Part shown: positions 1 through 64,000 of the stretch, piece after piece
How the letters are laid out: each line of letters starts with the position of its first letter
Position numbering within the stretch: position 1 is the first letter of the stretch
NCBI GenBank assembly: GCA_965261635.1
Contig: OZ253463.1
Location: 353,164 to 417,163, forward strand
Source of the DNA: Chloroflexota bacterium
GTDB taxonomy: Bacteria; Chloroflexota; UBA11872; VXOZ01
Direction: 5' to 3'
Length of the DNA stretch: 64,000 bases
The notes under the pieces: model-generated
Told to the model about the DNA's origin: nothing
Seen by the model: only the letters and a program-made list of their open reading frames with translations
The model's database searches: none
Made by a program: the position numbers and the translations under genes

Positions 1-14
1 TGCAATCAGTGTAG

Positions 15-626
15 TCATTCTTCGCCCCTCTCTTCTGCCCAGGACTGTCCCCAAGCGTCGCTGAATACAAATGCGCTTAGCGGCTTGCGTTCGCGGGGTT
101 GGAGTTCCCGTGCCTTCGTCTCTTCCGGCAATTCCTCAGGATCACCCGGATAACCCACAGCAATTGCGGTGAGCGCTTCGTAGCCCTCCGGAATACCGAA
201 AGTCTCACGTGCTCTGTCCGGAAAGAATCCCGCCATTTGGTGTGCAACCAGCCCCAACGCCACCGCTTGGAGAACGAGATTCTCATTGGCCAGACCCACG
301 TCGTGAAAAGCGTGGCGGTTGGGCCCGCGCTCCGGCGACATGGATAGCTGTGCTACCGCAATGATCAGCACCGGCGCGTGCTGCGCCCATTGGATATTCT
401 GGGGGCGCAAGCAATTCAGGAGCCGCGCGAACGCCGCCTCATCGTCTTTGGCGGCAACGATGTAGTGCCAGGGCTGTCCATTAAACGATGACGGCGCCCA
501 GCGCGCAGCCTCGAAGAGGCTCGCGAGCTTCCCTGCCTCCACCGGACGCGCCGCAAAGGCCCGCGGACTCCAGCGCCGTCGGATCAAGTCATGTATCGGA
601 TGGTCTGTAATCGCCGGTTTCTCCAT
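15..626 (-). CDS. Nitroreductase family protein
   Basis: The 203-aa ORF has a typical nitroreductase fold signature (RRSxRAF N-terminus, conserved G-P-N and dimer-interface residues). Confidence 0.8.
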   Translation of the reverse strand: MEKPAITDHPIHDLIRRRWSPRAFAARPVEAGKLASLFEAARWAPSSFNGQPWHYIVAAKDDEAAFARLLNCLRPQNIQWAQHAPVLIIAVAQLSMSPERGPNRHAFHDVGLANENLVLQAVALGLVAHQMAGFFPDRARETFGIPEGYEALTAIAVGYPGDPEELPEETKARELQPRERKPLSAFVFSDAWGQSWAEERGEE

Positions 627-905
627 GAAATAACTACCTCGTGTGCTTACTCTTGGATCGGAGCGTTTTTACCATACCCTACTCGGTATTCGCCTGCCCT
701 CTGCACATAGGTTGATCGCTTTGCCAAGGATTGCTCCCTATGCCCAAGATGTCCCGGCAATCGCAGAAGTGTACCATTCTACAACTGCCAAGTTAGTTTC
801 GCAATTGCAGCGCATCTTCTCATGTACAAGCGAACGGGGTATCGTCCCGAGTGCGGGATTCTCCCCGTGGACCCAGGAGTGCGAGGATAGCATGCCAATT
901 GGCGC

Positions 906-1340
906 TCAGATTTGGTGGCACATGTGAATGAGCGGAGATTCGTAGTAGGTCGCCGCGCTGATACTCGCCAGCACTGTGCCGTCGCTCTGTTCCACAAACC
1001 AGATGACGTACGGTATGTGGAGGTCTCCCGCAAAACCCACCTCCCATACCGGACTTAGCGACCGAATCGAATACGCCGAGGTCAAGCGCGCATCGAAGCT
1101 ATCTTCGGCGAAGTCTTGTTGCAAGTTATCACGCGCCGTTCGACAAGAGGTGATGTGGGAGAGATGCGCCCGGACCGCCGCGATTGCTGCCTCTTCGGTA
1201 TCGACCGGCGTACCGGATCCGTCCTGCACACTAAGCTGCCCTCCTGACTCGGGGCCAGCGGAATCCAGGCCGCTGCCGCACGCAGCCAGGAGCAAGACTA
1301 GCAATGTAATCCATAGCACACGGGTCAAGCGTTGGGCCAC
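906..1340 (-). CDS. Hypothetical lipoprotein
   Basis: An internal in-frame GTG at 1340 precedes a hydrophobic stretch with a lipobox-like LLAAC|GS. The longer 192-aa ORF reaching 1484 would place the signal peptide internally, so the shorter start is preferred. Confidence 0.4.
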   Translation of the reverse strand: MAQRLTRVLWITLLVLLLAACGSGLDSAGPESGGQLSVQDGSGTPVDTEEAAIAAVRAHLSHITSCRTARDNLQQDFAEDSFDARLTSAYSIRSLSPVWEVGFAGDLHIPYVIWFVEQSDGTVLASISAATYYESPLIHMCHQI

Positions 1341-1708
1341 TTCATGCACGGCGCTTCTCCAATTTCTCTTGCTTCCCGTTTTGTAGTGCGTTTCTGCAGT
1401 GTAGAGTGCGTGGCCAGCACTCTCTATTGCGGCGAAAAGCAAGACCGCGTCTTGAAAGGCTGGTATGCTTATGGGAACGCGCAAGAGCCTTTTATCGGTT
1501 CACCGCTATTGTCGCATGAAGAGCCGATGCGCCTCTAGTGGATTGCGTGGAAGCGGAGTAGGTTGACGAAGTCCAGGTGGCATGCCGGGACGCGAAATCT
1601 CCCAACTCTTGCAGGCAGAAGGGGTTGCCTAGAGTGCTCGAAATGTACTATTTTAGGTGTATAGATACGTAGAATTCAAGCACTTTCGATGACAAGGAAC
1701 AGTACGCC

Positions 1709-2677
1709 ATGGCCGGCTTGACGCAAGCGCAACTCAATCAGCTCGATGAGCAAGGATACGTGGTCGTAGACAACGTGCTCAATCAGGAGCGCGACCTGGC
1801 GCCGGTGATGGCAGAATACGGCGACGTGCTGGACGGCATCGCCCGTGACCTCCACGCGGAGGGCGTCCTCGCCTCGACGTACGCCGACCTTCCGTTTGCC
1901 CAGCGTCTCATCCAAGTCTGCGACGAAAGCGGCCAACTCTTCACCCAGGCTTTCGACATCTCACTGCCGCAGAAAGCCGAGGGAGCCGACGCGCCCATGC
2001 ACACGGGGGAGGCCGTCTTCAATCTCCTCGTGAACCCGCGCCTGCTCGATTGCGCTGAGAGCATTCTGGGTCCTGAAGTTCTTTCTAACCCGATACAGCA
2101 CGTGCGGATGAAGTTGCCTCTCCACGCGGTGCACACGGAGGGGCCGTCCGGACTCGCTGGCGCCACGCCCTGGCACCAGGATAACGGCGTGGTGGTGGAA
2201 GAGGCGGATGAGACCGAGATGCTGACGGTGTGGCTGCCCTTGAACGATGCCACAATCGAGAATAGCTGCATGAACGTGGTGCCGTACTCGCACCGGGACG
2301 ACATGGCCGTACACTGCCCGGGCGTCGGCGGCCTCCGGATCCCGGAAAAGCTTGTGGACCTGGCGAATGCCGTGCCGCTGCCCATGCAGGCCGGCAGCGT
2401 TCTCTTTATGCACCGCAGGACCATGCACTGCTCCTACGACAATACAACCCAGGACGAGGTGCGCTGGAGTTTCGATCTACGCTACCAGCCCATCGGCCAA
2501 CCCACCGGTCGCCCGCTCTTCCCCGATTTTGTGGCCCGCAACCGGGCCAACCCAGAGTCGGAACTCCGTGACGCAGCCACGTGGGCTCAGCTTTGGGAAA
2601 ATGTCCGCCCTCGCTTGGCCGCTTCCTCCAAGGGGAACTTCAACCGCTGGTCCGCCGACCATCCCGTATGCGCTTAG
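1709..2677 (+). CDS. Phytanoyl-CoA dioxygenase (PhyH) family Fe(II)/2-oxoglutarate-dependent oxygenase, copy 1
   Basis: The 322-aa ORF is PhyH-like (HQDxxxxxE context, C-terminal RWSFDLRYQP). It is about 85% identical at protein level to the downstream paralog. Confidence 0.75.
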   Translation: MAGLTQAQLNQLDEQGYVVVDNVLNQERDLAPVMAEYGDVLDGIARDLHAEGVLASTYADLPFAQRLIQVCDESGQLFTQAFDISLPQKAEGADAPMHTGEAVFNLLVNPRLLDCAESILGPEVLSNPIQHVRMKLPLHAVHTEGPSGLAGATPWHQDNGVVVEEADETEMLTVWLPLNDATIENSCMNVVPYSHRDDMAVHCPGVGGLRIPEKLVDLANAVPLPMQAGSVLFMHRRTMHCSYDNTTQDEVRWSFDLRYQPIGQPTGRPLFPDFVARNRANPESELRDAATWAQLWENVRPRLAASSKGNFNRWSADHPVCA

Positions 2678-2891
2678 GTAGTTTGACTGGCGTGCGGACG
2701 TTCTTAACGGCGGTTTCTGTATTTACGTGATCTGGGCGTAGAGCGGGGGCTTCTTCCCCGCTCCCAACGAGGGCCGCGCAACTCGTGAAGATGGATTCCT
2801 GCTTGCGCGGGAATTGTAGGTGTCAGGTAATTCGTTGACAGATTTTCAATAAAGAGAAGATAAGCAACGCGTCGTGCATGCCTTGTACACA

Positions 2892-3019
2892 TGTCATTCC
2901 GAACGGAGCGCAGCGCAGAGAGAAATCTAAAGTGCTGAGCCTATTGGACTTGGTGCGACACGGACTCCAGATTCCTCCCCGTGTTTCGCACGGGGCCGCT
3001 GCCCGCTCGGAATGACACA
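2892..3019. repeat. MITE-like element with terminal inverted repeats TGTCATTCCGA...TCGGAATGACA, copy 1
   Basis: Perfect ~11-bp TIRs flank an internal inverted repeat (gagaaatct...agattcctc) and the hairpin ccccgtgtttcgcacgggg. A second copy lies at 22662-22768 and a terminal fragment at 12893-12909. Confidence 0.55.
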
Positions 3020-3284
3020 ATCGGTCAACACTGCCTGGTGGAAAGCGAATTCTGTCAACGAATTTTTCAACATTTACAGGAATGACGATAGCGTTAGTCC
3101 GATTCGCGTCTTGGGTATCACTACCAATTGTTGCTAATGCAGGTACCGTAGCGTGGGGGCTTGCCTAGAATGCTCCGGATGTATTATTTTGGTACAAGAC
3201 AGGGAGAAGAATGCGAATAGATTCGGATTTGGCATCTATCGCAATTTCATACGGTTCACTGTGGAAGATTAGGAGCAGCAAGAA

Positions 3285-4256
3285 ATGGCCGGCTTGACGC
3301 GAGTACAGCTCGATCACCTCGATGAACAAGGGTACGTGGTCGTAGACAACGTCCTCGATCCGGAGGAAGACCTAGCGCCGGTGATAGCGGAATACGCCGA
3401 CGTGCTGGACGGCATCGCCCGTGACCTCCATGCGGAGGGCGTCCTTGCCTCGACGTACGCAGACTTACCGTTTGATCAACGCCTCATTCAAGTATGTGAT
3501 GAGAGCGGCCAAATCTTCACCCAGGCATTCGACATCTCACTGCCGCAGAAAGCCGAGGGAGCCGACGCTCCCATGCACACGGGCGAGGCCGTCTTCAATC
3601 TGCTCGTGAACTCTCGTCTGCTTGACTGCGCCGAGAGCATTCTGGGGCCTGAGATTCTCTCCAACCCCGTACAGCATGTCCGCATGAAGCTGCCGCGTCA
3701 CGTCGTCCACGTGAAGAATCCTTCTAACCTCGCCGTAGCCGTGCCCTGGCACCAGGACAACGGCGTGGTGGTGGAAGAGGCGGACGAGACCGAGATGCTG
3801 ACGGTGTGGCTGCCCTTGAACGATGCCACCATCGAGAATAGCTGCATGAACGTCGTGCCCTACTCGCACCGGGACGACGAACTCGCAGTACACTGCCCGG
3901 GCGTCGGCGGCGTCTGGATACCGGAAAAGCTTGTGGACATTGCGAACGCCGTGCCGCTGCCCATGCAGGCGGGAAGCATTCTGCTCATGCACAGCAAGAC
4001 CATGCACTGCTCGTACGACAATAAGACCCAGGACGAGGTGCGCTGGAGCTTCGACCTGCGCTACCAGCCGATCGGTCAACCCACCGGTCGCCCAGTCTTC
4101 CCCGGGTTCGCGGCCCGCAGCCGCGCCAATCCTGAGTTAGAACTCCGCGATTCCACAACGTGGACCCAAATGTGGGAGGACGCCCGCCCGAAACTGGCCG
4201 TCTCTTCTACCGAGAACTTCAACCGCTGGTCCGCCGACCATCCGGTGTGTGCCTAA
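3285..4256 (+). CDS. PhyH family Fe(II)/2OG oxygenase, copy 2 (tandem paralog)
   Basis: The 323-aa ORF is collinear with copy 1. Its upstream ~80 bp and the downstream REP elements are duplicated as well. Confidence 0.75.
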   Translation: MAGLTRVQLDHLDEQGYVVVDNVLDPEEDLAPVIAEYADVLDGIARDLHAEGVLASTYADLPFDQRLIQVCDESGQIFTQAFDISLPQKAEGADAPMHTGEAVFNLLVNSRLLDCAESILGPEILSNPVQHVRMKLPRHVVHVKNPSNLAVAVPWHQDNGVVVEEADETEMLTVWLPLNDATIENSCMNVVPYSHRDDELAVHCPGVGGVWIPEKLVDIANAVPLPMQAGSILLMHSKTMHCSYDNKTQDEVRWSFDLRYQPIGQPTGRPVFPGFAARSRANPELELRDSTTWTQMWEDARPKLAVSSTENFNRWSADHPVCA

Positions 4257-4847
4257 GCAGGTTGGCGCTTACCTAGGGGCTCTTGCCGTATGGGACCGCG
4301 CATTCGCGGTTAGAAAATCCGCAGCGCGGAGGCTCGTCCCCCGGTTGAGACGCAAACTACGCAGTGTAGGAAGTTGGATTACCGCTTGCGCGGGAATAAA
4401 GGCATTGGATGCACGTGATTCTTGGCATTCACGCCACCCCAATATGCCTATTCCGCATCTGTAGCGCGGGGGCTTCTCCCCCGCTCCGGACCCGGACGCA
4501 AATCACGCGGCGCATGGAAGTTAGATTACCGCTTGCGCGGGAGTGACGAGCTTGTGCACACGGTTGGGAATGATGGCATCGGGCGCATCCGTCTGTCGGA
4601 TCTCATCACCATTAATTAGCGCGCACTCCGCAAGCGCATACGCCGTGCGTTTCCCGGTGCCTCGTCCCCGGCTCTGCGAATTCCTCATGCGGCCAAAGAC
4701 TTTGGATTCCGGGTCTGGGAAGCCATAGTATACACTTTGGGTAGCAGAATCATCCCCTCTCCCCGTGTGAGAGGGCTAGGGTGAGGGCAACAACAGCTTT
4801 CCGTGTCCTCTTCCTCCATGCACACCACGCTACGGGAGTAATACGCA

Positions 4848-5990
4848 ATGAAGATCACGTCTGTCGAGACCTTTGCCGCGCCGATCACATCGCGCGACGT
4901 GCTTATAGTGAAAATAAACACCTCCGAAGGCATCAGCGGCATTGGCGAAGCGTATCCGGTGGGGCCAAATCAGGCAGTGGCGGCCGCGATCGCTGATTTC
5001 GCCGACTGGATCGTGGGCAAAGATCCCCGCGACATCAACGGCATTTGGTACCATATGTACCTGCACTCGCGCTTTCCGGGCGGCTCTGTGATCAACGCCG
5101 CTATTAGCGGCATCGACCATGCCCTATGGGACATCAGCGGCAAGGCGGCCGGGCAGCCGGTGTACCGCATGCTCGGCGGCAAGTGCCGCGACCGCATTCG
5201 CGTGTACCAGGGTTGCGGCGGGCCGACACCGGAAGCCTGCGCGGAGAGCGCGAAAGCGCTCGTCGAGAAATACGGCTACACAGCGCTCAAGATGGCGCCG
5301 CATCCGCCGAACGCGAGCCAGATGTCTTGGAATGCCGTGGTAGCTGCGGCCGGTGATCGCATCGCGGCAGTGCGGGAAGCCGTGGGCCCGGACGTGGACA
5401 TTGGGCTCGATCCCCACGCCCGCATCTTCGAGCCGGCCCGCGCCCTGGAGATGGCGGCAGCAGTCGCGCCTTCCCAGCCGTTTTTCTTCGAGGAGCCGCT
5501 GCGCCCTGAGAACATCGATGCCCTCGCGTGGTTTGCGCAGAAGTCGCCGGTGCCCGTTGCCACGGGCGAGATGCTCTACACGTCGTTCGGCTTCCGTGAG
5601 CTTCTGGAAAAGCAGGCCGCGACTATAATCCAGCCGGACATTTGTGTCTGCGGCGGCCTGACCGAGATGCGCAAGATTGCCGCGCTCGCCGAAGCGCACT
5701 ACGTCAAAGTTGCGCCGCACAATCCGCTGGGGCCGGTAGCGACTGCCGTAAACGTCCACTTTGCCGCGGCGACACATAATTTCATCATCTTGGAGTACCA
5801 CGCCGACGACGAGTCGCCGCGCCGCGACATGCTAGAGGAGCCGGTCAAGCTTAAGGACGGTTACCTGGAGATTCCCGAAACTCCCGGCTGGGGCATTACG
5901 TTGAATGAGGATTACGTTCGCGACCGGCCCATCCGCTCCTGGCACCGCCCGTTCGACGTGAACCCCGACGGTTCTACGGCGTTCATCTAG
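4848..5990 (+). CDS. Enolase-superfamily enzyme (mandelate racemase/muconate lactonizing family; sugar-acid dehydratase-like)
   Basis: The 380-aa ORF has the MR/MLE N-terminal capping domain and C-terminal barrel with metal-ligand acidic residues (the QPD...E...D pattern). Confidence 0.8.
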   Translation: MKITSVETFAAPITSRDVLIVKINTSEGISGIGEAYPVGPNQAVAAAIADFADWIVGKDPRDINGIWYHMYLHSRFPGGSVINAAISGIDHALWDISGKAAGQPVYRMLGGKCRDRIRVYQGCGGPTPEACAESAKALVEKYGYTALKMAPHPPNASQMSWNAVVAAAGDRIAAVREAVGPDVDIGLDPHARIFEPARALEMAAAVAPSQPFFFEEPLRPENIDALAWFAQKSPVPVATGEMLYTSFGFRELLEKQAATIIQPDICVCGGLTEMRKIAALAEAHYVKVAPHNPLGPVATAVNVHFAAATHNFIILEYHADDESPRRDMLEEPVKLKDGYLEIPETPGWGITLNEDYVRDRPIRSWHRPFDVNPDGSTAFI

Positions 5991-6045
5991 GCCGGCCTGC
6001 AAACCCTATGCAGACGGGTGCCAGCGTCCACTTGAGGAAAGGAAT

Positions 6046-6324
6046 CTAGCGCGGGGTTAGCGTGTGGACAAGGACACGTGGGTGTTCGGCAAGCCAGTCA
6101 CTGAGCGGGGGCCTCACTTCTTCTTCCGACAGAGCGCTGTCACCAAAGAGAGAAATCAGATTGCACGCTCGTGCCCACAGTCTGGCATCATAAGACTGAT
6201 GCGGTGTATCGGCGAAGTACGCAGTCTTGGACAGTAGCCACGCAGACAGCGCCTGTAAAGAGAGTGCCTCGTCAAGATAGGCTTGCACCCTTTCGCCAAC
6301 TGTCTCAGGTGAATTCACATTCAT
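6046..6324 (-). CDS. Hypothetical small protein
   Basis: A 92-aa ORF in a short region of ambiguous coding, overlapped by an opposite-strand ORF (6171-6662). I recognise no family. Confidence 0.2.
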   Translation of the reverse strand: MNVNSPETVGERVQAYLDEALSLQALSAWLLSKTAYFADTPHQSYDARLWARACNLISLFGDSALSEEEVRPPLSDWLAEHPRVLVHTLTPR

Positions 6325-6782
6325 GCCTACTACCCGCCTGGATGAACCTGACCGTTTCGTGTCAAAGGCTGAAATCCGACTTCACTTTAATACTGCGTTT
6401 ATACCAGAAAGCTGCAACAGGTGAATTGGTCGCGATAGTGCGAGATGAACACCTAGCTCCAAGAGCCGCTCGCCAGCCTGCAGACACCGTTACTCAAATG
6501 GTAATCTACTACGACGACCTACAAAGTGGAAATCTTCGTCCGGTTGCGCTCGTCCATCAGTACTTGCAGCCGGATGGGAAAATCGGCGGCAGTGGCCGAC
6601 CGGACCCGAAATGGCTGCGACTTCCCGATGGCTCGATTATTGCGGCAACGGAGTCTTCGTGAAGTGTCCGTTCGACCGCTTAGGTTAGTAGGGCGGGGCC
6701 TTGTGCCCCGCCTACGCGGTATCGTTCACCTACGCAATGCAACCGCATTCCGTGTTCGTGAGTGCGTTAGCGAGGCCACCTG

Positions 6783-7532
6783 CTAGTACGTCGCGCGGCC
6801 GCCGCTGAGATCGAAGACGGCGCCGGTGCTAAACGAGCACTCAGCCGACGCCAGCCAGGCCGCCAGCGCGGCTACCTCGGCAATTTCGCCGCTGCGCTTC
6901 ATGGGAATGCGCGCCAGCAGCATGTCCATCTGCGCCGGCGTGGTCTGCTCCCAAATCGGGGTACGGACGACCGCCGGCGTGATGCAGTTTACGCGAATGC
7001 CGGTCTCCGCCAGCTCCTTGCCGAGTGATTTTGTAAGGCCAATTATTGCGGCCTTAGTTGCTGAGTACGGCACCATGTTGGGGTTGCCCTCTTTGCCCGC
7101 AATCGACGCCATGTTCACGATGCGGCCGTAGTCCCGGGCGAGCATGTGGAGAATCGCCTGCTGGCAGAATAGATACGTACCGCGCAGATTCACCCCATAG
7201 ACGCGGTCCAACTCGCTCACCGGCAGTTCCCACAGCGGCGCCGTTTGGCCGATGATGCCGGTGTTGTTTACGAGTATATTGATGCGGTCCCACGCCGCCA
7301 TTGCCTGGTCAACAGCGCGTTCAGCCGTCGACTCCTCTGCGGTGTCACCGCAAACAGCCAGCGCGGTTATGCCCTGCGTGGTGAGCGTTGCCGCGGCCCG
7401 GTCTGCTGTAGAACCGTCAATGTCTGTGATGAGCACCTTTGCACCCTCGCTCCCGAGCCGCTCCGCTATGCCCAAGCCAATGCCGCTGCCAGCGCCGGTG
7501 ACTATTGCTACTTGATCTTCAAATCGCCCCAC
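6783..7532 (-). CDS. SDR family NAD(P)-dependent oxidoreductase
   Basis: TGAGSGIG glycine-rich motif, NNAG, and an S...YxxxK catalytic tetrad. Confidence 0.85.
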   Translation of the reverse strand: MGRFEDQVAIVTGAGSGIGLGIAERLGSEGAKVLITDIDGSTADRAAATLTTQGITALAVCGDTAEESTAERAVDQAMAAWDRINILVNNTGIIGQTAPLWELPVSELDRVYGVNLRGTYLFCQQAILHMLARDYGRIVNMASIAGKEGNPNMVPYSATKAAIIGLTKSLGKELAETGIRVNCITPAVVRTPIWEQTTPAQMDMLLARIPMKRSGEIAEVAALAAWLASAECSFSTGAVFDLSGGRATY

Positions 7533-7744
7533 GTGCTTATTCCTTCCTGTAAACCCCTACCGTAACTTCGCCGTAATCCGCCCGATTCGCCACACCCCTT
7601 CTGTGCCGTCTCCCCCGTCCAATATTGTAGCGAAGGCGAGCACGGCATTCCCATTCCCACCAATGTCTTTGACTCAGAGGCATGATTAGTCAAAGGGGCG
7701 TCTTTTCACCAAGCGGAGACATTTACAAGACACAATGTGCCGAA

Positions 7745-8030
7745 AAGTCCGTTCATGCTGAAACCGCTTCACCAATTTCCCACTGGACCGTTCGCGCTAA
7801 GGCCGCCTCGCTAAGTCTCCGGTAGTCCGTTCGTGCTGAAACCACTTCACCACGTTCCCACTGGACCGTTCGTGCTGAGGCCGCTACGCTAGGTTTCCGC
7901 TAGTCCGTCCGTGCCGAGGCCGCTACGCCAAGTTTCCGCTGGACCGTTCGTGCTAAGGCCGCCACGCTAAGTCTCCGCTAGTCCGTTCGTGCTGAGCTTG
8001 TCGAAGCATGAACGGACGGCTTTGTACACT
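7745..8030. repeat. Tandem array of ~40-bp degenerate repeats of the CGTTCGTGCTGAG...GTCGAAG REP family
   Basis: About 7 head-to-tail units each begin GTTCGTGCTGAGG/AAGGCCGC. The units are contiguous with no unique spacers, so this is not CRISPR. Confidence 0.6.
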
Positions 8031-8361
8031 CGTCACATTCGAGTAAGGCATAACGCGGCGCCAAACTTGTAACCAGCGTACACCGCATGGCCGACGAACG
8101 AGCCGTCGTACGTGATCGCATGTCATGGCCGCAGGTTTCAAACCTGCGCTACTGGAAATAGCGGGCATGGCAGTTTTCGGTTCCCTGTCGCCGTGGACAA
8201 TGTGAGGGAACTAGCATGCCGCTCTGCCTGTCGCTCTTGATGGCAAGGAATTAAGGGCTCTCGTGGGACGGACAATTGCAGAGCACGGCACCGCGCCAAC
8301 AGTTGACGCGAGTCAGAGCAGCTTAGTACCATGAAATTGGTCGCGCATGCGGCGACCGCTT

Positions 8362-8436
8362 TGGGGAATCGTCTAATGGTAGGACAGTGGATTCTGGATC
8401 CATAAGTCCAGGTTCGAATCCTGGTTCCCCAGCCAC
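8362..8436 (+). tRNA. tRNA-Gln (anticodon CTG)
   Basis: Cloverleaf with a 7-bp acceptor stem TGGGGAA/TTCCCCA, anticodon loop TTCTGGA, T-arm GGTTCGAATCC, discriminator G and an encoded CCA. Close to canonical bacterial tRNA-Gln. Confidence 0.8.
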
Positions 8437-8745
8437 ATTTAAAGATCTTACGCCTAGTCCGGCGCCCGAGCAGCCATCATACCTTCCCTCGGCTCTAGCC
8501 CCTTCGGGAATGCCTTTCATTTAGATTCCAAATCTGCCGCCCAATATTCTTAGGCCGGTCTCCAGCTTGGAAAGGGAACGGCCTAACTACGTGGGTGTCA
8601 TGGAATCCACCTACGGTAATTCAACAACAGAGAATCGAGATGCGACTGATTCGCTGGAGACGTACCACTGGGTAAGGGAACACGGACACAAGAGACGCCG
8701 CACGAGCGTGCAGTCTCCATTCTTGAGACCCACATCAGAGAGAAC

Positions 8746-9651
8746 TTGGGCAGAAGCCTGCCAGCTACCGCAATGTGCAATGAATGTAGAGAAGAGCTAT
8801 CCATAAACCTAGTTGAGAATGCGGCAACTGTTGAAAGAAACAAGAGAGTAGGAACAGTTCGCCCCGATCTATCTGAATTTGATATGGAAGGGAAACCAGT
8901 CAGATTCATAGAGATAGTTGACAAGCACACCCCCGAAAGTAATGCCCACGAATTCGCAGTGGATAACAACATTGAGGTAGTTGAGTTCCACTTGAATGTG
9001 CAGCGAGAATTCGTTGGAGACAGACGCAACCGCGCTCTTGATGCCTCGCTAACCGTAAAGGCAAGGCTTGAGGATCTTGCCGCAAAGCGGTTAGATATCG
9101 ACGCACACAATTTGCTTTGCCAGCGATCTAAATGCGAAGTCTGCTCAACCCCGCTACCGCTGCGAACGATAGTTGTCAGTGTGAAAGACTGTTGGAAGTG
9201 TGACCAGAACGTCAGTGTTGCTATCGGTGACAAAGATGGCCAAGCCTTAGAGCAGGATGACTTCACCAACGACGAACTAGCATTCGCCCGGGCGCATGGT
9301 GTGACCCTAGAACGCAGATTCAGTGCCACTGTCGGAGCAAAATACTTGGCTAACGTGTGTACCAGTTGTGACCAGATACAAGGAAACTGGTATCTATACC
9401 AGGACCCATTTCACGACAGGTATAACCTGCCTAAGGCAGAGAAGAGAGCATACGGTCCATGCGACAAATGTGCAACACGGATTTGCTTGACCCACGGTGA
9501 TTTTCTTGACTACGACGGTGAAAGGGAATGCCCTCGCTGCATGGAAGAAGCGGAAAGAGTAATGTGCCCGCATAACCCAGAAAGGGAGTGCTTCTTCCCA
9601 AACAAGTGCAACGAAGGCGGGTGTTACTTCATGAACCGGGCGAGGTTCTAA
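8746..9651 (+). CDS. Hypothetical multi-zinc-ribbon (CxxC-rich) protein, possibly nuclease-like
   Basis: A 301-aa ORF in a lower-GC islet just downstream of tRNA-Gln. It has at least 7 CxxC/Cx4C pairs and an N-terminal acidic/His-containing segment (EIVDKH...HEF). The true start may be an internal Met. Confidence 0.5.
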   Translation: MGRSLPATAMCNECREELSINLVENAATVERNKRVGTVRPDLSEFDMEGKPVRFIEIVDKHTPESNAHEFAVDNNIEVVEFHLNVQREFVGDRRNRALDASLTVKARLEDLAAKRLDIDAHNLLCQRSKCEVCSTPLPLRTIVVSVKDCWKCDQNVSVAIGDKDGQALEQDDFTNDELAFARAHGVTLERRFSATVGAKYLANVCTSCDQIQGNWYLYQDPFHDRYNLPKAEKRAYGPCDKCATRICLTHGDFLDYDGERECPRCMEEAERVMCPHNPERECFFPNKCNEGGCYFMNRARF

Positions 9652-9727
9652 AGTCATGGCAATCCGGGAAGTGATGCGAAGAGCTACCAAGTCCGCGCTG
9701 TAAGGGCCGCGCTCAAGGAGGCCGGGA

Positions 9728-9982
9728 GTGAAAGATAGTGCTCGGTACGCCAAAGTCGTCGAATGGTCCGAGGACGATCAGTGTTACGTGGGCAGCGCTC
9801 CGGGCCTGCTATACGGTGGGTGTCATGGAGAGGACGAGCGGCAAGTGTTCGAAGAGCTTTGCCACATCGTAGACGAAGTGATTGAGCTCTATCGAGTTGA
9901 CGGTAAGCCGTTGCCACCAGCCACCTCCGGTTGCGACATTGCAAACAGGGTGGAAGCCTTGGCTAGTTCTGTCGAACCGTGA
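9728..9982 (+). CDS. HicB-like (UPF0150) type II antitoxin-family protein, apparently orphan
   Basis: The 84-aa ORF has the HicB-N pattern Y..VEWSEDDQCYV..PGL.GC...G...EE.........ELY. No intact HicA is adjacent. Confidence 0.55.
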   Translation: MKDSARYAKVVEWSEDDQCYVGSAPGLLYGGCHGEDERQVFEELCHIVDEVIELYRVDGKPLPPATSGCDIANRVEALASSVEP

Positions 9983-10170
9983 TGTTCGCCCCGGCTACAA
10001 CTGCAACAGTGCTGTCAGCGCAATAATCCGGACACCATACGCGACATCTCGCCCTGACTACCAATCACCGATAGCATTCGACACTTCAGTTTCGATTGTG
10101 TTGGGAACCGCAATTCAAATTCTCAAATACCCTCAGCTACCTCATTGATGGCTCAAGACCTAGCACATCA

Positions 10171-10893
10171 CTACCCGCGGGCGATGTCTGTCGGCAGTAG
10201 GGGCACGGTGGTGGTGCGGCCCCAGACGCGCACTTGGCGGAACCCTTCGGCGTAGGGCGTGCCGACCTGCAGGCCGCGATACTTTGCCACCGTGACCATA
10301 GAATCGATGTAGTCGATGTTGTCGTGCTCCTTCAGCCACGCGTATTGGCTCTCGTGGCACGCCAGCATCTGTCGCTTGGTTTCGATGGTATCGCTGATAT
10401 CCACCCAGAATTCCGGCAGGAAGTCGACGCCCATCAGGGTATCCATGTAGAAAATGGGCACGAGCTGCGCCGGTGTCTCCTGATTCGAGACGAGATGGGG
10501 AATCGTGGCGTCAAAGCTCGCTTTCAGCACCAACTCGCCCACCAGGCGATGATCGTCCATATAGTCGTTTGGCGAATGGGTGATGATTACGTCCGGCTGG
10601 GCCTCGCGCACCGCATCGATCAACCGCGCAATCGCCTCGTTCGTGCTCTGGCGCACGTCGGCGTCATCGATGTCGAGCCATTGAAAGTGCGCGCCGATCA
10701 CGTTGGCGCTGTCTATCGACTCTTGCTTACGCACCTCTTTCAGTTCGGGCGGCATGATCTCCACGTGACCCAGACCGCCGTTACACACGTAGCACATCGT
10801 CACCTGATGTCCCTGCTGCGCATATTTGGCCAGCGTGCCCGCGCAGAGCAGCTCGATGTCGTCAGGATGTGCGCCAATTGCCATCACCCGCAT
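10171..10893 (-). CDS. PIG-L/LmbE family N-acetylglucosaminyl deacetylase
   Basis: N-terminal AHPDDxE motif with HxxH and D residues typical of LmbE-like deacetylases. Confidence 0.85.
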   Translation of the reverse strand: MRVMAIGAHPDDIELLCAGTLAKYAQQGHQVTMCYVCNGGLGHVEIMPPELKEVRKQESIDSANVIGAHFQWLDIDDADVRQSTNEAIARLIDAVREAQPDVIITHSPNDYMDDHRLVGELVLKASFDATIPHLVSNQETPAQLVPIFYMDTLMGVDFLPEFWVDISDTIETKRQMLACHESQYAWLKEHDNIDYIDSMVTVAKYRGLQVGTPYAEGFRQVRVWGRTTTVPLLPTDIARG

Positions 10894-11117
10894 GGTTTCA
10901 CTCCTTAGTCGTTAGTCATGCCCTTAAGCTCTCTACGGTATTATAAGAACTAAGGGCGTTCTGCACTATAGGCACCATGCACCACACTATAATCAACGCG
11001 ACGCAGGTTACAAACCTGCGCTACCGGGTGCTACTTACCACGTAGATTTGAAAGATGCTTGACTCAAAAGTTGAATCCTTCCCTGCACAGGCGCGTGACC
11101 TGTGCAAACCGAGCACG

Positions 11118-11948
11118 ATGCGGGCGTTGCTGCGGCGCGTGGACTTGCGCCTAAGCCGCAAGCTGGGCCAACACATGCTGGCCGACCCCGCGGTGCTGCG
11201 CAGTATCATGCAACACGTGCAGAGCACGGACCACGACCATATCTTGGAGATTGGGCCCGGTCTCGGCAGCCTGACCGTCTGCCTGGCGGCGGTGGCGCGG
11301 CGCGTGGTGACCGTGGAGCTCGATGCCCGCATGATCGCCCTCCTGGACTCTACCCTCGCGTTTCATTCGAATGTCGAAACGGTGCACCAGGATGCCGTCG
11401 CGTTCGATCCGTACCCATACTTTGGAGAGACGCCGTACATGCTGGCGGCGAACTTGCCTTACAGTGTTGCAACCCCCGTGATGCGGCGTCTGGCGGCGCA
11501 TCCGTTTGGCCCGCAGCGCATGGTCGTGATGCTGCAACGCGAAGTCGCGGCGCGGGTCTGCGCGGCTCCGGGCGAGATGAGCTACCTCTCCCTGCTCATG
11601 CAGACTTATTCGGAGGCTAGGCACTTGCTCGCCGTTCCTGCGCAAGCGTTCTTTCCGCCGCCGAAGGTGGACTCCGCCGTGGTGGAAATGGTCAAACGCG
11701 AGCAGCCGTACTTCCCGGCAGAGGCGATAGAGGGCGTATTGCGGCTGGCGCGCGCAGGCTTCTCCCAGCGACGCAAGCAGGTGCACAATTCCGTGCGGTC
11801 AATTCTGCGCATTGAGGACGACCACATGCGCGCGCTCCTTGAAGAAGCGGACATAGCCCCGCAGTGCCGCCCGCAGGAACTTTCGCTCGATGAATGGTAT
11901 GCGCTGTACAAGGCCGTGCGCGCCGACGGACTGCTCATTGGAGGCTGA
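11118..11948 (+). CDS. rsmA: 16S rRNA (adenine1518/1519-N6)-dimethyltransferase
   Basis: LGQHML(F)xD N-terminal motif, SAM-binding EIGPGLG, and NLPY. An alternative upstream start exists at 11055. Confidence 0.85.
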   Translation: MRALLRRVDLRLSRKLGQHMLADPAVLRSIMQHVQSTDHDHILEIGPGLGSLTVCLAAVARRVVTVELDARMIALLDSTLAFHSNVETVHQDAVAFDPYPYFGETPYMLAANLPYSVATPVMRRLAAHPFGPQRMVVMLQREVAARVCAAPGEMSYLSLLMQTYSEARHLLAVPAQAFFPPPKVDSAVVEMVKREQPYFPAEAIEGVLRLARAGFSQRRKQVHNSVRSILRIEDDHMRALLEEADIAPQCRPQELSLDEWYALYKAVRADGLLIGG

Positions 11949-12100
11949 ATTTCGTGCTCGAGATGGTGTGTATTGGTGGGGCAAAACAGCGGGGGACAAG
12001 CCCCCGCGCTACGGCTTCTGGTTCCCTCTCCCAAGGGAGAGGGTTAGGGTGGGGGGACTCCTCAAAACAAGGATGATGAACCATTGATCCAGGTACTCAG

Positions 12101-12754
12101 ATGACTCTCACACCGGAAGATCCCACTCGCTGGCTCATCGTCGGGCTGGGCAATCCAGAGAAGAAGTATACCGCTAATCGCCACAATGTCGGCTTTCACG
12201 TGCTCGACCGGCTCGCGGCCAAGACCGGCGTGTCCATCACGGATCGGCGCTTTCAGGGCAGGTTCGGTAAGGCGGCGGTGGGGCAACACGCAATGTTGCT
12301 CCTCAAGCCGACCACATTCATGAATGCCAGCGGCGCCGCCGTAGCCAAGGCCGCAAACTACTACAAGATTCCTTTTGAAAACGTTGCCGTGGTCTACGAC
12401 GACATAGACCTGGAGTTCGCCCGGCTGCGCATCCGCGCCGGTGGCAGCCACGGCGGACATCGCGGCGTGGAATCGGTTATAGAAGCGCTCGGTACCCGCA
12501 CATTTCCGCGCCTGCGCATCGGCGTGGGTCGTCCGCCGGGCGGCATGGACCCAATTGACTACGTGCTCAGCGACTTCTCGCCTGATGAGCAGCCTGCGAT
12601 AGAAAAGACGATTGAACAGGGCGTTGATGCTGCGTTGAGCCTTGTTACCGAGGGGTTAGAAAGGACCATGACGCGCTTCAACAGCCGCGCGACCGCACCC
12701 GCTCGGCCGGACGCTCCCAAGGAGCCGCAAACGGCAGCGTCGCCGGAGGTGTAG
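12101..12754 (+). CDS. pth: Peptidyl-tRNA hydrolase
   Basis: LIVGLGNPxxxYxxxRHNxGF signature, with the catalytic His and Asp in place. Confidence 0.9.
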   Translation: MTLTPEDPTRWLIVGLGNPEKKYTANRHNVGFHVLDRLAAKTGVSITDRRFQGRFGKAAVGQHAMLLLKPTTFMNASGAAVAKAANYYKIPFENVAVVYDDIDLEFARLRIRAGGSHGGHRGVESVIEALGTRTFPRLRIGVGRPPGGMDPIDYVLSDFSPDEQPAIEKTIEQGVDAALSLVTEGLERTMTRFNSRATAPARPDAPKEPQTAASPEV

Positions 12755-12785
12755 CGGCACTTAACGTAACACCGGCTAGAAAGTA

Positions 12786-12815
12786 TTGGCTCTTGCGATG
12801 AGAGTCATCTATAAT
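12786..12815 (+). promoter_or_regulatory. Candidate sigma70-type promoter (TTGGCT-N18-TATAAT) upstream of mfd
   Basis: A consensus -10 TATAAT lies in the lower-GC intergenic region between pth and mfd. The -35 is imperfect. Confidence 0.3.
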
Positions 12816-13011
12816 CAAACGTCTCTCGGCCTGATCGTCTGCCGGACACAATGGCACAAGTTCAAGGGCTAACATCTCTTGACTTCTCGCTTCGCTCGAA
12901 ATGACACAAAAGAGCTCGCACAAGGCATGATCCGGCATCAGATTAATTCAGTCAGCAACCAACGCTTGAAACTTACATAGGATAGTGGTGTGAATTCAGG
13001 AAAACCCTTCA

Positions 13012-16000
13012 ATGAATCTTGACGGCATCCGGGCGCTCCTCGCCCCTCTGCCATGGGCGGAGGCGGCACAGCGCTGGACAAGAGCGCAACAATCGCAGCA
13101 GGTAGCCGCACGCGCGGGCGCGCGTCCGGTGCTGGCTGCCGTGGCCCAGCAGCAAGCGACGCAGCCGCTGCTCATTCTCTGCGCCGATCGCGACCGCGCA
13201 CACCGCTTCTACCAGGAACTTTGCTCGTGGTCGCCGCAAGCGGCAAACGTGCTTTTCTACCCGGAGCTTGACTACCTGCCGTACGAAAACCTGCCTCATT
13301 TTTCCACTACGCTCAGCGCGCGCATTGCGGTGCTCGGCGCTTTGCTGGCGGGGCAGAACGCCAAGTTGCCGCCTGGAGACTACCCGGTAGTCGTTACCTC
13401 TGTGCGGGCGTTGTTCGAGCGGCTGCCGTCCCCAGCGGAGTTACGTGAACACGTGCTCGTGCTCGCGCCGGGCCAGCGCACCGATCCGGCGGCGCTCAAG
13501 AACCGTCTGCTCCGATTCGGCTATGAACCCATGCCGCAAGTAGAAGAGCCCGGTACTTTCACCGGTCGCGGCGGCATCGTGGACATTTTCCCACCCTCGG
13601 AAGACCAGCCCATTCGCATCGAATTCTTTGGCGACGAGATCGATTCGGTGCGCCCCTTCAACGTGTCTACCCAGCGCAGCACGGCCCAACATACTTCACT
13701 TGCTATCCTCCCCGCCAACGAAGTACCCACTTGGCGCAGCACCGAATTCGCTGCCGCCGTCCGTGGGCTCGACCACAGCGGCCTGCGGCGGGAAGTGCGC
13801 GAACAGTGGCAACGCCATCTTCGCCTCCTGGAAGAGGGCGTATACTTCGAGCACGCCTCGTTCTACGCCATGCCCTTTCTCAATCACAACCTGCTCCACT
13901 TCCTGCCGCACGGCCTGGTGCTCGCGGAAGACACCGAGCACTTGCAGGACGTTGCCCACGCCCTGGAGACGCAGACCGCTGAACGGAAAAGTCGACTGGT
14001 TGCGGGCGGCGAGCTCTCCGCCGACTGGCCGGAGTCCTACCATGCCGCCGCTACAGTTCAGGAGCAGACGAGCGCGTACGCCGTGCTGGACGTGCGAGAC
14101 CAAGCTGACGGCGAAAGTGACGGACTTGACGTGCTGCCCGTCTACGCGGGCCGTCCGGGGCGGCTGGCCAAAGGCATTGAGCACTTCAGCGAGCAGGGGA
14201 TGCGCGTCGTCCTAGCAACGACCCAAGTGGAGCGCGTGACCGAGATTCTCCTGGAATACGACCTCAGACCCACTGTGCACTCCGCGCTTCCAGCGCCGCC
14301 GCCAGCGGGCAGTACTAGCGTCGTGCCGCTCGCCTTGGCGGAAGGTCTGCGCTGCGAGCAAGCGGGTCTGCTCGTGCTTTCGGATGCCGAGATCTTCGGT
14401 TGGAAGCGGCCGCCAACTGCCGCACGCCTGCGGCCCTCCGTGCGCGGCCAGCGGCTCTTGGATGAACTGCAGGTCGGTGATCACGTTGTCCACGTCGACC
14501 ACGGCATTGGACGTTTCTCAGGCATAAGTCGCATGCCCGGCCCCTCCGGCGAGCGCGAGTACCTGGTGCTGGAATTCGCCCGCGACGACCGTATCTATGT
14601 GCCCACCGACCACATGGACCGGGTGGAAAAGTATGTCGGCATGGGCGAACGCGTGCCGACACTCTCGCGCTTAGGCACCCAGGAGTGGACTCGCGCCAAG
14701 CAACGCGCGCAGCAATCGGTCGTGGACATGGCGCAAGACCTCGTTGACATCGCCGTCGCCCGCGAGTCCGAACCGGGGCACGCCTTTGCTGCCGACACCG
14801 ACTGGCAGCGACAGCTTGAACAGGCCTTCCCCTACGCCGAGACACCGGACCAGGAGAAAGCGATCGCCGACGTAAAGCTCGACATGGAGCAGCCGCGTCC
14901 CACGGACCGGCTCATCTGCGGCGACGTGGGCTTCGGCAAGACCGAGGTGGCAATTCGGGCCGCTTTCAAAGCGGTCGCGGACGGCAAGCAAGTCGCCGTG
15001 CTGGTGCCCACCACCGTGCTCGCGCTCCAGCATTACGAGACATTGAGCAGCCGCCTGCGGCCGTTTCCCGTCCGGGTGGGTCTGGTCAGCCGCTTTCGCA
15101 CGCCGAAAGAGATCCAGAAACATCTGGCGGACCTCAGCGCAGGCACGCTCGATATTGCTGTGGGCACCCACCGTTTGCTCTCCAAAGACGTGCAATTCAA
15201 AGACCTGGGGCTCGTCATCGTCGACGAGGAGCAACGGTTCGGTGTAGCTCAGAAAGAGCACTTCAAGCAACTGCGCAAGCAGGTGGACGTGATTGCGCTC
15301 TCCGCCACGCCCATTCCGCGCACGCTACACATGGCGTTGGCAGGCATCCGCGACCTCAGCGTTATCGAGACGCCGCCACCCAACCGCCTAGCAGTCAAGA
15401 CCTACGTCACCACGTTCAACGACGATCTGGTCAAAGACGCCATCCAACGTGAACTCAATCGCGGCGGACAGGTCTTCATGGTGCACAACGACATCGAGAC
15501 GATTTATTCGCTGGCGTACCATGTGCGCGAACTGGTGCCCACGGCGCGCGTTACCGTCGGCCACGGCCAGATGGAATCGGACCGCCTGGAGAAGGTGATG
15601 CACGCCTTCGTGCAAGGCGAGTTCGACATCCTGGTCAGCACGACTATCATCGAAAACGGTCTGGATATTCCCCGTGTGAATACCCTCATCGTCAACGACG
15701 CCTGGCGCTTTGGGCTGGCGCAGCTCTACCAACTGCGGGGTCGGGTCGGCCGCGCCGACGTACAGGCCTATTCCTACTTTCTCTATAACCCGGTGAAGCA
15801 GCTCTCGGAAGAGGCTGAGAAACGGCTGGACGCCATCATGGAAGCTACGGAATTGGGTGCGGGCTTCAAGATCGCGCTGCGCGACCTGGAAATTCGCGGC
15901 GCCGGCAACTTGCTGGGTTCCGAGCAGCATGGCTTCGTAAACGCCGTGGGTCTCAACCTCTACACCAAAATGCTCCAACAGACGGTGCAGTCCATGCTCG

Positions 16001-16488
16001 GCCGGCAACCCGAGGTCGATCTGCCGCCGGAGCAGGCGTTGGAAACCGTGGTGGACCTGCCTCTTGCCGCGTACATACCGGATGAGTACGTGGGAGGCGT
16101 CGGCGCCAAGATGAAGCTCTACCAACGGGCGGCAGCGCTGAAGGGACGTGAGGAGACCGAGTCTTTCGCCGAAGAGCTTCGCGACCGGTTTGGCCCGCCG
16201 CCACCGGCAGTGAAGAGTCTTCTGGCGCTGCTGCGGCTGCGCGCGCGGGCGGCGGAGAACGGCATTCTCTCGCTGGCCTTCGAGGATGATGTGCTCGTCA
16301 TCCGCTTCCGCGATGAACGCGTCTTCGACCGCATGCGCATATTCAAGGAGTTCGGCTCCGACGTGCGCCTGACCCGCAACGTGGTGCGCTGGCACGTGGC
16401 ACGCCAGGAAGAGAAATGGCGCGACGGATTGGAGACGCTCTTAGAAGTGCTACTGGAATCCAAGGTGCTGGTGGGATCGCAGCGATAG
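13012..16488 (+). CDS. mfd: Transcription-repair coupling factor
   Basis: The 1158-aa ORF has UvrB-homology N-domains, an RNAP-interaction domain, a superfamily-2 helicase core (GDVGFGKTEVA Walker A, DEEQRFG DExx-type box) and a TRG motif region. Confidence 0.9.
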   Translation: MNLDGIRALLAPLPWAEAAQRWTRAQQSQQVAARAGARPVLAAVAQQQATQPLLILCADRDRAHRFYQELCSWSPQAANVLFYPELDYLPYENLPHFSTTLSARIAVLGALLAGQNAKLPPGDYPVVVTSVRALFERLPSPAELREHVLVLAPGQRTDPAALKNRLLRFGYEPMPQVEEPGTFTGRGGIVDIFPPSEDQPIRIEFFGDEIDSVRPFNVSTQRSTAQHTSLAILPANEVPTWRSTEFAAAVRGLDHSGLRREVREQWQRHLRLLEEGVYFEHASFYAMPFLNHNLLHFLPHGLVLAEDTEHLQDVAHALETQTAERKSRLVAGGELSADWPESYHAAATVQEQTSAYAVLDVRDQADGESDGLDVLPVYAGRPGRLAKGIEHFSEQGMRVVLATTQVERVTEILLEYDLRPTVHSALPAPPPAGSTSVVPLALAEGLRCEQAGLLVLSDAEIFGWKRPPTAARLRPSVRGQRLLDELQVGDHVVHVDHGIGRFSGISRMPGPSGEREYLVLEFARDDRIYVPTDHMDRVEKYVGMGERVPTLSRLGTQEWTRAKQRAQQSVVDMAQDLVDIAVARESEPGHAFAADTDWQRQLEQAFPYAETPDQEKAIADVKLDMEQPRPTDRLICGDVGFGKTEVAIRAAFKAVADGKQVAVLVPTTVLALQHYETLSSRLRPFPVRVGLVSRFRTPKEIQKHLADLSAGTLDIAVGTHRLLSKDVQFKDLGLVIVDEEQRFGVAQKEHFKQLRKQVDVIALSATPIPRTLHMALAGIRDLSVIETPPPNRLAVKTYVTTFNDDLVKDAIQRELNRGGQVFMVHNDIETIYSLAYHVRELVPTARVTVGHGQMESDRLEKVMHAFVQGEFDILVSTTIIENGLDIPRVNTLIVNDAWRFGLAQLYQLRGRVGRADVQAYSYFLYNPVKQLSEEAEKRLDAIMEATELGAGFKIALRDLEIRGAGNLLGSEQHGFVNAVGLNLYTKMLQQTVQSMLGRQPEVDLPPEQALETVVDLPLAAYIPDEYVGGVGAKMKLYQRAAALKGREETESFAEELRDRFGPPPPAVKSLLALLRLRARAAENGILSLAFEDDVLVIRFRDERVFDRMRIFKEFGSDVRLTRNVVRWHVARQEEKWRDGLETLLEVLLESKVLVGSQR

Positions 16489-16522
16489 ATCTGGCTGTAT
16501 ATTAGACTCCGATCGGGAACAC

Positions 16523-16563
16523 AAGAAGAGGAGCCTTGGTACCAAACCAGGGCTCCTCTTCTT
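16523..16563 (+). terminator. Stem-loop terminator candidate after mfd
   Basis: A perfect 13-bp stem aagaagaggagcc/ggctcctcttctt with a 15-nt loop lies 35 nt past the mfd stop. The downstream U-tract is weak. Confidence 0.4.
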
Positions 16564-16839
16564 GTCACGTCAGAATTGGTGCTGCACTACAGCCTATCTC
16601 TTTCGTGTTAACAGTATACCATCTTGACGGTTAGCGTACACATTTGCCGCAAGAACGGTGTATTTGTGTGGGTTTCTTTACTGAATTTACCGAGAAGGTA
16701 TACTTGCCGCTTGGTAAACTATGCACCCATCTGCCGCACCCAGCCGCCCTGTGCTTCGCCCTTGATACCAATGCGAGCGCTGCTTTGCTGCTGGGGAAGT
16801 CGGATCCAGGTGGGGCTTTGCATCCCTACTGGAGGTAGT

Positions 16840-18768
16840 ATGACCGGACCAAACCGCACGACTTACCACGTTGTCATGCGGCAACTGCGCGCGCACGTGC
16901 ACCTCATCGCGGGCATCATTGCGCTCGTCATTGTGAGCACCGGCGTGAGTCTCGTCTCTCCGCTGCTCGTCAAACGTCTGATTGACGACGCGATTTCGGC
17001 ACAGGATGTGGCGCTGATCGTGCTGCTGCTTGTCGGCATCATTGCCTTTCCGCTGATCGCCATGGCGCTGGGGGCAGTGCAGAACTATCTGCGCGCCAGC
17101 ATCGGCGAAGCGGTATCGCAATCGCTCCGGCAGGCGCTCTTCAATCACATCATGTACGTGCGCATGCAAGACCTGGAGCGTGTCGCAAGCGGACGCATCA
17201 TTCGGACGATTACGAAAGTCTGCGGTGAGATTGGTGAAGTGTACGTGAGCAATGAGTTGCTCCCCATGTTCACGAACGCCGTGCTTTTGCTCGGCACGTT
17301 GGGCGTCATGTTCTTTCTCAACGGCCGCTTGTTGCTGGTCAGCCTGATCGCCTTTCCGCTCTCTTACCTTTTTGCGCGAAGGATGCAGAACTATGCAGAA
17401 AGTCTCGATCGGGAGTTCATTCAGGTCTTAGAACAAGGCATGAATTATCTGCAAGATGCAATACCGGGCATGCGCACCGTGCGCGCCCACACCGCCGAGC
17501 CCTATGAAGCAAAGCGGTGGCTGGAATGGCTCAAGACCCACTGGCGTATCAAGGCAGAGAGTATTATCTTCCATAATCTAGCGCGGACGCTCCCGCTGGG
17601 CCTAATCCAGAGCGTGGCCGTTGGACTGGTGTACGGCTACGGCGCATACGAGGTAATTAACGGCCGGCTGAGCATCGGCGGCTTGGTGGCCTTCATCATC
17701 TACGTACCGCGCGCCTATTTCGCTTTGGAAGGAATTTTGGACGGCCACATCAGCACCGGCCAGGCAAAGGCCGCTGCCGAGCGCATTGACTCTCTTCTCG
17801 CTCTGCCTTTTGAAGAGAATTCGAATGCTGCGCAAGACACCGCACAGACTTTAGCACGTACCGCGGGACAGGCAGGGCAAGGAGCTGACCGCGGTGAGCT
17901 AGGCATTAGGCAGATGGAGCAATCTAAACAGTCATCTACGGAGTCTTCACTAGAGTCGGGTGGTTCCGTTCATGCTTCGACAGGCTCAGCACGAACGGAA
18001 AAGAGTGCAGCCAGATACGCGGGTACCGATGTCGGTTCAGGCGGCGCTGCTATCGAATTCGCCGATGTCTCTTTCGATTACGGACGCGACGGTTTCGGTC
18101 TGGAAGACGTGTCTTTTCGGATCGAGCCCGGTAGCTTTGTCGGTGTCGTTGGTCTGAGCGGCGGCGGCAAGAGTACCGTCATCGATCTCCTAATGCGCTT
18201 CTACGAACCTCTCTCGGGCGCAATTCGCGTAGACGGCACGGCCATCGACACGTTACCGCTTACAGACCTGCGCGGGATGATCGGGCTCGTGCCGCAGGAC
18301 GTCTTCCTCTGGAACGACAGCATCTACGCGAATCTCGTGTATCCTGCCCGTGAGGTGTCGCGGGAGCGCGTCATCGCAGCCGCCAAAGCGGCACAACTCC
18401 ATGATTTCGTTGAGACGCTGCCGGAAGGCTATGATACGCAGGTCGGCGAGCGCGGCCTGGCGCTTTCGGGTGGCGAACGCCAGCGCCTAGCGCTCTGCCG
18501 GGCTATTCTCGAACAGCCGCGCATTCTCTTGCTGGACGAAGCGACGTCCGCCCTGGACGCACTGACCGACCGGAAAGTAAGAGACGCCCTCGAGACGGCA
18601 CGGCGCGGGCGGACCACCATGGTCGTGGCGCACCGGCTGGTTACTGTGATGCACGCCGACAAGATTCTCGTGCTCGACGAAGGGAGATTGGTCCAAGAAG
18701 GTACGCCTCAGGAGCTCCTCTCCCAGCCGGGCCTCTTCCAGGACCTCTATGAGGCACAGAGGCTGTGA
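16840..18768 (+). CDS. ABC transporter, fused permease/ATP-binding exporter (MsbA/type I exporter-like)
   Basis: Start chosen at the ATG after a GGAGG RBS (16831-16835). It has 6 TM segments followed by an NBD with Walker A GLSGGGKST, the signature LSGGERQR and Walker B ILLLDEATS. An unusual ~90-aa low-complexity linker sits between the TMD and NBD. Confidence 0.8.
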   Translation: MTGPNRTTYHVVMRQLRAHVHLIAGIIALVIVSTGVSLVSPLLVKRLIDDAISAQDVALIVLLLVGIIAFPLIAMALGAVQNYLRASIGEAVSQSLRQALFNHIMYVRMQDLERVASGRIIRTITKVCGEIGEVYVSNELLPMFTNAVLLLGTLGVMFFLNGRLLLVSLIAFPLSYLFARRMQNYAESLDREFIQVLEQGMNYLQDAIPGMRTVRAHTAEPYEAKRWLEWLKTHWRIKAESIIFHNLARTLPLGLIQSVAVGLVYGYGAYEVINGRLSIGGLVAFIIYVPRAYFALEGILDGHISTGQAKAAAERIDSLLALPFEENSNAAQDTAQTLARTAGQAGQGADRGELGIRQMEQSKQSSTESSLESGGSVHASTGSARTEKSAARYAGTDVGSGGAAIEFADVSFDYGRDGFGLEDVSFRIEPGSFVGVVGLSGGGKSTVIDLLMRFYEPLSGAIRVDGTAIDTLPLTDLRGMIGLVPQDVFLWNDSIYANLVYPAREVSRERVIAAAKAAQLHDFVETLPEGYDTQVGERGLALSGGERQRLALCRAILEQPRILLLDEATSALDALTDRKVRDALETARRGRTTMVVAHRLVTVMHADKILVLDEGRLVQEGTPQELLSQPGLFQDLYEAQRL

Positions 18769-18985
18769 ACGCCCGGATACGAAGAGAGAAGAGGGCAATC
18801 ACAAGGATTGCCCCTACACCACAACATCAGGTGAGAACTGATTTTGAACCTGCGCCACTCGGGGTGCGGCAGCACGTGCATCACGGGCTCCGATTCTCCC
18901 GCCGCGCGGTTGCCGCAGGCAATCAGAGCCGCGTATAATCGCCACAGGATCCCACCGCTTCACATGATTCGAGAAGCCGCTCCCC

Positions 18986-19948
18986 ATGCGCGTACTCATT
19001 ACCGGAATCACCGGGTTTGCGGGTAGTCATTTGGCGGATACGTGCCTGGCGCGGGGCGCCAAGGTGTGGGGTCTGACTCAAGCGCCGGGGCCGCATCCAA
19101 ACCTTGTGCACCTCGGCGATCGCGTGCAACTCCACGTTGCGAACATCACTGACGAAGCCGGCATGCATGCCGCGCTTGCCGCGATCAAGCCGGATAGGAT
19201 ATTCCATCTCGCGGCCCAAGCCCACGTGCCGACGGCGTGGAGCGACCCGGCCGCGACCCTCACCACCAACATCCTCGGGCAACTGAACGTGATCCTGGCA
19301 ATGCAGCGGCACGTGCCGGAGGCGCGGCTGCTCGTGGTGAGTTCGAGCAACGTCTACGGCATGGTGGACGAGAAAGACCTGCCCGTGAGCGAAACAACGC
19401 CGTTTCGTCCCGCCGATCCGTACGCGGTGAGCAAGGTGGGGCAGGACATGCTGGCATTGCAGTACTGGCAGAGCCACGGGTTGCCCATCGTGCGTGTGCG
19501 CCCGTTCAACCACATCGGACCGCGCCAAGCGCCGGACTTCGTCATCGCCCGCTTTGCGCAGCAACTGGCACAGATGGAGGCAGGAGCAATTCCGCCGACG
19601 TTGAAAGTGGGCAACATGAGCGCTAAGCGCGACTTCACCGACGTGCGCGACGTGGCCCACGCCTACTGGCTGGCGCTGGATAAGGGCACGCCCGGCGCAG
19701 TCTATACCATCGGTTCCGGCAACGCGCGCTCGATTGATGAGATGCTGCAGATTATGCTGGGCCTAACGCGGGTAAACGTAGCGGTGGAAACGGATCCGGC
19801 GCTCTTCCGGCCGGGCGACTTGCCGATACTCCAGGCGGATCCGCGCGCGATCCAGGAGCAGACCGGCTGGCGGGCCGAGATTCCCCTGGAACAGACCTTG
19901 GAGGACACACTCGACTACTGGCGGGACCGCCTGCGCGCTACTACATGA
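18986..19948 (+). CDS. NAD-dependent epimerase/dehydratase family protein (GDP-sugar reductase/dehydratase-like)
   Basis: N-terminal Rossmann GxTGFxG (ITGITGFAGSHL) and YxxxK (YAVSK). A TATAAT box is 50 bp upstream. Confidence 0.8.
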   Translation: MRVLITGITGFAGSHLADTCLARGAKVWGLTQAPGPHPNLVHLGDRVQLHVANITDEAGMHAALAAIKPDRIFHLAAQAHVPTAWSDPAATLTTNILGQLNVILAMQRHVPEARLLVVSSSNVYGMVDEKDLPVSETTPFRPADPYAVSKVGQDMLALQYWQSHGLPIVRVRPFNHIGPRQAPDFVIARFAQQLAQMEAGAIPPTLKVGNMSAKRDFTDVRDVAHAYWLALDKGTPGAVYTIGSGNARSIDEMLQIMLGLTRVNVAVETDPALFRPGDLPILQADPRAIQEQTGWRAEIPLEQTLEDTLDYWRDRLRATT

Positions 19949-19982
19949 GTTCATTGCCAATGCATGGCTTCACGCAACTAAA

Positions 19983-21181
19983 TTCTAGGAACACTCTGAA
20001 CAAGTCTCTGGCATAGTATCATAGCAAGAAAGCAGCATATGGCGAGGAGTTGGGTAATGGAGCAGCCGACGTTTGCCGACCTGGAGTACGCGCACAAGAA
20101 GCGCAAGACGCGGCGGGAGAAGTTCTTGGAGCGCATGGAGGAGTTGATCCCGTGGGCGGAGTTGGAGGCGCGCATTGCGCCGTACTATCCCAAGGCGGGG
20201 CGTGGGCGGCGGCCGTATCCCTTGTCGGTGATGTTGCGGGTACACTGCGTGCAGTTGTTCTACAACCTGAGCGATCCTGGGATGGAGGACATGCTGTACG
20301 AGGTGGAACCGGTGCGGCGGTTCGTGGGGCTGCGGCTGTCAGAGGCGCTGCCGGACGAGACGACTATTCTGCACTTTCGGCATATGCTGGAGCGGCACAA
20401 GTTGGGAGAGGGATTGCTGGAGGCGATCAACGCGCATCTGGCGTCGCAAGGCTTGCGGCTGCGAGAAGGGACGGTAGTGGACGCGACCATCATCGCGGCG
20501 CCAACGTCGACCAAGAACCGCGAGGGGGAGCGAGACCCGGAGATGCGGCAGGTGAAGAAGGGGAACCAGTATTACTTTGGGATGAAGCTGCACATTGGGG
20601 CCGACGCAGAGACGGGGCTCGTGCACAGCTTCACCACGACGCCGGCCAACGTGCACGACGTGACCCAAGCGGCGGCGTTGCTGCACGGCGCGGAGAAAGC
20701 GGTGTGGGGAGACGCGGGGTACGTGGGGGTGCAGAAGCGACCGGAGCATCAGGGGCGCGCCGTAGCGTGGCAGGTGGCGTTGAAGCCTGGGCAGCGGCGG
20801 AAACTGGCGCCTGAGAGCGCGGCGGCGCTGGCAGAGCGGCGCAAAGCGTCGGTCAGGGCCAAGGTAGAGCATCCGTTCCTGTGGGTGAAGCGGCACTTCG
20901 GCTACGCCACGGTGCGCTACCGGGGTCTGGCCAAGAACAGGCAACGGCTGGCCTTGCTGCTGGGGCTGACCAATGTGGTGACGGCCGCACGCCAGTTGGC
21001 AGCTTGACACGGGAGCAGTGCGCCCAAAACACGAGTGGGAGCAAAAAACGCTCCCAGCAGCGCCGAAACACGGGCAAAACAGCCCCTCCCAAACGCCAAA
21101 ACACACCCCAAAACGCCCCCACAATCCTGCACACACCAATAACGCCACGCTTGCACCGAGTTGTTCAGACCCTTCCTAGAA
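19983..21181. mobile_element. IS5-family insertion sequence (~1.2 kb)
   Basis: Imperfect terminal inverted repeats TTCTAGGAACACTCTGAACAAGTC (19983-20006) and GAGTTGTTCAGACCCTTCCTAGAA (21158-21181) flank the transposase. The left end closely resembles the E. coli IS5 terminus GGAAGGTGCGAACAAGTC. No clear target-site duplication is visible. Confidence 0.75.
20039..21007 (+). CDS. IS5-family DDE transposase
   Basis: The 322-aa ORF is collinear with the canonical IS5 transposase (FADxEY..KRxxTRxExFL..ME...PW, RRPYPL..MLR..C.Q..YNLSD..MED.LYE, DATII.AP.STKN, VEHPF). Confidence 0.9.
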   Translation: MARSWVMEQPTFADLEYAHKKRKTRREKFLERMEELIPWAELEARIAPYYPKAGRGRRPYPLSVMLRVHCVQLFYNLSDPGMEDMLYEVEPVRRFVGLRLSEALPDETTILHFRHMLERHKLGEGLLEAINAHLASQGLRLREGTVVDATIIAAPTSTKNREGERDPEMRQVKKGNQYYFGMKLHIGADAETGLVHSFTTTPANVHDVTQAAALLHGAEKAVWGDAGYVGVQKRPEHQGRAVAWQVALKPGQRRKLAPESAAALAERRKASVRAKVEHPFLWVKRHFGYATVRYRGLAKNRQRLALLLGLTNVVTAARQLAA

Positions 21182-21219
21182 ACGCATTGCCTTTATTCAC
21201 AAGGAGCACCTGAACCAGG

Positions 21220-22653
21220 ATGGAGTCATCACCGATAACGTTTGGCACCGACGGCTGGCGCGCCATCATCGGCGCCGACTACACCGTCGCCAACGTCCGC
21301 CTGCTCACGCAGGCCATAGCCCAGTACTGGCAAAGTGAGCATACGGAAGAAGCCGCTAGAGGCTTCGTCGTGGCCTACGACACCCGCTTCAACGCCGAAA
21401 TGTTTGCTGAGGCGGCGGCCGAGGTACTGGCCGGCAACAACATTCCCGTGGCCCTCACTGTGGCACCGACTCCAACACCGGTCTTCGCCCACGCCATCGT
21501 CAATCGGCAGGCCGGCGGCGGCATTACGCTCACGGCGAGCCATAACCCCTTCGATTACCAGGGGTATAAGGTGCGGTCCGCATATGGCGGCGCCACGCCG
21601 CCGGAGGAACTGGCGAAGATAGAGAACATCGTCAACGCGCTGCATCCGCGAGACGTGCGCGCTACTCCCATTGCTCAAGCCGAGAAAGCAGGACTGTGCG
21701 AGCGGTTCGACCCCGCGTCTGCGTACCTGGCGCACATCGGCCGGATGCTCGATCTCGAAGCTCTGCGGGCTTGGGACGGCACGCTGGTAGTAGACGCAAT
21801 GTATGGAGCCGGATTGGATTGGTTCAGCAATATTCTCCAGGGCGGCTCTTTGGAGGTATACGATCTCCACAACGAGCGCAATCCCATGTTCCCCAACATG
21901 CATAACCCGGAGCCGATTCCGGGTAATTTGCAGGACCTCTTCAGTATCGTGCGCCAGATGGGGGCACAGTTGGGCCTGGCGACCGACGGCGATGCCGACC
22001 GCCTCGGCGCGTGTGACGAAAGTGGAGCGTTCCTCAATCAGCTTACGGTGATGTCGCTGTTGGCACTCTATCTGCTTGAGGTGCGGGGTCAGCGCGGACC
22101 GATTGTCAAGACATTTACCTCCAGCACCATGCTCAACCGCCTCGGCGAGCAATTCAACGTACCTGTGCACGAAACGCCGGTGGGCTTTAAGTTTGTCGCA
22201 CCGAAGATGCTGGAAGTCGATGCGCTGCTGGGCGGCGAGGAGAGCGGCGGCTATGCCTTTCGCGGGCACGTGCCTGAACGCGACGGTATACTGGCGGGGC
22301 TCTTTCTGCTGGACTACGTGGTGCAGTCCGGCCGTACGCCGACTCAACTCGTGGAGCACCTCTTTAGCCTGGTAGGTCCGCACCACTACGACCGACTTGA
22401 CCTGGACTTCCCACCGGAGGAACGTGAAAATATCACGGCGCGCATGCAGGCGCACGTGCCGACGACACTCGCCGATAGTGCAGTGGTCCGGTGCCGCGCC
22501 CAGGACGGCTTCCACTACACACTGCAAGACGACGCTTGGGTGTGTGTCCGCTTCTCCGGCACGGAGCCCATCATGCGCATCTACGCCGAGGCGAATAGTC
22601 CTGCACGCGTACAGTCCCTCATCCAGGTCGCGCGTGCGCTGGCGGGAGTGTAG
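21220..22653 (+). CDS. Phosphoglucomutase/phosphomannomutase (alpha-D-phosphohexomutase)
   Basis: FGTDGWR N-terminus, phosphoserine-loop TASHNP, and the metal-binding DGDADR motif. Confidence 0.85.
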   Translation: MESSPITFGTDGWRAIIGADYTVANVRLLTQAIAQYWQSEHTEEAARGFVVAYDTRFNAEMFAEAAAEVLAGNNIPVALTVAPTPTPVFAHAIVNRQAGGGITLTASHNPFDYQGYKVRSAYGGATPPEELAKIENIVNALHPRDVRATPIAQAEKAGLCERFDPASAYLAHIGRMLDLEALRAWDGTLVVDAMYGAGLDWFSNILQGGSLEVYDLHNERNPMFPNMHNPEPIPGNLQDLFSIVRQMGAQLGLATDGDADRLGACDESGAFLNQLTVMSLLALYLLEVRGQRGPIVKTFTSSTMLNRLGEQFNVPVHETPVGFKFVAPKMLEVDALLGGEESGGYAFRGHVPERDGILAGLFLLDYVVQSGRTPTQLVEHLFSLVGPHHYDRLDLDFPPEERENITARMQAHVPTTLADSAVVRCRAQDGFHYTLQDDAWVCVRFSGTEPIMRIYAEANSPARVQSLIQVARALAGV

Positions 22654-22661
22654 AGTAGGGC

Positions 22662-22768
22662 GTCCGATTCATGTCATTCCGAGGAGCAGAGCGACGAGGA
22701 ATCTGAAGTGCCAGAACTCTAGATTCCTCCCCGTGTCTCGCACGGGGCCGCTACGCTCGGAATGACAC
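22662..22768. repeat. MITE-like element TGTCATTCCGA...TCGGAATGACA, copy 2
   Basis: Same TIRs and internal hairpin as copy 1, with a shorter core. It lies immediately after the phosphohexomutase stop. Confidence 0.55.
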
Positions 22769-22820
22769 CAAAAGGCAATATACAAATGACAGTCCAAAGG
22801 GTACGTGTGTTGGAGATCGT

Positions 22821-23471
22821 ATGGTAGGTACCTCGGCGGGATTCTTCATTACGTTCGAGGGCGTGGAGGGTTCCGGCAAGACCACCCAAGTAGAATTGCT
22901 TGCCGACCGTCTGCGGCAAGCGGGGTATCCGGTGATTGCGACGCGCGAGCCGGGCGGTACGCCCATCAGCGACCGCATCCGCGCCGTCGTGCTCGATCAG
23001 TCACGGGTAGAGATCCATCCGCACACCGAAGCGCTGCTCATGTGCGCTGCCCGCGCGCAACTGGTCAATGAGCTGATCCTGCCGTCCCTCGCACGTGGGC
23101 ACGTCGTCATCTGCGACCGCTACAGCGATTCGACCTTCGCCTACCAGGGCTTTGCCCGCGGACAGGACTTAGCGACGCTGCGCGCTCTCAACGACTTTGC
23201 TACCGGCGGCCTCGTGCCGCACCTCACGCTTCTCCTTGATCTGCCCGCAGAGGTCGGTCTGGAGCGGCGCTTTAGCCCCGGCAACTCAGCCGCGACGACC
23301 AATCGCATGGACCGCCTCGACCTCGCCTTCCATAAAAGGGTCGCCGCCGGATACCATTCTCTCGCCCGCGCAGAGCCTGATCGCTGGCGCATTGTAGACG
23401 CACAGCGTGAAGCTAATGAGGTGGCCGCTGAAATCTGGCATATCGCCGCCGTACAACTGCGGACTTCGTGA
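22821..23471 (+). CDS. tmk: Thymidylate kinase
   Basis: FITFEGVEGSGKTTQ P-loop, DRY motif and LID region. Confidence 0.9.
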   Translation: MVGTSAGFFITFEGVEGSGKTTQVELLADRLRQAGYPVIATREPGGTPISDRIRAVVLDQSRVEIHPHTEALLMCAARAQLVNELILPSLARGHVVICDRYSDSTFAYQGFARGQDLATLRALNDFATGGLVPHLTLLLDLPAEVGLERRFSPGNSAATTNRMDRLDLAFHKRVAAGYHSLARAEPDRWRIVDAQREANEVAAEIWHIAAVQLRTS

Positions 23472-23512
23472 TAGAGTCAACGCAGTAGGGTGTCCGGCCC
23501 TGCATGGCTGTT

Positions 23513-23763
23513 CCCTCTCCTGAGGAGGCTGTCTCATAATTCCGCTACAGAGCACGATAGGTCAAATGAGGAACGCAGCCAAGTGGCGTATTGTATTGAC
23601 AGAGTGGTAAAAGTGATGGAAACGGTATTTTGAAGGCTTGATGCGACGCCCAGAAAGCAACACAAGTCTATCTCAAGACCTCACTTAGCTTCTCTGCACG
23701 GCAGTATACCTCGGTAAGGGCAATTATGAGACAGCCTCTGAGGGAGAGGGTTAGGGTGAGGGG
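23513..23763. repeat. Composite repeat: REP core (ccctctcc...gggagagggttagggtgaggg) split by a ~180-bp insert bounded by perfect 17-bp inverted repeats GAGGCTGTCTCATAATT/AATTATGAGACAGCCTC
   Basis: Other copies of this REP family (4757-4795, 12018-12060, 28870-28930) have only a short loop between the two half-sites. Here the loop holds an AT-richer ~180-bp segment with its own IRs. Confidence 0.4.
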
Positions 23764-23898
23764 TCACAAACTCCTTTGTAGCGCGGGGCTTGTCCCCCGC
23801 CTCCTAGAACGCTTTGCACGCGGTAAACGAGCAATGCATAGCACAGGGGGGTCTTGGCGACGATCTATACCACACGACGCACGCAATAGAAGCCAAAG

Positions 23899-24962
23899 GA
23901 TGGATTCGCTAGACTCACAAACGAAGTGCAACACCATGCTAAGGTGTTGCCATGGGAACACACTATCGTCAACTTTCCATTGAAGAGCGGTGTGAAGTGG
24001 CCCGACTTCACACCGCGGGGCACTCGTACCGGCAAATCGCTGCAGCTCTGGATCGCGCGCCATCGACCATTATGCGGGAGGTGAAACGGAATGGGTCTCG
24101 TACGCAGGGCTACAGAGCGACGTATGCCGCTGAACAGGCGTGGGCGCGGCGCTGGGTTGGCGGCAAGTTGGAGCGGGATGCTGCGTTGCGCAAGACCGTG
24201 CTGGAGTACTTGCAATGCGGCTGGTCGCCGGAGCAGGTGGCGGGACACATGGCGCAGAAAGCGGGAGCACCGGTCATCTCCCACGAGACCATCTATCGCT
24301 TCATATACGGACAGGTGGCGCGCACCAAGGACTATAGTTGGCGGCACTACCTGCCGCGAGGCAAGACGCAACGGCGACCCCATCGGCGCAGTGGGCGCAG
24401 TCCGGCCTCCTTCATTGCCAAGCGCCGTCCACTGGCGGAACGGCCCCAGGCGGCGGCCGACCGCCAAACCCCCGGCCACTGGGAGGCTGACCTGATGCTC
24501 TTTGGCAGAGGCGGCCACGCGGTGCTCGCCCTGCACGAGCGCCACTCGCGCTTGCTCATCGCTGCGCGCCAGCCCGGCAAGGCGGCAGACCCCATCGCCA
24601 GCACCATGTACGATCTGCTCGCGGTCTTGCCTGAAGCCTGGCGACAGACCGTCACCTTCGACAACGGCACCGAGTTCGCGCGTCATTACCGCCTCCATGA
24701 CTTGGGCATCCAGACCTTCTTCTGCGATACCCACGCCCCCTGGCAGAAAGGAGGCATCGAGAACGCTATCGGACGCATGCGGCGCATGCTGCCGCGCAAG
24801 ACCGACCTGGCGGAGATGTCTGCAGAGCGCTTTGCGCAACTTATCCAAGCCTACAATCACACCCCGCGCAAGTGCCTTGACTATCAAACCCCAGCCGAAG
24901 TATTTCTCAAACAAACGTTGCACTTGAAATGTGAATCCACCCTCCCGCTTTCGCGGGAATGA
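23899..24962. mobile_element. IS30-family insertion sequence (boundaries approximate)
   Basis: The transposase gene fills the element. Candidate imperfect TIRs are TGGATTC...AAGTGCAAC (23899-) and GTTGCACTT...GAATCCA (-24942). Adjacent REP copies obscure the exact end. Confidence 0.45.
23952..24962 (+). CDS. IS30-family DDE transposase
   Basis: N-terminal HTH (LSIEERxEI..L...G.S.R.IA..L.R..STI.RE..RN) and DDE region (HWEADLM, TFDNGTEF, PWQKG..EN.NG.LR). Confidence 0.85.
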   Translation: MGTHYRQLSIEERCEVARLHTAGHSYRQIAAALDRAPSTIMREVKRNGSRTQGYRATYAAEQAWARRWVGGKLERDAALRKTVLEYLQCGWSPEQVAGHMAQKAGAPVISHETIYRFIYGQVARTKDYSWRHYLPRGKTQRRPHRRSGRSPASFIAKRRPLAERPQAAADRQTPGHWEADLMLFGRGGHAVLALHERHSRLLIAARQPGKAADPIASTMYDLLAVLPEAWRQTVTFDNGTEFARHYRLHDLGIQTFFCDTHAPWQKGGIENAIGRMRRMLPRKTDLAEMSAERFAQLIQAYNHTPRKCLDYQTPAEVFLKQTLHLKCESTLPLSRE

Positions 24963-25200
24963 CGGGACAATGCTCGACCGGCGAGGGGCAATGACGTACT
25001 GCATTACGGCAGGTAACATCCACCGTGGGCAAAGGAGAATTAACGTAGCGTGGGGGCTTGTCCCCTGCCTCCTTACACGCTCATTAAAAGGGAAAGGCCT
25101 GCAAGATAGATTCCCGCTTTTTCGGGAATGACGGACCTACACGAAACCCTTTAGCGGATGAGGATGCCCCGCCGCACGAAGGGCAAAGGAGAATGCGCAC

Positions 25201-26064
25201 ATGAGTGAGGACGCTATCCGCGTAGACGGAATCAGCTATGCCTATGGCGACGTAAAGGCGGTGGATAATGTCAGCTTTACCGTTGCTCCGGGCGAAGTGC
25301 TGGGCTTCCTGGGTCCAAACGGCGCGGGTAAGTCCACCACCATCAAGCTGCTTACCGGCCAAATGCGACCCCAAAGCGGCGAAATCTCAATTCTGGGTAT
25401 GAACGTGGCGAAAGAGCGTGACAAAATTCAAGGTCGCATCGGCGTCTGCTTTGAGGAAAAGAACCTCTATCTCAATCTCTCCGCACGGGAGAACCTGCAC
25501 TTCTTCGCCAGGCTATTTGGCATACGCGACTTCGATGCCGCGCCTCTGCTGCAGCGGGTGGGTCTGGCCGATCGGGCCGAAGACCGCGTGAAAGGCTACT
25601 CCAAAGGCATGCAGCAGCGGCTCATGGTTGCCCGTTGCCTGCTAAACACCCCTGACATTCTCTTCCTCGACGAGCCTACCGACGGGCTCGATCCGGTATC
25701 TTCGCAGGCCATTCGGCGCGTGATAGAGGAAGAAGCAGAGCGCGGTGCCGCGATTCTGCTCACCACCCACGACATGGACGAGGCGGACAAACTCTCAGAC
25801 CGTGTGGCATTCATCAATGACGGCAAAATCGCGGCCCTGGACACGCCGGAGAACCTCAAGCTCGCCCACGGCCAGCGGTCGGTGCGGGTGCGCACCCGCG
25901 AGAATGATGAGGTACGCGAGCAGGTGGTGCTGCTCGACGCCAGCGACACCGGTGACCGCCTGAAAGACGTGGTGGGCGCGGAGGGCTTGCTGACTATCCA
26001 CACCGAAGAGGCGACTCTAGAAGCCGTCTTCATTACGCTGACGGGCAGGGGACTGCAAGAATGA
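25201..26064 (+). CDS. ABC transporter ATP-binding protein (ABC-2/DrrA-like)
   Basis: Walker A GPNGAGKST, signature YSKGMQQR, Walker B ILFLDEPT. Confidence 0.85.
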   Translation: MSEDAIRVDGISYAYGDVKAVDNVSFTVAPGEVLGFLGPNGAGKSTTIKLLTGQMRPQSGEISILGMNVAKERDKIQGRIGVCFEEKNLYLNLSARENLHFFARLFGIRDFDAAPLLQRVGLADRAEDRVKGYSKGMQQRLMVARCLLNTPDILFLDEPTDGLDPVSSQAIRRVIEEEAERGAAILLTTHDMDEADKLSDRVAFINDGKIAALDTPENLKLAHGQRSVRVRTRENDEVREQVVLLDASDTGDRLKDVVGAEGLLTIHTEEATLEAVFITLTGRGLQE

Positions 26065-26083
26065 TGGGCAGAGGACTGCAAGA

Positions 26084-27196
26084 ATGAGCACCCAAGTGTC
26101 ACGCACTGCCATCCTTTGGGCGATTGTGCGCAAGGATATGCTGGAATACAGCCGTGAGCGGTTCTTTGTGGTGATAACCGTGATTGGCATCTTATTCTAC
26201 GCCCTCGCCTTCTGGCTGCTGCCGAGCAGCGTGAATGAGTCGTTTGCGGTGGGCGTACGCCAGACGGGCATGGACGCAATCTTCACGGAGGCCATGGGCG
26301 ACCAGAGCGCAGGCATCGAGATCGTGCAGTTTGAGTCGATAGAGGCGCTGGAGGCAGCGCTGGGTGTGGGCGATGCTAAGCCGGAAATGCCGCTTGCGAT
26401 TGGGCTGGCCTTCCCCGACGACTTCCTCCAGAGCGTCGCCGCCGGACAAAAAACAACGGTGCGCGTGTATGTGGACGCCAACGTGCCGGTGGAGATGCGC
26501 CGCGCTATGACGAGCTTTGTACGCGAGATTGCCTACGCCTTGTCGGGCAATCCCCTGCCGGTGGCGGAACCGGACCGCGAGGTGATCGTCCTCGGTGAAG
26601 ACCGGGTGGGCGATCAAGTACCGTTCCGCGAGAAGATTCGCCCGCTCTTCGCAATTCTGGCGCTCGTCATCGAGACCTTTGCGCTCAGTTCGCTGATAGC
26701 CACCGAGATTCAAGCCCGCACCGTGACCGCCGTGCTCGTCTCGCCGACCCGCGTCTCGGACTTTCTGGCAGCCAAAGGCATCTTGGGCACGGCGATGGCC
26801 TTCGCCCAAGCCGTGCTTCTGCTGCTGATCATCGGCTCGTTCGCCAACCAACCGCTCATCCTGCTGTGCGCGCTCTTGTTGGGCGCAGTGCTGGTGACCG
26901 GCTTCGGTCTAATTGCGGGCGCCGCCGGCAAGGACTTCATCGAAACGCTCTTCTACGGCATGGCCTTCATGATCCCGCTGATGATTCCGGCGATTGCGGT
27001 GCTCTTCCCCGGTTCCGCCGCAGTGTGGGTGAAGATCTTGCCTTCCTATGGCTTGATACAAGCAGTCGTGCAGACCAGCGCTTACAACGCCGGTTGGCTG
27101 GAGGTCTTGCCGTATCTCGGCATGTTACTGGTATGGTGCCTGGTCGCATTCGCGGCGGGGCTGGTCGTGTTGAAGCGAAAAGTGGAAACGCTCTAG
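26084..27196 (+). CDS. ABC-2 family transporter permease
   Basis: A 370-aa polytopic membrane protein following the ATPase, with N-terminal TM1, a large loop, and 5 C-terminal TMs. Confidence 0.7.
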   Translation: MSTQVSRTAILWAIVRKDMLEYSRERFFVVITVIGILFYALAFWLLPSSVNESFAVGVRQTGMDAIFTEAMGDQSAGIEIVQFESIEALEAALGVGDAKPEMPLAIGLAFPDDFLQSVAAGQKTTVRVYVDANVPVEMRRAMTSFVREIAYALSGNPLPVAEPDREVIVLGEDRVGDQVPFREKIRPLFAILALVIETFALSSLIATEIQARTVTAVLVSPTRVSDFLAAKGILGTAMAFAQAVLLLLIIGSFANQPLILLCALLLGAVLVTGFGLIAGAAGKDFIETLFYGMAFMIPLMIPAIAVLFPGSAAVWVKILPSYGLIQAVVQTSAYNAGWLEVLPYLGMLLVWCLVAFAAGLVVLKRKVETL

Positions 27197-27574
27197 GGCA
27201 AGAGTTAAGGAAATGCTACAAGTCTAATGCCATGAGCTTTACCCGAACCGTTCGCCCTGAGCTTGTCGAAGGGCCGAAGGGCGAACTGGTAGTAAGACCA
27301 AGTCTGAGTAGAGGCGCTCAACTCCCCGTTCGTGCTTAGACAGGTGACTTGGCGTAGCTACCCCGGCACGAACGGGATAACAAAACCCAACCACTACAAT
27401 GCAACTAGAATTGGCAAAGGCTCCCATGCACCCGCAGGTAGCGCAGGTTTGTAACCTGCGCAAAGCCAAGGAATGAGCAATCCAGGTAATCACCTTTAGA
27501 CAACCGGGCGAATGTGTTGGGGAATCGCCCGCACATTCCATGTCGCTAGCGCCAACGAGAGAGGGAGAAATGTC

Positions 27575-28642
27575 ATGACCGGAGTAAACGCGTGGCACTT
27601 GTTGCGCAAGGACTTGGGCGTCGGGCCGCGCTCGCCAATCTTTCTGTACGCCATAGTCCTGCCCGTGATCCTCACGCTCTTGATTCGCGTGGTGTTTGGC
27701 AGCCTCTTTGATCCCGTCCCCCGGCTCGGCATCGTTGACGAAGGCGAATCGCAGGTCGTGCAGAACGTCCGCGACGTCGAGGGTATCCAGGTGACGTTTC
27801 CGGAGTCCGCCACCGCCTTGAAAACGCTGGTAGAAAACAACGATCTGGACGCGGGTCTGGTGCTGCCGGCGGGTTTCGACGGCGCCCTGCAGGCCGGCCA
27901 GATGCCCAACGTCCAGTTCTTCTTTGGCGGCCAGAGCCTGGCGTCAAACCGCGTTGTGCTGGGGGTGACCATGGTAGACCTCATCCGCGAAATCGCGGGT
28001 TCACCTGCGCCCATTGAAGTTGAAACCATCACCGTGGGCGAGGGCGAGGCCGTGCCTATCGTCTCCCGCTTGCTGCCGTTGATCGTGCTCATGGCGGTGC
28101 TTATCGCCGGCGCGCTGACCCCGGCCACGAGCCTGGTGGAGGAGAAAGAAAAGCGCACGCTCACGGCGCTGCTCGTGACACCGACCCGGCTGGGCGACGT
28201 CCTGCTCGGCAAGGGCGCGTTGGGCTTCATCCTGGCAATGGCAACCGGCGTCGTGACGCTGGCGCTGAACGGCGCGCTCGGCGCGAATCCCGCCGCCCTG
28301 CTTTTGGTGCTCGTGCTGGCAACGCTCATGGCGGCAGAGGTCGGCCTGATGCTCGGCTCATTCGCCAAAGATACCAAGGCGCTCTATACCATCTGGAAGT
28401 CCGGGGCCATCGTGCTTGTGGCCCCCGTCGTCTTCTTCATCTGGCCGAACCTGCCCCAGTGGATCGCAAAAATCTTCCCCACCTACTACTTCCTCTCGCC
28501 CCTCTTCGAGATCGCCATCCGCGGCGCGGGCCTCGCCGACGTGTGGCTGGAACTCGCCATCGGCTTCGCCATCTGCGCCGTGCTCCTCCTCGGCGTCTAC
28601 ACCCTCGGCCGCCGCATGGAAGCCACTCTGGCGGCGACGTAA
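27575..28642 (+). CDS. ABC-2 family transporter permease (second permease)
   Basis: Start chosen at the ATG after the GAGGGAGA RBS (27561-27568). Its topology parallels the preceding permease. Confidence 0.7.
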   Translation: MTGVNAWHLLRKDLGVGPRSPIFLYAIVLPVILTLLIRVVFGSLFDPVPRLGIVDEGESQVVQNVRDVEGIQVTFPESATALKTLVENNDLDAGLVLPAGFDGALQAGQMPNVQFFFGGQSLASNRVVLGVTMVDLIREIAGSPAPIEVETITVGEGEAVPIVSRLLPLIVLMAVLIAGALTPATSLVEEKEKRTLTALLVTPTRLGDVLLGKGALGFILAMATGVVTLALNGALGANPAALLLVLVLATLMAAEVGLMLGSFAKDTKALYTIWKSGAIVLVAPVVFFIWPNLPQWIAKIFPTYYFLSPLFEIAIRGAGLADVWLELAIGFAICAVLLLGVYTLGRRMEATLAAT

Positions 28643-29080
28643 GTGAGCCTTAGTAGAACCTGCATACTTGCTCACAGTTCGCTAACACGAGCCAAGTTCC
28701 TTTCTTTTGCAGCGGGAATTTACGGGAGACCCTCGCACTCACTCGTCCCGCTCCAATTACTCCCTTTCCTAAGAGTGGGAGATGACCAGGGCGAAGGTTG
28801 AATCCGCACATTCTTACAAGCCCCGCCACACTCGCTGAGGCAATACGCGAGGGGTGCCCACATTCCCTATATCCGCACCATATTCTCCCTCTCCCAAAAC
28901 TGGGAGAGGGCCGGGGTGAGGGTTGAATCCGCCTTTTCCAGGTGTACTGAGGTGCAAGGGCACGACATGTCGTGCCCCTACGGGTCAATTGTCTCACTCA
29001 TGCGGAAACACCAACGGCAGACGGGGATCCCCAGCAAGGCACACTGGACCTATCACTTTGGGGGTGGCAGACAAAGTTGC

Positions 29081-30601
29081 CTATTCCCACTCGATGGTCG
29101 CTGGGGGTTTGTTGGTGATGTCGTAGACCACGCGGTTGACGTGGGGGACTTCGTTGACGATGCGGCTGGAGATGCGCGCCAGCACGTCGTGGGGGATGTG
29201 GGCCCAGTTGGCGGTCATGGCGTCATGGCTCTCAATGGCGCGCAGGGCGACCAGGTGGTCGTACGTGCGTTCGTCGCCCATCACGCCGACGCTCTGCACG
29301 TTAGGCAGCACGGCAAGAACCTGCCAAAGTTTTTCATAAAGCCCGGCGGCGCGGAGTTCCTCGGTAAGAATTGCGTCCGCCAGGCGCACGATTTCCAGTT
29401 TCGCGGCGGTCACCGCGCCCAGCACGCGCACGGCCAGACCCGGCCCCGGAAACGGGTGCCGCCAGACAAGCTCGTGTGGCAGCCCCAACTCCTCGCCCAC
29501 ATTGCGCACCTCGTCTTTGAAGAGCGTGCGCAGCGGCTCGACGAGTTGCAGGCGCATGGTTTCCGGCAAGCCGCCCACGTTGTGGTGGCTTTTGATGCGG
29601 GATGCGGCTTTCGAATCCGGCGCGCGGCTCTCAATCACGTCGGAATAGATCGTGCCCTGGGCCAGGAAGTCCACCGGCGCGTGGCGCGTAGCCTCTTCCT
29701 CGAACACGTCAATGAACGTCTCGCCGATGATGCGCCGCTTCTTTTCCGGATCGGTGACATCCGCTAACGCTCCTAAAAAAAGCTCGCGGGCATCCACGCG
29801 CCGGACCGGAATGCCGAGTTGTGTGAGGCTTTCTTCCACCTGCTCCGGTTCGTTGAGCCGCAATAGGCCGTTGTCCACGAACACGTTAATGAGCCGGTCG
29901 CCAATAGCGCGGTGCAGGAGCACCGCCGCCACGGTGGAATCGACGCCACCGGAAAGCGCCAGGATAACCCGCTGCGCGCCCACCTGGCTTTGAATCTGCG
30001 CCACGGCTTCATCGATGAAAGCGGCAGGGGTCCAATCCCCGCGCAGGCCGCAGACCTCAAAGAGGAAGTTGCGCAGAATTTCCATTCCTTGGGGCGTGTG
30101 CGCCACCTCCGGGTGAAACTGAATGCCGATCATGCCTTGCGCGTTTCCCATGGCGGCGATAGGCGAATTGGCCGACGATGCCAGCACGTCAAAGCCCGGC
30201 GGCAGTGCCGTAATATGGTCGCCGTGACTCATCCACACGTCCTGTTCGCGCGCGATGTCGGCAAAGACACCGGCTGACTGCTGCGCATGGATCATAGCGT
30301 GCCCGTATTCGCGCCTGTCGGCGGGGGCCACACTGCCGCCCAACGCCTGGGCCATGAGCTGCATGCCGTAGCAGATTCCCAAGACCGGCAGCTTGCCCTG
30401 CCAGACGAAGGGCTGCGGGCGCGGCGCGCCCGGCGCGTAGGCGCTGGCCGGCCCGCCGGAGAGCACCAAGGCCCGCGGATTGAGGGCACGCACGGATTCC
30501 TCGTCGGCGTCGTAGGGCATGAGTTCCGCGTAGACGCCGCACTCGCGGATGCGGCGCACGATCAGCGGGCTGTACTGTGAACCAAAGTCGAGCACGACCA
30601 C
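29081..30601 (-). CDS. guaA: GMP synthase (glutamine-hydrolysing)
   Basis: N-terminal GATase (VLDFGSQY, catalytic Cys in GICYGMQ, HPE), ATP-PPase SGGVDS P-loop, and a C-terminal dimerisation domain ending PATIEWE. Start placed at the GTG at 30601; the 582-aa ORF reaching 30829 adds a low-complexity S/E/P-rich extension encoded by REP repeats. Confidence 0.85.
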
Positions 30602-31021
30602 GCACTCGCGGGTCTTGGCGGCAGGAGAAGATGGATGCCGCGCCCCCGCAGGGGGCGAGCTTTCGCGGGAATGACGGAGGGAGGACGCTTCGCTGGAGTT
30701 ACGGAGTGAGGACTCCTCGCTGGAATGGCAAGGTACGGACTTTTCGCCAGGATGACGGGGCAGGAGTCCTTCGCCGGATTCAGGGGAAAAGGGCTCTGCC
30801 GGGGTCTCGGAAGATGCAGAGGTCTTCAAATGACGGTACTCCTTGTATCAATGCAGTTTACCCGCGTAGGCACCAGTCTTGTCCCCGCGGCACCGAAAGC
30901 GCGTCGGAGGCACGGGCTACTGCTAGCGAATTCGGCAGACATCCAAGCGGGGGACACTACAGTTCTAAGCCGAAGCGCGCCGCAATCGCGGGCTTACGAT
31001 CGGATACGGCGCAGGCCGTTT

Positions 31022-31849
31022 CTAGTGGTGGTCGACGCGCGGGTTAATCTCAAGCTCCCGCAGGTCGCGTACCATCTGGGCCAGGCCGCGCGCGCCGGCA
31101 TCCAGAAACTTGCGACCTTTCTCAGCAGTCGCTACCGTGGGATCGCCGCGCACGCCGGTCTTGGAGAAGGTGCTCCAGTACGGCATCGCCGCCACGTGGT
31201 TGGCATCGGGATGGCGGCCTGCGACCAGGTCGTTCCACCCGCCCAAGCTCATCGGCACATCGTCCGGAATCTCCTCTGCCGCCAGGTCCATGTAGACGTT
31301 ATCCGGATCGATGGCGAGGTAGAGGCTTGTTTCCAACTCGCCGCCGTGGGACATGCCGCCATGAGGTGAGTCGCGCAATTCGGCCACCACACGGCGCACC
31401 TCGGCGATGCCCCAGTGGTTGAGCGCATAGACCAGCCCCACGCCCTCGGTCTCGATTACCGCCAGGCGGGCGGCCACCTCGGTAAAGGCGGTATTGCTGC
31501 CGTGACCGTTGAGCATGATGATGCGCGTGAAGCCATGATGAATAAGCGACTTGCAGATGTCCACGAGGTAGCGCACGAAGACATGGCCGTCCACGTGGAT
31601 CACGCCGGGGAAGTCCAGGTGGTGCGGATCGTAGCCGTGGGCAACCGCCGGTACTACGACGCACTGATCGGGTACTATTTCTGCCGCGCGTTCGCAGATG
31701 GTAGTGGGCAAAAGCACGTCCACGTCCAAGGGCAAGTGCGGGCCGTGGTCCTCGATGCACCCCGTAGGCAACAGGGCTACTCGCTTTTGCGCCGCCGCTT
31801 CTTTGATCTCCGGCCACGTCATCTTGCCGTATAGGTACTTCGTCGTCAT
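31022..31849 (-). CDS. Creatininase (creatinine amidohydrolase) family protein
   Basis: Metal-ligand pattern EDHGPHLP...HGY...D...NGHGSN...E, typical of the creatininase fold. Confidence 0.8.
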   Translation of the reverse strand: MTTKYLYGKMTWPEIKEAAAQKRVALLPTGCIEDHGPHLPLDVDVLLPTTICERAAEIVPDQCVVVPAVAHGYDPHHLDFPGVIHVDGHVFVRYLVDICKSLIHHGFTRIIMLNGHGSNTAFTEVAARLAVIETEGVGLVYALNHWGIAEVRRVVAELRDSPHGGMSHGGELETSLYLAIDPDNVYMDLAAEEIPDDVPMSLGGWNDLVAGRHPDANHVAAMPYWSTFSKTGVRGDPTVATAEKGRKFLDAGARGLAQMVRDLRELEINPRVDHH

Positions 31850-32444
31850 GCGCCGATCTCTCCTCTTCTTTTTATCGTTCGTGTAATGATCAAAAGCACG
31901 TTATTCTCATTCGATTATAGACTCCGCGGGGTGTGACGTGCTTCAAGCGCGCGGCCTCTGAATGACTTTGTCTGCCCGTACGTCCTATTCTGTAGCTTCT
32001 CGGTCATGCTAATACGCCAGGTAGGGCACCATCGACGATACGAGGGTCCAGCGGCAACGAGACTCTTCTGTCTTACGCACAACATGCCCACAATTAGATT
32101 CGGAGCGGGGGACAAGCCCCCGCGCTACGGTAAAGCGGTCAAATGGAATGCGCGATTGAGAGTGCGAGTGAAGCCGATACCGTGCATGCTTCGACAGAGC
32201 CTTGGTGAAACCACCTCAGCACGAATGGCTTGTGGGCACAGGTTGGCACAGCTTGCAGAAAGATGCGCGCGAAGCGGAACCTTTTGTGCTTCGACAAGGG
32301 CTTCGCGCAGCACTCAGCACGAACGGATTCTTGCCTTTTCCGTTCGTGCTGAGCCTGTCGAAGGGCAGGTCTACACAGAGCGATGTATTTATGAGACAAG
32401 TTCTAGCGACTTTCGGAGAAAAACTTCACGGCCGAAGAATCGCA

Positions 32445-32469
32445 GAGGGCTGGCGCGTTGCCAGCCCTC
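32445..32469 (-). terminator. Hairpin terminator candidate downstream of the SBP gene
   Basis: Stem gagggctggc / gccagccctc with loop gcgtt, 34 nt past the stop of the minus-strand SBP gene. The following tract is only modestly U-rich. Confidence 0.35.
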
Positions 32470-32502
32470 CGATTGCATGACTCCAATTGGCTCAATAGGG
32501 GT

Positions 32503-33792
32503 TTACTCTAACGTGACCTCTTCCGTGCGCACACTCTCGATGGTGCCGCCGGCATAGCGCCAGACCTCGATTGGGGTGACCACGTCACCGCTCGCATCGA
32601 AGTCGTGCGCGCCCGCCGCGCCTTCGTAGTTGATGCTGCCGCCTGCCCGCAGCGCATCAATGGCTGCCTTTACTCCGGCCGCGCCTGCCACTGCCACGTC
32701 TCCGTCAGGATTGGAAACCGTACGCAGCATGTCACGCACCGCAGCGGGCGTAACCTCTGCACCGGAAACCTCTGCTGCTAGTGCCGCCAAGGCCGCAATC
32801 ACAATGGAGTCGTAGACGTTGGTCATGAACGGCAGCGGAGGCAACTCGCCGTACTTTGCCTGGTAGTCTGCCGTGAAGAACTCAAGCGACTGAGTTTCGG
32901 CAGAGCCGGGCGCCGTACCCATCATTCCTTCAAGGTTTGCCGCCCCAACTGCCTCAATGATCTGCTCCGATCTGGTGCCGTCCACGAAGAGAAAGTTCGT
33001 GATGAAGTCGTTCTCGATGGCTTCCCGCAGGTAAATAGTGGCGTGGCCCGCGTAACTCAGCGCCAGCAGCACTTCCGGCTCACCCTCGATCGCTTTGCGC
33101 AGCTCCGCAACATAGGTGGTAGCTACCGCTTCATCGTGGGGCACGGCGGCGCTCACCGTTCCTCCCGCAGCCTCGAACGCGGCCTGGAAGTTATCCTTCA
33201 AACCCTGGCCGTACGGGTTGTTGACGTAAATGATCGCAACGTTCTTGTATCCTTGCTCGACCGCCACGCCGGCAAGCACCACCCCTTGGAGCGCATCCGA
33301 CGGCACGGTGCGGAAGAGGAAATCTTGGCCCTCATCAGCGGGCAGTATCGTGAGCAGTGGTGACGTAGAGGCGTAAGAAATCTGGGGTACGCCCTTCGGA
33401 ATCGTCACAGACTCAGCGACGGCCAGGCTGGAGCTACTGGCCGCGGCGCCAATCACCACGTGCACCTGGTCCACGTCTACCAGTTTGCGGGCCGCCCCGA
33501 CGGCAGCCGTCGGGTTCGTCTCAGTATCGCCGTACACAATCTCGACCGGATAGCCGCCTTGCGCTAGGTGTTCTTCGGCGAGGGCTGCCGCCTTCTGGAA
33601 CGCCGCGCCAAACTCGCCCAGCGGTCCGGTAAAGGGAAGCAGCACGCCAATCTTTACGGTTGGCGCTGCTGCCATTTCTTCCTTCTCTGTAGCTTCCGGC
33701 TCTGCGTCCGGCGTAGAAGCGCACGCAGCCGTAAACAGCATCAGCACGACTGCTGTTATGGATAGAATCAACACTTGCAAGAACCGCGACAT
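32503..33792 (-). CDS. ABC transporter substrate-binding protein (branched-chain amino acid/LivK-like), lipoprotein
   Basis: Signal peptide with lipobox (LFTAAC|AS), then a periplasmic binding protein type-I fold (KIGVLLPFTG...). Confidence 0.8.
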   Translation of the reverse strand: MSRFLQVLILSITAVVLMLFTAACASTPDAEPEATEKEEMAAAPTVKIGVLLPFTGPLGEFGAAFQKAAALAEEHLAQGGYPVEIVYGDTETNPTAAVGAARKLVDVDQVHVVIGAAASSSSLAVAESVTIPKGVPQISYASTSPLLTILPADEGQDFLFRTVPSDALQGVVLAGVAVEQGYKNVAIIYVNNPYGQGLKDNFQAAFEAAGGTVSAAVPHDEAVATTYVAELRKAIEGEPEVLLALSYAGHATIYLREAIENDFITNFLFVDGTRSEQIIEAVGAANLEGMMGTAPGSAETQSLEFFTADYQAKYGELPPLPFMTNVYDSIVIAALAALAAEVSGAEVTPAAVRDMLRTVSNPDGDVAVAGAAGVKAAIDALRAGGSINYEGAAGAHDFDASGDVVTPIEVWRYAGGTIESVRTEEVTLE

Positions 33793-33827
33793 TGCGAATT
33801 CCTCCTCGCTTCCGTGTAGACGCCTAT

Positions 33828-33856
33828 TTGACAGTCACATGGCAGTAGCATATAAG
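33828..33856 (+). promoter_or_regulatory. Candidate sigma70 promoter TTGACA-N17-TATAAG
   Basis: A near-consensus -35/-10 pair in the divergent intergenic region. It would give a ~260-nt leader for the downstream dehydrogenase gene. Confidence 0.3.
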
Positions 33857-34123
33857 AGGTCATTGGTGTAGTCAAGGAGTTTGCGGGCCAATTGCTAGCG
33901 TAGAAATACACGCTAGGCCCAGCGCAGCGGCAACGAGTAGGGGCACGGCAGGCCGTGCTCCTAACGGTGATCCACGATTAAACCGAACGCTACACTTCCC
34001 ACCCGGCAGGCAACCCGACACGAAATCGGAAGAGCTGCGGGCATCCCTATCACGATTCCTTTCTGGTAGCATACGGTAGAGTTCACGAGATTCGTACCTC
34101 GCTGCACCACAGGGAGCAATCCA

Positions 34124-35128
34124 GTGCCAAAACCGGAAGTATTCATCGCCATCACCAAAACGCTGCGGACAAGCCTCTTTTCGGCTGCAAGTGAGGAGCG
34201 CCTCGCCACAACCTTCACCGTGCGCGGCGGCGACCATGACGGAAAGCTAACGAGTGCGGACTTGACAGAGCAAATCACCGGATGCACAGCCTTAATCACG
34301 GGCTGGGGGTCGCCGGAGATTACACCGGAGGTCTTGGCTGCCGCAACCGATTTGCGCATCATCGCCCACAGCGCCGGTAGCATCCGGCGACTCATTCCCA
34401 AAGCGGCGCTCACGCAAGGGATCGCTTTAACCCACGCCGCGCCGATGATTGCGGAGGCCGTCGCCGAGTTTACCGTGCTCGGCATGCTGCTGGGCCTGCG
34501 CTGGCCCCACCGGCAAAATGCGTTGATGCATGAGGGTAAATCCTGGTCGGAGTCGCGCGCTATCGGCGGCAATCTCTTGGAAGCGCAGCGCGTCGGCCTC
34601 ATAGGCTGCGGTTACGTGGCGCAGCGCGTAATCAAGAAGCTGCAGGGCTTTGGCATGCCGATCGCGGTCTACGATCCCTATCTTCCTGACGATCGCGCCG
34701 CCGCGCTCAACGTAACCCGCGTCTCGCTGGAAGAGCTCTTCAGCACGTGCCGTGTCATTGCGAATCACGCGCCCACGACCCCGGAGACGGACGGCATGGT
34801 GCAGGCCGCGCACTTCAAGGCATTGCAAGACGGGGCTGTATTCATCAACAATGCGCGGGCGCGGGCGGTTGACCAGGATGCCATGATCGCCGAGCTGGCT
34901 ACCGGCCGCATTCGCGCCGTGCTCGATGTGTTCAACCCGGAGCCATTACGCGAGGATAGCCCGCTGCGTGGGATGGAAAACGTCTTCCTGACGCCCCACA
35001 TGGCCGGTCTCTCCGACGATACGCGCCTGCGCCAGGGCGCGGCCATGGTGGATGAGTTGGAACGCTCCCTTAGCAGCGAGCCGCTGCTCTACCCCATCAC
35101 GTTGGAAACCTACGATCGCATGGCATAA
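34124..35128 (+). CDS. D-isomer-specific 2-hydroxyacid dehydrogenase family protein
   Basis: NAD-binding GxGxxG (GLIGCGYVAQ) and the catalytic R/E/H triad region. Confidence 0.8.
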   Translation: MPKPEVFIAITKTLRTSLFSAASEERLATTFTVRGGDHDGKLTSADLTEQITGCTALITGWGSPEITPEVLAAATDLRIIAHSAGSIRRLIPKAALTQGIALTHAAPMIAEAVAEFTVLGMLLGLRWPHRQNALMHEGKSWSESRAIGGNLLEAQRVGLIGCGYVAQRVIKKLQGFGMPIAVYDPYLPDDRAAALNVTRVSLEELFSTCRVIANHAPTTPETDGMVQAAHFKALQDGAVFINNARARAVDQDAMIAELATGRIRAVLDVFNPEPLREDSPLRGMENVFLTPHMAGLSDDTRLRQGAAMVDELERSLSSEPLLYPITLETYDRMA

Positions 35129-35144
35129 GAGCGCCGAATGAGAG

Positions 35145-35197
35145 GCACTCTCCGTTCACCCTTCGACAAGCTCAGGGCGAACGGAGAGTGCTTTTTT
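35145..35197 (+). terminator. Rho-independent terminator (REP-derived hairpin plus T6)
   Basis: The stem-loop gcactctccgttcaccc...gggcgaacggagagtgc is followed immediately by TTTTTT, 17 nt after the dehydrogenase stop. It sits between convergent genes. Confidence 0.6.
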
Positions 35198-35336
35198 CTA
35201 TAATGCATCGTTGGCTGAGCGCTCTTTATAGAGCGTGTTATGGCGAGTGTGATAGGCGCACCGCTTCGTGACCGCACACGCTCTCCGACGGACTGCGATC
35301 CGGCCGATAGGAAGCCCCTGGGCGCCATCTTGAGGA

Positions 35337-36350
35337 TCAGTCGGGCGGGCCGTCGGTGGAGGTGCGCCTCTGTGCGTGCCTGACCAGCAGCGCAGTCAAG
35401 TCATTCACTGTGCGAGGCACGGCGGCTGAAGACGGGAGCAGTCCTGCAGTACACAATTGGCGATAGGCCTCAACCACGAGGGGCTGCAGCAGTCCGGCCT
35501 CACGTAGCAGCGGGTCATCCGCAAGCACGGAATCGGGAGGGCCTTCCGCAAGGAGCCGGCCTTTATCCAGCACGATCACATGGTCTGCCCAGGCCAATGC
35601 CAATTCTACGTCGTGCGTCGAGATGACGATGCTCCGGCCGTTGCGGTGCAGCGAATCGAGCAGGTCGAGGACGCGTCCAGTCGTCTCCGGATCAAGGCCG
35701 GCGGTCGGTTCGTCGGCAATAACGACCTCCGGCTCCATCACGAGCACACCGGCAATCGCGACCCGCTTTTTCTGACCGTAGCTCAGCATGTGGGTGGGCC
35801 GTTCCGCCAGTTCCACCAAATTGGTGTCCGCAATTACCTGTTCTACCTTGGCGCGTACATGCTCTTCAGACCACCCCAAGTTCAGCGGCCCAAAGGAGAC
35901 GTCTTGCCGGACGCTGGCAGCAAAGAGCTGAGAATCGGGATCCTGAAACACCAGACCCACGCGGCGGCGCAATTCACGGAGCGCATCACGGTTGTAGCGT
36001 ATAGGATCGCCATTATGGGAAACCGTCCCGGCAGAGGGCTGCAGAATGCCATTAAAGTGTAGAAATAACGTTGTCTTACCGCAGCCGTTCGCGCCCAAGA
36101 GGGCAATCCGGCGGCCTTGCGGCAGTGTCAGAGAAAGGTCGCGCAGGGCCACGGTACCGTCGGGATACGCAAACGTAACGCCCTCAACCGCCAGCACGGG
36201 AGGCGCGGCACTTGCCGCAGTTGCCACGGTCTTGTGCGCCGCGAGTTTGCCGTCGTTGCGTCCGGCCGCAACCAACTCCTCCGGTTCCTGCAAGCCGGTG
36301 GGGAGCGCAACGTTGGGTGAATGCGTATCAGCAGTATCACCGAGACTCAT
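35337..36350 (-). CDS. cbiO: ECF transporter ATPase (cobalt/nickel CbiO-like)
   Basis: Walker A GANGCGKTT, Q-loop, signature LSYGQKKR and Walker B VVIADEPTAGLD. The start ATG overlaps the cbiQ stop as ATGA. Confidence 0.85.
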   Translation of the reverse strand: MSLGDTADTHSPNVALPTGLQEPEELVAAGRNDGKLAAHKTVATAASAAPPVLAVEGVTFAYPDGTVALRDLSLTLPQGRRIALLGANGCGKTTLFLHFNGILQPSAGTVSHNGDPIRYNRDALRELRRRVGLVFQDPDSQLFAASVRQDVSFGPLNLGWSEEHVRAKVEQVIADTNLVELAERPTHMLSYGQKKRVAIAGVLVMEPEVVIADEPTAGLDPETTGRVLDLLDSLHRNGRSIVISTHDVELALAWADHVIVLDKGRLLAEGPPDSVLADDPLLREAGLLQPLVVEAYRQLCTAGLLPSSAAVPRTVNDLTALLVRHAQRRTSTDGPPD

Positions 36351-37141
36351 GCAATTCCCCCAAACCAGGGTGCGATAGTTGCCAAGACCAGCACGCTTTC
36401 GACACCGGCGATTAATGCGAGGTTGCGGCGCGACCACGTGGGTTGCGCCGTGAGCACGCGCAACTCACCGTTATAGCCCCGGGCCGTCAGCGCGGTATAC
36501 AGCGCCGCTGCCCGCGTCTGCGAACGCAAGTAGAGATTGGCGGCGAGCATGCCCACCGAATGCAGCGACCGCCGCCAGTTGCTGTAGCCGAGGCGGGCAT
36601 TCTGAGCGATATACATCGCCTGCGCGGTTTCGATGAAAACGAAGATGAACCGATACATCAGCACCATTAGTTCGATGAACAACTGGGGTACGCGCCACTT
36701 CCGCAGTTGATCGGTGATGTCCACCATCGGAGTCGTAAGCGCCAGCGCCAACATACTTGCAACGCACGCAAAGGACACCGACGTGACCTGCACGGCGCGC
36801 GCCAAACTGCTCTCCATCACGCCGACGTGCCACGGGCCGACAGGCAGCGCCACCAGTGTCTCTGGGTTGGCCGGGTCTACCGACGTAATCGCCAAGGTCA
36901 GCACGCCGAGCAGGATGAAGCCGGTCGGCAGGCGTACGAAGAACCAGAAAGCCCGCAGGGGAATACCGGCTACGCGGACTACGGCGACCGTCACGAAGGC
37001 GAGCGCCAGTAGCGCTACCACCGGCGAGCTGGCGATGAGGCAGACAAGCATGGTGAGGCCGGCAAATAACATCTTCTCCGCCGGGTGTGCGTCCCGCAGC
37101 CTATTGTGATAGGCGTACATATCGATGGGAAAAGGATGCAT
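36347..37141 (-). CDS. cbiQ: ECF transporter transmembrane component CbiQ
   Basis: A 264-aa polytopic protein in a conserved operon position with typical CbiQ topology. Confidence 0.75.
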   Translation of the reverse strand: MHPFPIDMYAYHNRLRDAHPAEKMLFAGLTMLVCLIASSPVVALLALAFVTVAVVRVAGIPLRAFWFFVRLPTGFILLGVLTLAITSVDPANPETLVALPVGPWHVGVMESSLARAVQVTSVSFACVASMLALALTTPMVDITDQLRKWRVPQLFIELMVLMYRFIFVFIETAQAMYIAQNARLGYSNWRRSLHSVGMLAANLYLRSQTRAAALYTALTARGYNGELRVLTAQPTWSRRNLALIAGVESVLVLATIAPWFGGIA

Positions 37142-37210
37142 CGCTTGCTCCTCAACCGCCGAGACCGGCCGGTCACGTCCATGCGCGAGCGGAACGATAG
37201 CGGCCGCTGC

Positions 37211-37711
37211 CTACTGTGTGCTCATTTCTCCCCCGGCGCGCCGGCCCAAGGGATAACCGATGAAGAACGCCAAGAGCCCAAGACCAATGCCTTGTGAGGC
37301 GGAAATCGTCGCCTGAAGCTCGCCAAATTCCGTCTCCACGAAGAACAGCGCGATAGCCAATACCACGCCTATGGCGCAGAGCACACCTGCAATCGCCATA
37401 TCGGTCCCGCTTTCCATTCCTTGCCGGGCACGAGAGCGGCCCAGTATCCAGCCGACTATGCCGGCCACAAAGAGCGTGCCCAGCAACGCCTGCAACCCAA
37501 AAAAGTAGCGTTCTAGGTCTTTAGGGGAAAAGATTGGCTCAAACCATGGCTCGAAGTCTTCTCCGGCCAACTCTTCCACGACCGCAACGCCTTGCATGTC
37601 CGCCCCGCCCCATTCCGTGCCTTCCGCTACCCAACCCCGGTAGGCCAAGGGCACGACAACCAAGAGAATGAGGATAACCGCCAATAGCCAATTGCGTCTT
37701 GCTTGTGACAT
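37211..37711 (-). CDS. cbiN: Cobalt ECF transporter small subunit CbiN-like (extended)
   Basis: N-terminal TM (LLAVILILLVVVPLAY), then a G.EW.GAD periplasmic motif and a C-terminal TM. Start placed at the internal Met MSQARR. The protein is longer than typical CbiN. Confidence 0.55.
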   Translation of the reverse strand: MSQARRNWLLAVILILLVVVPLAYRGWVAEGTEWGGADMQGVAVVEELAGEDFEPWFEPIFSPKDLERYFFGLQALLGTLFVAGIVGWILGRSRARQGMESGTDMAIAGVLCAIGVVLAIALFFVETEFGELQATISASQGIGLGLLAFFIGYPLGRRAGGEMSTQ

Positions 37712-37764
37712 ATGCTGACTCCTGCACGTTCCCTTCCAGTACGACGTTGCCACGAAGAGAACCG

Positions 37765-38565
37765 TCAACTCGTGGCAGCGGTGGGACCGGGGGCGGGCTC
37801 CGGAGCTTCCTCAGAGATAATGCCCTGTTCGACGAGCACCTCGCGGCTATGCTGCAAGAGCAGGTTGAAAACGATTACCGTAAGGATGCCCTCCGCGATA
37901 GCCAGCGGAATCTGCGTAATGGAAAAGATGCCGAGGAATTTGACGAACGACTCAAGCACGCCGCCAGTCGCCGCCGGCCACGCCAGCGCCAATTGCCCGG
38001 CCGTGACGATGTAGGTGGCCCAGTCTGCAAGAGCGGCCGCTAGAAAGACGGCCCACGCCAATCCAAAACCACGACAGACCCGGAAGACGCCATACGCAAC
38101 GAACGGTCCGATCACAGCCATGGAGAAGACGTTTGCGCCGAGGGTGGTCAGGCCGCCATGCGCCAGGACAATGGCCTGGAACAAGAGCACGATGGTGCCA
38201 AGCACCACCATGGTGGTGGGGCCGAAGAGAATTGCGCCCAGGGCAATGCCGGTCGGATGTGAGCAACTACCGGTAACGGACGGCAGCTTCAATCCCGATA
38301 GTACAAACGAATAGGCCCCCGACATGCCAAGTGTGATCTTGCTCTGCGGGGAGCGGTTGACCTGCCTGGCAATGGAACGCAATCCCCAAAGAAAGAACGG
38401 AATCACGGCAATGAACCAAAGTATCGCCCACGCGGGGGGCAGGAACCCTTCTGAAATGTGCATGGCGTGCGCCGAACGCACTGTGCCAAATGCCAGTAAC
38501 AGCCCGGCCACTACAATCATAGCCACGCGCTGCTTCGTCTTGGAAGGCGTGACAATAGCGGACAT
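37765..38565 (-). CDS. cbiM: Cobalt/nickel ECF transporter substrate-capture component CbiM
   Basis: A signal-peptide-like N-terminus precedes the conserved MHIxEGxLP start of mature CbiM. Seven TM segments. Confidence 0.85.
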   Translation of the reverse strand: MSAIVTPSKTKQRVAMIVVAGLLLAFGTVRSAHAMHISEGFLPPAWAILWFIAVIPFFLWGLRSIARQVNRSPQSKITLGMSGAYSFVLSGLKLPSVTGSCSHPTGIALGAILFGPTTMVVLGTIVLLFQAIVLAHGGLTTLGANVFSMAVIGPFVAYGVFRVCRGFGLAWAVFLAAALADWATYIVTAGQLALAWPAATGGVLESFVKFLGIFSITQIPLAIAEGILTVIVFNLLLQHSREVLVEQGIISEEAPEPAPGPTAATS

Positions 38566-38599
38566 TGCGTTCCCCCTTCGCCAAGAAACCTAGGGCCTT

Positions 38600-38860
38600 T
38601 AGCTAATGCGAATGATTAGCAATACCGTGTGGAAAATATTATACACGCGGCAGATGGCGATTGCAAGACCCTCAAGCGCGATTTCTGTGCGTTTTTTGGG
38701 AATAGTTGTCAGCAACCCGCGGCGAGGTCTACTTGGGTATAAGTACCGTTTCTACGGGGAGGACGCAGTCCACAGGAATACCACTGATCCTGTACCTGAC
38801 TTTGTTCGATCTACCCTGAATCGGGAGACGCAAGAGTGACAGGGAATTCGCGTGACGGTC
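38600..38860 (-). promoter_or_regulatory. Candidate cis-regulatory leader (possible cobalamin or Ni/Co riboswitch) upstream of cbiMNQO
   Basis: A ~545-bp non-coding gap lies upstream of cbiM. On the minus strand it has GGTGgtATTCCtgtgGaCTGcgtCC...GtAgaaACgGTA and a B12-box-like AGTAGACCTCGCC, which partially match the cobalamin riboswitch core. The match is imperfect. Confidence 0.3.
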
Positions 38861-39110
38861 CGGATGGGCTGAGAGTATCGCCGTAGGGCGCTGTGCCGGC
38901 TGAGTGGCCCCAGCCAAATGCTCAGGCTACGATTCCGGCGACCGAGAGGAGCAACTGCGGGGGGATCGCGAGTATCTGCACGGACCGGCAGCCGTTTACG
39001 AACCACAGCGCGGTCTTGGGGAGAAACGAGGCACTTCGTACTCAGGCGCGTTGCTGATTGTGAGACCCGCACAAGCTTAGTGTGCACACCGTGGTCACGC
39101 CCACCGCAGC

Positions 39111-40097
39111 TCACACGAGCGCCCTGCCGCTCATCCAGTATTCGCGCCAGACCGTATAGCCGAGCTTGCCGTAGAAGTCGACGATGCGCGTCCAGTCGAT
39201 GTGGCAATTACCGATGCCACGATCCCGCAGAACCTGCGAGCCGACTGCCACCATGCCGATGCCGCGCCCCCGTTCGCTCGCCGCTACGCCTACGGCGCTG
39301 ATGCCGCCGAGGTTGTCCCCCAGCAACGTCTTCCACGTGATGTTCGCCCCCAGCCAGCGGGATGTCGGCGTGTGCAGCATGAGCGTGCTGACAATGCTCT
39401 TCCGTTCGTCGACTGCGATTAGCATATTCTGGAAATCGCCGAGCTCTGCCGTGTAGACGAATGCTGCGGCCCAACCGGGAAAGTGCTCCGCTTCAAAGGC
39501 AAGCACGTCCGCTACCTCGTCCTCCCGGGCCGGGCGTATTATCACCTGCTCCTGCGCCAAGCGCGCGCTCATCGCCGCAGGCATCTGAAAATCGCTAAGG
39601 TCGCGCACCAGGTCGCACGACCGCTGTTCCGGGTCAAGCGGCCAGCCGCAGGAGGCAAAGAACGGGTACGCCCCGGGCAAGTCGGTGGGGATCCCCGGCC
39701 AGAAGCGGTACGCGCCCCCACCGCCGAGACGCAGCGCGCCCACGCCCGCCTGCCGCAGATGGCCGAGCGCGGCCTCGTGCAGCCGCGTGCCGATGCCCTG
39801 CCGCTGCCGCTCCGGATGCACGAGCACCACGGATATCCCGCCGCTGCGCTCCTGCACGTCTGGCTCGCTCCGGTCAATCTGCGTGCCCACGAAGCCAACG
39901 ATCCGCTCGTCCGCGACCGCCACCAAGTGATCGTCCCCGCGATAGAAGCGATGATCGGTCAATTGCCGCCGCAAGAGGTCATCGCGCATGGGCCACGTCT
40001 CACCCAACACCGCCTGCCAAAGCGCAAGCAGCGATGCCGCGTCACCCTGCGGATCGTAGGTTTGGATTGTCATTTTGTTAATGGCTGATGCTCGCAA
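39111..40097 (-). CDS. GNAT family N-acetyltransferase (tandem GNAT domains)
   Basis: Two acetyl-CoA binding motifs, RQGIGTRL and RGRGIGMV. Confidence 0.8.
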   Translation of the reverse strand: MRASAINKMTIQTYDPQGDAASLLALWQAVLGETWPMRDDLLRRQLTDHRFYRGDDHLVAVADERIVGFVGTQIDRSEPDVQERSGGISVVLVHPERQRQGIGTRLHEAALGHLRQAGVGALRLGGGGAYRFWPGIPTDLPGAYPFFASCGWPLDPEQRSCDLVRDLSDFQMPAAMSARLAQEQVIIRPAREDEVADVLAFEAEHFPGWAAAFVYTAELGDFQNMLIAVDERKSIVSTLMLHTPTSRWLGANITWKTLLGDNLGGISAVGVAASERGRGIGMVAVGSQVLRDRGIGNCHIDWTRIVDFYGKLGYTVWREYWMSGRALV

Positions 40098-40205
40098 CGC
40101 AATTGCGCTGAGCGGTCATGAGTTGACACCACGCACTCCCCATCGTTTTCACACGATTTAGGCAAGTGTCATGAATGTAAAGAGAAGACCAAAGGAATTA
40201 GCGCG

Positions 40206-41006
40206 CTACATGTAATTGTATCGAACCTTATTATACAGATTGTCAAATACAGCAACTATTTCTTCGTCACTGCCTAGCATTCGCAAATAGCGGTCAATCT
40301 CGTCAAAAGGGATTTCGAAGTATTGGTCGAACAACTGGGCACCACGATAGATATTGCTCGAAGGAACATAAATCGGTCCGTAACGCTTAACTGGGTTGAG
40401 GTAATACAGAACGGGTCTTAACGCATGAACGTCGGTCACCTCAAGGCGGTTTATCAGTCCAGCATAGGTCTTGATGAATTTGCGGTTAATGTCCACAAAT
40501 TTGCCTGTATCATGGTCGTCGTTGTACTTAATCTCGACATATACGCTTTGCTTGCCTCCTACTTGGAATAGTGCATCCACATCCTTTGTAATGGTTTGCT
40601 TCGGCGCAGGTGAATCGCGTTCAATTGACAGTATTCGGTTGAGGAGTTCTTGGAACACCTCGTCGCAACCATCTGGACTATCTGGAAGCTGCCGAGAAGT
40701 AATGTATTCGTCGATCAAGCTATCCGTTTCTGCGGTCATAGAGAGAGGGATCTTCTTGCCTGATTCCGGCAGTGCCGAAACCTTCGTATCGTAGTCAACC
40801 ACAAGAGCAATGAGTTTTTCAATGAAGTTCCCGAACTTAATGTTGAGAGATTGGAGCAAACCGCCCAGCACACGATATTGCGGAGGAATAAAGTGAATTT
40901 TCTCTTTGTGTAGTGCGACACTCCTTTGAATATTCCTCTCTGATATAGTTTGGTCGATGATCGTCCGGATAGCGGTACGGACTATAGCACGGACATCCTC
41001 ATCCAT
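40206..41006 (-). CDS. Putative Type II restriction endonuclease (HinfI-like partner of the adjacent CcrM-type MTase)
   Basis: A 266-aa ORF immediately downstream of the MTase in a lower-GC islet. It has a PD-(D/E)xK-like D...EIK core (VYVEIKYNDDHD). Its size matches R.HinfI-class enzymes. Confidence 0.5.
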   Translation of the reverse strand: MDEDVRAIVRTAIRTIIDQTISERNIQRSVALHKEKIHFIPPQYRVLGGLLQSLNIKFGNFIEKLIALVVDYDTKVSALPESGKKIPLSMTAETDSLIDEYITSRQLPDSPDGCDEVFQELLNRILSIERDSPAPKQTITKDVDALFQVGGKQSVYVEIKYNDDHDTGKFVDINRKFIKTYAGLINRLEVTDVHALRPVLYYLNPVKRYGPIYVPSSNIYRGAQLFDQYFEIPFDEIDRYLRMLGSDEEIVAVFDNLYNKVRYNYM

Positions 41007-41015
41007 TAACCGCGC

Positions 41016-42140
41016 CTATCCTTTCAGGCCGTGTTCCTCACGGTACTTTTCCCTCAATCGGTCGATACTCATACGTTCGCCGTTGGCACTCTCGAAGTAC
41101 CAAAAATCCCATCCGTTAAAGGCGGTCTGCCCAAGCAGGCTAGCCGCAACTTTATGAATTGAGCCCTTTACATTTCCTGACGAAAGTGTACCATCCGCAT
41201 GAATGATAGCTTCACACTCTCGACTCTGGGCGTAGAGAACCTGCCCTACCGACAAGTACCCTGCTTCGACGAGCGCGCTAAAACGTACGCGTGGCTGATT
41301 ACGTCTAGAGTTCGTGATTAACACACTGTCATCGTAAGGTAGGGGACAGATACTCTCGATGCGCTGGCGAGCAATCCGCACATAATTCACTTCCCGCTCA
41401 ATCCCAACGTAGTTTCGTTTAAGCTTTTTGGCAACTGCTCCGGTTGTACCGGAACCAAAAAATGGATCAAGCACGGTATCACCGGGATTGCTCGAAGCGA
41501 GTATCACTCGGTACAGCAAGGATTCCGGCTTTTGTGTGGAGTGTGCCTTTTCCCCATTTACCTTGATCCGCTCCGCGCCTGTGCAGAGCGGAATGTGCCA
41601 CACATTTGGCATCTGTTTTTCTTCGTTTATGTTTTTCATAGCGTGGTAATTGAACGTATATCGTCTTTGGCCCTCCGTCTTTTTTGCCCAGATTAACGTT
41701 TCCGTGGCATTCGTAAAGCGAGTACCGCGGAAATTCGGCATGGGGTTGGACTTGTGCCAAATTACGTTATTCAGTATCCAAAATCCCAAGTCCTGCATAA
41801 TGCTGCCCACGCGGAAGATATTGTGATACGTTCCGATGACCCAGATTGTGCCATCGTCCTTTAGCACACGCCGACAAGCTTCCAGCCATGCACGCGTGAA
41901 TTTGTCGTACTCTTGAAAACCAGAGAACTTGTCCCAGTTGTCATCTACCGCGTCTACAAGTGTTTGATTTGGGCGTATGAGTTCATTTTGCAACTGCAAG
42001 TTATAAGGAGGGTCAGCAAAAATCAAGTCTGCACTTCTTTCCGGCAACACCTGCAAGATGCGGATACAATCACCTTGGATGACTTCATTCAGGGGAAGTA
42101 CACTTCTTGTCGCTACCACGTTGGTTTCACGTTCAACCAC
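41016..42140 (-). CDS. Beta-class N6-adenine DNA methyltransferase, CcrM/M.HinfI family (GANTC-type)
   Basis: Near collinear with CcrM: IQGDCI...LPE.S.DLIFADPPYNLQL...L.RP....VDAVDD.WD.F.....YD.FTR.WL...RRVLKDDG.IWVIG.YHNIFRVG...QDLGFWILN...W.KSNPMPNF.GTRF.NA.ETLIWA, motif I DPFFGSGTTGA, and the CcrM-type C-terminal domain. Confidence 0.85.
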   Translation of the reverse strand: MVERETNVVATRSVLPLNEVIQGDCIRILQVLPERSADLIFADPPYNLQLQNELIRPNQTLVDAVDDNWDKFSGFQEYDKFTRAWLEACRRVLKDDGTIWVIGTYHNIFRVGSIMQDLGFWILNNVIWHKSNPMPNFRGTRFTNATETLIWAKKTEGQRRYTFNYHAMKNINEEKQMPNVWHIPLCTGAERIKVNGEKAHSTQKPESLLYRVILASSNPGDTVLDPFFGSGTTGAVAKKLKRNYVGIEREVNYVRIARQRIESICPLPYDDSVLITNSRRNQPRVRFSALVEAGYLSVGQVLYAQSRECEAIIHADGTLSSGNVKGSIHKVAASLLGQTAFNGWDFWYFESANGERMSIDRLREKYREEHGLKG

Positions 42141-42209
42141 TTGTATACCCTTCTATTGTTAACCATTCTGATGGACACACGATCAGGTGCATGCGTAATA
42201 GCATCTGGC

Positions 42210-42983
42210 TTACGACAGCCGCATTGGGATTCCCTTAGCGGCCAAGTATTCTTTTACCTCGCGCACGGTGAAGTGCTCGTAGTGGAAGATGGAGGCGGCG
42301 AGCACGGCGTGGGCGTGGCCCTGATCGAGGGCCTCAAAGAGGTGTTCCAGAGTGCCGCCGCCGCCACTGGCAATCACCGGCACGTCCACGGCGGCGCACA
42401 CGGCAGCGAGGAGTTCCAGGTCGTAGCCGGCCAACGTGCCGTCGGCATCGATGCTGTTGACCACGATCTCGCCCGCGCCGCGTGCCACGCCCTCGATCGC
42501 CCACGGCACCGCCTCGCCATCTGTCTGGCGGCGGCCGCCGTGGGTAAAGACATGCCACTTGATGGTGCCGTCAGCTTGGGGCACGCGCTTGACGTCCATG
42601 GAGAGCACGGTGCACTGGCTGCCGAAGCCCTCGGCCCCGGCGTTGATCAGATCGGGATTCTCCACCGCCGCCGTATTGATGGAGACCTTGTCCGCGCCCG
42701 CCATGAGCATGCGACGCATGTCCGGCGCCGTGCGAATGCCGCCGCCGACTGTGAGCGGAATGAAGAGCTGGTCGGCGGTGCGCTCTACGAGGTCTTGGAA
42801 GATACCGCGCTCTTCCGCCGAGGCGGTGATGTCGTAGTAGACCAGTTCGTCGGCGCTCTGCTCGTTGTAGCGCAGAGCCAGCTCGATGGGGTCGCCGGCG
42901 TCCTTGTCAGCGGAGAATTGCACGCCGCGCACCACGCGGCCGCGATGCACGTCGAGACAGGGGATTATGCGTGTTGTGAGCAT
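42210..42983 (-). CDS. hisF: Imidazole glycerol phosphate synthase cyclase subunit
   Basis: RIIPCLDV...G..V.GV.F, and full-length TIM-barrel HisF conservation. Start placed at MLTTRIIP. Confidence 0.9.
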
Positions 42984-43274
42984 ACGGTTTACGTCGAAGA
43001 CCTTGAGAAACAATCCACAATTCGTGAACCGCTCGTCCCACACTTGGAACGGCGCACTTGAACACCTGGCACTCTTGTCGCCACCACCATGATAATTGAC
43101 GACATATCGCAGCGTCACGCTGGCAAGGGCTGTTGTCTGGTCAAAATAGTCTGTGCGTTGCTGGCAGGATCTTTGCTACTCATGCATCACGACTAAGCGC
43201 AAATAAACCACGTTCGTATCCAAGACAATCGCCCCTTGAAAGTACGGTATATTCTTTGCCCCAGCAGCTATTTC

Positions 43275-43970
43275 TTATTCCGTGCTCCCCCAGCTAGGCG
43301 GTTTCCTGATCGTGCCGTGCACGTCTGTCTGCGTGTTCGGGAATTGGCTCCGCCGCAGATGGCTCTTTCGAAGCCTCTTGACATAGGTTGCCGCATCTAC
43401 CAAGTCCCTGTGGGTGACATTGTTGGAGTCTGGATTTACCACTGCAACACGAAGGTGCAATCCTTCTCGCACGTACTGTATCGCGCTCGCAAAGTCCGAA
43501 TCGTTCTATACTATCACAGCATGCTCGTACTCGTGATTGAATCCGTCAACCAGAAGCCTGGTTACGAGGTTCACGTCTGAGCCCTTTTCCTCCGCCTCTC
43601 TAATTTGCACGTAATCCGGCAATCCCGCTATTGGGCTGACCAGCGGACGACGTTTGGTGCGCAACCGGAACGTGCCAAAATGGGCCTCGAAGTTCGGCAA
43701 AGTTGCTAGCGCCCTCAGATACACCTGTTGGCGCTGGGGCTGACCAGGGTCATTTGGACGCGCATCGAGCATCGCGGTAAAGTAACAGATTTGATTGATA
43801 GTATCTTTCGGAAAGAGCACCTCAGCGAGTTTGCGCAAATTTAGCCATTTGAAGGGAGTGTCCCTTAGAGCACGATAATATAGATTGAAACCGTCTACGT
43901 AGACGTTGGTCTTCACTTGACACTCCATCTGACCACTTAAAGACAGAGACCGCTCTGAGAGCGGCCTCAA
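43275..43970 (-). pseudogene. NYN/LabA-like (PIN-like nuclease) domain gene disrupted by frameshift
   Basis: Frame A (43506-43970) has the NYN N-terminus VYVDGFNLYY...EKGSDVNL. The adjacent frame B (43275-43472) continues with VAVVNPDSNNVTHRDLV, typical of the NYN C-terminal half. It lies in a lower-GC islet between hisA and hisF. Confidence 0.45.
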
Positions 43971-44168
43971 CCCTACCGCCTAAGCGATAGGGGCTGTATC
44001 TAGATATTAGCAAGTAGCCGAAAAGGTGTCAAGGGATTGTAGGCAGCAAGCCGGGGCCTTTTTCGTGCGCCTCTGTAGTTCACTCAGGCTGTTAGTTCCA
44101 ACAAAGGTCCCACGTCCCGATTGCCCGCCCTAGCACAATAAGAGTCAAACGAGGAGTCCCCGATTCGC

Positions 44169-44894
44169 TTATTGCCCCTGAATGCCCACCACATTCAGTG
44201 CTTCGGGCAGCGTGAACGCGCCCTTATAGAGCGCGGAGCCGACGATCGAGCCCTCAACGCCGAGGGTTGCCAGCCGCGTGAGGTGTTCGAGAGTCGCGAC
44301 CCCGCCGGAAGCAATCACCGGCGCGCTCACGGCCCGCGCCAGTGCCGCTGTTGCCTCGAAGTTGGGTTGGGAGAGCGTGCCGTCGCGCTCCACGTCGGTG
44401 TAGAGGAAGCGGCTCACACCGTTGGCGACCATCTGCTGCGCCAGGTCGAACATATCAACGCTGCTTTCCTGCTGCCAGCCGTGGGTCATCACCTTGCCGT
44501 TGCGGGCGTCCAGCGCCACCACCACCCGACCGGGGTAGCGTGCGCACGTTTCCGCCACCAGCGCGGGCTCCTCCAACGCCACCGTACCCAAGACAACCCG
44601 CGCCACACCCGCCGCGATCACCTCCTCGATGGCCGTCAGGTCGCGCAACCCGCCGCCCATCTGCACGGGTATCGACAGCGCTTCCGCCACGGCAGCCACC
44701 ACCGGCAGATTCCGGCTGCTGCCCTTCTCGGTGCCGTCCAGGTCTACCACGTGGAGCAGCGCCGCGCCCTGGGTCTCCCAGCCGCGGGCGGTCTCCACGG
44801 GATCGTGGGAAAATACCGTCCGCTGGGCGAAATCGCCTTTATAGAGGCGCACGACCACGCCGTCCTTGATGTCAATCGCGGGAATAACTTGCAT
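44169..44894 (-). CDS. hisA: Phosphoribosylformimino-5-aminoimidazole carboxamide ribotide isomerase
   Basis: MQVIPAIDIKDG...V.L.KGD N-terminus and the C-terminal phosphate-binding GG..IASGGV motif. Confidence 0.9.
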   Translation of the reverse strand: MQVIPAIDIKDGVVVRLYKGDFAQRTVFSHDPVETARGWETQGAALLHVVDLDGTEKGSSRNLPVVAAVAEALSIPVQMGGGLRDLTAIEEVIAAGVARVVLGTVALEEPALVAETCARYPGRVVVALDARNGKVMTHGWQQESSVDMFDLAQQMVANGVSRFLYTDVERDGTLSQPNFEATAALARAVSAPVIASGGVATLEHLTRLATLGVEGSIVGSALYKGAFTLPEALNVVGIQGQ

Positions 44895-45016
44895 ATCTAC
44901 TAAACCTACCGTGAACGCCGCTTGCCCGGGGAAATTCCACGAATCTTATCACCTGAACTCAATTTATGTTCCCTTGGCTGCGCAAGCGCATTCTTAATTG
45001 GCGTCTCATTTCGAGG

Positions 45017-45310
45017 TTGCTTGTCCCCCGCCTCTCCGGCATTGTGTCGTGGCGGCGGAACAGTAACCGTTCGTTCTGAGCCTGTCGAAGGATGAACAGG
45101 GGCTTGTCCCCCGCCTCTCCGGCATTGTGTCATGGCAGCGAAATAGTATCCGTTCGTCCTGAGCCTGTCGAAGGATGAACGGGAGGCTTGTCCCCCGCTC
45201 CTCAGCACCGTGTCATGGCGGCTGAACAGTATCCGTTCGTCCTGAGCATGCCTATCCTGAGCATGCCGAAGGGTCGAAGGATGAACGGGGCTTGTCCCCG
45301 CTTCTTGGCA
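45017..45310. repeat. Tandem array of three ~85-bp composite REP units in the hisA-hisH intergenic region
   Basis: Each unit is gcttgtcccccgcctctccggcattgtgtcatggcggc...ccgttcgtcctgagcctgtcgaaggatgaacgg. The second half is a palindrome (CCGTTC...GAACGG) of the dispersed CGTTCGTGCTGAG/GTCGAAG family. Confidence 0.55.
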
Positions 45311-45365
45311 CTTAGATAGCTACCATACCAGGCCATGCACTCGCAGACCCCAGCCCCACTTGACC

Positions 45366-46013
45366 TCAAGATTTAGCGTGCAGACCACTCGATGCACATG
45401 CCGTCGCGCCCGTTGCCCAGGCCACGAAATTCGCATAGAGCCGCAGGCCCATGGCGGCGCTCTTTTCCGGATGGAACTGGGTAGCAAAGACGTTCTCGCG
45501 CGCCAGCACGCTGGGAAAGGTCACGCCATAGTCGGTCGTACCGGCCGTAAGCGCGGCGTCGTCCGGATCGGTGTAGTACGAGTGCACGAAGTAGAAGTAG
45601 GCGTCGTCCGGGATACCGGCGAACATGGGATGCTCCTGCGCCTGGCGCACCTGGTTCCAGCCCATGTGCGGCACGGTAAGCCCTTTGGGGAAGCGCCGCA
45701 CCACGCCGGGATAGATATCCAGGCAAGGCGTGCCGCCATCCTCTTCACTCGCCGTCAGCAAGACCTGCAACCCCATGCAAATGCCGAAATAGGGCTTGCC
45801 GGACGCAATCGTCGCCTTCACCAGGTCGGTCATGCCGTGCCGCGCCAGCCCGCGAATAGTATCTCCCGCCGCCCCCACGCCGGGCAAAATCACAGCAGCA
45901 GAGCGCTCCACCACCGCCGGGTCCTGCGTCACCACATAGTCCTGCGTATACAACGCCACCGCGCGGCTAACACTTCGCAAATTCCCGGCACCGTAGTCAA
46001 TAATCGCAATCAT
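45366..46013 (-). CDS. hisH: Imidazole glycerol phosphate synthase glutaminase subunit
   Basis: MIAIIDYGAGNL N-terminus, catalytic Cys in GICMGLQ, and the C-terminal HPE. Confidence 0.9.
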   Translation of the reverse strand: MIAIIDYGAGNLRSVSRAVALYTQDYVVTQDPAVVERSAAVILPGVGAAGDTIRGLARHGMTDLVKATIASGKPYFGICMGLQVLLTASEEDGGTPCLDIYPGVVRRFPKGLTVPHMGWNQVRQAQEHPMFAGIPDDAYFYFVHSYYTDPDDAALTAGTTDYGVTFPSVLARENVFATQFHPEKSAAMGLRLYANFVAWATGATACASSGLHAKS

Positions 46014-46061
46014 GATAAAACGTCCACACCTATACGAAAGATCCACCAAAGTACGATACGC

Positions 46062-47576
46062 CTAAACGAACTTTCTTACACTCCTAATCTTACTTAACTC
46101 GTTGACGAGGAATTCTTGAGGCCGGTCGCCTTTTGTGCGATTACAATGCCCACAAAGTAATTGGAGGTTTTCCATATGGTCTGTACCGCCGCGTGAGCGT
46201 GGAATGACATGGTCAACTTCAAATATCTTGAACGGAAACTCCATTTTGCAGCCATTGCACTGCCCTTCTTGTTTGCCAAAGAGAACGTGCTTGTTCTGGC
46301 GATAGGGAACGGGCGTGTCGATGTCGGTTCGCTTTGGCGTATCGGAACGGGACACGACTAGTCGGTCGTGAAACAACCCGCCCATTGCGTCTGCAAGCCG
46401 AAATTTCACAAGTTCAACCGCTTTTGGCGACAGGTCAATACCAACCCACCTACGTCCCAGCGACTCGGCGGCGACGCAAGCAGTGGCGCAACCACAGAAC
46501 GGATCCAATACCAAGTCTCCAGGGTTGCTGCTCGCCGAGATGATGCGTTCCAACAGCGCCAATGGCTTTTGCGTCGGATAACCGATGCGCTCCTTGGCTT
46601 GTGCCTGCACGGGCAGTATATCGCTCATGAAATTGTTGCACTTCTGACCCGGCGTGGATGCTAGGTATCGCTTCAAAGCTGGCATGCCACCTTTCTTCTG
46701 CGGCCAGTAGAGCATCCCAGCATCGTCCAACGCATTCAGTCGGTCATGTACCCCTTTGATGCTCTTGTAACCCGGTATTACGTTTTCCTCAATCCAATCG
46801 GCGTAGGACCCAATGCTCGGAACTGCCCAGTGCCGTCCGCTGTTGTTCGGATCTGCATCCCTCCACGGCTCGCCGCTCTCCCCGGTTCTTGTTTCCGCTG
46901 CGGTTAGATCGGACAATCTGAACCGTCCGCGCTCTTCCTCGTGGCGGTAAAACTTGCGGATGTATTCGGGATCGTGAGGGACATATACATTGTTCCATGT
47001 CGCCCCTTGGCCCGCATAATAGAGCAATACATCGTAGACTCGCCCAAACCGCTCTCCGTCTGACCGTCCAGTCGTCCGCTTCCACGCTATTTCGTTCCTG
47101 AAGTCTGCCGCGCCAAAGACACTATCCAGCAGCAGCTTTAGGTAGTGGCTTGCCGTGGGGTCGCAGTGGAGGTAGATGCTTCCATTTTCTTTCAGTACGC
47201 GCTTCATTTCCATCAGCCGTACGGTCATCATGCATAGGTACGATTGCATTCCCTTGCCGTGCGTTAGGCCGGCCGTCTCAATGACTTTGTACACGGCGGG
47301 TTGCTCATCGGCGATCAAGCCCATCCAGGCAACATCGAGATCGGAGAGCGTCCATGTGTCCTTGAAGGCGGCGCCCGCCGCCACGCTCCCTACCGGCGCC
47401 GCATAAGTTCGGTTGGAATTGAATGGCGGGTCAAGGTAGATGAGATCGACACAACTGCTATTCAGACCTCTTAGGATGTCGAGGTTATCGCCTGTCCAGA
47501 TCGTTCTGTTCGCAAAGTTGGGGTCAGTGTTCATGCCAATTGTTCCATGCGCTACTGTAATTGCGGGAGTTGGCAA
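46062..47576 (-). CDS. Beta-class (N4C/N6A) DNA methyltransferase fused to a C-terminal HNH endonuclease domain
   Basis: The 504-aa ORF has motif IV LDPPFNS near the N-terminus and motif I DPFCGCATACVAAESLGRRWVGIDL late in the protein. It ends in an HNH module (CNGCK...DHVIPRSRGGTDHMENLQLLCGHCN). It lies in a lower-GC islet. Confidence 0.8.
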   Translation of the reverse strand: MPTPAITVAHGTIGMNTDPNFANRTIWTGDNLDILRGLNSSCVDLIYLDPPFNSNRTYAAPVGSVAAGAAFKDTWTLSDLDVAWMGLIADEQPAVYKVIETAGLTHGKGMQSYLCMMTVRLMEMKRVLKENGSIYLHCDPTASHYLKLLLDSVFGAADFRNEIAWKRTTGRSDGERFGRVYDVLLYYAGQGATWNNVYVPHDPEYIRKFYRHEEERGRFRLSDLTAAETRTGESGEPWRDADPNNSGRHWAVPSIGSYADWIEENVIPGYKSIKGVHDRLNALDDAGMLYWPQKKGGMPALKRYLASTPGQKCNNFMSDILPVQAQAKERIGYPTQKPLALLERIISASSNPGDLVLDPFCGCATACVAAESLGRRWVGIDLSPKAVELVKFRLADAMGGLFHDRLVVSRSDTPKRTDIDTPVPYRQNKHVLFGKQEGQCNGCKMEFPFKIFEVDHVIPRSRGGTDHMENLQLLCGHCNRTKGDRPQEFLVNELSKIRSVRKFV

Positions 47577-47713
47577 ATAAAGTATACTGCACGCTCTATT
47601 GACTGTGCTAAGCCTGCGAAAGCAACGACCAAGTGACTGGCACTCGTATTGTATGATTTAAGTAGTAGAGTCTCGCTCTCACAAGAAGCATATGGGGGAA
47701 GTTTGCTGTTATC

Positions 47714-49537
47714 ATGTATTTTCTAAAGCCCTCACCTAGAATCTCAGACTTTGACAATTGCGCCTGGGAAGAGGCGGTTGATTCAGCCTATGCGAAGAAG
47801 TGCTCAGCCTACTTTGAGTCTTTTAGAGACAAGATTACAGAAACAGCTGAAAGAGGAGATGAGCAACAGCAAAACGTATTCACGGTAATGTGGGCTGCTA
47901 CTTCACTTCATCTCAACAATCCTTCCGACGAATCTAACCCGTTTTGTCCAATTGCGACTGGTACTGGTTTCCGGTTTGCAGAAGTGGATGATTTTACGGA
48001 TGAGCATCTAGAGGTCTTTGGTAAGCTAATCTCAAGAATCAAGGATCCAGAACTACGTGCGCGCATCGCGGACATCGTATGGGTACGGAACCGCAGTCAC
48101 AAGGTAGCAGAGCAGGCAGTTGGCGCGTACTTGGAATCTGCAGGAAGATTAGAAGACACGGATGTGCCCGAGCCACCGTGCATAGACAGAATAAAACGTG
48201 CCGTTACCCTAGCGGTGTTGCACGGAAGAAAAACGCAGATGTTCAAGCAGGTCATAGCACACATTGAAGATACCCTCGAAAGACACAAAGAGAACGACCC
48301 CTCGTATTTGTCCGCAGAATTAATGAAAATGTTGCTAGAAAAGAAGGTGGGAGATGGTGCGACGTACGCGCAGCTTGCAGAAAGGCATGCCATCGCCGCA
48401 GAAAGTGACGAGGACTGGTATAGACCTAAGACTTACTTGGAGTTGCAAGCTCGCTGGCTCGAACGTGCGAAGGACAATACGGGCAGCAGAGCAGCACACA
48501 TTAGAGTGGCAGAGCAATACGAGCACGCGGCAAGAGATCTAGCAAACCGAGCACGACCAGACTACCTAACGGCAGCGGAGCTCCTCAAGAGCGCCATTCA
48601 AGCCTATCAGCGCATTGGCGGAGAAGAGGAACGTATAGAGAAACTGCATCGAGAACTCCTGGAATACCAGCGCAAGGGAACAGGCCAAATGGGACGAGTC
48701 TCTGCGGAGATCCCGATAGACGACTTGAGTGCATCTGCGATTAACGCAGTGAAGGAAAAGCCAAAAAGTGAAGCAATTCGTGCACTGGCTTTGATTGATG
48801 ACCCTTCTTACCTTGGTTTTCTGCGCCAGCACGTTGAACAGGAGAAGGAAGATTTTCCTTTGCTACATATTCTGCCCTGGATTCAGCAAGATGCATCAGG
48901 GCGAACACTCGGTTCTGTTCCATCGTCACTCTCGGATAGCGCGGAAGATAAAGCGGCTGCAACCCATTCTCACTTACTGAGACATGCAAGTCTAATGCGC
49001 TCGCTGATGGTACAAGCTCGCATTGAACCAGCACGGCGACAGATTCATCAAGAACACAGTATGTGCGAGCAAGACTTTGCACCATTCGTTGCTGACAATC
49101 CCTTCGTGCCGGAGGGCAGAGAAACGCAGTATGTCCGCGGTCTCCACGCTGGCCTAGAGGGCGACTTCGAAATTGCAGTCCCTCTTCTGATCCCGGAAGT
49201 GGAGAACTCTATAAGGCATGTTCTGTCTCTACGCGGAGTGGTCACTTCAGGCCTGGATTCAAAAGGTATTCAAAGAGTTTACGGATTGGGGAAATTGCTC
49301 CATCGTCCTGAATTGAAGAAAATCTTGGGCAACGACATAGCTTTTGACCTACAGGGCCTACTGGTTAAGTCGGAGACAGGGGTGGGAGACAATCTTCGGA
49401 ATCGAATGGCGCATGGCCTGATGGACGACAAGGATTTCTTTAGAACAGACGCAATCTACCTTTGGTGGCTGGCGCTTCACCTGCTCGTTCGCTTTCAAAT
49501 TGCACGTGATTCTCGTGTTGGTCAGAGCCAGAGCTAG
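47714..49537 (+). CDS. Large hypothetical protein with a C-terminal HEPN-like Rx4H motif (GDNLRNRMAHG)
   Basis: A 607-aa, mostly alpha-helical ORF transcribed divergently from the MTase-HNH gene. The C-terminal ~120 aa carry an R-N-x-x-A-H-G motif, characteristic of HEPN RNase active sites in Abi-type proteins. Confidence 0.5.
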   Translation: MYFLKPSPRISDFDNCAWEEAVDSAYAKKCSAYFESFRDKITETAERGDEQQQNVFTVMWAATSLHLNNPSDESNPFCPIATGTGFRFAEVDDFTDEHLEVFGKLISRIKDPELRARIADIVWVRNRSHKVAEQAVGAYLESAGRLEDTDVPEPPCIDRIKRAVTLAVLHGRKTQMFKQVIAHIEDTLERHKENDPSYLSAELMKMLLEKKVGDGATYAQLAERHAIAAESDEDWYRPKTYLELQARWLERAKDNTGSRAAHIRVAEQYEHAARDLANRARPDYLTAAELLKSAIQAYQRIGGEEERIEKLHRELLEYQRKGTGQMGRVSAEIPIDDLSASAINAVKEKPKSEAIRALALIDDPSYLGFLRQHVEQEKEDFPLLHILPWIQQDASGRTLGSVPSSLSDSAEDKAAATHSHLLRHASLMRSLMVQARIEPARRQIHQEHSMCEQDFAPFVADNPFVPEGRETQYVRGLHAGLEGDFEIAVPLLIPEVENSIRHVLSLRGVVTSGLDSKGIQRVYGLGKLLHRPELKKILGNDIAFDLQGLLVKSETGVGDNLRNRMAHGLMDDKDFFRTDAIYLWWLALHLLVRFQIARDSRVGQSQS

Positions 49538-49585
49538 CAGATCAAGACCTAAAGATCGAAACCTTAGTTGCTAGCCAGCCGATGC

Positions 49586-51343
49586 TCAACCCACTTCAGA
49601 ATTCGCGCGGTCGTCTCTAGCAAAGAACAGCAGCACGAACACGGCTAAGAATGTGCCGAGGAGCCAGAGGCGGGGGATTTCCGCAGTGACCCAGAGCAGG
49701 CCGGGGACGAGGTAGAGCAGGCGGCGGCGGTGGGGGAGCGCGAAGAGGAAGAGCGCGGCCCAGCCGAACAGGAGGTAGCGGACGTGGATAACCGGCAGCG
49801 TGAGGATGTAGAAGAGCCCGGCTTTGGCCAGCGCGCGGCGGTGGCTGGGATCGAACATCACCAGGATTGCGAAGAGCGCGTTCGCCAGGCCCACGTAGCG
49901 GTTGTCGAGCGCATTTAGCCACGCGGGGGCAGACGCGCCGAATGCTTGGTACATCTCCTGCACGAGGAGCAGCGGCTCGCCGCGGTCCAGCAGGTGTCCG
50001 CCGAGCGCCCAGCGGAAAGCCGTCAAGTCAACGGCGGCGTACGGTACTGCGATCAGTCCCAACAGACCGAGCGACGTGAGCGCGTAGAGGCCGGCGTCCT
50101 GCACGCCGCGCCAGCGCAGGTACCAGAAGAACGCCACAATGCCGGCAATGCCGAACTCCAGGCGCGTGGAAGCGGCGAGGGCCAGGAAGATGCCGGCCAG
50201 CCAGGGCTTCTCCCACCGGGCCACGGCCAGCACGAAGAAGAGCAGGGCGACGGCGTGGCTCTGCGCGTTATCGATGGTGGCGGTCAGCAGCCAGGGGTGC
50301 AGGTACCAGACGGCCGCGGCGACCAGCGCCACAAGCAACCCCAGCCGGGGCGCAGACAGTGAAGCTTCACCATCGGATTCGCTATCCGCGTTACCGGCAA
50401 CTCCCCCTGAGAAATGCCGTTGCGCTTGCAAAGCCAGCGCATAGATGACAATCGTGCTCAGCACGTCTGCGGTGTAGGTAGGAATCTTGATGGAGAGAAT
50501 CTGCGGCCAGTCGAAGTGGTACGCCGCGCGCCAAATGGGCGCCATAATCAAATTGAACGTTGCCAGTTGGTCCTGCGGCCAGGGCAGGTCGCGGGCCAGG
50601 TGGTAGTAAAGGAAGTGAGTCTTCGTGAAGACCATGCCAGCGTAGAAATAGAAGTGCTGCACGTCGCCGCCCTCGAGGAGAAGATCACGCAGGCGCAGCG
50701 CCAGACCCGCCACAAGCAGCACCACGAAAGCGCTATGCAAGCGTAAGAACTGCCCTACCCGATGCCAACTCACCAAGAGTGGATTTCCGCTTTCGCGGGA
50801 ATGACGGAATGGCGTTGTCCGGCGGAAAAGCGTCGCCAGGCGGAAAGGCGTCGCTTGACGAAGGAGCATTGCCAGGCGCAAGGGCGGCCAGCGGTCGAGC
50901 GCAGGCGCCGTATCGAGCACCCATACCTGCAGAGCGAGCGTAATTCCCACGATCACGTATGCGGCAAGCATTTTCGGCAACGCAACTTGCCAGAGCAGGT
51001 AGTGGGTGAAGTCGGTGAGATAGAACAGTGCCAGACCCGGTGCTCCCAGCCAAAAGGGCGCAAGAGACGAGTTGAATGCGCGCCCAAGCGCGGGGCCCTG
51101 CGCTCCCATGCGTCGGAGCACCCACCAATAGGCCCACTGCCAGCAGATAACGCCAACCGGTGCAAGCGCAATCGCCAACAACCACGGCAGCGACGCTTGC
51201 CACGGCCAGGCGCGACCCACAAAGAGCATTGCGAGAAAAGGGCCCGCGCAGACTCCGCGCAGAATAGCGAGAACCCCTTCTCGCCCTAATAGGAAGGCTT
51301 GAGGCTGCAAAAACTCGGAACTCTGGAGGCGAGAATCACTCAT
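49586..51343 (-). CDS. Polytopic integral membrane protein (DUF2029/glycosyltransferase-like), with an in-frame REP insertion
   Basis: The 585-aa ORF has more than 12 predicted TM segments. Codons around 50780-50880 (LRQATPFRLATLFRRTTPFRHSRESGNPL) are encoded by a dispersed REP copy plus an 18-bp tandem duplication, so the ORF may be two genes or carry an inserted segment. Confidence 0.55.
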   Translation of the reverse strand: MSDSRLQSSEFLQPQAFLLGREGVLAILRGVCAGPFLAMLFVGRAWPWQASLPWLLAIALAPVGVICWQWAYWWVLRRMGAQGPALGRAFNSSLAPFWLGAPGLALFYLTDFTHYLLWQVALPKMLAAYVIVGITLALQVWVLDTAPALDRWPPLRLAMLLRQATPFRLATLFRRTTPFRHSRESGNPLLVSWHRVGQFLRLHSAFVVLLVAGLALRLRDLLLEGGDVQHFYFYAGMVFTKTHFLYYHLARDLPWPQDQLATFNLIMAPIWRAAYHFDWPQILSIKIPTYTADVLSTIVIYALALQAQRHFSGGVAGNADSESDGEASLSAPRLGLLVALVAAAVWYLHPWLLTATIDNAQSHAVALLFFVLAVARWEKPWLAGIFLALAASTRLEFGIAGIVAFFWYLRWRGVQDAGLYALTSLGLLGLIAVPYAAVDLTAFRWALGGHLLDRGEPLLLVQEMYQAFGASAPAWLNALDNRYVGLANALFAILVMFDPSHRRALAKAGLFYILTLPVIHVRYLLFGWAALFLFALPHRRRLLYLVPGLLWVTAEIPRLWLLGTFLAVFVLLFFARDDRANSEVG

Positions 51344-51866
51344 GTGTATAAGATTACGGAAATAGCAGGTTTGGACTTAGGCCGTCCGGATATGCGAGAT
51401 AGCATACGTATCCGCACTCTGACGGGCCCCTCAATCTGTCACTCTGAGGAGCCCTTCGGCAAGCTCAGGATAAACTCAGGCGACGAAGAATCTCGTGTGC
51501 ACTGATTCTCGATTCCTCGAACTCCGGTTCGCCGAACTCTGGTTCGCCGCTGCGCTCGGAAATACAGGAAACGCAACCCAGCGAAAGGATCACGTTTAAG
51601 TCTACTAAATTCGTAGGATCGTTGCGTTTGGGACGGCTGCCAGCCGGACCACTGCCCACAATCTTAGCAAAAGCCTGCCTGCAGGGGTCTTCCTATTGCA
51701 CCCGGCCAGTTCGGCGATCAGCATCCCGCACGCAGCCGGATGAATGATCTAACTAATAGAGCTGCATTTAGAAGGATACGCGGAGGTAAGGCCACGCCGC
51801 GGCGGGCCGCCCCTGCCTCTCCCTGCACACTTTGCCGGGACCATAAACAGTCGCGATCCCAATTAC

Positions 51867-52685
51867 CTATGACACATCATCCCGCTTGCGATTTGGCACA
51901 GGCGGCGCCGCGAATGTCGCCCTCCGCGCAGCGGGACGCTCCAGCATAATCCAGCCAAAGCCTGCCTTCACATGCGCCCGTTCCCAGCCGGCTTGGAGCG
52001 CAAGGCGGTGGGTTTCAGAGGCAGTATATGATGCGGCAACGGACGCCGACGGCTCGCCGTCCTCGCATAGCTGTATCTGATCGCTGACAGATTGGCCCGC
52101 CTTGAGCACCGTCCAAAGCCAGGGATGAACATCGCGGCGCGTATCGAAGACAACGATCCGGCCCGCGGGCTGCGCAACACGCCGCAACTCCTCTAGGACT
52201 GCTACCGGGTCTTGCCAATGATGGAGCGCCAGCGTGCTGACGATGAGGTCGAACGCGCCGTCTGCGAACGGCAAGGTCTCACCTCGAGCCTGCGCAAAGA
52301 GCACGCGCTGCTTCTCATGGCTCAATTCCGCGTGGCCAACCGCCTCCGCAATCATCGGATATGAAAGGTCTACGCCAATGACCACGGCGTCGGGGGCCTG
52401 GCCCGCCAACTCGAGCGGAAACCACCCCGGCCCGCACCCCACGTCGAGGACACGCCATTGCACTGAACCGGCAGCAGCGTAGTGCGCCAGGTAGCCGCGA
52501 ATCAGCCGCAACGGCAGCAGCCCCATGAAGCGGCTGTAACTTGCTACGTTTTCCGGCCGCTCAATTGCCTCTTTATGCGAGGTGCGTTGCAGGGGCGGAT
52601 CGCCAGCCCACTGCCGCAACCAACGCACGAGCAGGATGCCGGCCCCGGCAATGAGCGCAATTGCCCCGAGACGCCGTGCGTTCAC
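51867..52685 (-). CDS. Class I SAM-dependent methyltransferase (Methyltransf_11/UbiE-like) with an N-terminal TM anchor
   Basis: Motif I VLDVGCGPG and a post-I acidic DLS. N-terminal hydrophobic helix. Confidence 0.75.
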   Translation of the reverse strand: MNARRLGAIALIAGAGILLVRWLRQWAGDPPLQRTSHKEAIERPENVASYSRFMGLLPLRLIRGYLAHYAAAGSVQWRVLDVGCGPGWFPLELAGQAPDAVVIGVDLSYPMIAEAVGHAELSHEKQRVLFAQARGETLPFADGAFDLIVSTLALHHWQDPVAVLEELRRVAQPAGRIVVFDTRRDVHPWLWTVLKAGQSVSDQIQLCEDGEPSASVAASYTASETHRLALQAGWERAHVKAGFGWIMLERPAARRATFAAPPVPNRKRDDVS

Positions 52686-52809
52686 AAGAGTCGCTCCTCA
52701 GTTTCAAACAGTGACAGCCCTACCGCTACCATAGCCCTGCGGCTTGCGTGGCGGACCCCGGACACGTGGTGTCGCCGCAATGCGGCGCGATGGCGGGCAG
52801 CACGTAACA

Positions 52810-53772
52810 CTATGATTCCGCTTCCTGCACGTTTAGGACACGCACGTGCGCCTGCTCTGCTGCCGACTGCGCCGGACCGGAAAGCGGCCCGTTCACTACC
52901 AGCACGCCAACCTTGTGCGTATCTCCCTCCAATGCCGCCACAAGCTGCTCGACTTCGCTTGCGGGCACCGGCAGTTCCGGCACCACGCGCACGGCCAGGA
53001 AGCGTGCGCCTCTCTCCAGAGTAAGAGAGGCGGCCCCTTCATCCTGGCTGTCAGCCAGGGCCACCGCATATCCCTGTCGGCGCAGCCCGCGCACCGCAGC
53101 TTCCAGCAGCGAGGCACGCAACGACGCTTGGGGAGTCTTCGCAACCGGTGTCAGCGCCTTCAGCACGTCCTGGTGAATCCAGTGTTCTTGCGGCGTGGGG
53201 CCGATGTGCACCGGAGGATTCTCCAGAAACCGGTCCGCCCGGGAGTTCGCGCCACAGTAACACATAATAGCGTACCCAATAGGAATGCCGACCACACTGC
53301 CCACCGACGTAAAGAAGGCGAGCCAGAGCCAAAGGCCCTTCACGCGCATACCTTGGGCCACATACCAGCCACCGGTAAGCAAGAATGCCCCCCACTGCCA
53401 CTGTGTCGGCACAAGCGGCATTTGTCCGTTTGCCTCGCACCAGTGGCGATAGGCATCACCCCGAAACGACGCGGCACAATAGCAACCAAAGAACGACCAG
53501 AGTATGAGCGAACCGACGATCGCGGGAGGCACGGCCGCCGGAAATGAGAGCTGGCGGATGAGGAACAGCGTGTTGATAATCGCGAGTACAGTCACGGCGA
53601 CTTGGGGCACAAGCAGCACACGCCCCTTTTCACTTATTCCCTGCCGCAGATACCAGATCGCGCCGAGCGCAAACGCGGGCCAACTCCAGCCGTTGGGCGG
53701 CAGAGTGGGCCAAGCGGGAGATTGGACTGTCGAGGAAAGCTCCACTTGCAAGGCCTTTACGTCTGGTAGCAC
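52810..53772 (-). CDS. Membrane protein with a C-terminal restriction-endonuclease-like (Mrr-cat-like, possibly degenerate) domain
   Basis: Four or more N-terminal TM helices. The C-terminal ~110 aa (LEAAVRGLRRQGYAVALADS.DEG...LAVRVV...VGVLVV) resemble the Mrr catalytic fold but lack a clear D-(D/E)xK motif. Confidence 0.4.
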   Translation of the reverse strand: MLPDVKALQVELSSTVQSPAWPTLPPNGWSWPAFALGAIWYLRQGISEKGRVLLVPQVAVTVLAIINTLFLIRQLSFPAAVPPAIVGSLILWSFFGCYCAASFRGDAYRHWCEANGQMPLVPTQWQWGAFLLTGGWYVAQGMRVKGLWLWLAFFTSVGSVVGIPIGYAIMCYCGANSRADRFLENPPVHIGPTPQEHWIHQDVLKALTPVAKTPQASLRASLLEAAVRGLRRQGYAVALADSQDEGAASLTLERGARFLAVRVVPELPVPASEVEQLVAALEGDTHKVGVLVVNGPLSGPAQSAAEQAHVRVLNVQEAES

Positions 53773-54390
53773 AGAAATTCCAGGTCAGAGAGCACGAGCA
53801 TTCCCGTGCCTACACCGGTCATTGCAGGATTATTACCTTGTGTTGAACAAACACTCAAGCTGCTTAGAAACCGGCTTGTGATAGTTGTAACAGCCGTAGC
53901 AATCGGCGGAGAGCATGTCAATGCCACATAACGCCAAAACCGCGCATACAGATAAGAAGGGTGATTTGGCCGTATCTACCGCCCATTGTGGAGAGCAATC
54001 ATTAAATTGTCAATTTCGCCCACATTGTAGTATGCGACAATCGAGCGATGCGGTCTATCGGTGCTCTATATGGTGTAACCCAGCAACGAGCTACACTGCC
54101 GCCCAAGAGCAGTTTCTTATCAAGCTCTTAGGAAACTTCGCGGAAGAGATTTGGGCGGAAGGCCACTTTTCCCTGCAATAGCGCGCATCAATCGTTTTTC
54201 CATAAGCTTGACAGCAGCAGCCATTCTTAGATATCCTGGAAATGCATGTGAAAGTGCACACAAAGTAGTAGTACGAGGAATTTCAGAAGAAGGAAATTAC
54301 TGCCTTAGTAGGTACACTTGCGTACCGCGTCCGTGTGCTGCATGCATTTGGTATTCGGGTACTAGTGTTCAGTTTTCGCTGGAGGATCTG

Positions 54391-54861
54391 ATGGAGGCAA
54401 CAGTTCAAGTTCTAACGTGTGCGCGCTGTGACACTGACATTTCCGGTCAGCGTGACGGCAAATCCAAGCGTGCCGGCCTGTGTGCGCGCTGTGGCCGCGC
54501 GGAGCGGCTCTCTACCTATTTCAAGCGTTACTACCAGCGCAACAAAGACAAGATTCTTGAAAAGAATCGCAGGTGGGCGCGGGAGAATAAAGAGCGCGTG
54601 GCGGAGTTGCGCCGCATCCGCTTGAGCAAGCAGCCCAAGAAGCCCAAGGAACCACAATTCTGCACCGATTGCGGTACCGTTGTCCAGCGTGCGCTGCGCT
54701 GTCGTAAGTGCTACGTGCGCAACAAGTACCACACCGATGCCGAATATCGCCGCAAGCGCCTCATCACGACCAAGCGCTGGGCCCAGAAGAAGCGCGAGGA
54801 AGCACGCGTGCGCAAGATGATCGATTCTACCGAGACTGCAGCCCAGCCGGTAGGACGTTAG
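54391..54861 (+). CDS. Hypothetical basic zinc-ribbon protein
   Basis: A GGAGG RBS lies 6 nt upstream of the ATG. It has paired CxxC motifs (CARC...CARC; CTDC...CRKC) and is Lys/Arg-rich. It sits in a lower-GC islet abutting the 3' end of tRNA-Asp. Confidence 0.45.
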   Translation: MEATVQVLTCARCDTDISGQRDGKSKRAGLCARCGRAERLSTYFKRYYQRNKDKILEKNRRWARENKERVAELRRIRLSKQPKKPKEPQFCTDCGTVVQRALRCRKCYVRNKYHTDAEYRRKRLITTKRWAQKKREEARVRKMIDSTETAAQPVGR

Positions 54862-54915
54862 AAGCGCGTAGCAAGCCCTGTCTTCGGTCACGCACCGAAA
54901 CAGTGCACGGAATTG

Positions 54916-54951
54916 AAGAAGCCGCGAGCCCAACTGCTCGCGGCTTCTTCT
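54916..54951 (+). terminator. Perfect 15-bp stem hairpin terminator candidate
   Basis: gaagaagccgcgagc-ccaact-gctcgcggcttcttc, then tgtct, 55 nt after the zinc-ribbon ORF stop. Confidence 0.5.
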
Positions 54952-55114
54952 GTCTAAAGGATTGGCCTGGCAGGAACACCATACTCTAGCCGTGAAAGTG
55001 CAGTAGTAGCAGGTGCCTTACTCAGACAAATAAAGAGGAGGACCGTGAAATCACGATCCTCACACGTTGTTGCGTATAGTGAAAGCCGCTGCCCGGATAT
55101 TGTATTCAGGGGGC

Positions 55115-55188
55115 GGTCCCGACCGGATTCGAACCGGCGATCTCAGCCTTGACAGGGCCGTGTGTTGGGCCAACTACACCACGGGACC
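55115..55188 (-). tRNA. tRNA-Asp (anticodon GTC)
   Basis: Reverse complement gives the acceptor GGTCCCG/CGGGACC, anticodon loop CTGTCAA, and T-arm GGTTCGAATCC. Confidence 0.8.
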
Positions 55189-55220
55189 AATACGTTCTCA
55201 CATACGCGGAGAACCGTCGC

Positions 55221-55306
55221 GGTGGGCCGGGGAGGATTCGAACCTCCGTAGCCATTACAGCGCCAGATTTACAGTCTGGTGGTTTTGACCGCTCGCCCAC
55301 CGACCC
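55221..55306 (-). tRNA. tRNA-Tyr (anticodon GTA), class II with a long variable arm
   Basis: Reverse complement gives the acceptor GGGTCGG/CCGGCCC (one G-U pair), anticodon loop CTGTAAA, a long variable arm, and T-arm GGAGGTTCGAATCCTCC. Length is 86 nt. Confidence 0.8.
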
Positions 55307-55533
55307 ATAAATTAGGCAGCAAGCAGGTATTCGCTTCCTAAAAATCAGTATAGCAGTGAAAGCCCCCTTTGTCACCACCCCCAGTCGTCCGTACGTGTTC
55401 AACGCATAGGTTCCCACTGATAGCTTGCAAGCATAGCAGGGGCACCAATGCGATACGGCCGCACGGCGCCTGCAGGTGCCTAGTCAAAGCGCAAAGTAAG
55501 GGCGGAGCGGCGGTGCAAGCGTGATGCCTTGCC

Positions 55534-56433
55534 TCATTCCTTCGTACGATTGACGAGATAGATCCCGGCTGCTACCAGCACCGCGCCCGAAATTAGCTCA
55601 AGGCCGAGCGGCTCGTCCAACAGCAGGTTGCTCAGCACAACGCCAAAGAGCGGCGTTACAAAGAATAGCACTACCAGTCGACTCGCGCGGTAGTGCCGCA
55701 GCACTGACGTCCATGCCACAAAGCAGAAACCGGCCACCACAAGGCCCTGGTACAGAATGGCAGCGACGCTGGAAAGTGTTAGCTGATACTCCCAGCCCTG
55801 CTCGAAGATAAGGCTCAACAGAAAGAACCAAGGCAGGCTGAAGAGCATGGTCCAGATCAAGAGTCGATACGGGTGGATGCTCTGCACCAGCCGCTTGGTT
55901 GCGACTACCCGCAAACCCAGGAGAGCGCCGCTTGCCAATACGATAGCATCGCCAATCAAGAGTTCACGTGTGCCAAGATTCAAACTCTCCATAAACGTCA
56001 CGGTGACACCGCCAAAGGCAAGCAGGATGCCCGTAGTTTTCAGGACGGTCAGCCGGTCACCCTGAATCAGGTAGTGTGCAAAGAGGGTAGTAAAGAGCGG
56101 ATAGGTGCTGTTGAGCACGACAGAGCGAGATGAGGTAGTGAAGTGCGTACCCACGTTGAGGGCAATGATCTGGAGCAGAAAAATCAGCGAGAGATAGATG
56201 AGGGGTACCAGTTCGCCCGGTTCCAGTCGGATCCGGACCCGCTGCCACCTGGCCCAGCCCGTAACCGCTGCCAGTCCGATGATGAAACGGAAGCCGGCCA
56301 GCGCCAACGGCGGAATGTCCTGCAATCCGATTTTGATGGCAACGGAGTTGCCGCCCCACAGTAACGCCAAGAGTAGAACAAGCGCTACGATGCTGGCATC
56401 GGGATTGCGGTTCGATCCTTGAGTAGACTCCAT
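55534..56433 (-). CDS. DMT superfamily (EamA-like) transporter
   Basis: A 299-aa protein with 10 TMs and two EamA repeats. Confidence 0.8.
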   Translation of the reverse strand: MESTQGSNRNPDASIVALVLLLALLWGGNSVAIKIGLQDIPPLALAGFRFIIGLAAVTGWARWQRVRIRLEPGELVPLIYLSLIFLLQIIALNVGTHFTTSSRSVVLNSTYPLFTTLFAHYLIQGDRLTVLKTTGILLAFGGVTVTFMESLNLGTRELLIGDAIVLASGALLGLRVVATKRLVQSIHPYRLLIWTMLFSLPWFFLLSLIFEQGWEYQLTLSSVAAILYQGLVVAGFCFVAWTSVLRHYRASRLVVLFFVTPLFGVVLSNLLLDEPLGLELISGAVLVAAGIYLVNRTKE

Positions 56434-56643
56434 AGCGGCGGATCAAGCGGAAAGGGAGGAGCGGAAACTATCCGCTCCCCGCGCAGCGCACATGGTCTCG
56501 TACACGCGTTACGCCATGGTACTTTCTAGAGTTTCTCACCCTAAAACCGGACCGGAAACACCCCTGCAATCGCCTCCGTTGCAACAGCGTAGTCGCTATC
56601 CGGGTCAATTCACGCCGCCTCCCCAGCCAACGCCGGTATCCAA

Positions 56644-56718
56644 TGGAGCCGACGGCCGGATTTGAACCGGCGGCCTATGGTTTACGAAACCATTGCTCTA
56701 CCACTGAGCTACGTCGGC
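56644..56718 (-). tRNA. tRNA-Thr (anticodon CGT)
   Basis: Reverse complement is GCCGACGTAGCTCAGTGGTAGAGC...anticodon loop TTCGTAA...GGTTCAAATCCGGCCGTCGGCTCCA. Confidence 0.8.
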
Positions 56719-56974
56719 AGGGAGATGCCTTTTCAATTGTAGCATACACACCATACGCCACTGTCCGGTCACTATGCGCGGCGGCTATGGCCTCTCGATT
56801 GGGCGGCTGGCGCAGATTCGAGTCCGGGTCTCTCTTGGGGAGGCACTGTCAGTCGCATGGTTGCACACTATCAGACGCGTGTGACTAGAGACTCCGTTCG
56901 TGGTGAGCCTGCCCTGAGCTTAACGGAGTGTCGAAGCACATCTTGAAGGCTGGGCCTATTGACCCCTGAATCTT

Positions 56975-57150
56975 TAGTAGCGCAGGTTTGTAACCTGCGT
57001 CCATTGCCCATACGGTAGCTTTGCAACCTGCGACCATTCCCCGTACAGCAGCTTTGCAACTTTGATCTGCAGTAGTTCAGTTTTGCAGCTTGTGTCCATC
57101 CTCGTAGCGCAGGTTTGTAACCTGTGCCTGCCGGTTGCAGGCGCGATCCT
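56975..57150. repeat. Tandem array of four GCAGGTTTGTAACCTGC-type palindromic units
   Basis: tagcgcaggtttgtaacctgcg / tagctttgcaacctgcg / agctttgcaactttgatctgc / tagcgcaggtttgtaacctgtg. Single copies of the same palindrome occur at 8131-8147, 11003-11019 and 27443-27459. Confidence 0.55.
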
Positions 57151-57211
57151 TGGGCGAACCCTCTTCCCTCAGTGCCCTACCGTCGCACGCCAACCCTCAT
57201 CCCAACGCGGA

Positions 57212-59164
57212 TTATTGCAACGCTTCTGCAGGCGCCGGCCCATCTTCGCGCCTCGCTTGCGGCGGGCCTCCCAACTCGAGGTCCGGCAGAAGCAGGGCCG
57301 CAAGGAGGCAAAAGAACATATAAGCTGTAGCGAAGGTGTAGACGCGTTGCAAGGCAGTGGTGATGCCGGTTTGAATTGCGCGCGTGACCACGGCCGCAAC
57401 CTCTGCCGCCCGACTGCGTAACTCTGCCTGGATTTGGGAGACTATCTGAGTCTGCGCATCGCTGACAATTGCCTCTTCCTGCGCCAGAAAACGCGCTTGG
57501 ATCGTCTTCAGAAGCTCATCTCGGGCAGAAACGGCGGCAGGCGGGTTTGCGAGCACAGTCTTTACCTCTTGCGGGATGAGCGGATTCTGCAACGCCGCGT
57601 CGCGGGCAGTTGTGTCACCGGCGAGCGCGGCCTCGATTTGCTCAAGCGACTGCGCCAACCCCATCCGTACCTGATCGCCAATGCTGCCTGCCTGTAGCCG
57701 AGACTCGAATTCCTTCGGCAAAGCCGGGTCTGCCAGCAACGCTTGGCGAGCGCTCTCATCTCCGATCAGCGCCGCGACCACCTGTTGCTCCAGAGCCGCA
57801 AAGCGCGCCTCTACCGCTGCGGCTAGGTTGCCGATGCTGCTCCCATCTTCCACTGCCAGTCCTCCCATTTGCTCGCGCAATTCCAGCGGCACATTCTCAG
57901 TAGCCGATGCAGTGACGGTCGCGGCGAGCACGGTGCCCATGAGGGCGACGGAAGCTGTGGAGCCCACCTGGCGCACGAACTGCAGCGTGCTCGTGGCAGT
58001 GCCGAGGCGGTTGCGGGGCACGGCATTCTGCACGGCAAGCGTATAGAGCGGCAGCGACGGTCCCAGGCTGAGGCCGATCACTACCATGAGCGGGAGCACC
58101 TGCCACAACGGCGTATCGACACGCAGATTGAAGGCAAAGGCCGCAAAGGCGATGATGCCGAAGCAGATCGACACCAAGAGCGGCTTCTTGTAGCGGCCGA
58201 AGCGGCTGGCCAACTGGCCGCCCAGCATGCTGCCCGCCACCACGCCCAATACGAGGGGAGTAATTGAAAGGCCGGAATTCGTCGCCGAAAATCCCTTCAC
58301 GTGCACCAGATAGAGCGGCAGAAAAACAACGGAGCCGAGGAACGCGCCGCCAAAGAAGAAACTTCCCACCACCGCCCAGCGGAAGACCTTGATCTGGAAG
58401 AGCTTCAGTTGAATCAATGGATCAACGCTGCGCCGTTGCCACCACAGGAAGAGAAGCAAACCGACGAGTGCAAGTGCAGCCAGGCCGAAAACCTGTCCGG
58501 AGAGCCAGGGGTACGTTGAGCCGCCAAGGGAGAGCGCAAGCACGAGCGGCACGACCCAAAGGGCAAGCATGATCACTCCCAGCAGGTCGAAGCGGCCGCG
58601 CTGTTCGGACTGGAGCCGGGGCATGAAGCCCACGAGAAAGATGATGGCAACGACACCGAGCGGCAGATTGATATAGAAAATCCAGCGCCAGGAGAGCAGG
58701 TCGGTCAGGAAACCGCCGAGCCAGGGCCCCGCCACACTGGAGATTCCGAAGACGCCGCCCAGCATGCCTTGCATCCGTCCCCGCTCGCGGGGCGAAAAGA
58801 GCAGGCCAATCAACGAAAAAGCCAGGGCGAATATGCCGCCGCCGCCAAAGCCCTGCAAGGCACGAAAGGCAATCAGCGCCTCGATGCCCGGCGCCAGACC
58901 GGAAAGCGCGGAGCCGGCAAGAAAGACACTCACAGCGGCAAGCAGCACCCATTTTGCGGGGAATAGCTCCACAAGACGCCCGAAGAGCGGCAACCCAATC
59001 ACCGAGGCAAGGAGGTACGCCGTCACCACCCAGGCGTAGTAGTTCAGCCCGCCGAGTTCTTCCGTAATGCGCGGCAACGCCGTGGTGACAATCGTCTGAT
59101 CGAGCGCCCCCAGGAAGAGCGCCAAAGCAATGCCAATAGAACTCAGCCGCTGTACTCTGGTCAA
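57212..59164 (-). CDS. MFS transporter, DHA2 (EmrB/QacA) drug:H+ antiporter family, with a ~200-aa C-terminal soluble extension
   Basis: Fourteen TMs with MFS motif A (G.LaDr.GRk-like). The C-terminal tail has repeated A/Q/L-rich segments. Confidence 0.85.
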   Translation of the reverse strand: MTRVQRLSSIGIALALFLGALDQTIVTTALPRITEELGGLNYYAWVVTAYLLASVIGLPLFGRLVELFPAKWVLLAAVSVFLAGSALSGLAPGIEALIAFRALQGFGGGGIFALAFSLIGLLFSPRERGRMQGMLGGVFGISSVAGPWLGGFLTDLLSWRWIFYINLPLGVVAIIFLVGFMPRLQSEQRGRFDLLGVIMLALWVVPLVLALSLGGSTYPWLSGQVFGLAALALVGLLLFLWWQRRSVDPLIQLKLFQIKVFRWAVVGSFFFGGAFLGSVVFLPLYLVHVKGFSATNSGLSITPLVLGVVAGSMLGGQLASRFGRYKKPLLVSICFGIIAFAAFAFNLRVDTPLWQVLPLMVVIGLSLGPSLPLYTLAVQNAVPRNRLGTATSTLQFVRQVGSTASVALMGTVLAATVTASATENVPLELREQMGGLAVEDGSSIGNLAAAVEARFAALEQQVVAALIGDESARQALLADPALPKEFESRLQAGSIGDQVRMGLAQSLEQIEAALAGDTTARDAALQNPLIPQEVKTVLANPPAAVSARDELLKTIQARFLAQEEAIVSDAQTQIVSQIQAELRSRAAEVAAVVTRAIQTGITTALQRVYTFATAYMFFCLLAALLLPDLELGGPPQARREDGPAPAEALQ

Positions 59165-59446
59165 TGTGTTCGCTCCTGGGACAGCACAACCATGTAATCC
59201 ATCTGTCTAGCTCAAATAAGGTGCGCCAATCAGCAAGAGGGCACACGTGGGAGGGGGTAACTACACAAGGAGACTAACACTTGGCAAATGACCAAGCAAT
59301 TCATGTGCGGGACTATGTCACAGATATGAAGTTCCCACATCACTAGGGTTTTCGTTGACCTCGGCACCAAATGCGCAGAGTTCGGCTCCGACAATGTCCG
59401 CCTAGACCAGGACAAGAAGGGGGGAGGAACTCCCGAGTTTCCCGTA

Positions 59447-59635
59447 TTGAGCAAGGATGGCAGAATTGTCTCGTCATTAACACAATCACAGGTCTTGGGG
59501 AATCTTCCAGAGGCTGCAATTGACTACGTCTTTGTTGAACCAAGCAACCGGGAAAGGGCTACCAAGTGGCTCAATGAGAATAGGGAGGATATTATAGAAA
59601 GAGCAAAGGAGGAGGACCGTGGGTCAATTGAATAG
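59447..59635 (+). CDS. Small hypothetical ORF (candidate partner of the Panacea-domain gene)
   Basis: A 62-aa hydrophilic ORF with only a TTG start and an RBS 18 nt upstream. It overlaps the downstream gene start by 17 nt in a lower-GC islet. The existence of this ORF is uncertain. Confidence 0.2.
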   Translation: MSKDGRIVSSLTQSQVLGNLPEAAIDYVFVEPSNRERATKWLNENREDIIERAKEEDRGSIE

Positions 59636-60170
59636 ACTTGGAAGAAACGCAATAGTGCTGTCGCTTGCGGATGAACTAAAATCCGCTGGAAGCTGGTGTG
59701 GCGAGACTCACTTGCAGAAAGCCGTCTATCTTCTTCAAGAGCTCACTCGTGTGCCGCTTGGATTTGACTTCATCCTCTACAAACATGGGCCATTCTCATT
59801 TGACTTGCGAGACGCTCTAACTGCAATGCGGGCAGACTATCAGCTCAGGCTACTTATACACCCTGTCCCCTACGGGCCCAGTCTTGTTACCACTGAGACG
59901 GGGCAAAAACTCCAAGAGCGCTTGTCTTCTGTTGTAGAATTGCATCGCAAACAGATCGCTTTTGTTGCAAAGCAACTTGGTTCCAAATCGGTGAAAGATT
60001 TGGAGCAACTCGGAACTGCTTTATACGTGAATAAGGAAGACGATTCAAGATCCATAGAGCAAGTAGCACAAAGAGTTAATGAGCTAAAACCGCACATCCC
60101 TATGGACGTTGCTAGAGAAGCCGCAGATGGGATAGATAAGATCATTGCGGCGTATAGCTCTCCCGATTAG
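59619..60170 (+). CDS. Panacea/DUF4065 (SocA-like) antitoxin-domain protein
   Basis: GTG start with a strong AAGGAGGAGG RBS. Motif THLQKAVYLLQ...G..F.ILYKHGPFSFDL matches the conserved Panacea core (KLQKLLYfaq...f.AW.hGPV.pevY). Confidence 0.5.
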   Translation: MGQLNRLGRNAIVLSLADELKSAGSWCGETHLQKAVYLLQELTRVPLGFDFILYKHGPFSFDLRDALTAMRADYQLRLLIHPVPYGPSLVTTETGQKLQERLSSVVELHRKQIAFVAKQLGSKSVKDLEQLGTALYVNKEDDSRSIEQVAQRVNELKPHIPMDVAREAADGIDKIIAAYSSPD

Positions 60171-60217
60171 CTACTAGAAGCTCTTTCCTCTCTCACCATT
60201 CACTGCAGATTACTGCA

Positions 60218-61366
60218 TTGCGGAGTCTTCCAACCATGACAGACTGGCGCGACGAGTTTCCGGGGCTGCGGGGGCGAGTCTATCTCAACACCGCGGCGGG
60301 GTCGTGCATGGGGCGCACGGTGGCCGCTGCTTTACAGCAGTACGCCGATGAGAAATTGCAGGGCGCGATCACGCCCACGGAAATGCAGGTGGTCGAGGCC
60401 GACTGCCGTCAGCGCGTGGCGGATTTCCTGGCGTGCAGCACCGCGGAAATTGCGTTGCTGTCGAGCACCACCGAGTGCGTGAACGCCATCCTGTTCGGTC
60501 TGCCCTGGGAAGCCGGTGACAACCTGATCGTAACGGACCTGGAGTTTCCCAGCTCGATCATTGCATGCTTGCACCTTGGCCGGCGCTTCGGCGTCGACGT
60601 ACGCTTGGTGCGGCATACCGGCGGTGCGGTTACTCCGGCGGCCATTGCCGAGCACGTAGACGATCACACGCGGCTGGTGGTCATTAGTCACGTTAGCTAT
60701 CGCTCGGGCTACCGGGCAGACCTCGAGGCCGTGGCAGACTGCGCTCACGATCACGGCGCGCTGCTGCTCGTAGATGCCTCACAGTCGGTGGGGGCAGTGC
60801 CGGTGGAGGTTGGCGCCGTTGACTTCATCGCCGCCTGCACCCGCAAGTGGCTGCTCGCGACCCACGGACTGGCCTTCCTCTACTGCCGACAAGAGAGTCT
60901 CGACGCCGTGCAGCCCTATTACGCCGGGTGGCGCGGCACTGTGGATCCTCCTTCTGTGGTGAACACCCTCGACTATACCTTCCATGATGATGCCCGCCGT
61001 TTCGAGACCGGGTTGCTCGATTACACCGCGGTCTACACACTGCACGCGGCGCTGGGTTTCTTGAATCAAGTTGGGATGCCATACATCGCGGAGCGTGTGC
61101 TTGAGCTTTCGGGCCAGGTGCACGACGGTCTGGAGCGGCTGGGAATTACGCCGCTGACTCCGCGCGACCCCACGCAGCGCGCAGGCATCGTCTCGTTCGA
61201 AACGCCGCACTACCAGCAAATCGGGGAGGCCCTGCACACTGCCGGCGTGCACGTCTGGTACAAAGATGGGCGGGTGCGCATTTCACCGCACTTCTACAAC
61301 ACGAGCGCGGATGTAGAGTCCTGTCAAGCGGCGTTGGCAGCAGCGGTTGCCGCTGATAGCGGTTAA
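60218..61366 (+). CDS. Aminotransferase class V-fold PLP-dependent enzyme (cysteine desulfurase/epimerase-like)
   Basis: LNTAA N-terminus, PLP-lysine region (SYRSGY context) and the class V fold pattern. An alternative start at MTDWRD exists. Confidence 0.8.
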   Translation: MRSLPTMTDWRDEFPGLRGRVYLNTAAGSCMGRTVAAALQQYADEKLQGAITPTEMQVVEADCRQRVADFLACSTAEIALLSSTTECVNAILFGLPWEAGDNLIVTDLEFPSSIIACLHLGRRFGVDVRLVRHTGGAVTPAAIAEHVDDHTRLVVISHVSYRSGYRADLEAVADCAHDHGALLLVDASQSVGAVPVEVGAVDFIAACTRKWLLATHGLAFLYCRQESLDAVQPYYAGWRGTVDPPSVVNTLDYTFHDDARRFETGLLDYTAVYTLHAALGFLNQVGMPYIAERVLELSGQVHDGLERLGITPLTPRDPTQRAGIVSFETPHYQQIGEALHTAGVHVWYKDGRVRISPHFYNTSADVESCQAALAAAVAADSG

Positions 61367-61387
61367 AGGGGCGCTCACCTACCCCAA

Positions 61388-61440
61388 CGTTGTCGCAGGA
61401 AAGAAAAGAGCAATCACGAGGATTGCCCTTACAGCAGGCA
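61388..61440 (+). terminator. Conserved terminator-like module (gaaaagaGCAATCACgAGGATTGCCC...)
   Basis: The hairpin gggcaatc/gattgccc lies 25-40 nt after a plus-strand stop codon. A near-identical module sits after the ABC exporter at 18781-18830. Confidence 0.35.
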
Positions 61441-61640
61441 GGGTCTTTCGTTTATCACAGTCTGCTGGGAAGTCCGTTCATGGTTCGACAGGGGCTTGGC
61501 GTCTTTGACGAAGTCAGCGTGGCCACCTCAGCATGAACGGATTTCACTTCGTCAAGCTCAGGACAGGCCAAACTCAGAGCGAACGTTGAAACTGGCGCCA
61601 GCCGCATAGTCGAAATGTCCTGGTCTCCGGGTGGACTCTA

Positions 61641-62063
61641 TTAGCGCCGCCGCATGCCGCGCAGCATCAAAAACACACCGCCCAGCATGGTAATGAAGGC
61701 AAGACCGATTTTCGTGCGGTCTATGACCGGTGCAACGCTCACGCCGTGAGGCCCGATGCTGATGACGGCAACCGGGCGGCCGCTCGCCCTGCCCCCGCCG
61801 CCTCCGCCTCCGCCCCCGCCGCCACCACTCGCTTCGGTTTCTTCATCCACCGCGGCGCTTGAAGAGCCGCTGCCCATACCAAAGCCGAAGCCGAGCCCCA
61901 CCGTCACTTCAGAAGCAGTGATTACCGCGTACTCACCGTGCGTTACCGGCTCACCGAACACTGAGCGTGCCTGCGCGGCGGCGATCAAGTCTTGGAGAAC
62001 GCGCTGACTCTGCTCCTGCGAGCTCATCGCGCCGCGTAGTACACTGTCCTTTTCTTTACTCAT
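61641..62063 (-). CDS. YtfJ/GerW family protein
   Basis: Start placed at the internal Met MSKEKD. Has the VGLGFGFGMGSG motif, a poly-Gly tract, and C-terminal AVISIGP..V. Its ATG overlaps the upstream gene stop as ATGA. Confidence 0.6.
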   Translation of the reverse strand: MSKEKDSVLRGAMSSQEQSQRVLQDLIAAAQARSVFGEPVTHGEYAVITASEVTVGLGFGFGMGSGSSSAAVDEETEASGGGGGGGGGGGGRASGRPVAVISIGPHGVSVAPVIDRTKIGLAFITMLGGVFLMLRGMRRR

Positions 62064-62350
62064 GGGCGTGCTCCCCTCTCTCGGATTAACCGAATGATAG
62101 CGATACTGACACATAGCACACCGATCCCGAATAGGACCCGACATATCGTCGCGCTCACATCCGTAATCGATATGCGGCGAGTCTCCGCGCCACGCTTGAT
62201 GAGGACGCCGACCGGCCGGTTCCACAGGACACCACCGAAGGGCAAACGCACACCGATGGCCTGGGATTGCGGCACGACCGTCACGCCGCTTACCGTGACC
62301 GGTTCACCTGTGCCGGTTTCGCGCCGTATGACCCCCTTGCGCCAGACCAT
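62060..62350 (-). CDS. Hypothetical membrane-anchored protein upstream of the ytfJ-like gene
   Basis: A ~97-aa ORF with a C-terminal TM, translationally coupled (ATGA overlap) to the downstream YtfJ-like gene. Confidence 0.35.
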   Translation of the reverse strand: MVWRKGVIRRETGTGEPVTVSGVTVVPQSQAIGVRLPFGGVLWNRPVGVLIKRGAETRRISITDVSATICRVLFGIGVLCVSIAIIRLIRERGARP

Positions 62351-63176
62351 AGCCACTCTCTCACTCCGTACCAAGCATGCCCTCTGTTCTGAGAGTATCA
62401 CAGGTTTGGCCGTATAGGACGCTGGAATAGGACAGGGAAATCGCGTCCTATTTTTGGTTGGTTTCACAGCACCTTTGTCACAAGAAACCGTGATATCATC
62501 CGACTTTCAATAGATTTAGGTGCTCTGGTTGGCGCAGTCGCACCGTAGACAGGCTAAAGACGAGCGCGCTTAGAGGTACAGTCAGCCGGTGTCAATAAAT
62601 AAACCTCATTTAGACGCGATTGCCCTGGGGATAGGGTCTAGGCGTGAAGCAGCGACACTATTAGGCAGATAGGCGACCAAAAAACAGGTACACCGCCCCC
62701 TATCCTTTGCCTCTTGACCATACACAAAAGCATGCACCAGGAATATGACACGCTGGGGAGCATGCCCGCGCGTTGAGGCGCGCTCAGCGCAATGCCGCAA
62801 TGCCCATAACACCTCCAGCCACAATGCAGCGATCAAAGTCTGGCAATCTCTCGCTAGTCTTGGTAGGTTAATGTTGTGCGAAGGCCCGTTTCGCGTCAGG
62901 ATCTGGTAGGTGAATACACGCCAAATGGAGTAGTCGCCACTGCGCCGGTCACGCGGTTAATCCCACCCTGGCTCGTTAGCCCAGCACTGGGCAGGCACCG
63001 CCAAATCACGCGAATCAGAGCCAAGCCAAACACTACCGCAGCCTTCTACCACCATTGAAGAGAGAGCCATCACCACTCCATCCGATCTCAAGCGATCGCC
63101 CAAACGTCCGGGTATAGGGCGGCACGACACTGTTTCAGATGCCGCACGCAAGACCCTGCGCTTTCACTTCAGCCGC

Positions 63177-64000
63177 ATGCTGAGACACGAAGCCGGCTCC
63201 ATCGACGGCAGTGACATTGAAGAGTTGCACGATATGCGTGTTGCCGTGCGCCGGATGCGGGCGGCGGTACAGTTGTTTCGACCCTACCTCCCTAGGAAGC
63301 ACGCCGCCTACCTGCGCCGGGACCTGCGCCGTTTGGGGCGCGCCCTCGGTCCGGCACGCGACTGCGACGTCATGCTTGCGAATCTAGAAGCGTACCGGGC
63401 GGCTTTGCCGGCGCCCACACAGGATGCGTTCGCGCCGCTGGTGCGGCGGTGGCAGAGACAGCGAGAACGATTCCACAATGCAATGGTGAGGTATCTGGCA
63501 GGCAAACGCTATCGCCTGCTGAAGCAACGGATTGGCCCACTCCTAGAGTTGGTGGGTCAGCCGGTAGCGGCTTCAGGAACGCTGAACGGCCAAGCGGCGG
63601 CTCCGCAAGAACCGCTCATTGCCACCGTGACACCGCGCCTCATCGCAAAGCGCTATCAGAAGCTCCTCGCCTACGGGCCTTCTCTGCACGGAGCGTCGAT
63701 TGAGACGCTGCACACCCTGCGTATCGACTGTAAGCGCCTGCGGTACGCCTTGGAATTCCTGAACGAAACTCTTTCCCCGCAGGCAGAAGCCGCCATCGAA
63801 GACTTCAAGCATGCTCAAGACCACCTGGGCGAAACAAACGACGCGTACGTAGCCGGTAAAGACCTGCGTAAGCTCATGAAAAAGTGGCAGCACGCAACGG
63901 ACGACGCGCGTTACCCGGCCGCAGCCAGGGAAGCGCTTGCCGGATACCTCGCGTATTGCGATGACCGCGTGCGGACGAACGCCCATACGTTCCCGGCCGC
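63177..64000 (+). CDS. CHAD domain-containing protein (partial; runs off the window end)
   Basis: CHAD signatures HDMRVAVRRMRA and LHTLRIDCKRLRYALEF. The open frame extends upstream to 62961 with protein-like sequence but no ATG/GTG/TTG, so the true start is unresolved. Confidence 0.65.
   Translation, partial: MLRHEAGSIDGSDIEELHDMRVAVRRMRAAVQLFRPYLPRKHAAYLRRDLRRLGRALGPARDCDVMLANLEAYRAALPAPTQDAFAPLVRRWQRQRERFHNAMVRYLAGKRYRLLKQRIGPLLELVGQPVAASGTLNGQAAAPQEPLIATVTPRLIAKRYQKLLAYGPSLHGASIETLHTLRIDCKRLRYALEFLNETLSPQAEAAIEDFKHAQDHLGETNDAYVAGKDLRKLMKKWQHATDDARYPAAAREALAGYLAYCDDRVRTNAHTFPA

Follow-up and report, generated by a model that had tools for sequence, protein, structure and literature searches.

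The window analysed here is a stretch of 64,000 nucleotides from a Chloroflexota bacterium, or 64 kb out of a genome that measures about 3.6 Mb. Its minus strand contains, at 49586-51343, a single open reading frame (ORF) of 585 codons, which is recognized from the ORF listing and from its homologues and encodes a membrane protein composed of three parts. The N-terminal membrane module (codons 1-150, 50894-51343) is lineage-specific and contains detectable hydrophobic helices. It is followed by an Arg-rich linker that is predicted to be coil (codons 151-197, 50753-50893) and by a core resembling the GT-C-fold glycosyltransferases (codons 198-585, 49589-50752), which is identified by its remote homologues, its sequence profile and a structural model. 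A repetitive extragenic palindrome (REP) and a short tandem array are found within the linker. A second ORF of the minus strand, guaA (29081-30829), carries a REP of the same family near its 5' end.

The REP unit of the membrane protein gene, CCGTCATTCCCGCGAAAGCGGaAATCCA, is a palindromic, CGTC-tagged element of 28 nt (50780-50807, minus strand) in which a stem of 8 bp carries a GAAA loop and is followed by a tail of 3 nt. Its minus-strand layout is c CGTC ATTCCCGC GAAA GCGGaAAT CCA. A 23-mer of this unit, TTCCGCTTTCGCGGGAATGACGG, is situated at 50785-50807. Because of a ggg-to-gga change, which is the only mismatch, the window copy forms 7 of the 8 stem pairs. The initial annotation placed the repeat in frame within the 585-residue membrane ORF and read it as FRHSRESGNP. 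Both the ORF listing and the minus-strand codons (ttc cgt cat tcc cgc gaa agc gga aat cca) confirm this, the phenylalanine codon lying at the edge of the RHSRESGNP reading. All three sense frames of the 28-nt unit are free of stop codons, and the one used in the ORF is the most hydrophilic of them. A scan of the 64-kb window against Rfam returned four tRNAs and nothing else, so that the repeat does not belong to the curated RNA families. Terminator prediction found no terminator-like site at the REP of this ORF.

Beside the REP, four tandem 18-bp units at 50801-50872 (minus strand) encode the hexapeptides AMLLRQ, ATPFRL, ATLFRR and TTPFRH. The self-identity at a lag of 18 nt is 36/54, which is the maximum of the 64-kb window (mean 15.1, sd 3.5). 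The array is visible only through its codon register and the lag-18 autocorrelation, and Tandem Repeats Finder reported no array in 50600-51000. The 18-bp tandem duplication described earlier (18-mers at 50821-50838 and 50839-50856) is thus correct as to period and frame, but comprises four units and not two. The encoded linker peptides include ESGNPLLVSWHR and LATLFR. Among relatives the array contains 4, 2 or 1 units, and the two-unit alleles are of three kinds. The number of units presumably changes by replication slippage or unequal recombination. Hybrid units, which mark differing breakpoints, occur in this array and in the 27-bp array of guaA described below.

The 23-mer has three matches in the window, against 0.00 expected from shuffled sequences; the other two are at 24943 (1 mismatch) and 25112 (3 mismatches). 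A profile built from the copies finds seven significant REPs in the 64 kb, all scored on the plus strand. Four of them are intergenic and downstream of plus-strand genes, one overlaps the stop codon of an ORF, and two are within genes. The intergenic copies are located at 2787-2815 (downstream of a PhyH-family gene, with a TTGC loop), at 4370-4401, at 4517-4548 and at 25103-25134, the last being upstream of an ABC-transporter ATPase gene. The copy at 24934-24965 is at the 3' end of an IS30-like transposase ORF (23952-24962), and its match at 24943 supplies the final six codons together with the TGA stop. Hence, of the two places where the repeat had been thought to sit between genes, 25105-25135 is intergenic, but the copy at 24940-24970 overlaps the end of the transposase gene. 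This transposase (HTH_38 and rve domains) is the only one among the REP-adjacent ORFs that were put through Pfam. The window contains two direct pairs, 147 nt (4370-4401 and 4517-4548) and 169 nt apart. On the plus strand the REP ends in GACGG at 24934, at 25103 and in the guaA copy and in GACG at 4517, and degenerate ends are found at 2787 (TTGTA) and 4370 (TAAAG). The GC skew profile gave no usable signal that would explain the uniform orientation of the seven copies.

Over 120 metagenome contigs contain the exact 27-mer. Across 77 aligned copies from metagenomes the conservation ends 2-3 nt past the stem (CCA or CCAG), and the window copies behave likewise. Inverted pairs of the 27-mer, 25-60 nt apart, are found in some contigs (L040, L075, L091). 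The 27-mer is also in frame within HsdR-like and ThiD-like genes of unrelated contigs. All three intragenic cases with a single unit, namely the GT-C gene, guaA and the HsdR-like gene, use the RHSRESGNP frame. Long stop-free spans around other metagenome copies, such as an ORF of 1076 codons in L021, mostly resemble antisense frames or 5' extensions and were excluded from the intragenic cases.

The guaA ORF has 582 codons and starts with a TTG (30827-30829) that is conserved in four genomes (the window, L016, L017 and L018). The Shine-Dalgarno sequence AAGGAG (30839-30844) is positioned 9 nt upstream of it. Between the TTG and an internal GTG (30599-30601) are 76 codons, which hold a REP and a tandem array. 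The REP unit (30627-30677, minus strand) is in the same frame as that of the membrane protein gene (RHSRES...), and its right arm is split by an 18-nt hairpin, tcgccccctgcgggggcg, at 30641-30658. The profile matches a half copy here (30659-30676). The interrupted unit is common to all four genomes. In the array (30650-30757, minus strand) a 27-bp unit of 9 codons, which comes from the left half of the REP, is repeated four times in tandem, with a lag-27 identity of 53/81; Tandem Repeats Finder reports 30662-30727, with a period of 27 and 2.4 copies. Close homologues of the protein contain PF00117, PF07722, PF02540 and PF00958 in the order expected of a GMP synthase (GATase, ATP-pyrophosphatase, GMP-synthase C-terminal domain), and are named so in their sources. 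In the window protein a motif of 11 residues is at residues 77-87.

The REP had been regarded as the source of a spurious extension of guaA by about 75 low-complexity codons beyond a probable GTG start. Neither the GTG start nor the spurious nature of the extension is supported. AGGAG is found 9-10 nt before the TTG in all four genomes, although the upstream DNA of L016 and L017 is otherwise unrelated. The leader peptide, (K/I/E)T.AS..TP.EP, is also conserved among the four. The number of units varies among L016, L017 and L018, always in frame, and each of the three array lengths seen (85, 49 and 76 codons) preserves the reading frame. Only the frame of guaA is without stops in all four genomes, and no Shine-Dalgarno-like sequence precedes the internal GTG. 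Most other Chloroflexota-type GuaA sequences listed have an extension before the catalytic domain as well, commonly of 40-55 residues. To judge by these sequence features, the N-terminal extension of guaA is probably real. The opposite view, according to which translation starts at the GTG and the REP array belongs to a 5' untranslated region that is open by chance, is unlikely, but some observations favor it. The extension is of low complexity and evolves quickly: compared with L018, its 75 codons contain 9 non-synonymous and 7 synonymous changes (dN/dS about 0.47). The RVATSGDIEVSTYLEIA motif carried by other GuaA proteins of Chloroflexota is missing from it, and many N-terminal intragenic REPs are misannotations according to the 2013 survey of these elements (PMC3733652). 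A dN/dS value for the GATase domain against L018 was discarded, because L018 contains a frameshift and the sequences were compared without gaps.

The protein encoded by the 585-codon ORF has no match in Pfam or NCBIfam. Its N-terminal module contains invariant motifs such as RAWPWQA, and no remote homologue of it turned up when a profile was searched against 1.84 billion representatives. The remote homologues of the protein cover only the profile positions from about 180 to 555 and start directly after the linker. One of them is above the Pfam threshold for GT87, and two have sub-threshold matches to PMT_2. A profile of the core and these homologues matches GPI mannosyltransferase 1 in the PDB with E=2.9e-7. 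The AlphaFold model of the core alone, computed with the remote homologues, has a pLDDT of 80.1 and a pTM of 0.82. When this model was submitted to Foldseek, all of the top 15 matches were GT-C-fold proteins (probability 0.94-1.0, TM-score up to 0.63), among them PIG-U, PIG-M, ALG3, ALG12, ALG6, STT3, ArnT, PimE and AftD. The modeled core, which comprises the C-terminal 388 residues, is a polytopic GT-C fold. Its first transmembrane helix (TM1) is followed by E224-G225-x-D227, in which E224, G225 and D227 are invariant within the family. The Asp after TM1 is invariant across the remote homologues as well (D42 in alignment A3), so that a conserved acidic residue would be situated in the first predicted extracytoplasmic loop after TM1.

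The full-length AlphaFold model, obtained with 14 close sequences, is unusable (pLDDT 44), and the topology is therefore deduced from hydropathy and charge and by analogy with GT-C proteins. Residues 164-187 are coil in this poor model (pLDDT 44). The loop 144-197 has 9 K/R against 3 D/E, and the linker is probably cytoplasmic, directly preceding TM1 of the core. It is the quickest-evolving and most length-variable part of the protein.

The REP-derived codons are found at the identical alignment site in every orthologue, down to 65% identity. The proposal that the segment might be absent from orthologous membrane proteins is therefore not borne out. The palindrome itself has stayed perfect in certain lineages but decayed elsewhere. 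The sequence at this site is CCGTCATTCCCGCGAAAGCGGGAATCCA in the window clade and tttcccgtGCAAgcgggaat in the clade at 70% identity. A perfect 8-bp stem with a 4-nt loop (GAAA or GCAA) is present in L002, L004, L005 and the metagenome copies. The stem is weakened in L007 and in the window, and it is lost in L012, L013, L015 and L008. In L012 the palindrome is gone but the flanks CCGTCAT and AATCCACTC, common to the window clade, are kept. In L015 the peptide SREPGK is retained and the stem is destroyed by synonymous changes; L008 has only a remnant of the REP. In L011 the loop, which is GCAA as in the 70% clade, is interrupted by a 42-nt insertion that has no copy in the 64-kb window. The RNA hairpin has an energy of -12.7 kcal/mol in the window and -16.5 kcal/mol in close relatives with a perfect stem, and its stability exceeds the background only in the window clade and the 70% clade. 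Judging from these sequences, the segment seems to be the old relic of a junction rather than a recent insertion into an already complete protein.

The window and 70% clades are identical at 17 of 19 core positions at a dS of 0.6-1.4, although the segment is short and the binomial p is about 0.07. That the palindrome is perfect in the first clade and almost so in the second despite such divergence could mean constraint or homogenization instead of neutrality. Under constraint, the hairpin would be kept for a role in RNA or DNA, such as a translational pause between the membrane modules, mRNA processing or stability, or a site for a repeat-specific enzyme. The loops GAAA, GCAA and GUGA are all of the GNRA type, a cgc-to-cgt substitution preserves the pairing as G-U, and the folding z-scores in the window clade are -3.1 and -2.3. 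Such a role is nevertheless improbable in view of the four lineages without a stem, the two with a weaker one, and the tolerance of L011 for 42 nt in the loop. The retention of the L015 peptide while synonymous changes break the palindrome is the reverse of what selection on the structure would predict. This comparison of stems is based on a sample too small for statistics.

Homogenization would mean that the REP of the window clade is not ancestral and was acquired by re-insertion at a hairpin hot spot, or by gene conversion from other REPs of the genome. The window clade does correspond to the family consensus over at least 28 nt, both flanks included. Genic REPs appear to attract nested insertions, as in the L011 loop and the guaA right arm, and GAAA and GCAA loops are both found among the window's own copies. 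However, vertical descent with a few point changes accounts for every state observed. The GCAA loop of L011 and the flanks of L012 agree with it, and neither target-site duplications nor other junction scars are seen. Re-insertion or conversion is just as improbable as a role of the hairpin.

The family comprises 19 homologues of the 585-residue protein, full-length or partial. One continuous frame crosses the segment in 15 of 15 orthologous loci from Chloroflexota metagenome-assembled genomes (65-92% identity). None of these 15 loci has a stop codon in the linker, and the length differences between orthologues are always whole codons. The dN/dS on the two sides of the linker is about 0.2-0.3 (0.20-0.34 for the N-terminal module and 0.14-0.31 for the core), and both flanks of the repeat are thus under purifying selection in the frame of the ORF. 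Downstream of the REP there is no conserved start codon: the window has TTG and GTG, close relatives have TTG only, and the 70% clade has none. The family sequences P0010, P0015, P0019, P0021 and P0023, which are from low-coverage assemblies, are frameshifted or truncated.

The 585-codon ORF is one gene. The alternative put forward at the outset, that it is a membrane protein gene and a glycosyltransferase gene with the REP in the gap and a long ORF arising by chance or error, has a very small likelihood: REPs are normally extragenic and the distant core homologues are free-standing and start precisely at the linker end, but the N-terminal module is under selection in the frame of the ORF and lacks a stop of its own, which obliges ribosomes translating it to continue, and the linker, the internal starts and the missing terminator give no sign of a boundary. 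Upstream of two free-standing remote homologues, P0025 and P0027, no gene resembling the N-terminal module was found. P0027 is preceded by a histidine kinase, and P0025 by an unannotated gene for a 756-residue protein and then an apparent tRNA gene; a BLASTP comparison of the N-terminal module with the 756-residue protein was negative. These neighborhoods give no support to an origin by fusion of two neighboring genes, nor do they speak against it.

By combining these observations, it is possible to propose a history of the locus. We give a probability of roughly 0.8 to the reading that the ORF is one gene with an in-frame CGTC REP at the seam of its modules, ancestral in the family and now a tolerated relic, and that the same applies to guaA. 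The REP would mark the seam between the lineage-specific membrane module and the GT-C core, and would have been on site since the common ancestor of all known family members. As RHSRESGNP it would be translated within the disordered, Arg-rich linker, probably on the cytoplasmic side before TM1 of the core. The suggestion that REPs are tolerated in frame in a loop is supported by this position and by the presence of the segment in all orthologues. Since that ancestor the palindrome has been preserved in part of the lineages and has degenerated in the rest, with the peptide itself probably neutral. The short direct repeats of the REP 5' flank would grow and shrink by whole codons, presumably through slippage or unequal recombination. 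In guaA, likewise, a REP and its 27-bp half-copies would lie between the conserved TTG-initiated leader and the catalytic domain. We infer that in both genes, the GT-C-like one and the front end of guaA, the REP is read in frame as a floppy linker.

It is tempting to speculate further that REPs are seams of gene growth. As the sense frames are stop-free, a REP situated just ahead of a gene might allow translation from a preceding ORF, or from a newly arisen start codon, to continue into that gene. The N-terminal module and the replaced leader of GuaA might then have been gained across a formerly intergenic REP, with the arrays tuning the length of the linker. If so, the frame shared by the GT-C gene, guaA and the HsdR-like gene would reflect selection for a hydrophilic, disordered linker. 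This extension of the proposal is doubtful.

The significance of these observations lies mainly in annotation and in the natural history of selfish repeats. A palindrome called "repetitive extragenic" can persist for a long time inside essential or conserved genes, as the orthologues down to 65% identity illustrate, and its flanking half-copies can give rise to in-frame length polymorphism of protein linkers. Annotators should neither split nor trim the two long ORFs.

The element belongs to the CGTC-tagged REPs and is of the type of the Neisseria repeat dRS3, which is family CGTC-1 of that class (Di Nocera, De Gregorio and Rocco 2013, PMC3733652). The class is defined by a stem of 8-9 bp, a loop of 4-5 nt and a 3-bp tail (PMC3733652, Table 1). 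Like dRS3, the window element carries CGTC as an end tag, its stem (ATTCCCGC/GCGGGAAT) is 8 bp long, its loop has 4 nt and its tail 3 nt, and it is dispersed in multiple copies, mostly intergenic and downstream of genes. Its core is almost that of the Neisseria master sequence, ATTCCCGCGCAGGCGGGAATC, and a gonococcal locus contains CGTCATTCCCGCGAAAGCGGGAATC. The literature was reached through this DNA core; searches with REP-encoded peptides (FRGNDG, IPAKAGI and others) returned nothing. Head-to-head dimers, a tendency of the class but not a requirement, are not seen among the seven copies of the 64 kb, which are singlets or direct pairs in one orientation. The 2013 survey reported CGTC repeats in Proteobacteria, Chlorobi, Bacteroidetes, Spirochaetes and Thermotogae, and did not list Chloroflexi (PMC3733652). 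It already listed intragenic units encoding 20-82 residues, proposed flexible linkers or loops for them, and found no dedicated transposase (PMC3733652). In contrast to the REPs of that survey, the present ones have a Chloroflexota host, and the genic copies can be traced through orthologues to 65% identity, together with variable in-frame tandem arrays.

The Rickettsia palindromic elements (RPEs) are also palindromic repeats translated in functional proteins at permissive surface or linker positions, and in-frame residence in two unrelated genes is found here too. RPE-4 and RPE-6 are themselves CGTC-tagged, and the window unit resembles them in class only. Classic RPEs are about 100-150 bp long and encode a conserved peptide of some 30-50 residues, whereas the present element is a 28-nt unit with short tandem half-copies. 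As it encodes only 9 residues, it is not an element of the RPE-1 type. The host is a free-living Chloroflexota lineage, different from those of the RPEs.

The REP core is as in the Neisseria REPIN population of the REPIN-RAYT systems (Bertels and Rainey; Neisseria group 2 RAYT). Unlike those systems, the window has no inverted REP pair within about 130 bp, and the genic copies appear to be immobile and vertically inherited. The arrays resemble intragenic VNTRs that change by slipped-strand mispairing, in that their units are whole codons (18 and 27 bp) and vary in number between close relatives. In contrast to the usual VNTRs, the units come from REP sequence, either its flank or its left half, and are found in linkers of housekeeping or envelope enzymes instead of surface antigens; the arrays show no sign of phase variation. 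No new mechanism is revealed, as intragenic REPs and RPEs were described between 2000 and 2013. What is new is a further instance of a known phenomenon, with CGTC-type REPs present in a phylum for which they had not been listed before.

The REP copy in the membrane gene occupies 50780-50807, inside the minus-strand ORF 49586-51343 (585 aa), where, as the initial annotation proposed, it is read in frame (ttc cgt cat tcc cgc gaa agc gga aat cca, or FRHSRESGNP). Of the two explanations offered there, tolerance of the element in a loop of one protein is the one that agrees with the orthologues. The frame is free of stops across the REP segment in the window and in 14 fetched homologous loci (65-92% identity), and all length differences among them are whole codons without exception. 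A comparison asking whether the segment is absent from relatives found it at the same alignment position in every orthologue.

The preservation of the element differs among these loci. The close relatives L002, L004 and L005 carry a perfect unit, CCGTCATTCCCGCGAAAGCGGGAATCCA; the window copy carries a single synonymous ggg-to-gga change, which breaks one stem pair. In the clade of orthologues that are about 70% identical, a single 18-bp unit is followed by tttcccgtGCAAgcgggaat (SRASGN), and L007 has an additional stem mismatch. L012 has lost the palindrome but retains the flanks on both sides (CCGTCAT and AATCCACTC); in L015 synonymous changes have abolished the stem and the peptide is still SREPGK (tcg cgt gaa ccc ggt aaa); remnants are found in L013, L014 and L008. 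The pattern fits a single old element that would have been inherited vertically and decayed at different rates. Selection on the REP, if any, would be weak and would act on the peptide, not on the stem. Only the window and its close relatives have predicted RNA hairpins that stand clear of shuffles (-12.7 to -16.5 kcal/mol, z -2.3 to -3.1); those of the 70% clade do so weakly. Constraint at the level of structure, or homogenisation, may operate in the two clades with an intact stem, the segment being too short to tell. In L011, the locus of P0006 (an orthologue with 86% identity), a 42-nt in-frame insertion lies within the REP loop at linker codons ~170-184; it contains the palindrome tcgatacg-g-cgtatcga and has no copy in the window. 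In L013/L014 (contig ERZ25069412 ctg755560) two paralogues of the membrane protein, P0016 and then P0012, follow each other in tandem, and since both have a decayed REP-derived linker, their duplication is later than the acquisition of the REP.

Upstream of the REP in the protein sense is the 18-bp repeat described initially as a tandem duplication. The repeat is real, and its units number four, not two: AMLLRQ, ATPFRL, ATLFRR and TTPFRH, at 50801-50872. The array was missed by Tandem Repeats Finder; its lag-18 self-identity of 36/54 is the highest among all 72-nt stretches of the window (mean 15.1, sd 3.5). The window and its closest relatives have four units; P0005, P0008, P0015, P0021, P0006 and P0009 have two, and more distant clades one. 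The two-unit alleles are of three sorts (AMLFRQ+ATPFRH, AMLFRR+TASFRH and AMLFRQ+ATLFRH), hybrids with different breakpoints, and so reflect independent contractions. Such hybrids are what direct repeats leave when they slip or recombine unequally, presumably the mechanism here.

The remote homologues of the membrane protein (E 1e-21 to 1e-4) match profile positions ~180-555 only; they are free-standing proteins that start, in the alignment, directly past the linker. When the C-terminal 400 residues are combined with these homologues in a profile, it matches GPI mannosyltransferase 1 in the PDB (E=2.9e-7). The AlphaFold model of the C-terminal part is good (pLDDT 80, pTM 0.82) and has GT-C-fold proteins as its top 15 Foldseek matches, including PIG-U, PIG-M, ALG3/6/12, STT3, ArnT, PimE and AftD; this core has an invariant E-G-x-D after its first helix. 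Hydrophobic helices make up the N-terminal 150 residues, for which no relatives are detectable outside the family. The loop 144-197 is predicted to be coil and has nine K/R against three D/E. The N-termini of GT-C proteins are generally cytoplasmic, and by this analogy and the positive-inside rule the loop is probably cytoplasmic. The REP therefore sits where an added N-terminal module meets an older core. The module could have been fused to the core over a REP that then lay between genes; alternatively, the REP could be a later arrival in the membrane gene. No orthologue without the REP was found, nor was a separate gene for the N-terminal module upstream of two remote homologues.

The other intragenic copy lies in guaA (minus strand, 29081-30829), whose N-terminal extension was at first regarded as spurious. 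N-terminal intragenic REPs have been considered possible misannotations (PMC3733652), and the extension evolves fast (dN/dS ~0.47 against L018, 16 changes). The ORF begins with TTG, 9 nt after AAGGAG; AGGAG with a TTG 9-10 nt later is also present in the related genomes L018, L016 and L017, the rest of the DNA upstream of guaA being unrelated in the last two. The internal GTG has no Shine-Dalgarno-like sequence ahead of it. All four genomes have the leader peptide (K/I/E)T.AS..TP.EP in common, read the REP in the frame RHSRES, and have its right arm broken by an 18-nt hairpin, tcgccccctgcgggggcg (window 30641-30658; variant tcgccccgcgccggggcg in L017). The guaA frame is the sole one without stops in all four. 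The 27-bp half-copies ahead of the REP vary in number, giving 85, 85, 49 and 76 codons before LDFGSQ. Most of the 120 related GuaA proteins listed, chiefly from Chloroflexota-type MAGs, have extensions before the catalytic domain, commonly of 40-55 residues, many with the motif RVATSGDIEVSTYLEIA, which the window lineage lacks. In many Chloroflexota/Dehalococcoidia GuaA proteins (P0046-P0162) a conserved extension of ~50 residues has the motif RVATSGDIEVSTYLEIAKE; it is replaced by REP-derived sequence in the window lineage. The shared start and leader, the in-frame lengths and the extensions in most relatives mean that the guaA extension is probably genuine; a spurious one is unlikely. The REP units in both genes seem to attract nested insertions.

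Division of the 585-residue ORF into two genes, the second explanation offered initially, is rejected: the single frame is unbroken in the orthologues, Nei-Gojobori dN/dS values of 0.20-0.34 (codons 13-155) and 0.14-0.31 (codons 201-570) indicate purifying selection on both halves in one frame, no conserved start codon follows the REP, and no terminator-like site is predicted at it. In the linker, dN is raised two- to threefold. Frameshifts or truncations occur in a few family members from assemblies of low coverage and are taken to be probable assembly errors. A search of 5.8 billion sequences gave 19 relatives and a profile search of 1.84 billion representatives only 25 hits; according to genome records, the family belongs to Chloroflexota MAGs whose chromosomes are ~3.5-3.7 Mb long. 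The neighbour at the 3' end of the gene varies by genome, as in a variable spot: a DUF7380+DUF4209 protein in the window (47714-49537), a hisH-like GATase in L001 and L002 (4948-5652), an unannotated 208-aa protein and then a DUF3644 protein in L011, and an EMARD_N protein in L015.

The 23-mer TTCCGCTTTCGCGGGAATGACGG at 50785-50807 has near-identical copies at 24943 and 25112 (three matches against none expected from shuffles), and a looser palindrome pattern adds copies at 2796, 4379 and 4526. With a profile made from these copies, seven members are significant, at 2787, 4370, 4517, 24934, 25103, 30659 and 50778, all in + strand orientation; that in guaA (30659-30676) is a half copy. Five are intergenic or overlap gene 3' ends and point the same way as + strand genes; the two within genes are in minus-strand ones, so that their transcripts have the opposite sense. 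GC skew gives no clue to the direction of replication in the window. The copy at 24943-24965 supplies the last six codons and the TGA stop of an IS30-like transposase ORF (HTH_38 + rve, 23952-24965).

Two more dispersed hairpin families that start with GTAG, GTAGCGCGGGGGCTTCTCCCCCGCTCC and GTAGCGCAGGTTTGTAACCTGCGC, resemble GTAG-tagged REPs, so the genome holds both the GTAG and the CGTC class. Their sites are 2738-2764, 4461-4487, 6688-6714 and 25045-25071, and 8126-8149, 10998-11021, 27438-27461, 56977-57000 and 57104-57127. Four times (2738-2815, ~4320-4400, 4461-4545 and 25045-25134) a GTAG hairpin, a ~45-nt spacer and a CGTC REP follow one another, which suggests a composite unit of ~90 bp; two of the spacers are partly similar. 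The tandem PhyH-family dioxygenase genes 1709-2677 and 3285-4256 (~85% DNA identity) are each followed by such a pair, so the repeats were included in the duplication. Another motif, TCCGTTCGTGCTGAGCCTGTCGAAGG, has seven copies (7982, 27247, 32339, 45066, 45149, 45232 and 56893), that at 32339 within a listed 183-aa ORF; a 39-bp array of at least five copies (7746-7995) and an 83-bp array of three (45019-45267) are built around it.

Beyond the window, the exact 27-mer of the REP is found in more than 120 JGI metagenome contigs of 34 to 72% GC, sometimes as inverted pairs, conservation ending 2-3 nt past the stem. Most long stop-free spans around such copies look artefactual. Among 84 copies in 80 contigs, two clearly real proteins, both in unrelated contigs, have the 27-mer in frame: a 920-aa HsdR-like type I restriction subunit (L066, 9556-12318), with RHSRESGNP inside its EcoEI_R_C domain, and a ThiD-like kinase (L082), whose Phos_pyr_kin domain is split by an inverted REP doublet (SFPRKRES...DSRFRGNDG). 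Read directly, the element is stop-free in all sense frames and two of the three antisense frames. The same hydrophilic frame is used in all three single-unit intragenic cases, which is suggestive, the cases being very few.

The unit, a CGTC tag with an 8-bp stem, a 4-nt loop and a 3-nt tail, has the same architecture as the CGTC-tagged REP superfamily (Di Nocera et al. 2013, PMC3733652), whose CGTC-1 family is the Neisseria dRS3 repeat (PMC3733652). The Neisseria master sequence ATTCCCGCGCAGGCGGGAATC differs from the window core in the loop region only (bioRxiv 10.1101/2021.07.10.451892), and CGTCATTCCCGCGAAAGCGGGAATC is present in a gonococcal locus (PMC7593972). The 2013 survey already describes GTAG and CGTC REPs that lie within genes and encode 20-82 residues, and suggests that they occupy flexible linkers or loops (PMC3733652); Chloroflexi were not among the phyla reported for CGTC REPs in that survey. 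Rickettsia RPEs are the classic precedent for in-frame elements. The feature is real but ordinary, a known phenomenon met in a new phylum, with a well-documented comparative record of long REP persistence and in-frame variation in copy number.

Follow-up and report, generated by a model that had tools for sequence, protein, structure and literature searches.

The question raised by this locus is whether a short islet of low GC content in a Chloroflexota genome encodes a Panacea antitoxin beside a small toxin, as the initial annotation suggested, or something else. The islet lies in a 64,000-nucleotide stretch of contig OZ253463.1 (hereafter the window, in whose numbering positions are given unless a related contig is named). 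Its GC content is 0.45–0.51 over positions 59050–60250, against 0.60–0.65 in the flanks; by feature, the values are 0.475 for the 183-aa gene and 0.498 for the region of the upstream ORF, compared with 0.618 and 0.634 for the genes on either side. These two genes, both outside the islet's module, encode a 650-aa MFS transporter (57212–59164, reverse strand; Pfam MFS_1, E 9e-53) and a 376-aa class-V aminotransferase (60236–61366, forward strand, from the ATG at 60236 according to the gene calls in the related contig L001; Pfam Aminotran_5, E 1e-45), and no mobile-element genes are found around the islet. The GC scan and the Pfam matches thus bear out the original description of a lower-GC islet (~48–50% GC) wedged between a transporter and an aminotransferase. 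The same is true of what was said about the 183-aa gene itself (59619–60170, forward strand), which is intact and encodes a standalone "YwgA-like" protein: its GTG start at 59619 is preceded by a strong ribosome-binding site, the Shine-Dalgarno sequence GGAGGAGG (59608–59615, forward strand, read from the sequence), which ends 3 nt before the GTG, and its product contains both LQKAVYLLQ and YKHGPFSFDL.

The 183-aa ORF is a genuine gene and no product of chance: homologues of its protein number more than 3,000 (best E 4e-107), and there are 2,257 clusters at 50% identity. An exact copy of the window protein has no entry in the protein collection searched. The protein has all 22 invariant columns of the family alignment, among them W26, C27, G28, T30, H31, K34, Y54, G57, P58, F59, F61, P84, G86, P87, K157, P158 and H159. 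The family is otherwise unnamed, apart from some members called "YwgA" by JGI, and is referred to here as the HD-associated YwgA-like family after the gene that accompanies it.

That companion gene explains the small upstream ORF. The initial annotation described a 62-aa ORF without an ATG or GTG start that shares 17 nt with the 183-aa gene, and considered it as a degenerate or novel toxin. The ORF is present as described (59447–59635, forward strand; TTG start; overlap at 59619–59635), and it lies wholly within the remnant of a gene for a SAMHD1-like HD/HD_assoc_2 phosphohydrolase, of which the last ~88 codons and the TAG stop (59633–59635) persist at 59371–59635 on the forward strand. This identification comes from tblastn, in which residues 365–449 of the intact 449-aa HD protein of the related locus L003 match 59378–59632 (69% identity, E 2e-30), and from collinearity with contig L013 from its position 5753 onward. 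As a novel small toxin the ORF is ruled out, being 69% identical to the C-terminus of the 449-aa enzyme; it exists as an ORF only because a deletion removed the rest of the HD gene. The intact, overlapping HD gene is thus not in the window, where only HD residues ~362–449 remain: the N-lobe (residues 1 to ~361) and with it the catalytic domain carrying the metal-binding H...HD...D motifs are gone, the remnant retains no start codon or promoter, and no further HD-protein match occurs anywhere in the 64-kb window. Profile searches with the ORF return only sub-threshold noise (DUF7946 at 0.017, GatC at 0.018), and it has no plausible Shine-Dalgarno sequence, the nearest GGAGG lying 18 nt upstream. 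The 17-nt overlap is identical in the intact pair of L003 and, on this sequence comparison, goes back to the stop/start overlap of the two genes in their intact, ancestral state. The ORF is open in eight of eight deletion alleles, with +5/−1 indels in a G-run of the frame just upstream; its polymorphic sites are four synonymous and one non-synonymous, too few to be informative and possibly imports from intact alleles, and its diversity is as low as in the adjacent non-coding DNA. The Shine-Dalgarno sequence of the 183-aa gene sits within the tail of the HD remnant.

The deletion itself is seen by comparison with relatives. Aligned with L013 (~94% nucleotide identity), the window lacks 1,220 bp (L013 positions 4533–5752) and is otherwise collinear, the junction CACCAAA/TGCGCAG falling between 59370 and 59371 (59368–59373). 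The missing segment comprises 135 bp upstream of the HD start and HD codons 1 to ~361 of 449. Microhomology at the junction amounts to only 1–3 nt, and comparison with a second relative (L018) gives an identical left breakpoint. The junction is common to six further contigs (L001, L002, L012, L092, L094 and L095), and several samples together yield at least seven contigs with the deletion allele; because this allele has been recovered independently many times, an assembly artefact is unlikely. The 1,220 bp were lost by illegitimate recombination in this genome and its closest relatives. To the left of the junction the retained part of the MFS–HD intergenic spacer (59165–59370) is collinear with L013 up to position 4532, and a promoter now driving the 183-aa gene, if any, would have to sit there. 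Promoter and terminator scans of 59000–60400 return nothing, with no sigma-70-like site in the retained spacer, and no RNA element in 59000–60400 is matched by Rfam.

Relatives show what has been lost. At ~140 related loci a gene for a ~445-aa SAMHD1-like HD phosphohydrolase lies directly upstream of a homologue of the 183-aa gene, with a stop/start overlap. The association holds from both sides. Among loci retrieved for their similarity to the 183-aa protein or to its family (102, of which 98 have enough upstream sequence to judge), the HD gene directly upstream was full-length and open in 67/98 and broken or partial in 26/98; among those retrieved for similarity to the HD protein (70 whose downstream sequence spans 560 nt or more), a YwgA-like gene followed directly in 69 and was adjacent but divergent in the remaining one. 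The HD family matches PDB 2hek over its full length (E 2.6e-50), EF1143 (E 1e-28) and SAMHD1 (E ~1e-20), structures that have been grouped as SAMHD1-like prokaryotic dNTPases (PMC7854603). The pair is patchily distributed over bacteria and archaea and its neighbours vary; at the present locus it sits among metabolic genes (MFS, aminotransferase, CHAD, Ppx), and its GC content is low relative to the flanks in every member of the window's clade, intact relatives included. A phage or plasmid origin was considered and is unsupported, with only six matches in IMG/VR and one in PLSDB; in its rarity on phage contigs and plasmids the module is unlike many mobile toxin-antitoxin systems. Literature searches on YwgA, YwfO, HD_assoc_2 and dNTPase with antitoxin returned nothing relevant, and no experiment on members of either family. 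Together the HD and YwgA-like genes form a two-gene module that is widespread and uncharacterised, and the islet is almost certainly a decayed copy of it, with the HD gene mostly deleted and the downstream gene intact and orphaned. An orphaned gene had been one of the options of the initial annotation, and the comparison with relatives supports it. For the window itself the outcome is deflationary: the islet hides no small toxin and consists of a fragment of one gene beside its orphaned partner.

The assignment of the 183-aa protein to the Panacea (DUF4065) domain does not hold up. The Pfam model PF13274, for which membership requires a gathering score of 25.7 bits, gives no match to the protein at E<=1 (the only noise being ARMH5 at E 0.08) and none to 42 family members at E<=10, while a genuine PanA used as positive control (gp27 of Listeria phage B025) reaches 69.2 bits (E 7e-19). 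Precomputed Pfam domains are likewise absent from all 120 homologues listed, and none of the matches from a BFVD fold search has an E value below 1e-3 or bears the Panacea name. What does align between the two families is a short core, LQKxxYxxQ ... [WY]KHGP[VF]xxx[LV]R, in which ETHLQKAxYFLQ...YKHGPFSFDLR of the present family aligns with ELKLQKLIYFAQ...WKHGPVxPEVR of Panacea. The match is seen by hhalign of the two alignments (probability 62.9%, E 7e-5, 45 columns, query residues 24–68 only) and by BLASTP against gp27 (E 0.011 over 41 residues), and the two families are alike in that both proteins are small and encoded beside an effector gene, with overlapping genes. The C-terminal helical domain of the 183-aa family, however, is not shared with Panacea, and the partner of the family is always the same HD family, in contrast to the promiscuous toxin range of Panacea. 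What adjoins the 183-aa gene in the window is a fragment of a gene, not a toxin gene, and its place in relatives is taken by the gene of the HD enzyme, a putative toxin. The specific hypothesis thus fails on its own terms, because there is neither a Panacea match nor a toxin candidate.

The more general idea of a resemblance to an antitoxin domain fares better, since the closest characterised relative of the protein is the C-terminal domain of DarG. In DarT-DarG systems the effector gene lies upstream with a stop/start overlap with the DarG gene, and the DarG C-terminal domain binds and blocks the toxin DarT, rather than DNA. The 183-aa protein, which has an N-terminal winged helix followed by a helical domain, is homologous to this DarT-binding domain over its whole length and has its fold; DarG is its only full-length structural relative. 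The kinship emerges only from the fold and from searches with DarG-family HMMs. A sequence-profile search of the PDB with the protein finds nothing, and identity to DarG of M. tuberculosis (PDB 7yk3) is only 18%. The DarG profiles of NCBIfam and PADLOC match the protein through their C-terminal half only, the NCBIfam score being 34 bits against a cut-off of 250 bits, and there is besides a weak N-terminal match to PDC-M19A. Unlike DarG, the 183-aa protein has no macrodomain (the DNA ADP-ribosylglycohydrolase) and no Pfam Macro match; unlike DarTG, it has no DarT/DUF4433 neighbour, and the partner of its family is an HD phosphohydrolase, not an ADP-ribosyltransferase.

Depletion of dNTPs is an established antiviral mechanism of SAMHD1 and bacterial dGTPases. 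The intact HD gene of relatives belongs with the SAMHD1-like dNTPases (Aquifex 2hek, E. faecalis EF1143 2o6i/3irh, COG1078), but in the window only its C-terminal ~88 codons remain, with no catalytic domain; PADLOC and NCBIfam models of anti-phage dGTPases give HD only weak scores (E 1e-5 to 1e-9) that fall well short of the model cut-offs, and characterised SAMHD1-like enzymes, unlike these, have not been described with a DarG-CTD-like partner. A link to defence comes from 14 of 82 loci, in which the pair has the SNF2 helicase HmaA on one side and HmaB/HmaC (DUF1156 methylase, DUF499 ATPase) on the other, all components of BREX-related Hma/DUF499 systems (E 1.5e-198 for HmaA, 3e-124 for HmaB and 5e-115 for HmaC); the window differs from these in having no Hma genes. 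Term searches of the main text of a 2026 survey of Hma/DUF499 systems find no phosphohydrolase, dNTPase, dGTPase, "HD domain" or DarG, and the pair goes unmentioned there (PMC12839542).

Decay of the module is uneven. In the Chloroflexota clade HD has been inactivated three independent times, by the deletion, by a stop at codon 39 (L013) and by a stop at codon ~78 (L004/L019, whose relatives L003/L005, at 99.5% identity, have HD intact), and the partner is 183 aa and open across all three types of allele. In the set of loci selected by HD, five independent loci have HD broken and the partner intact, one has both broken, and none has the partner alone broken. The resulting asymmetry, eight HD-only events against no partner-only event, is only suggestive, since HD is 2.45 times longer than its partner (p ~0.06) and some frameshifts could be assembly errors. 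The dN/dS of the orphan is 0.11–0.39, but recombination has made the gene a mosaic, so these values are no measure of constraint since the deletion. Early drift is seen in some deletion alleles: an invariant Cys is replaced in L094 (C27S), and L092 carries an insertion of 24 nt that keeps the frame.

Taken with the Hma/DUF499 embedding at 14 loci, the repeated HD-only inactivation suggests, without proving, that the two genes act together in the manner of a toxin-antitoxin or defence module. In the intact module the HD enzyme would be costly and growth-inhibiting, most likely by depleting dNTPs in the manner of SAMHD1 and the anti-phage dGTPases, and the DarG-CTD-like partner would probably bind HD directly and restrain it as the DarG C-terminal domain restrains DarT. 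In the window no HD effector would be left to neutralise; the orphan would either be a relic that has so far escaped degradation, or be retained because it protects the cell when copies of the HD effector arrive from outside. As a whole this mechanism, a TA-like defence module of growth-inhibiting HD effector and DarG-CTD-like inhibitor, is tentative, a serious candidate that falls a little short of being probable; its identity as a type II toxin-antitoxin system in particular may draw indirect support from the DarG-CTD fold, the gene overlap and the recurrent HD-only loss. Combined into a single account, a decayed module copy whose HD effector was neutralised by the partner is the best explanation of the locus and is judged modestly probable. 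A bolder version is doubtful in its entirety: an undescribed TA-like anti-phage module in which a standalone DarG-CTD-like protein, possibly a mimic of ssDNA, keeps a bacterial or archaeal SAMHD1-type dNTPase inactive until infection frees it. Such a module would often serve Hma/DUF499 BREX-related systems as a back-up effector, and its orphans would persist by protecting against a re-acquired or phage-borne effector. The wider interest of the locus is that, in bacteria and archaea alike, the genes of one SAMHD1-like HD clade are essentially always accompanied by a gene for a homologue of the toxin-blocking domain of DarG. Should the partner prove to inhibit an enzyme that depletes dNTPs, prokaryotic SAMHD1 relatives would be regulated in a new way, and the DarG C-terminal fold would, like Panacea, be a reusable neutraliser module.

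The alternative that survives best, though it is rather unlikely, is that the 183-aa protein, instead of inhibiting HD, activates or targets it or regulates the operon, acting as a winged-helix sensor of nucleic acids, a specificity subunit or a transcriptional regulator. Autonomous DNA binding would then let it outlive the loss of HD; its only full-length structural relative, however, blocks a toxin and is not a DNA binder, the stop/start overlap with an upstream effector gene is the layout of DarT-DarG, and recurrent loss of HD only is what would be expected if HD were the harmful half. Distinctly less probable is a housekeeping nucleotide-pool enzyme with an accessory subunit, presumably comparable to the ywfO-ywgA neighbours of B. 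subtilis, which would have decayed neutrally in a reduced, symbiont-type genome to leave a functionless orphan not yet degraded. The "YwgA" name given by JGI, the metabolic neighbourhood of the present locus, the early drift in alleles L094 and L092 and the failure to detect a promoter for the orphan all comport with such decay; against it stand the low GC of the module in every clade member, its patchy spread with variable neighbours and 14 Hma/DUF499 loci, the allelic mosaicism of the 183-aa gene, which is typical of conflict genes, and the retention of 22/22 invariant residues by the orphan. A Panacea antitoxin (PF13274) with a cognate toxin in the 62-aa ORF or another frame in 59200–59620 is hardly credible, for the shared core motif (hhalign probability 63%) and the openness of the ORF in all eight deletion alleles with its four-to-one site count are outweighed by the absence of PF13274 or Panacea-named fold matches when the PanA control is found, by the TTG start with no usable Shine-Dalgarno sequence behind an indel-ridden frame, and by the fact that the ORF is a deletion product from the HD C-terminus whose low diversity equals that of the surrounding non-coding DNA.

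The 183-aa gene (59619-60170, + strand) opens with a GTG that lies 3 nt behind its own strong ribosome-binding site, GGAGGAGG, read directly from the sequence, and it overlaps by 17 nt a 62-aa ORF (59447-59635, + strand) with a TTG start. Both lie between an MFS_1 transporter gene on the minus strand (57212-59164) and a class-V aminotransferase gene (60236-61366), in a stretch (about 59050-60250) where GC content is 0.45-0.51 compared with 0.60-0.65 on either side (183-aa gene 0.475, region of the upstream ORF 0.498, transporter 0.618, aminotransferase 0.634). The initial annotation had described the region correctly. Homologues of about 180 aa number more than 3,000 (best E 4e-107), and a profile search of 1.84 billion representatives returned 2,257 clusters at 50% identity, so the 183-aa gene is clearly real; in all of the best 150 of these 2,257 clusters the protein is standalone and about 180 aa long. 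The window protein keeps all 22 residues that are invariant in the family alignment. A few members carry the JGI name YwgA; in the literature searched no functional study was found of YwgA or of YwfO, its neighbour in B. subtilis.

In relatives the gene directly upstream codes for an HD/HD_assoc_2 protein of 377-452 aa. In L003, a related locus with an intact 449-aa HD protein, this gene (3668-5017) overlaps the downstream gene (5001-5552) by the same 17 nt. The HD protein matches Aquifex 2hek over its full length (E 2.6e-50), E. faecalis EF1143 (1e-28) and SAMHD1 (about 1e-20), and by sequence similarity belongs to the SAMHD1-like family; PMC7854603 groups exactly these structures as SAMHD1-like prokaryotic HD dNTPases. 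The L003 HD protein was run by tblastn against every one of the 102 loci collected as matches to the 183-aa protein or its family, and 98 could be judged, the other four ending at a contig edge upstream: the upstream HD gene is full-length and open in 67, full-length with an internal stop in 9, split or partial in 17 and missing from 5. In the reverse test 80 metagenome loci were fetched by HD-protein similarity alone; 70 of them extend 560 nt or more past the HD gene, and 69 of these have a YwgA-like gene directly downstream of it. The exception, L182, encodes a distant HD (33% identity), with a weakly similar partner (1591-2085, minus strand) that is adjacent and divergent, upstream instead of downstream. 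Two YwgA-like copies (3851-4375 and 6001-6522) lie near a single HD gene in a Solirubrobacterales MAG (L079).

Comparison with L013, a Chloroflexota MAG that is about 94% identical in nucleotide sequence and has the same gene order from MFS to aminotransferase, shows what became of the HD gene in the window. Collinear blocks pair window positions 55001-59371 with 243-4532 and 59371-63998 with 5753-10368; 1,220 bp of L013 are thus missing from the window, namely 135 bp before the HD start and codons 1 to ~361. The junction falls between 59370 and 59371 (CACCAAA to its left, TGCGCAG to its right) with microhomology of only 1-3 nt, and the left breakpoint is the same in comparison with L018. Because the same junction occurs in contigs from several samples (L001, L002, L012, L092, L094 and L095), the deletion is no artefact of assembly but a real allele that is segregating. 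Only HD residues 365-449 are left, at 59378-59632 (tblastn, 69% identity, E 2e-30), so that the option of an orphaned partner, raised in the initial annotation, proved right. In intact relatives the entire HD-plus-partner module is low in GC compared with its flanks (HD 0.50, partner 0.48, flanks 0.61-0.67; L013 and L014), and the low-GC islet is its leftover. This structural and evolutionary account, an HD remnant produced by deletion beside an orphaned partner, is held with near certainty; on its own the window feature is ordinary, a decayed instance consisting of a gene remnant and an orphan.

The toxin role that had been proposed for the 62-aa ORF is refuted: the ORF is the C-terminus of the HD enzyme, to whose intact form it aligns residue for residue (VLSKDGRIVSSLTQSQVLGNLPEAAIDYVFVEP... 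vs VLSRDGSIISSLTLSQILENIPEAAIDYVFVEP...). It is probably nothing beyond a relic, because the nearest GGAGG lies 18 nt upstream of its TTG, different deletion alleles have +5 and -1 indels in a G-run of the frame immediately 5' to it, its low diversity is matched by adjoining non-coding DNA, and a scan of 59000-60400 returned neither an Rfam match nor a promoter-like site. Its polymorphic sites (four synonymous, one non-synonymous) are too few to interpret, and its variants may have come in from intact alleles. The G-run (59415-59425, inside the HD remnant) differs by +5 in L095 and by -1 in L092 and L093; these length differences may be genuine indels or, in contigs of low coverage, homopolymer errors.

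The proposal that the 183-aa protein is Panacea-like survives in its motif and fails as a family assignment. The Pfam check suggested for PF13274 gave no hmmscan match at E<=1, none of 42 diverse family members matched at E<=10, and none of the 120 homologues among the matches listed carries a precomputed Pfam domain. The positive control, Listeria phage B025 gp27 (locus L097), which PMC8832971, the Panacea paper, lists in its supplement as a PanA, matched SocA_Panacea with 69 bits (E 7e-19), and all of its homologues carry PF13274. Profile-profile comparison aligns the window family with Panacea over 45 columns (residues 24-68 of the window protein, probability 63%, E 7e-5), with a core of ETHLQKAxYFLQ...YKHGPFSFDLR in the window family vs ELKLQKLIYFAQ...WKHGPVxPEVR in Panacea; this alignment argues that the motif is real and that the N-terminal core may have a distant common origin with Panacea. 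The shared motif notwithstanding, the protein is not a Panacea-family member by Pfam's definition.

The likeness that extends over the protein's full length is to the C-terminal domain of DarG. PADLOC/NCBIfam matches are restricted to the DarG C-terminal half (positions 165-309/329, E 2.8e-10; 170-320/338, E 1.5e-8), both far below the equivalog cut-off. An AlphaFold2 model built from an alignment of 42 sequences has high confidence (mean pLDDT 94.2, pTM 0.90) and consists of a winged helix at the N-terminus and, after it, a helical domain; its sole full-length PDB match is in 7yk3, the M. tuberculosis complex of DarT and DarG, where it matches the DarG C-terminal domain (Foldseek E 5e-5, TM 0.71). 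By its title, Deep et al. (2023, Structure 31:780; cited in PMC12170906) describes this domain as a mimic of ssDNA by which DarT is kept inhibited. The window protein is not a DarG, because it has no macrodomain and no DarT neighbour, but a standalone version of DarG's toxin-binding module. The underlying two-gene module joins a SAMHD1-like HD enzyme to such a protein as an obligate pair. PADLOC v2 does not include this pair as a system and gave only weak dGTPase, DarG and PDC-M19A matches, and no description of an HD + DarG-CTD-like pairing was found in the literature searched.

Within the Chloroflexota clade HD has been inactivated three independent times: by the window-lineage deletion, by an in-frame stop at codon 39 in L013 (4668-6017), and by a stop at codon ~78 in L004 (2530-3879) and L019 (4668-6017). 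The last allele is polymorphic within the population, since HD is open in L003 and L005, at 99.5% identity to L019. The partner is open, at 183 aa, in all three cases. In the HD-selected set, HD is broken beside an intact partner at five independent loci (L116, where HD at 3001-4293 has an in-frame stop at codon ~118, L151, L153, L155/L159 and L166), both genes are broken in one (L164), and the partner alone in none. Eight HD-only vs zero partner-only events give p about 0.06 when gene length is allowed for, which does no more than suggest that the HD gene is lost first. Another route of HD decay is seen in L085 (5584-6519), where an internally deleted HD is fused in frame to the partner as a single 311-aa ORF.

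Pairwise dN/dS of the orphan is 0.11-0.39. At 59800-59999 (residues ~60-125) the window has 66-75% nucleotide identity to L001, L012 and L013, vs 92-100% in the flanks and HD remnant, and dS reaches 0.74 between orphan alleles with a common deletion junction. The gene is a striking recombination mosaic, which suggests that alleles have been exchanged or have diversified, with the beta-hairpin and first helices of the C-terminal domain as the centre; because of this mosaicism the low dN/dS may be inherited from alleles that evolved beside an intact HD gene. Early drift is possible in two deletion alleles, L094 (C27S, at an invariant Cys) and L092 (3001-3576), where 24 nt are inserted in frame; the 191-aa product of the latter is, at 93% identity, the window protein's closest relative.

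Four observations favour a toxin-antitoxin-like or defence role for the pair, which is assembled from known domain types. At 14 of 82 loci (L006, L009, L021, L024, L025, L029-L031, L034, L035, L037, L050, L069 and L075) it is embedded in Hma, a DUF499-centred BREX-related defence system, in the order HmaA (SNF2 helicase with NOV_C domain, E 1.5e-198), pair, HmaB (DUF1156 methylase, E 3e-124), HmaC (DUF499 ATPase, E 5e-115); elsewhere neighbours vary. Hosts of the embedded pairs include bacteria and methanogenic or ANME archaea. Five of these loci have an unannotated ~194-aa ORF between HmaB and HmaC. The HD enzyme would be the harmful effector and the DarG-CTD-like partner would restrain it, a reading drawn from the partner's sole full-length structural relative (the DarG-CTD, reported to bind and block a toxin), the effector-upstream layout with overlapping genes that mirrors DarT-DarG, the Hma context and HD-first loss. 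SAMHD1 and bacterial dGTPases are established to act against viruses by depleting dNTPs. This inhibitor-effector mechanism is tentative, slightly short of an even chance; a role of the partner as sensor or regulator would fit its winged-helix half equally well.

Downstream, L092 (4921-6576) has an aminotransferase truncated to 250 aa followed by an AIPR gene (PF10592, abortive-infection type) absent from the window, which suggests that the locus is variable. A ~169-bp segment of the window (61304-61472) downstream of the aminotransferase has two tandem matches in L012 (7851-8017 and from 8016), and alignment blocks overlap there against L001 and L002; it is a short repeat of variable copy number. 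A 194-aa ORF on the minus strand (61641-62225) contains a run of 12 glycines, arising from a C-rich tract on the + strand, and its counterparts in relatives match Spore_YtfJ weakly.
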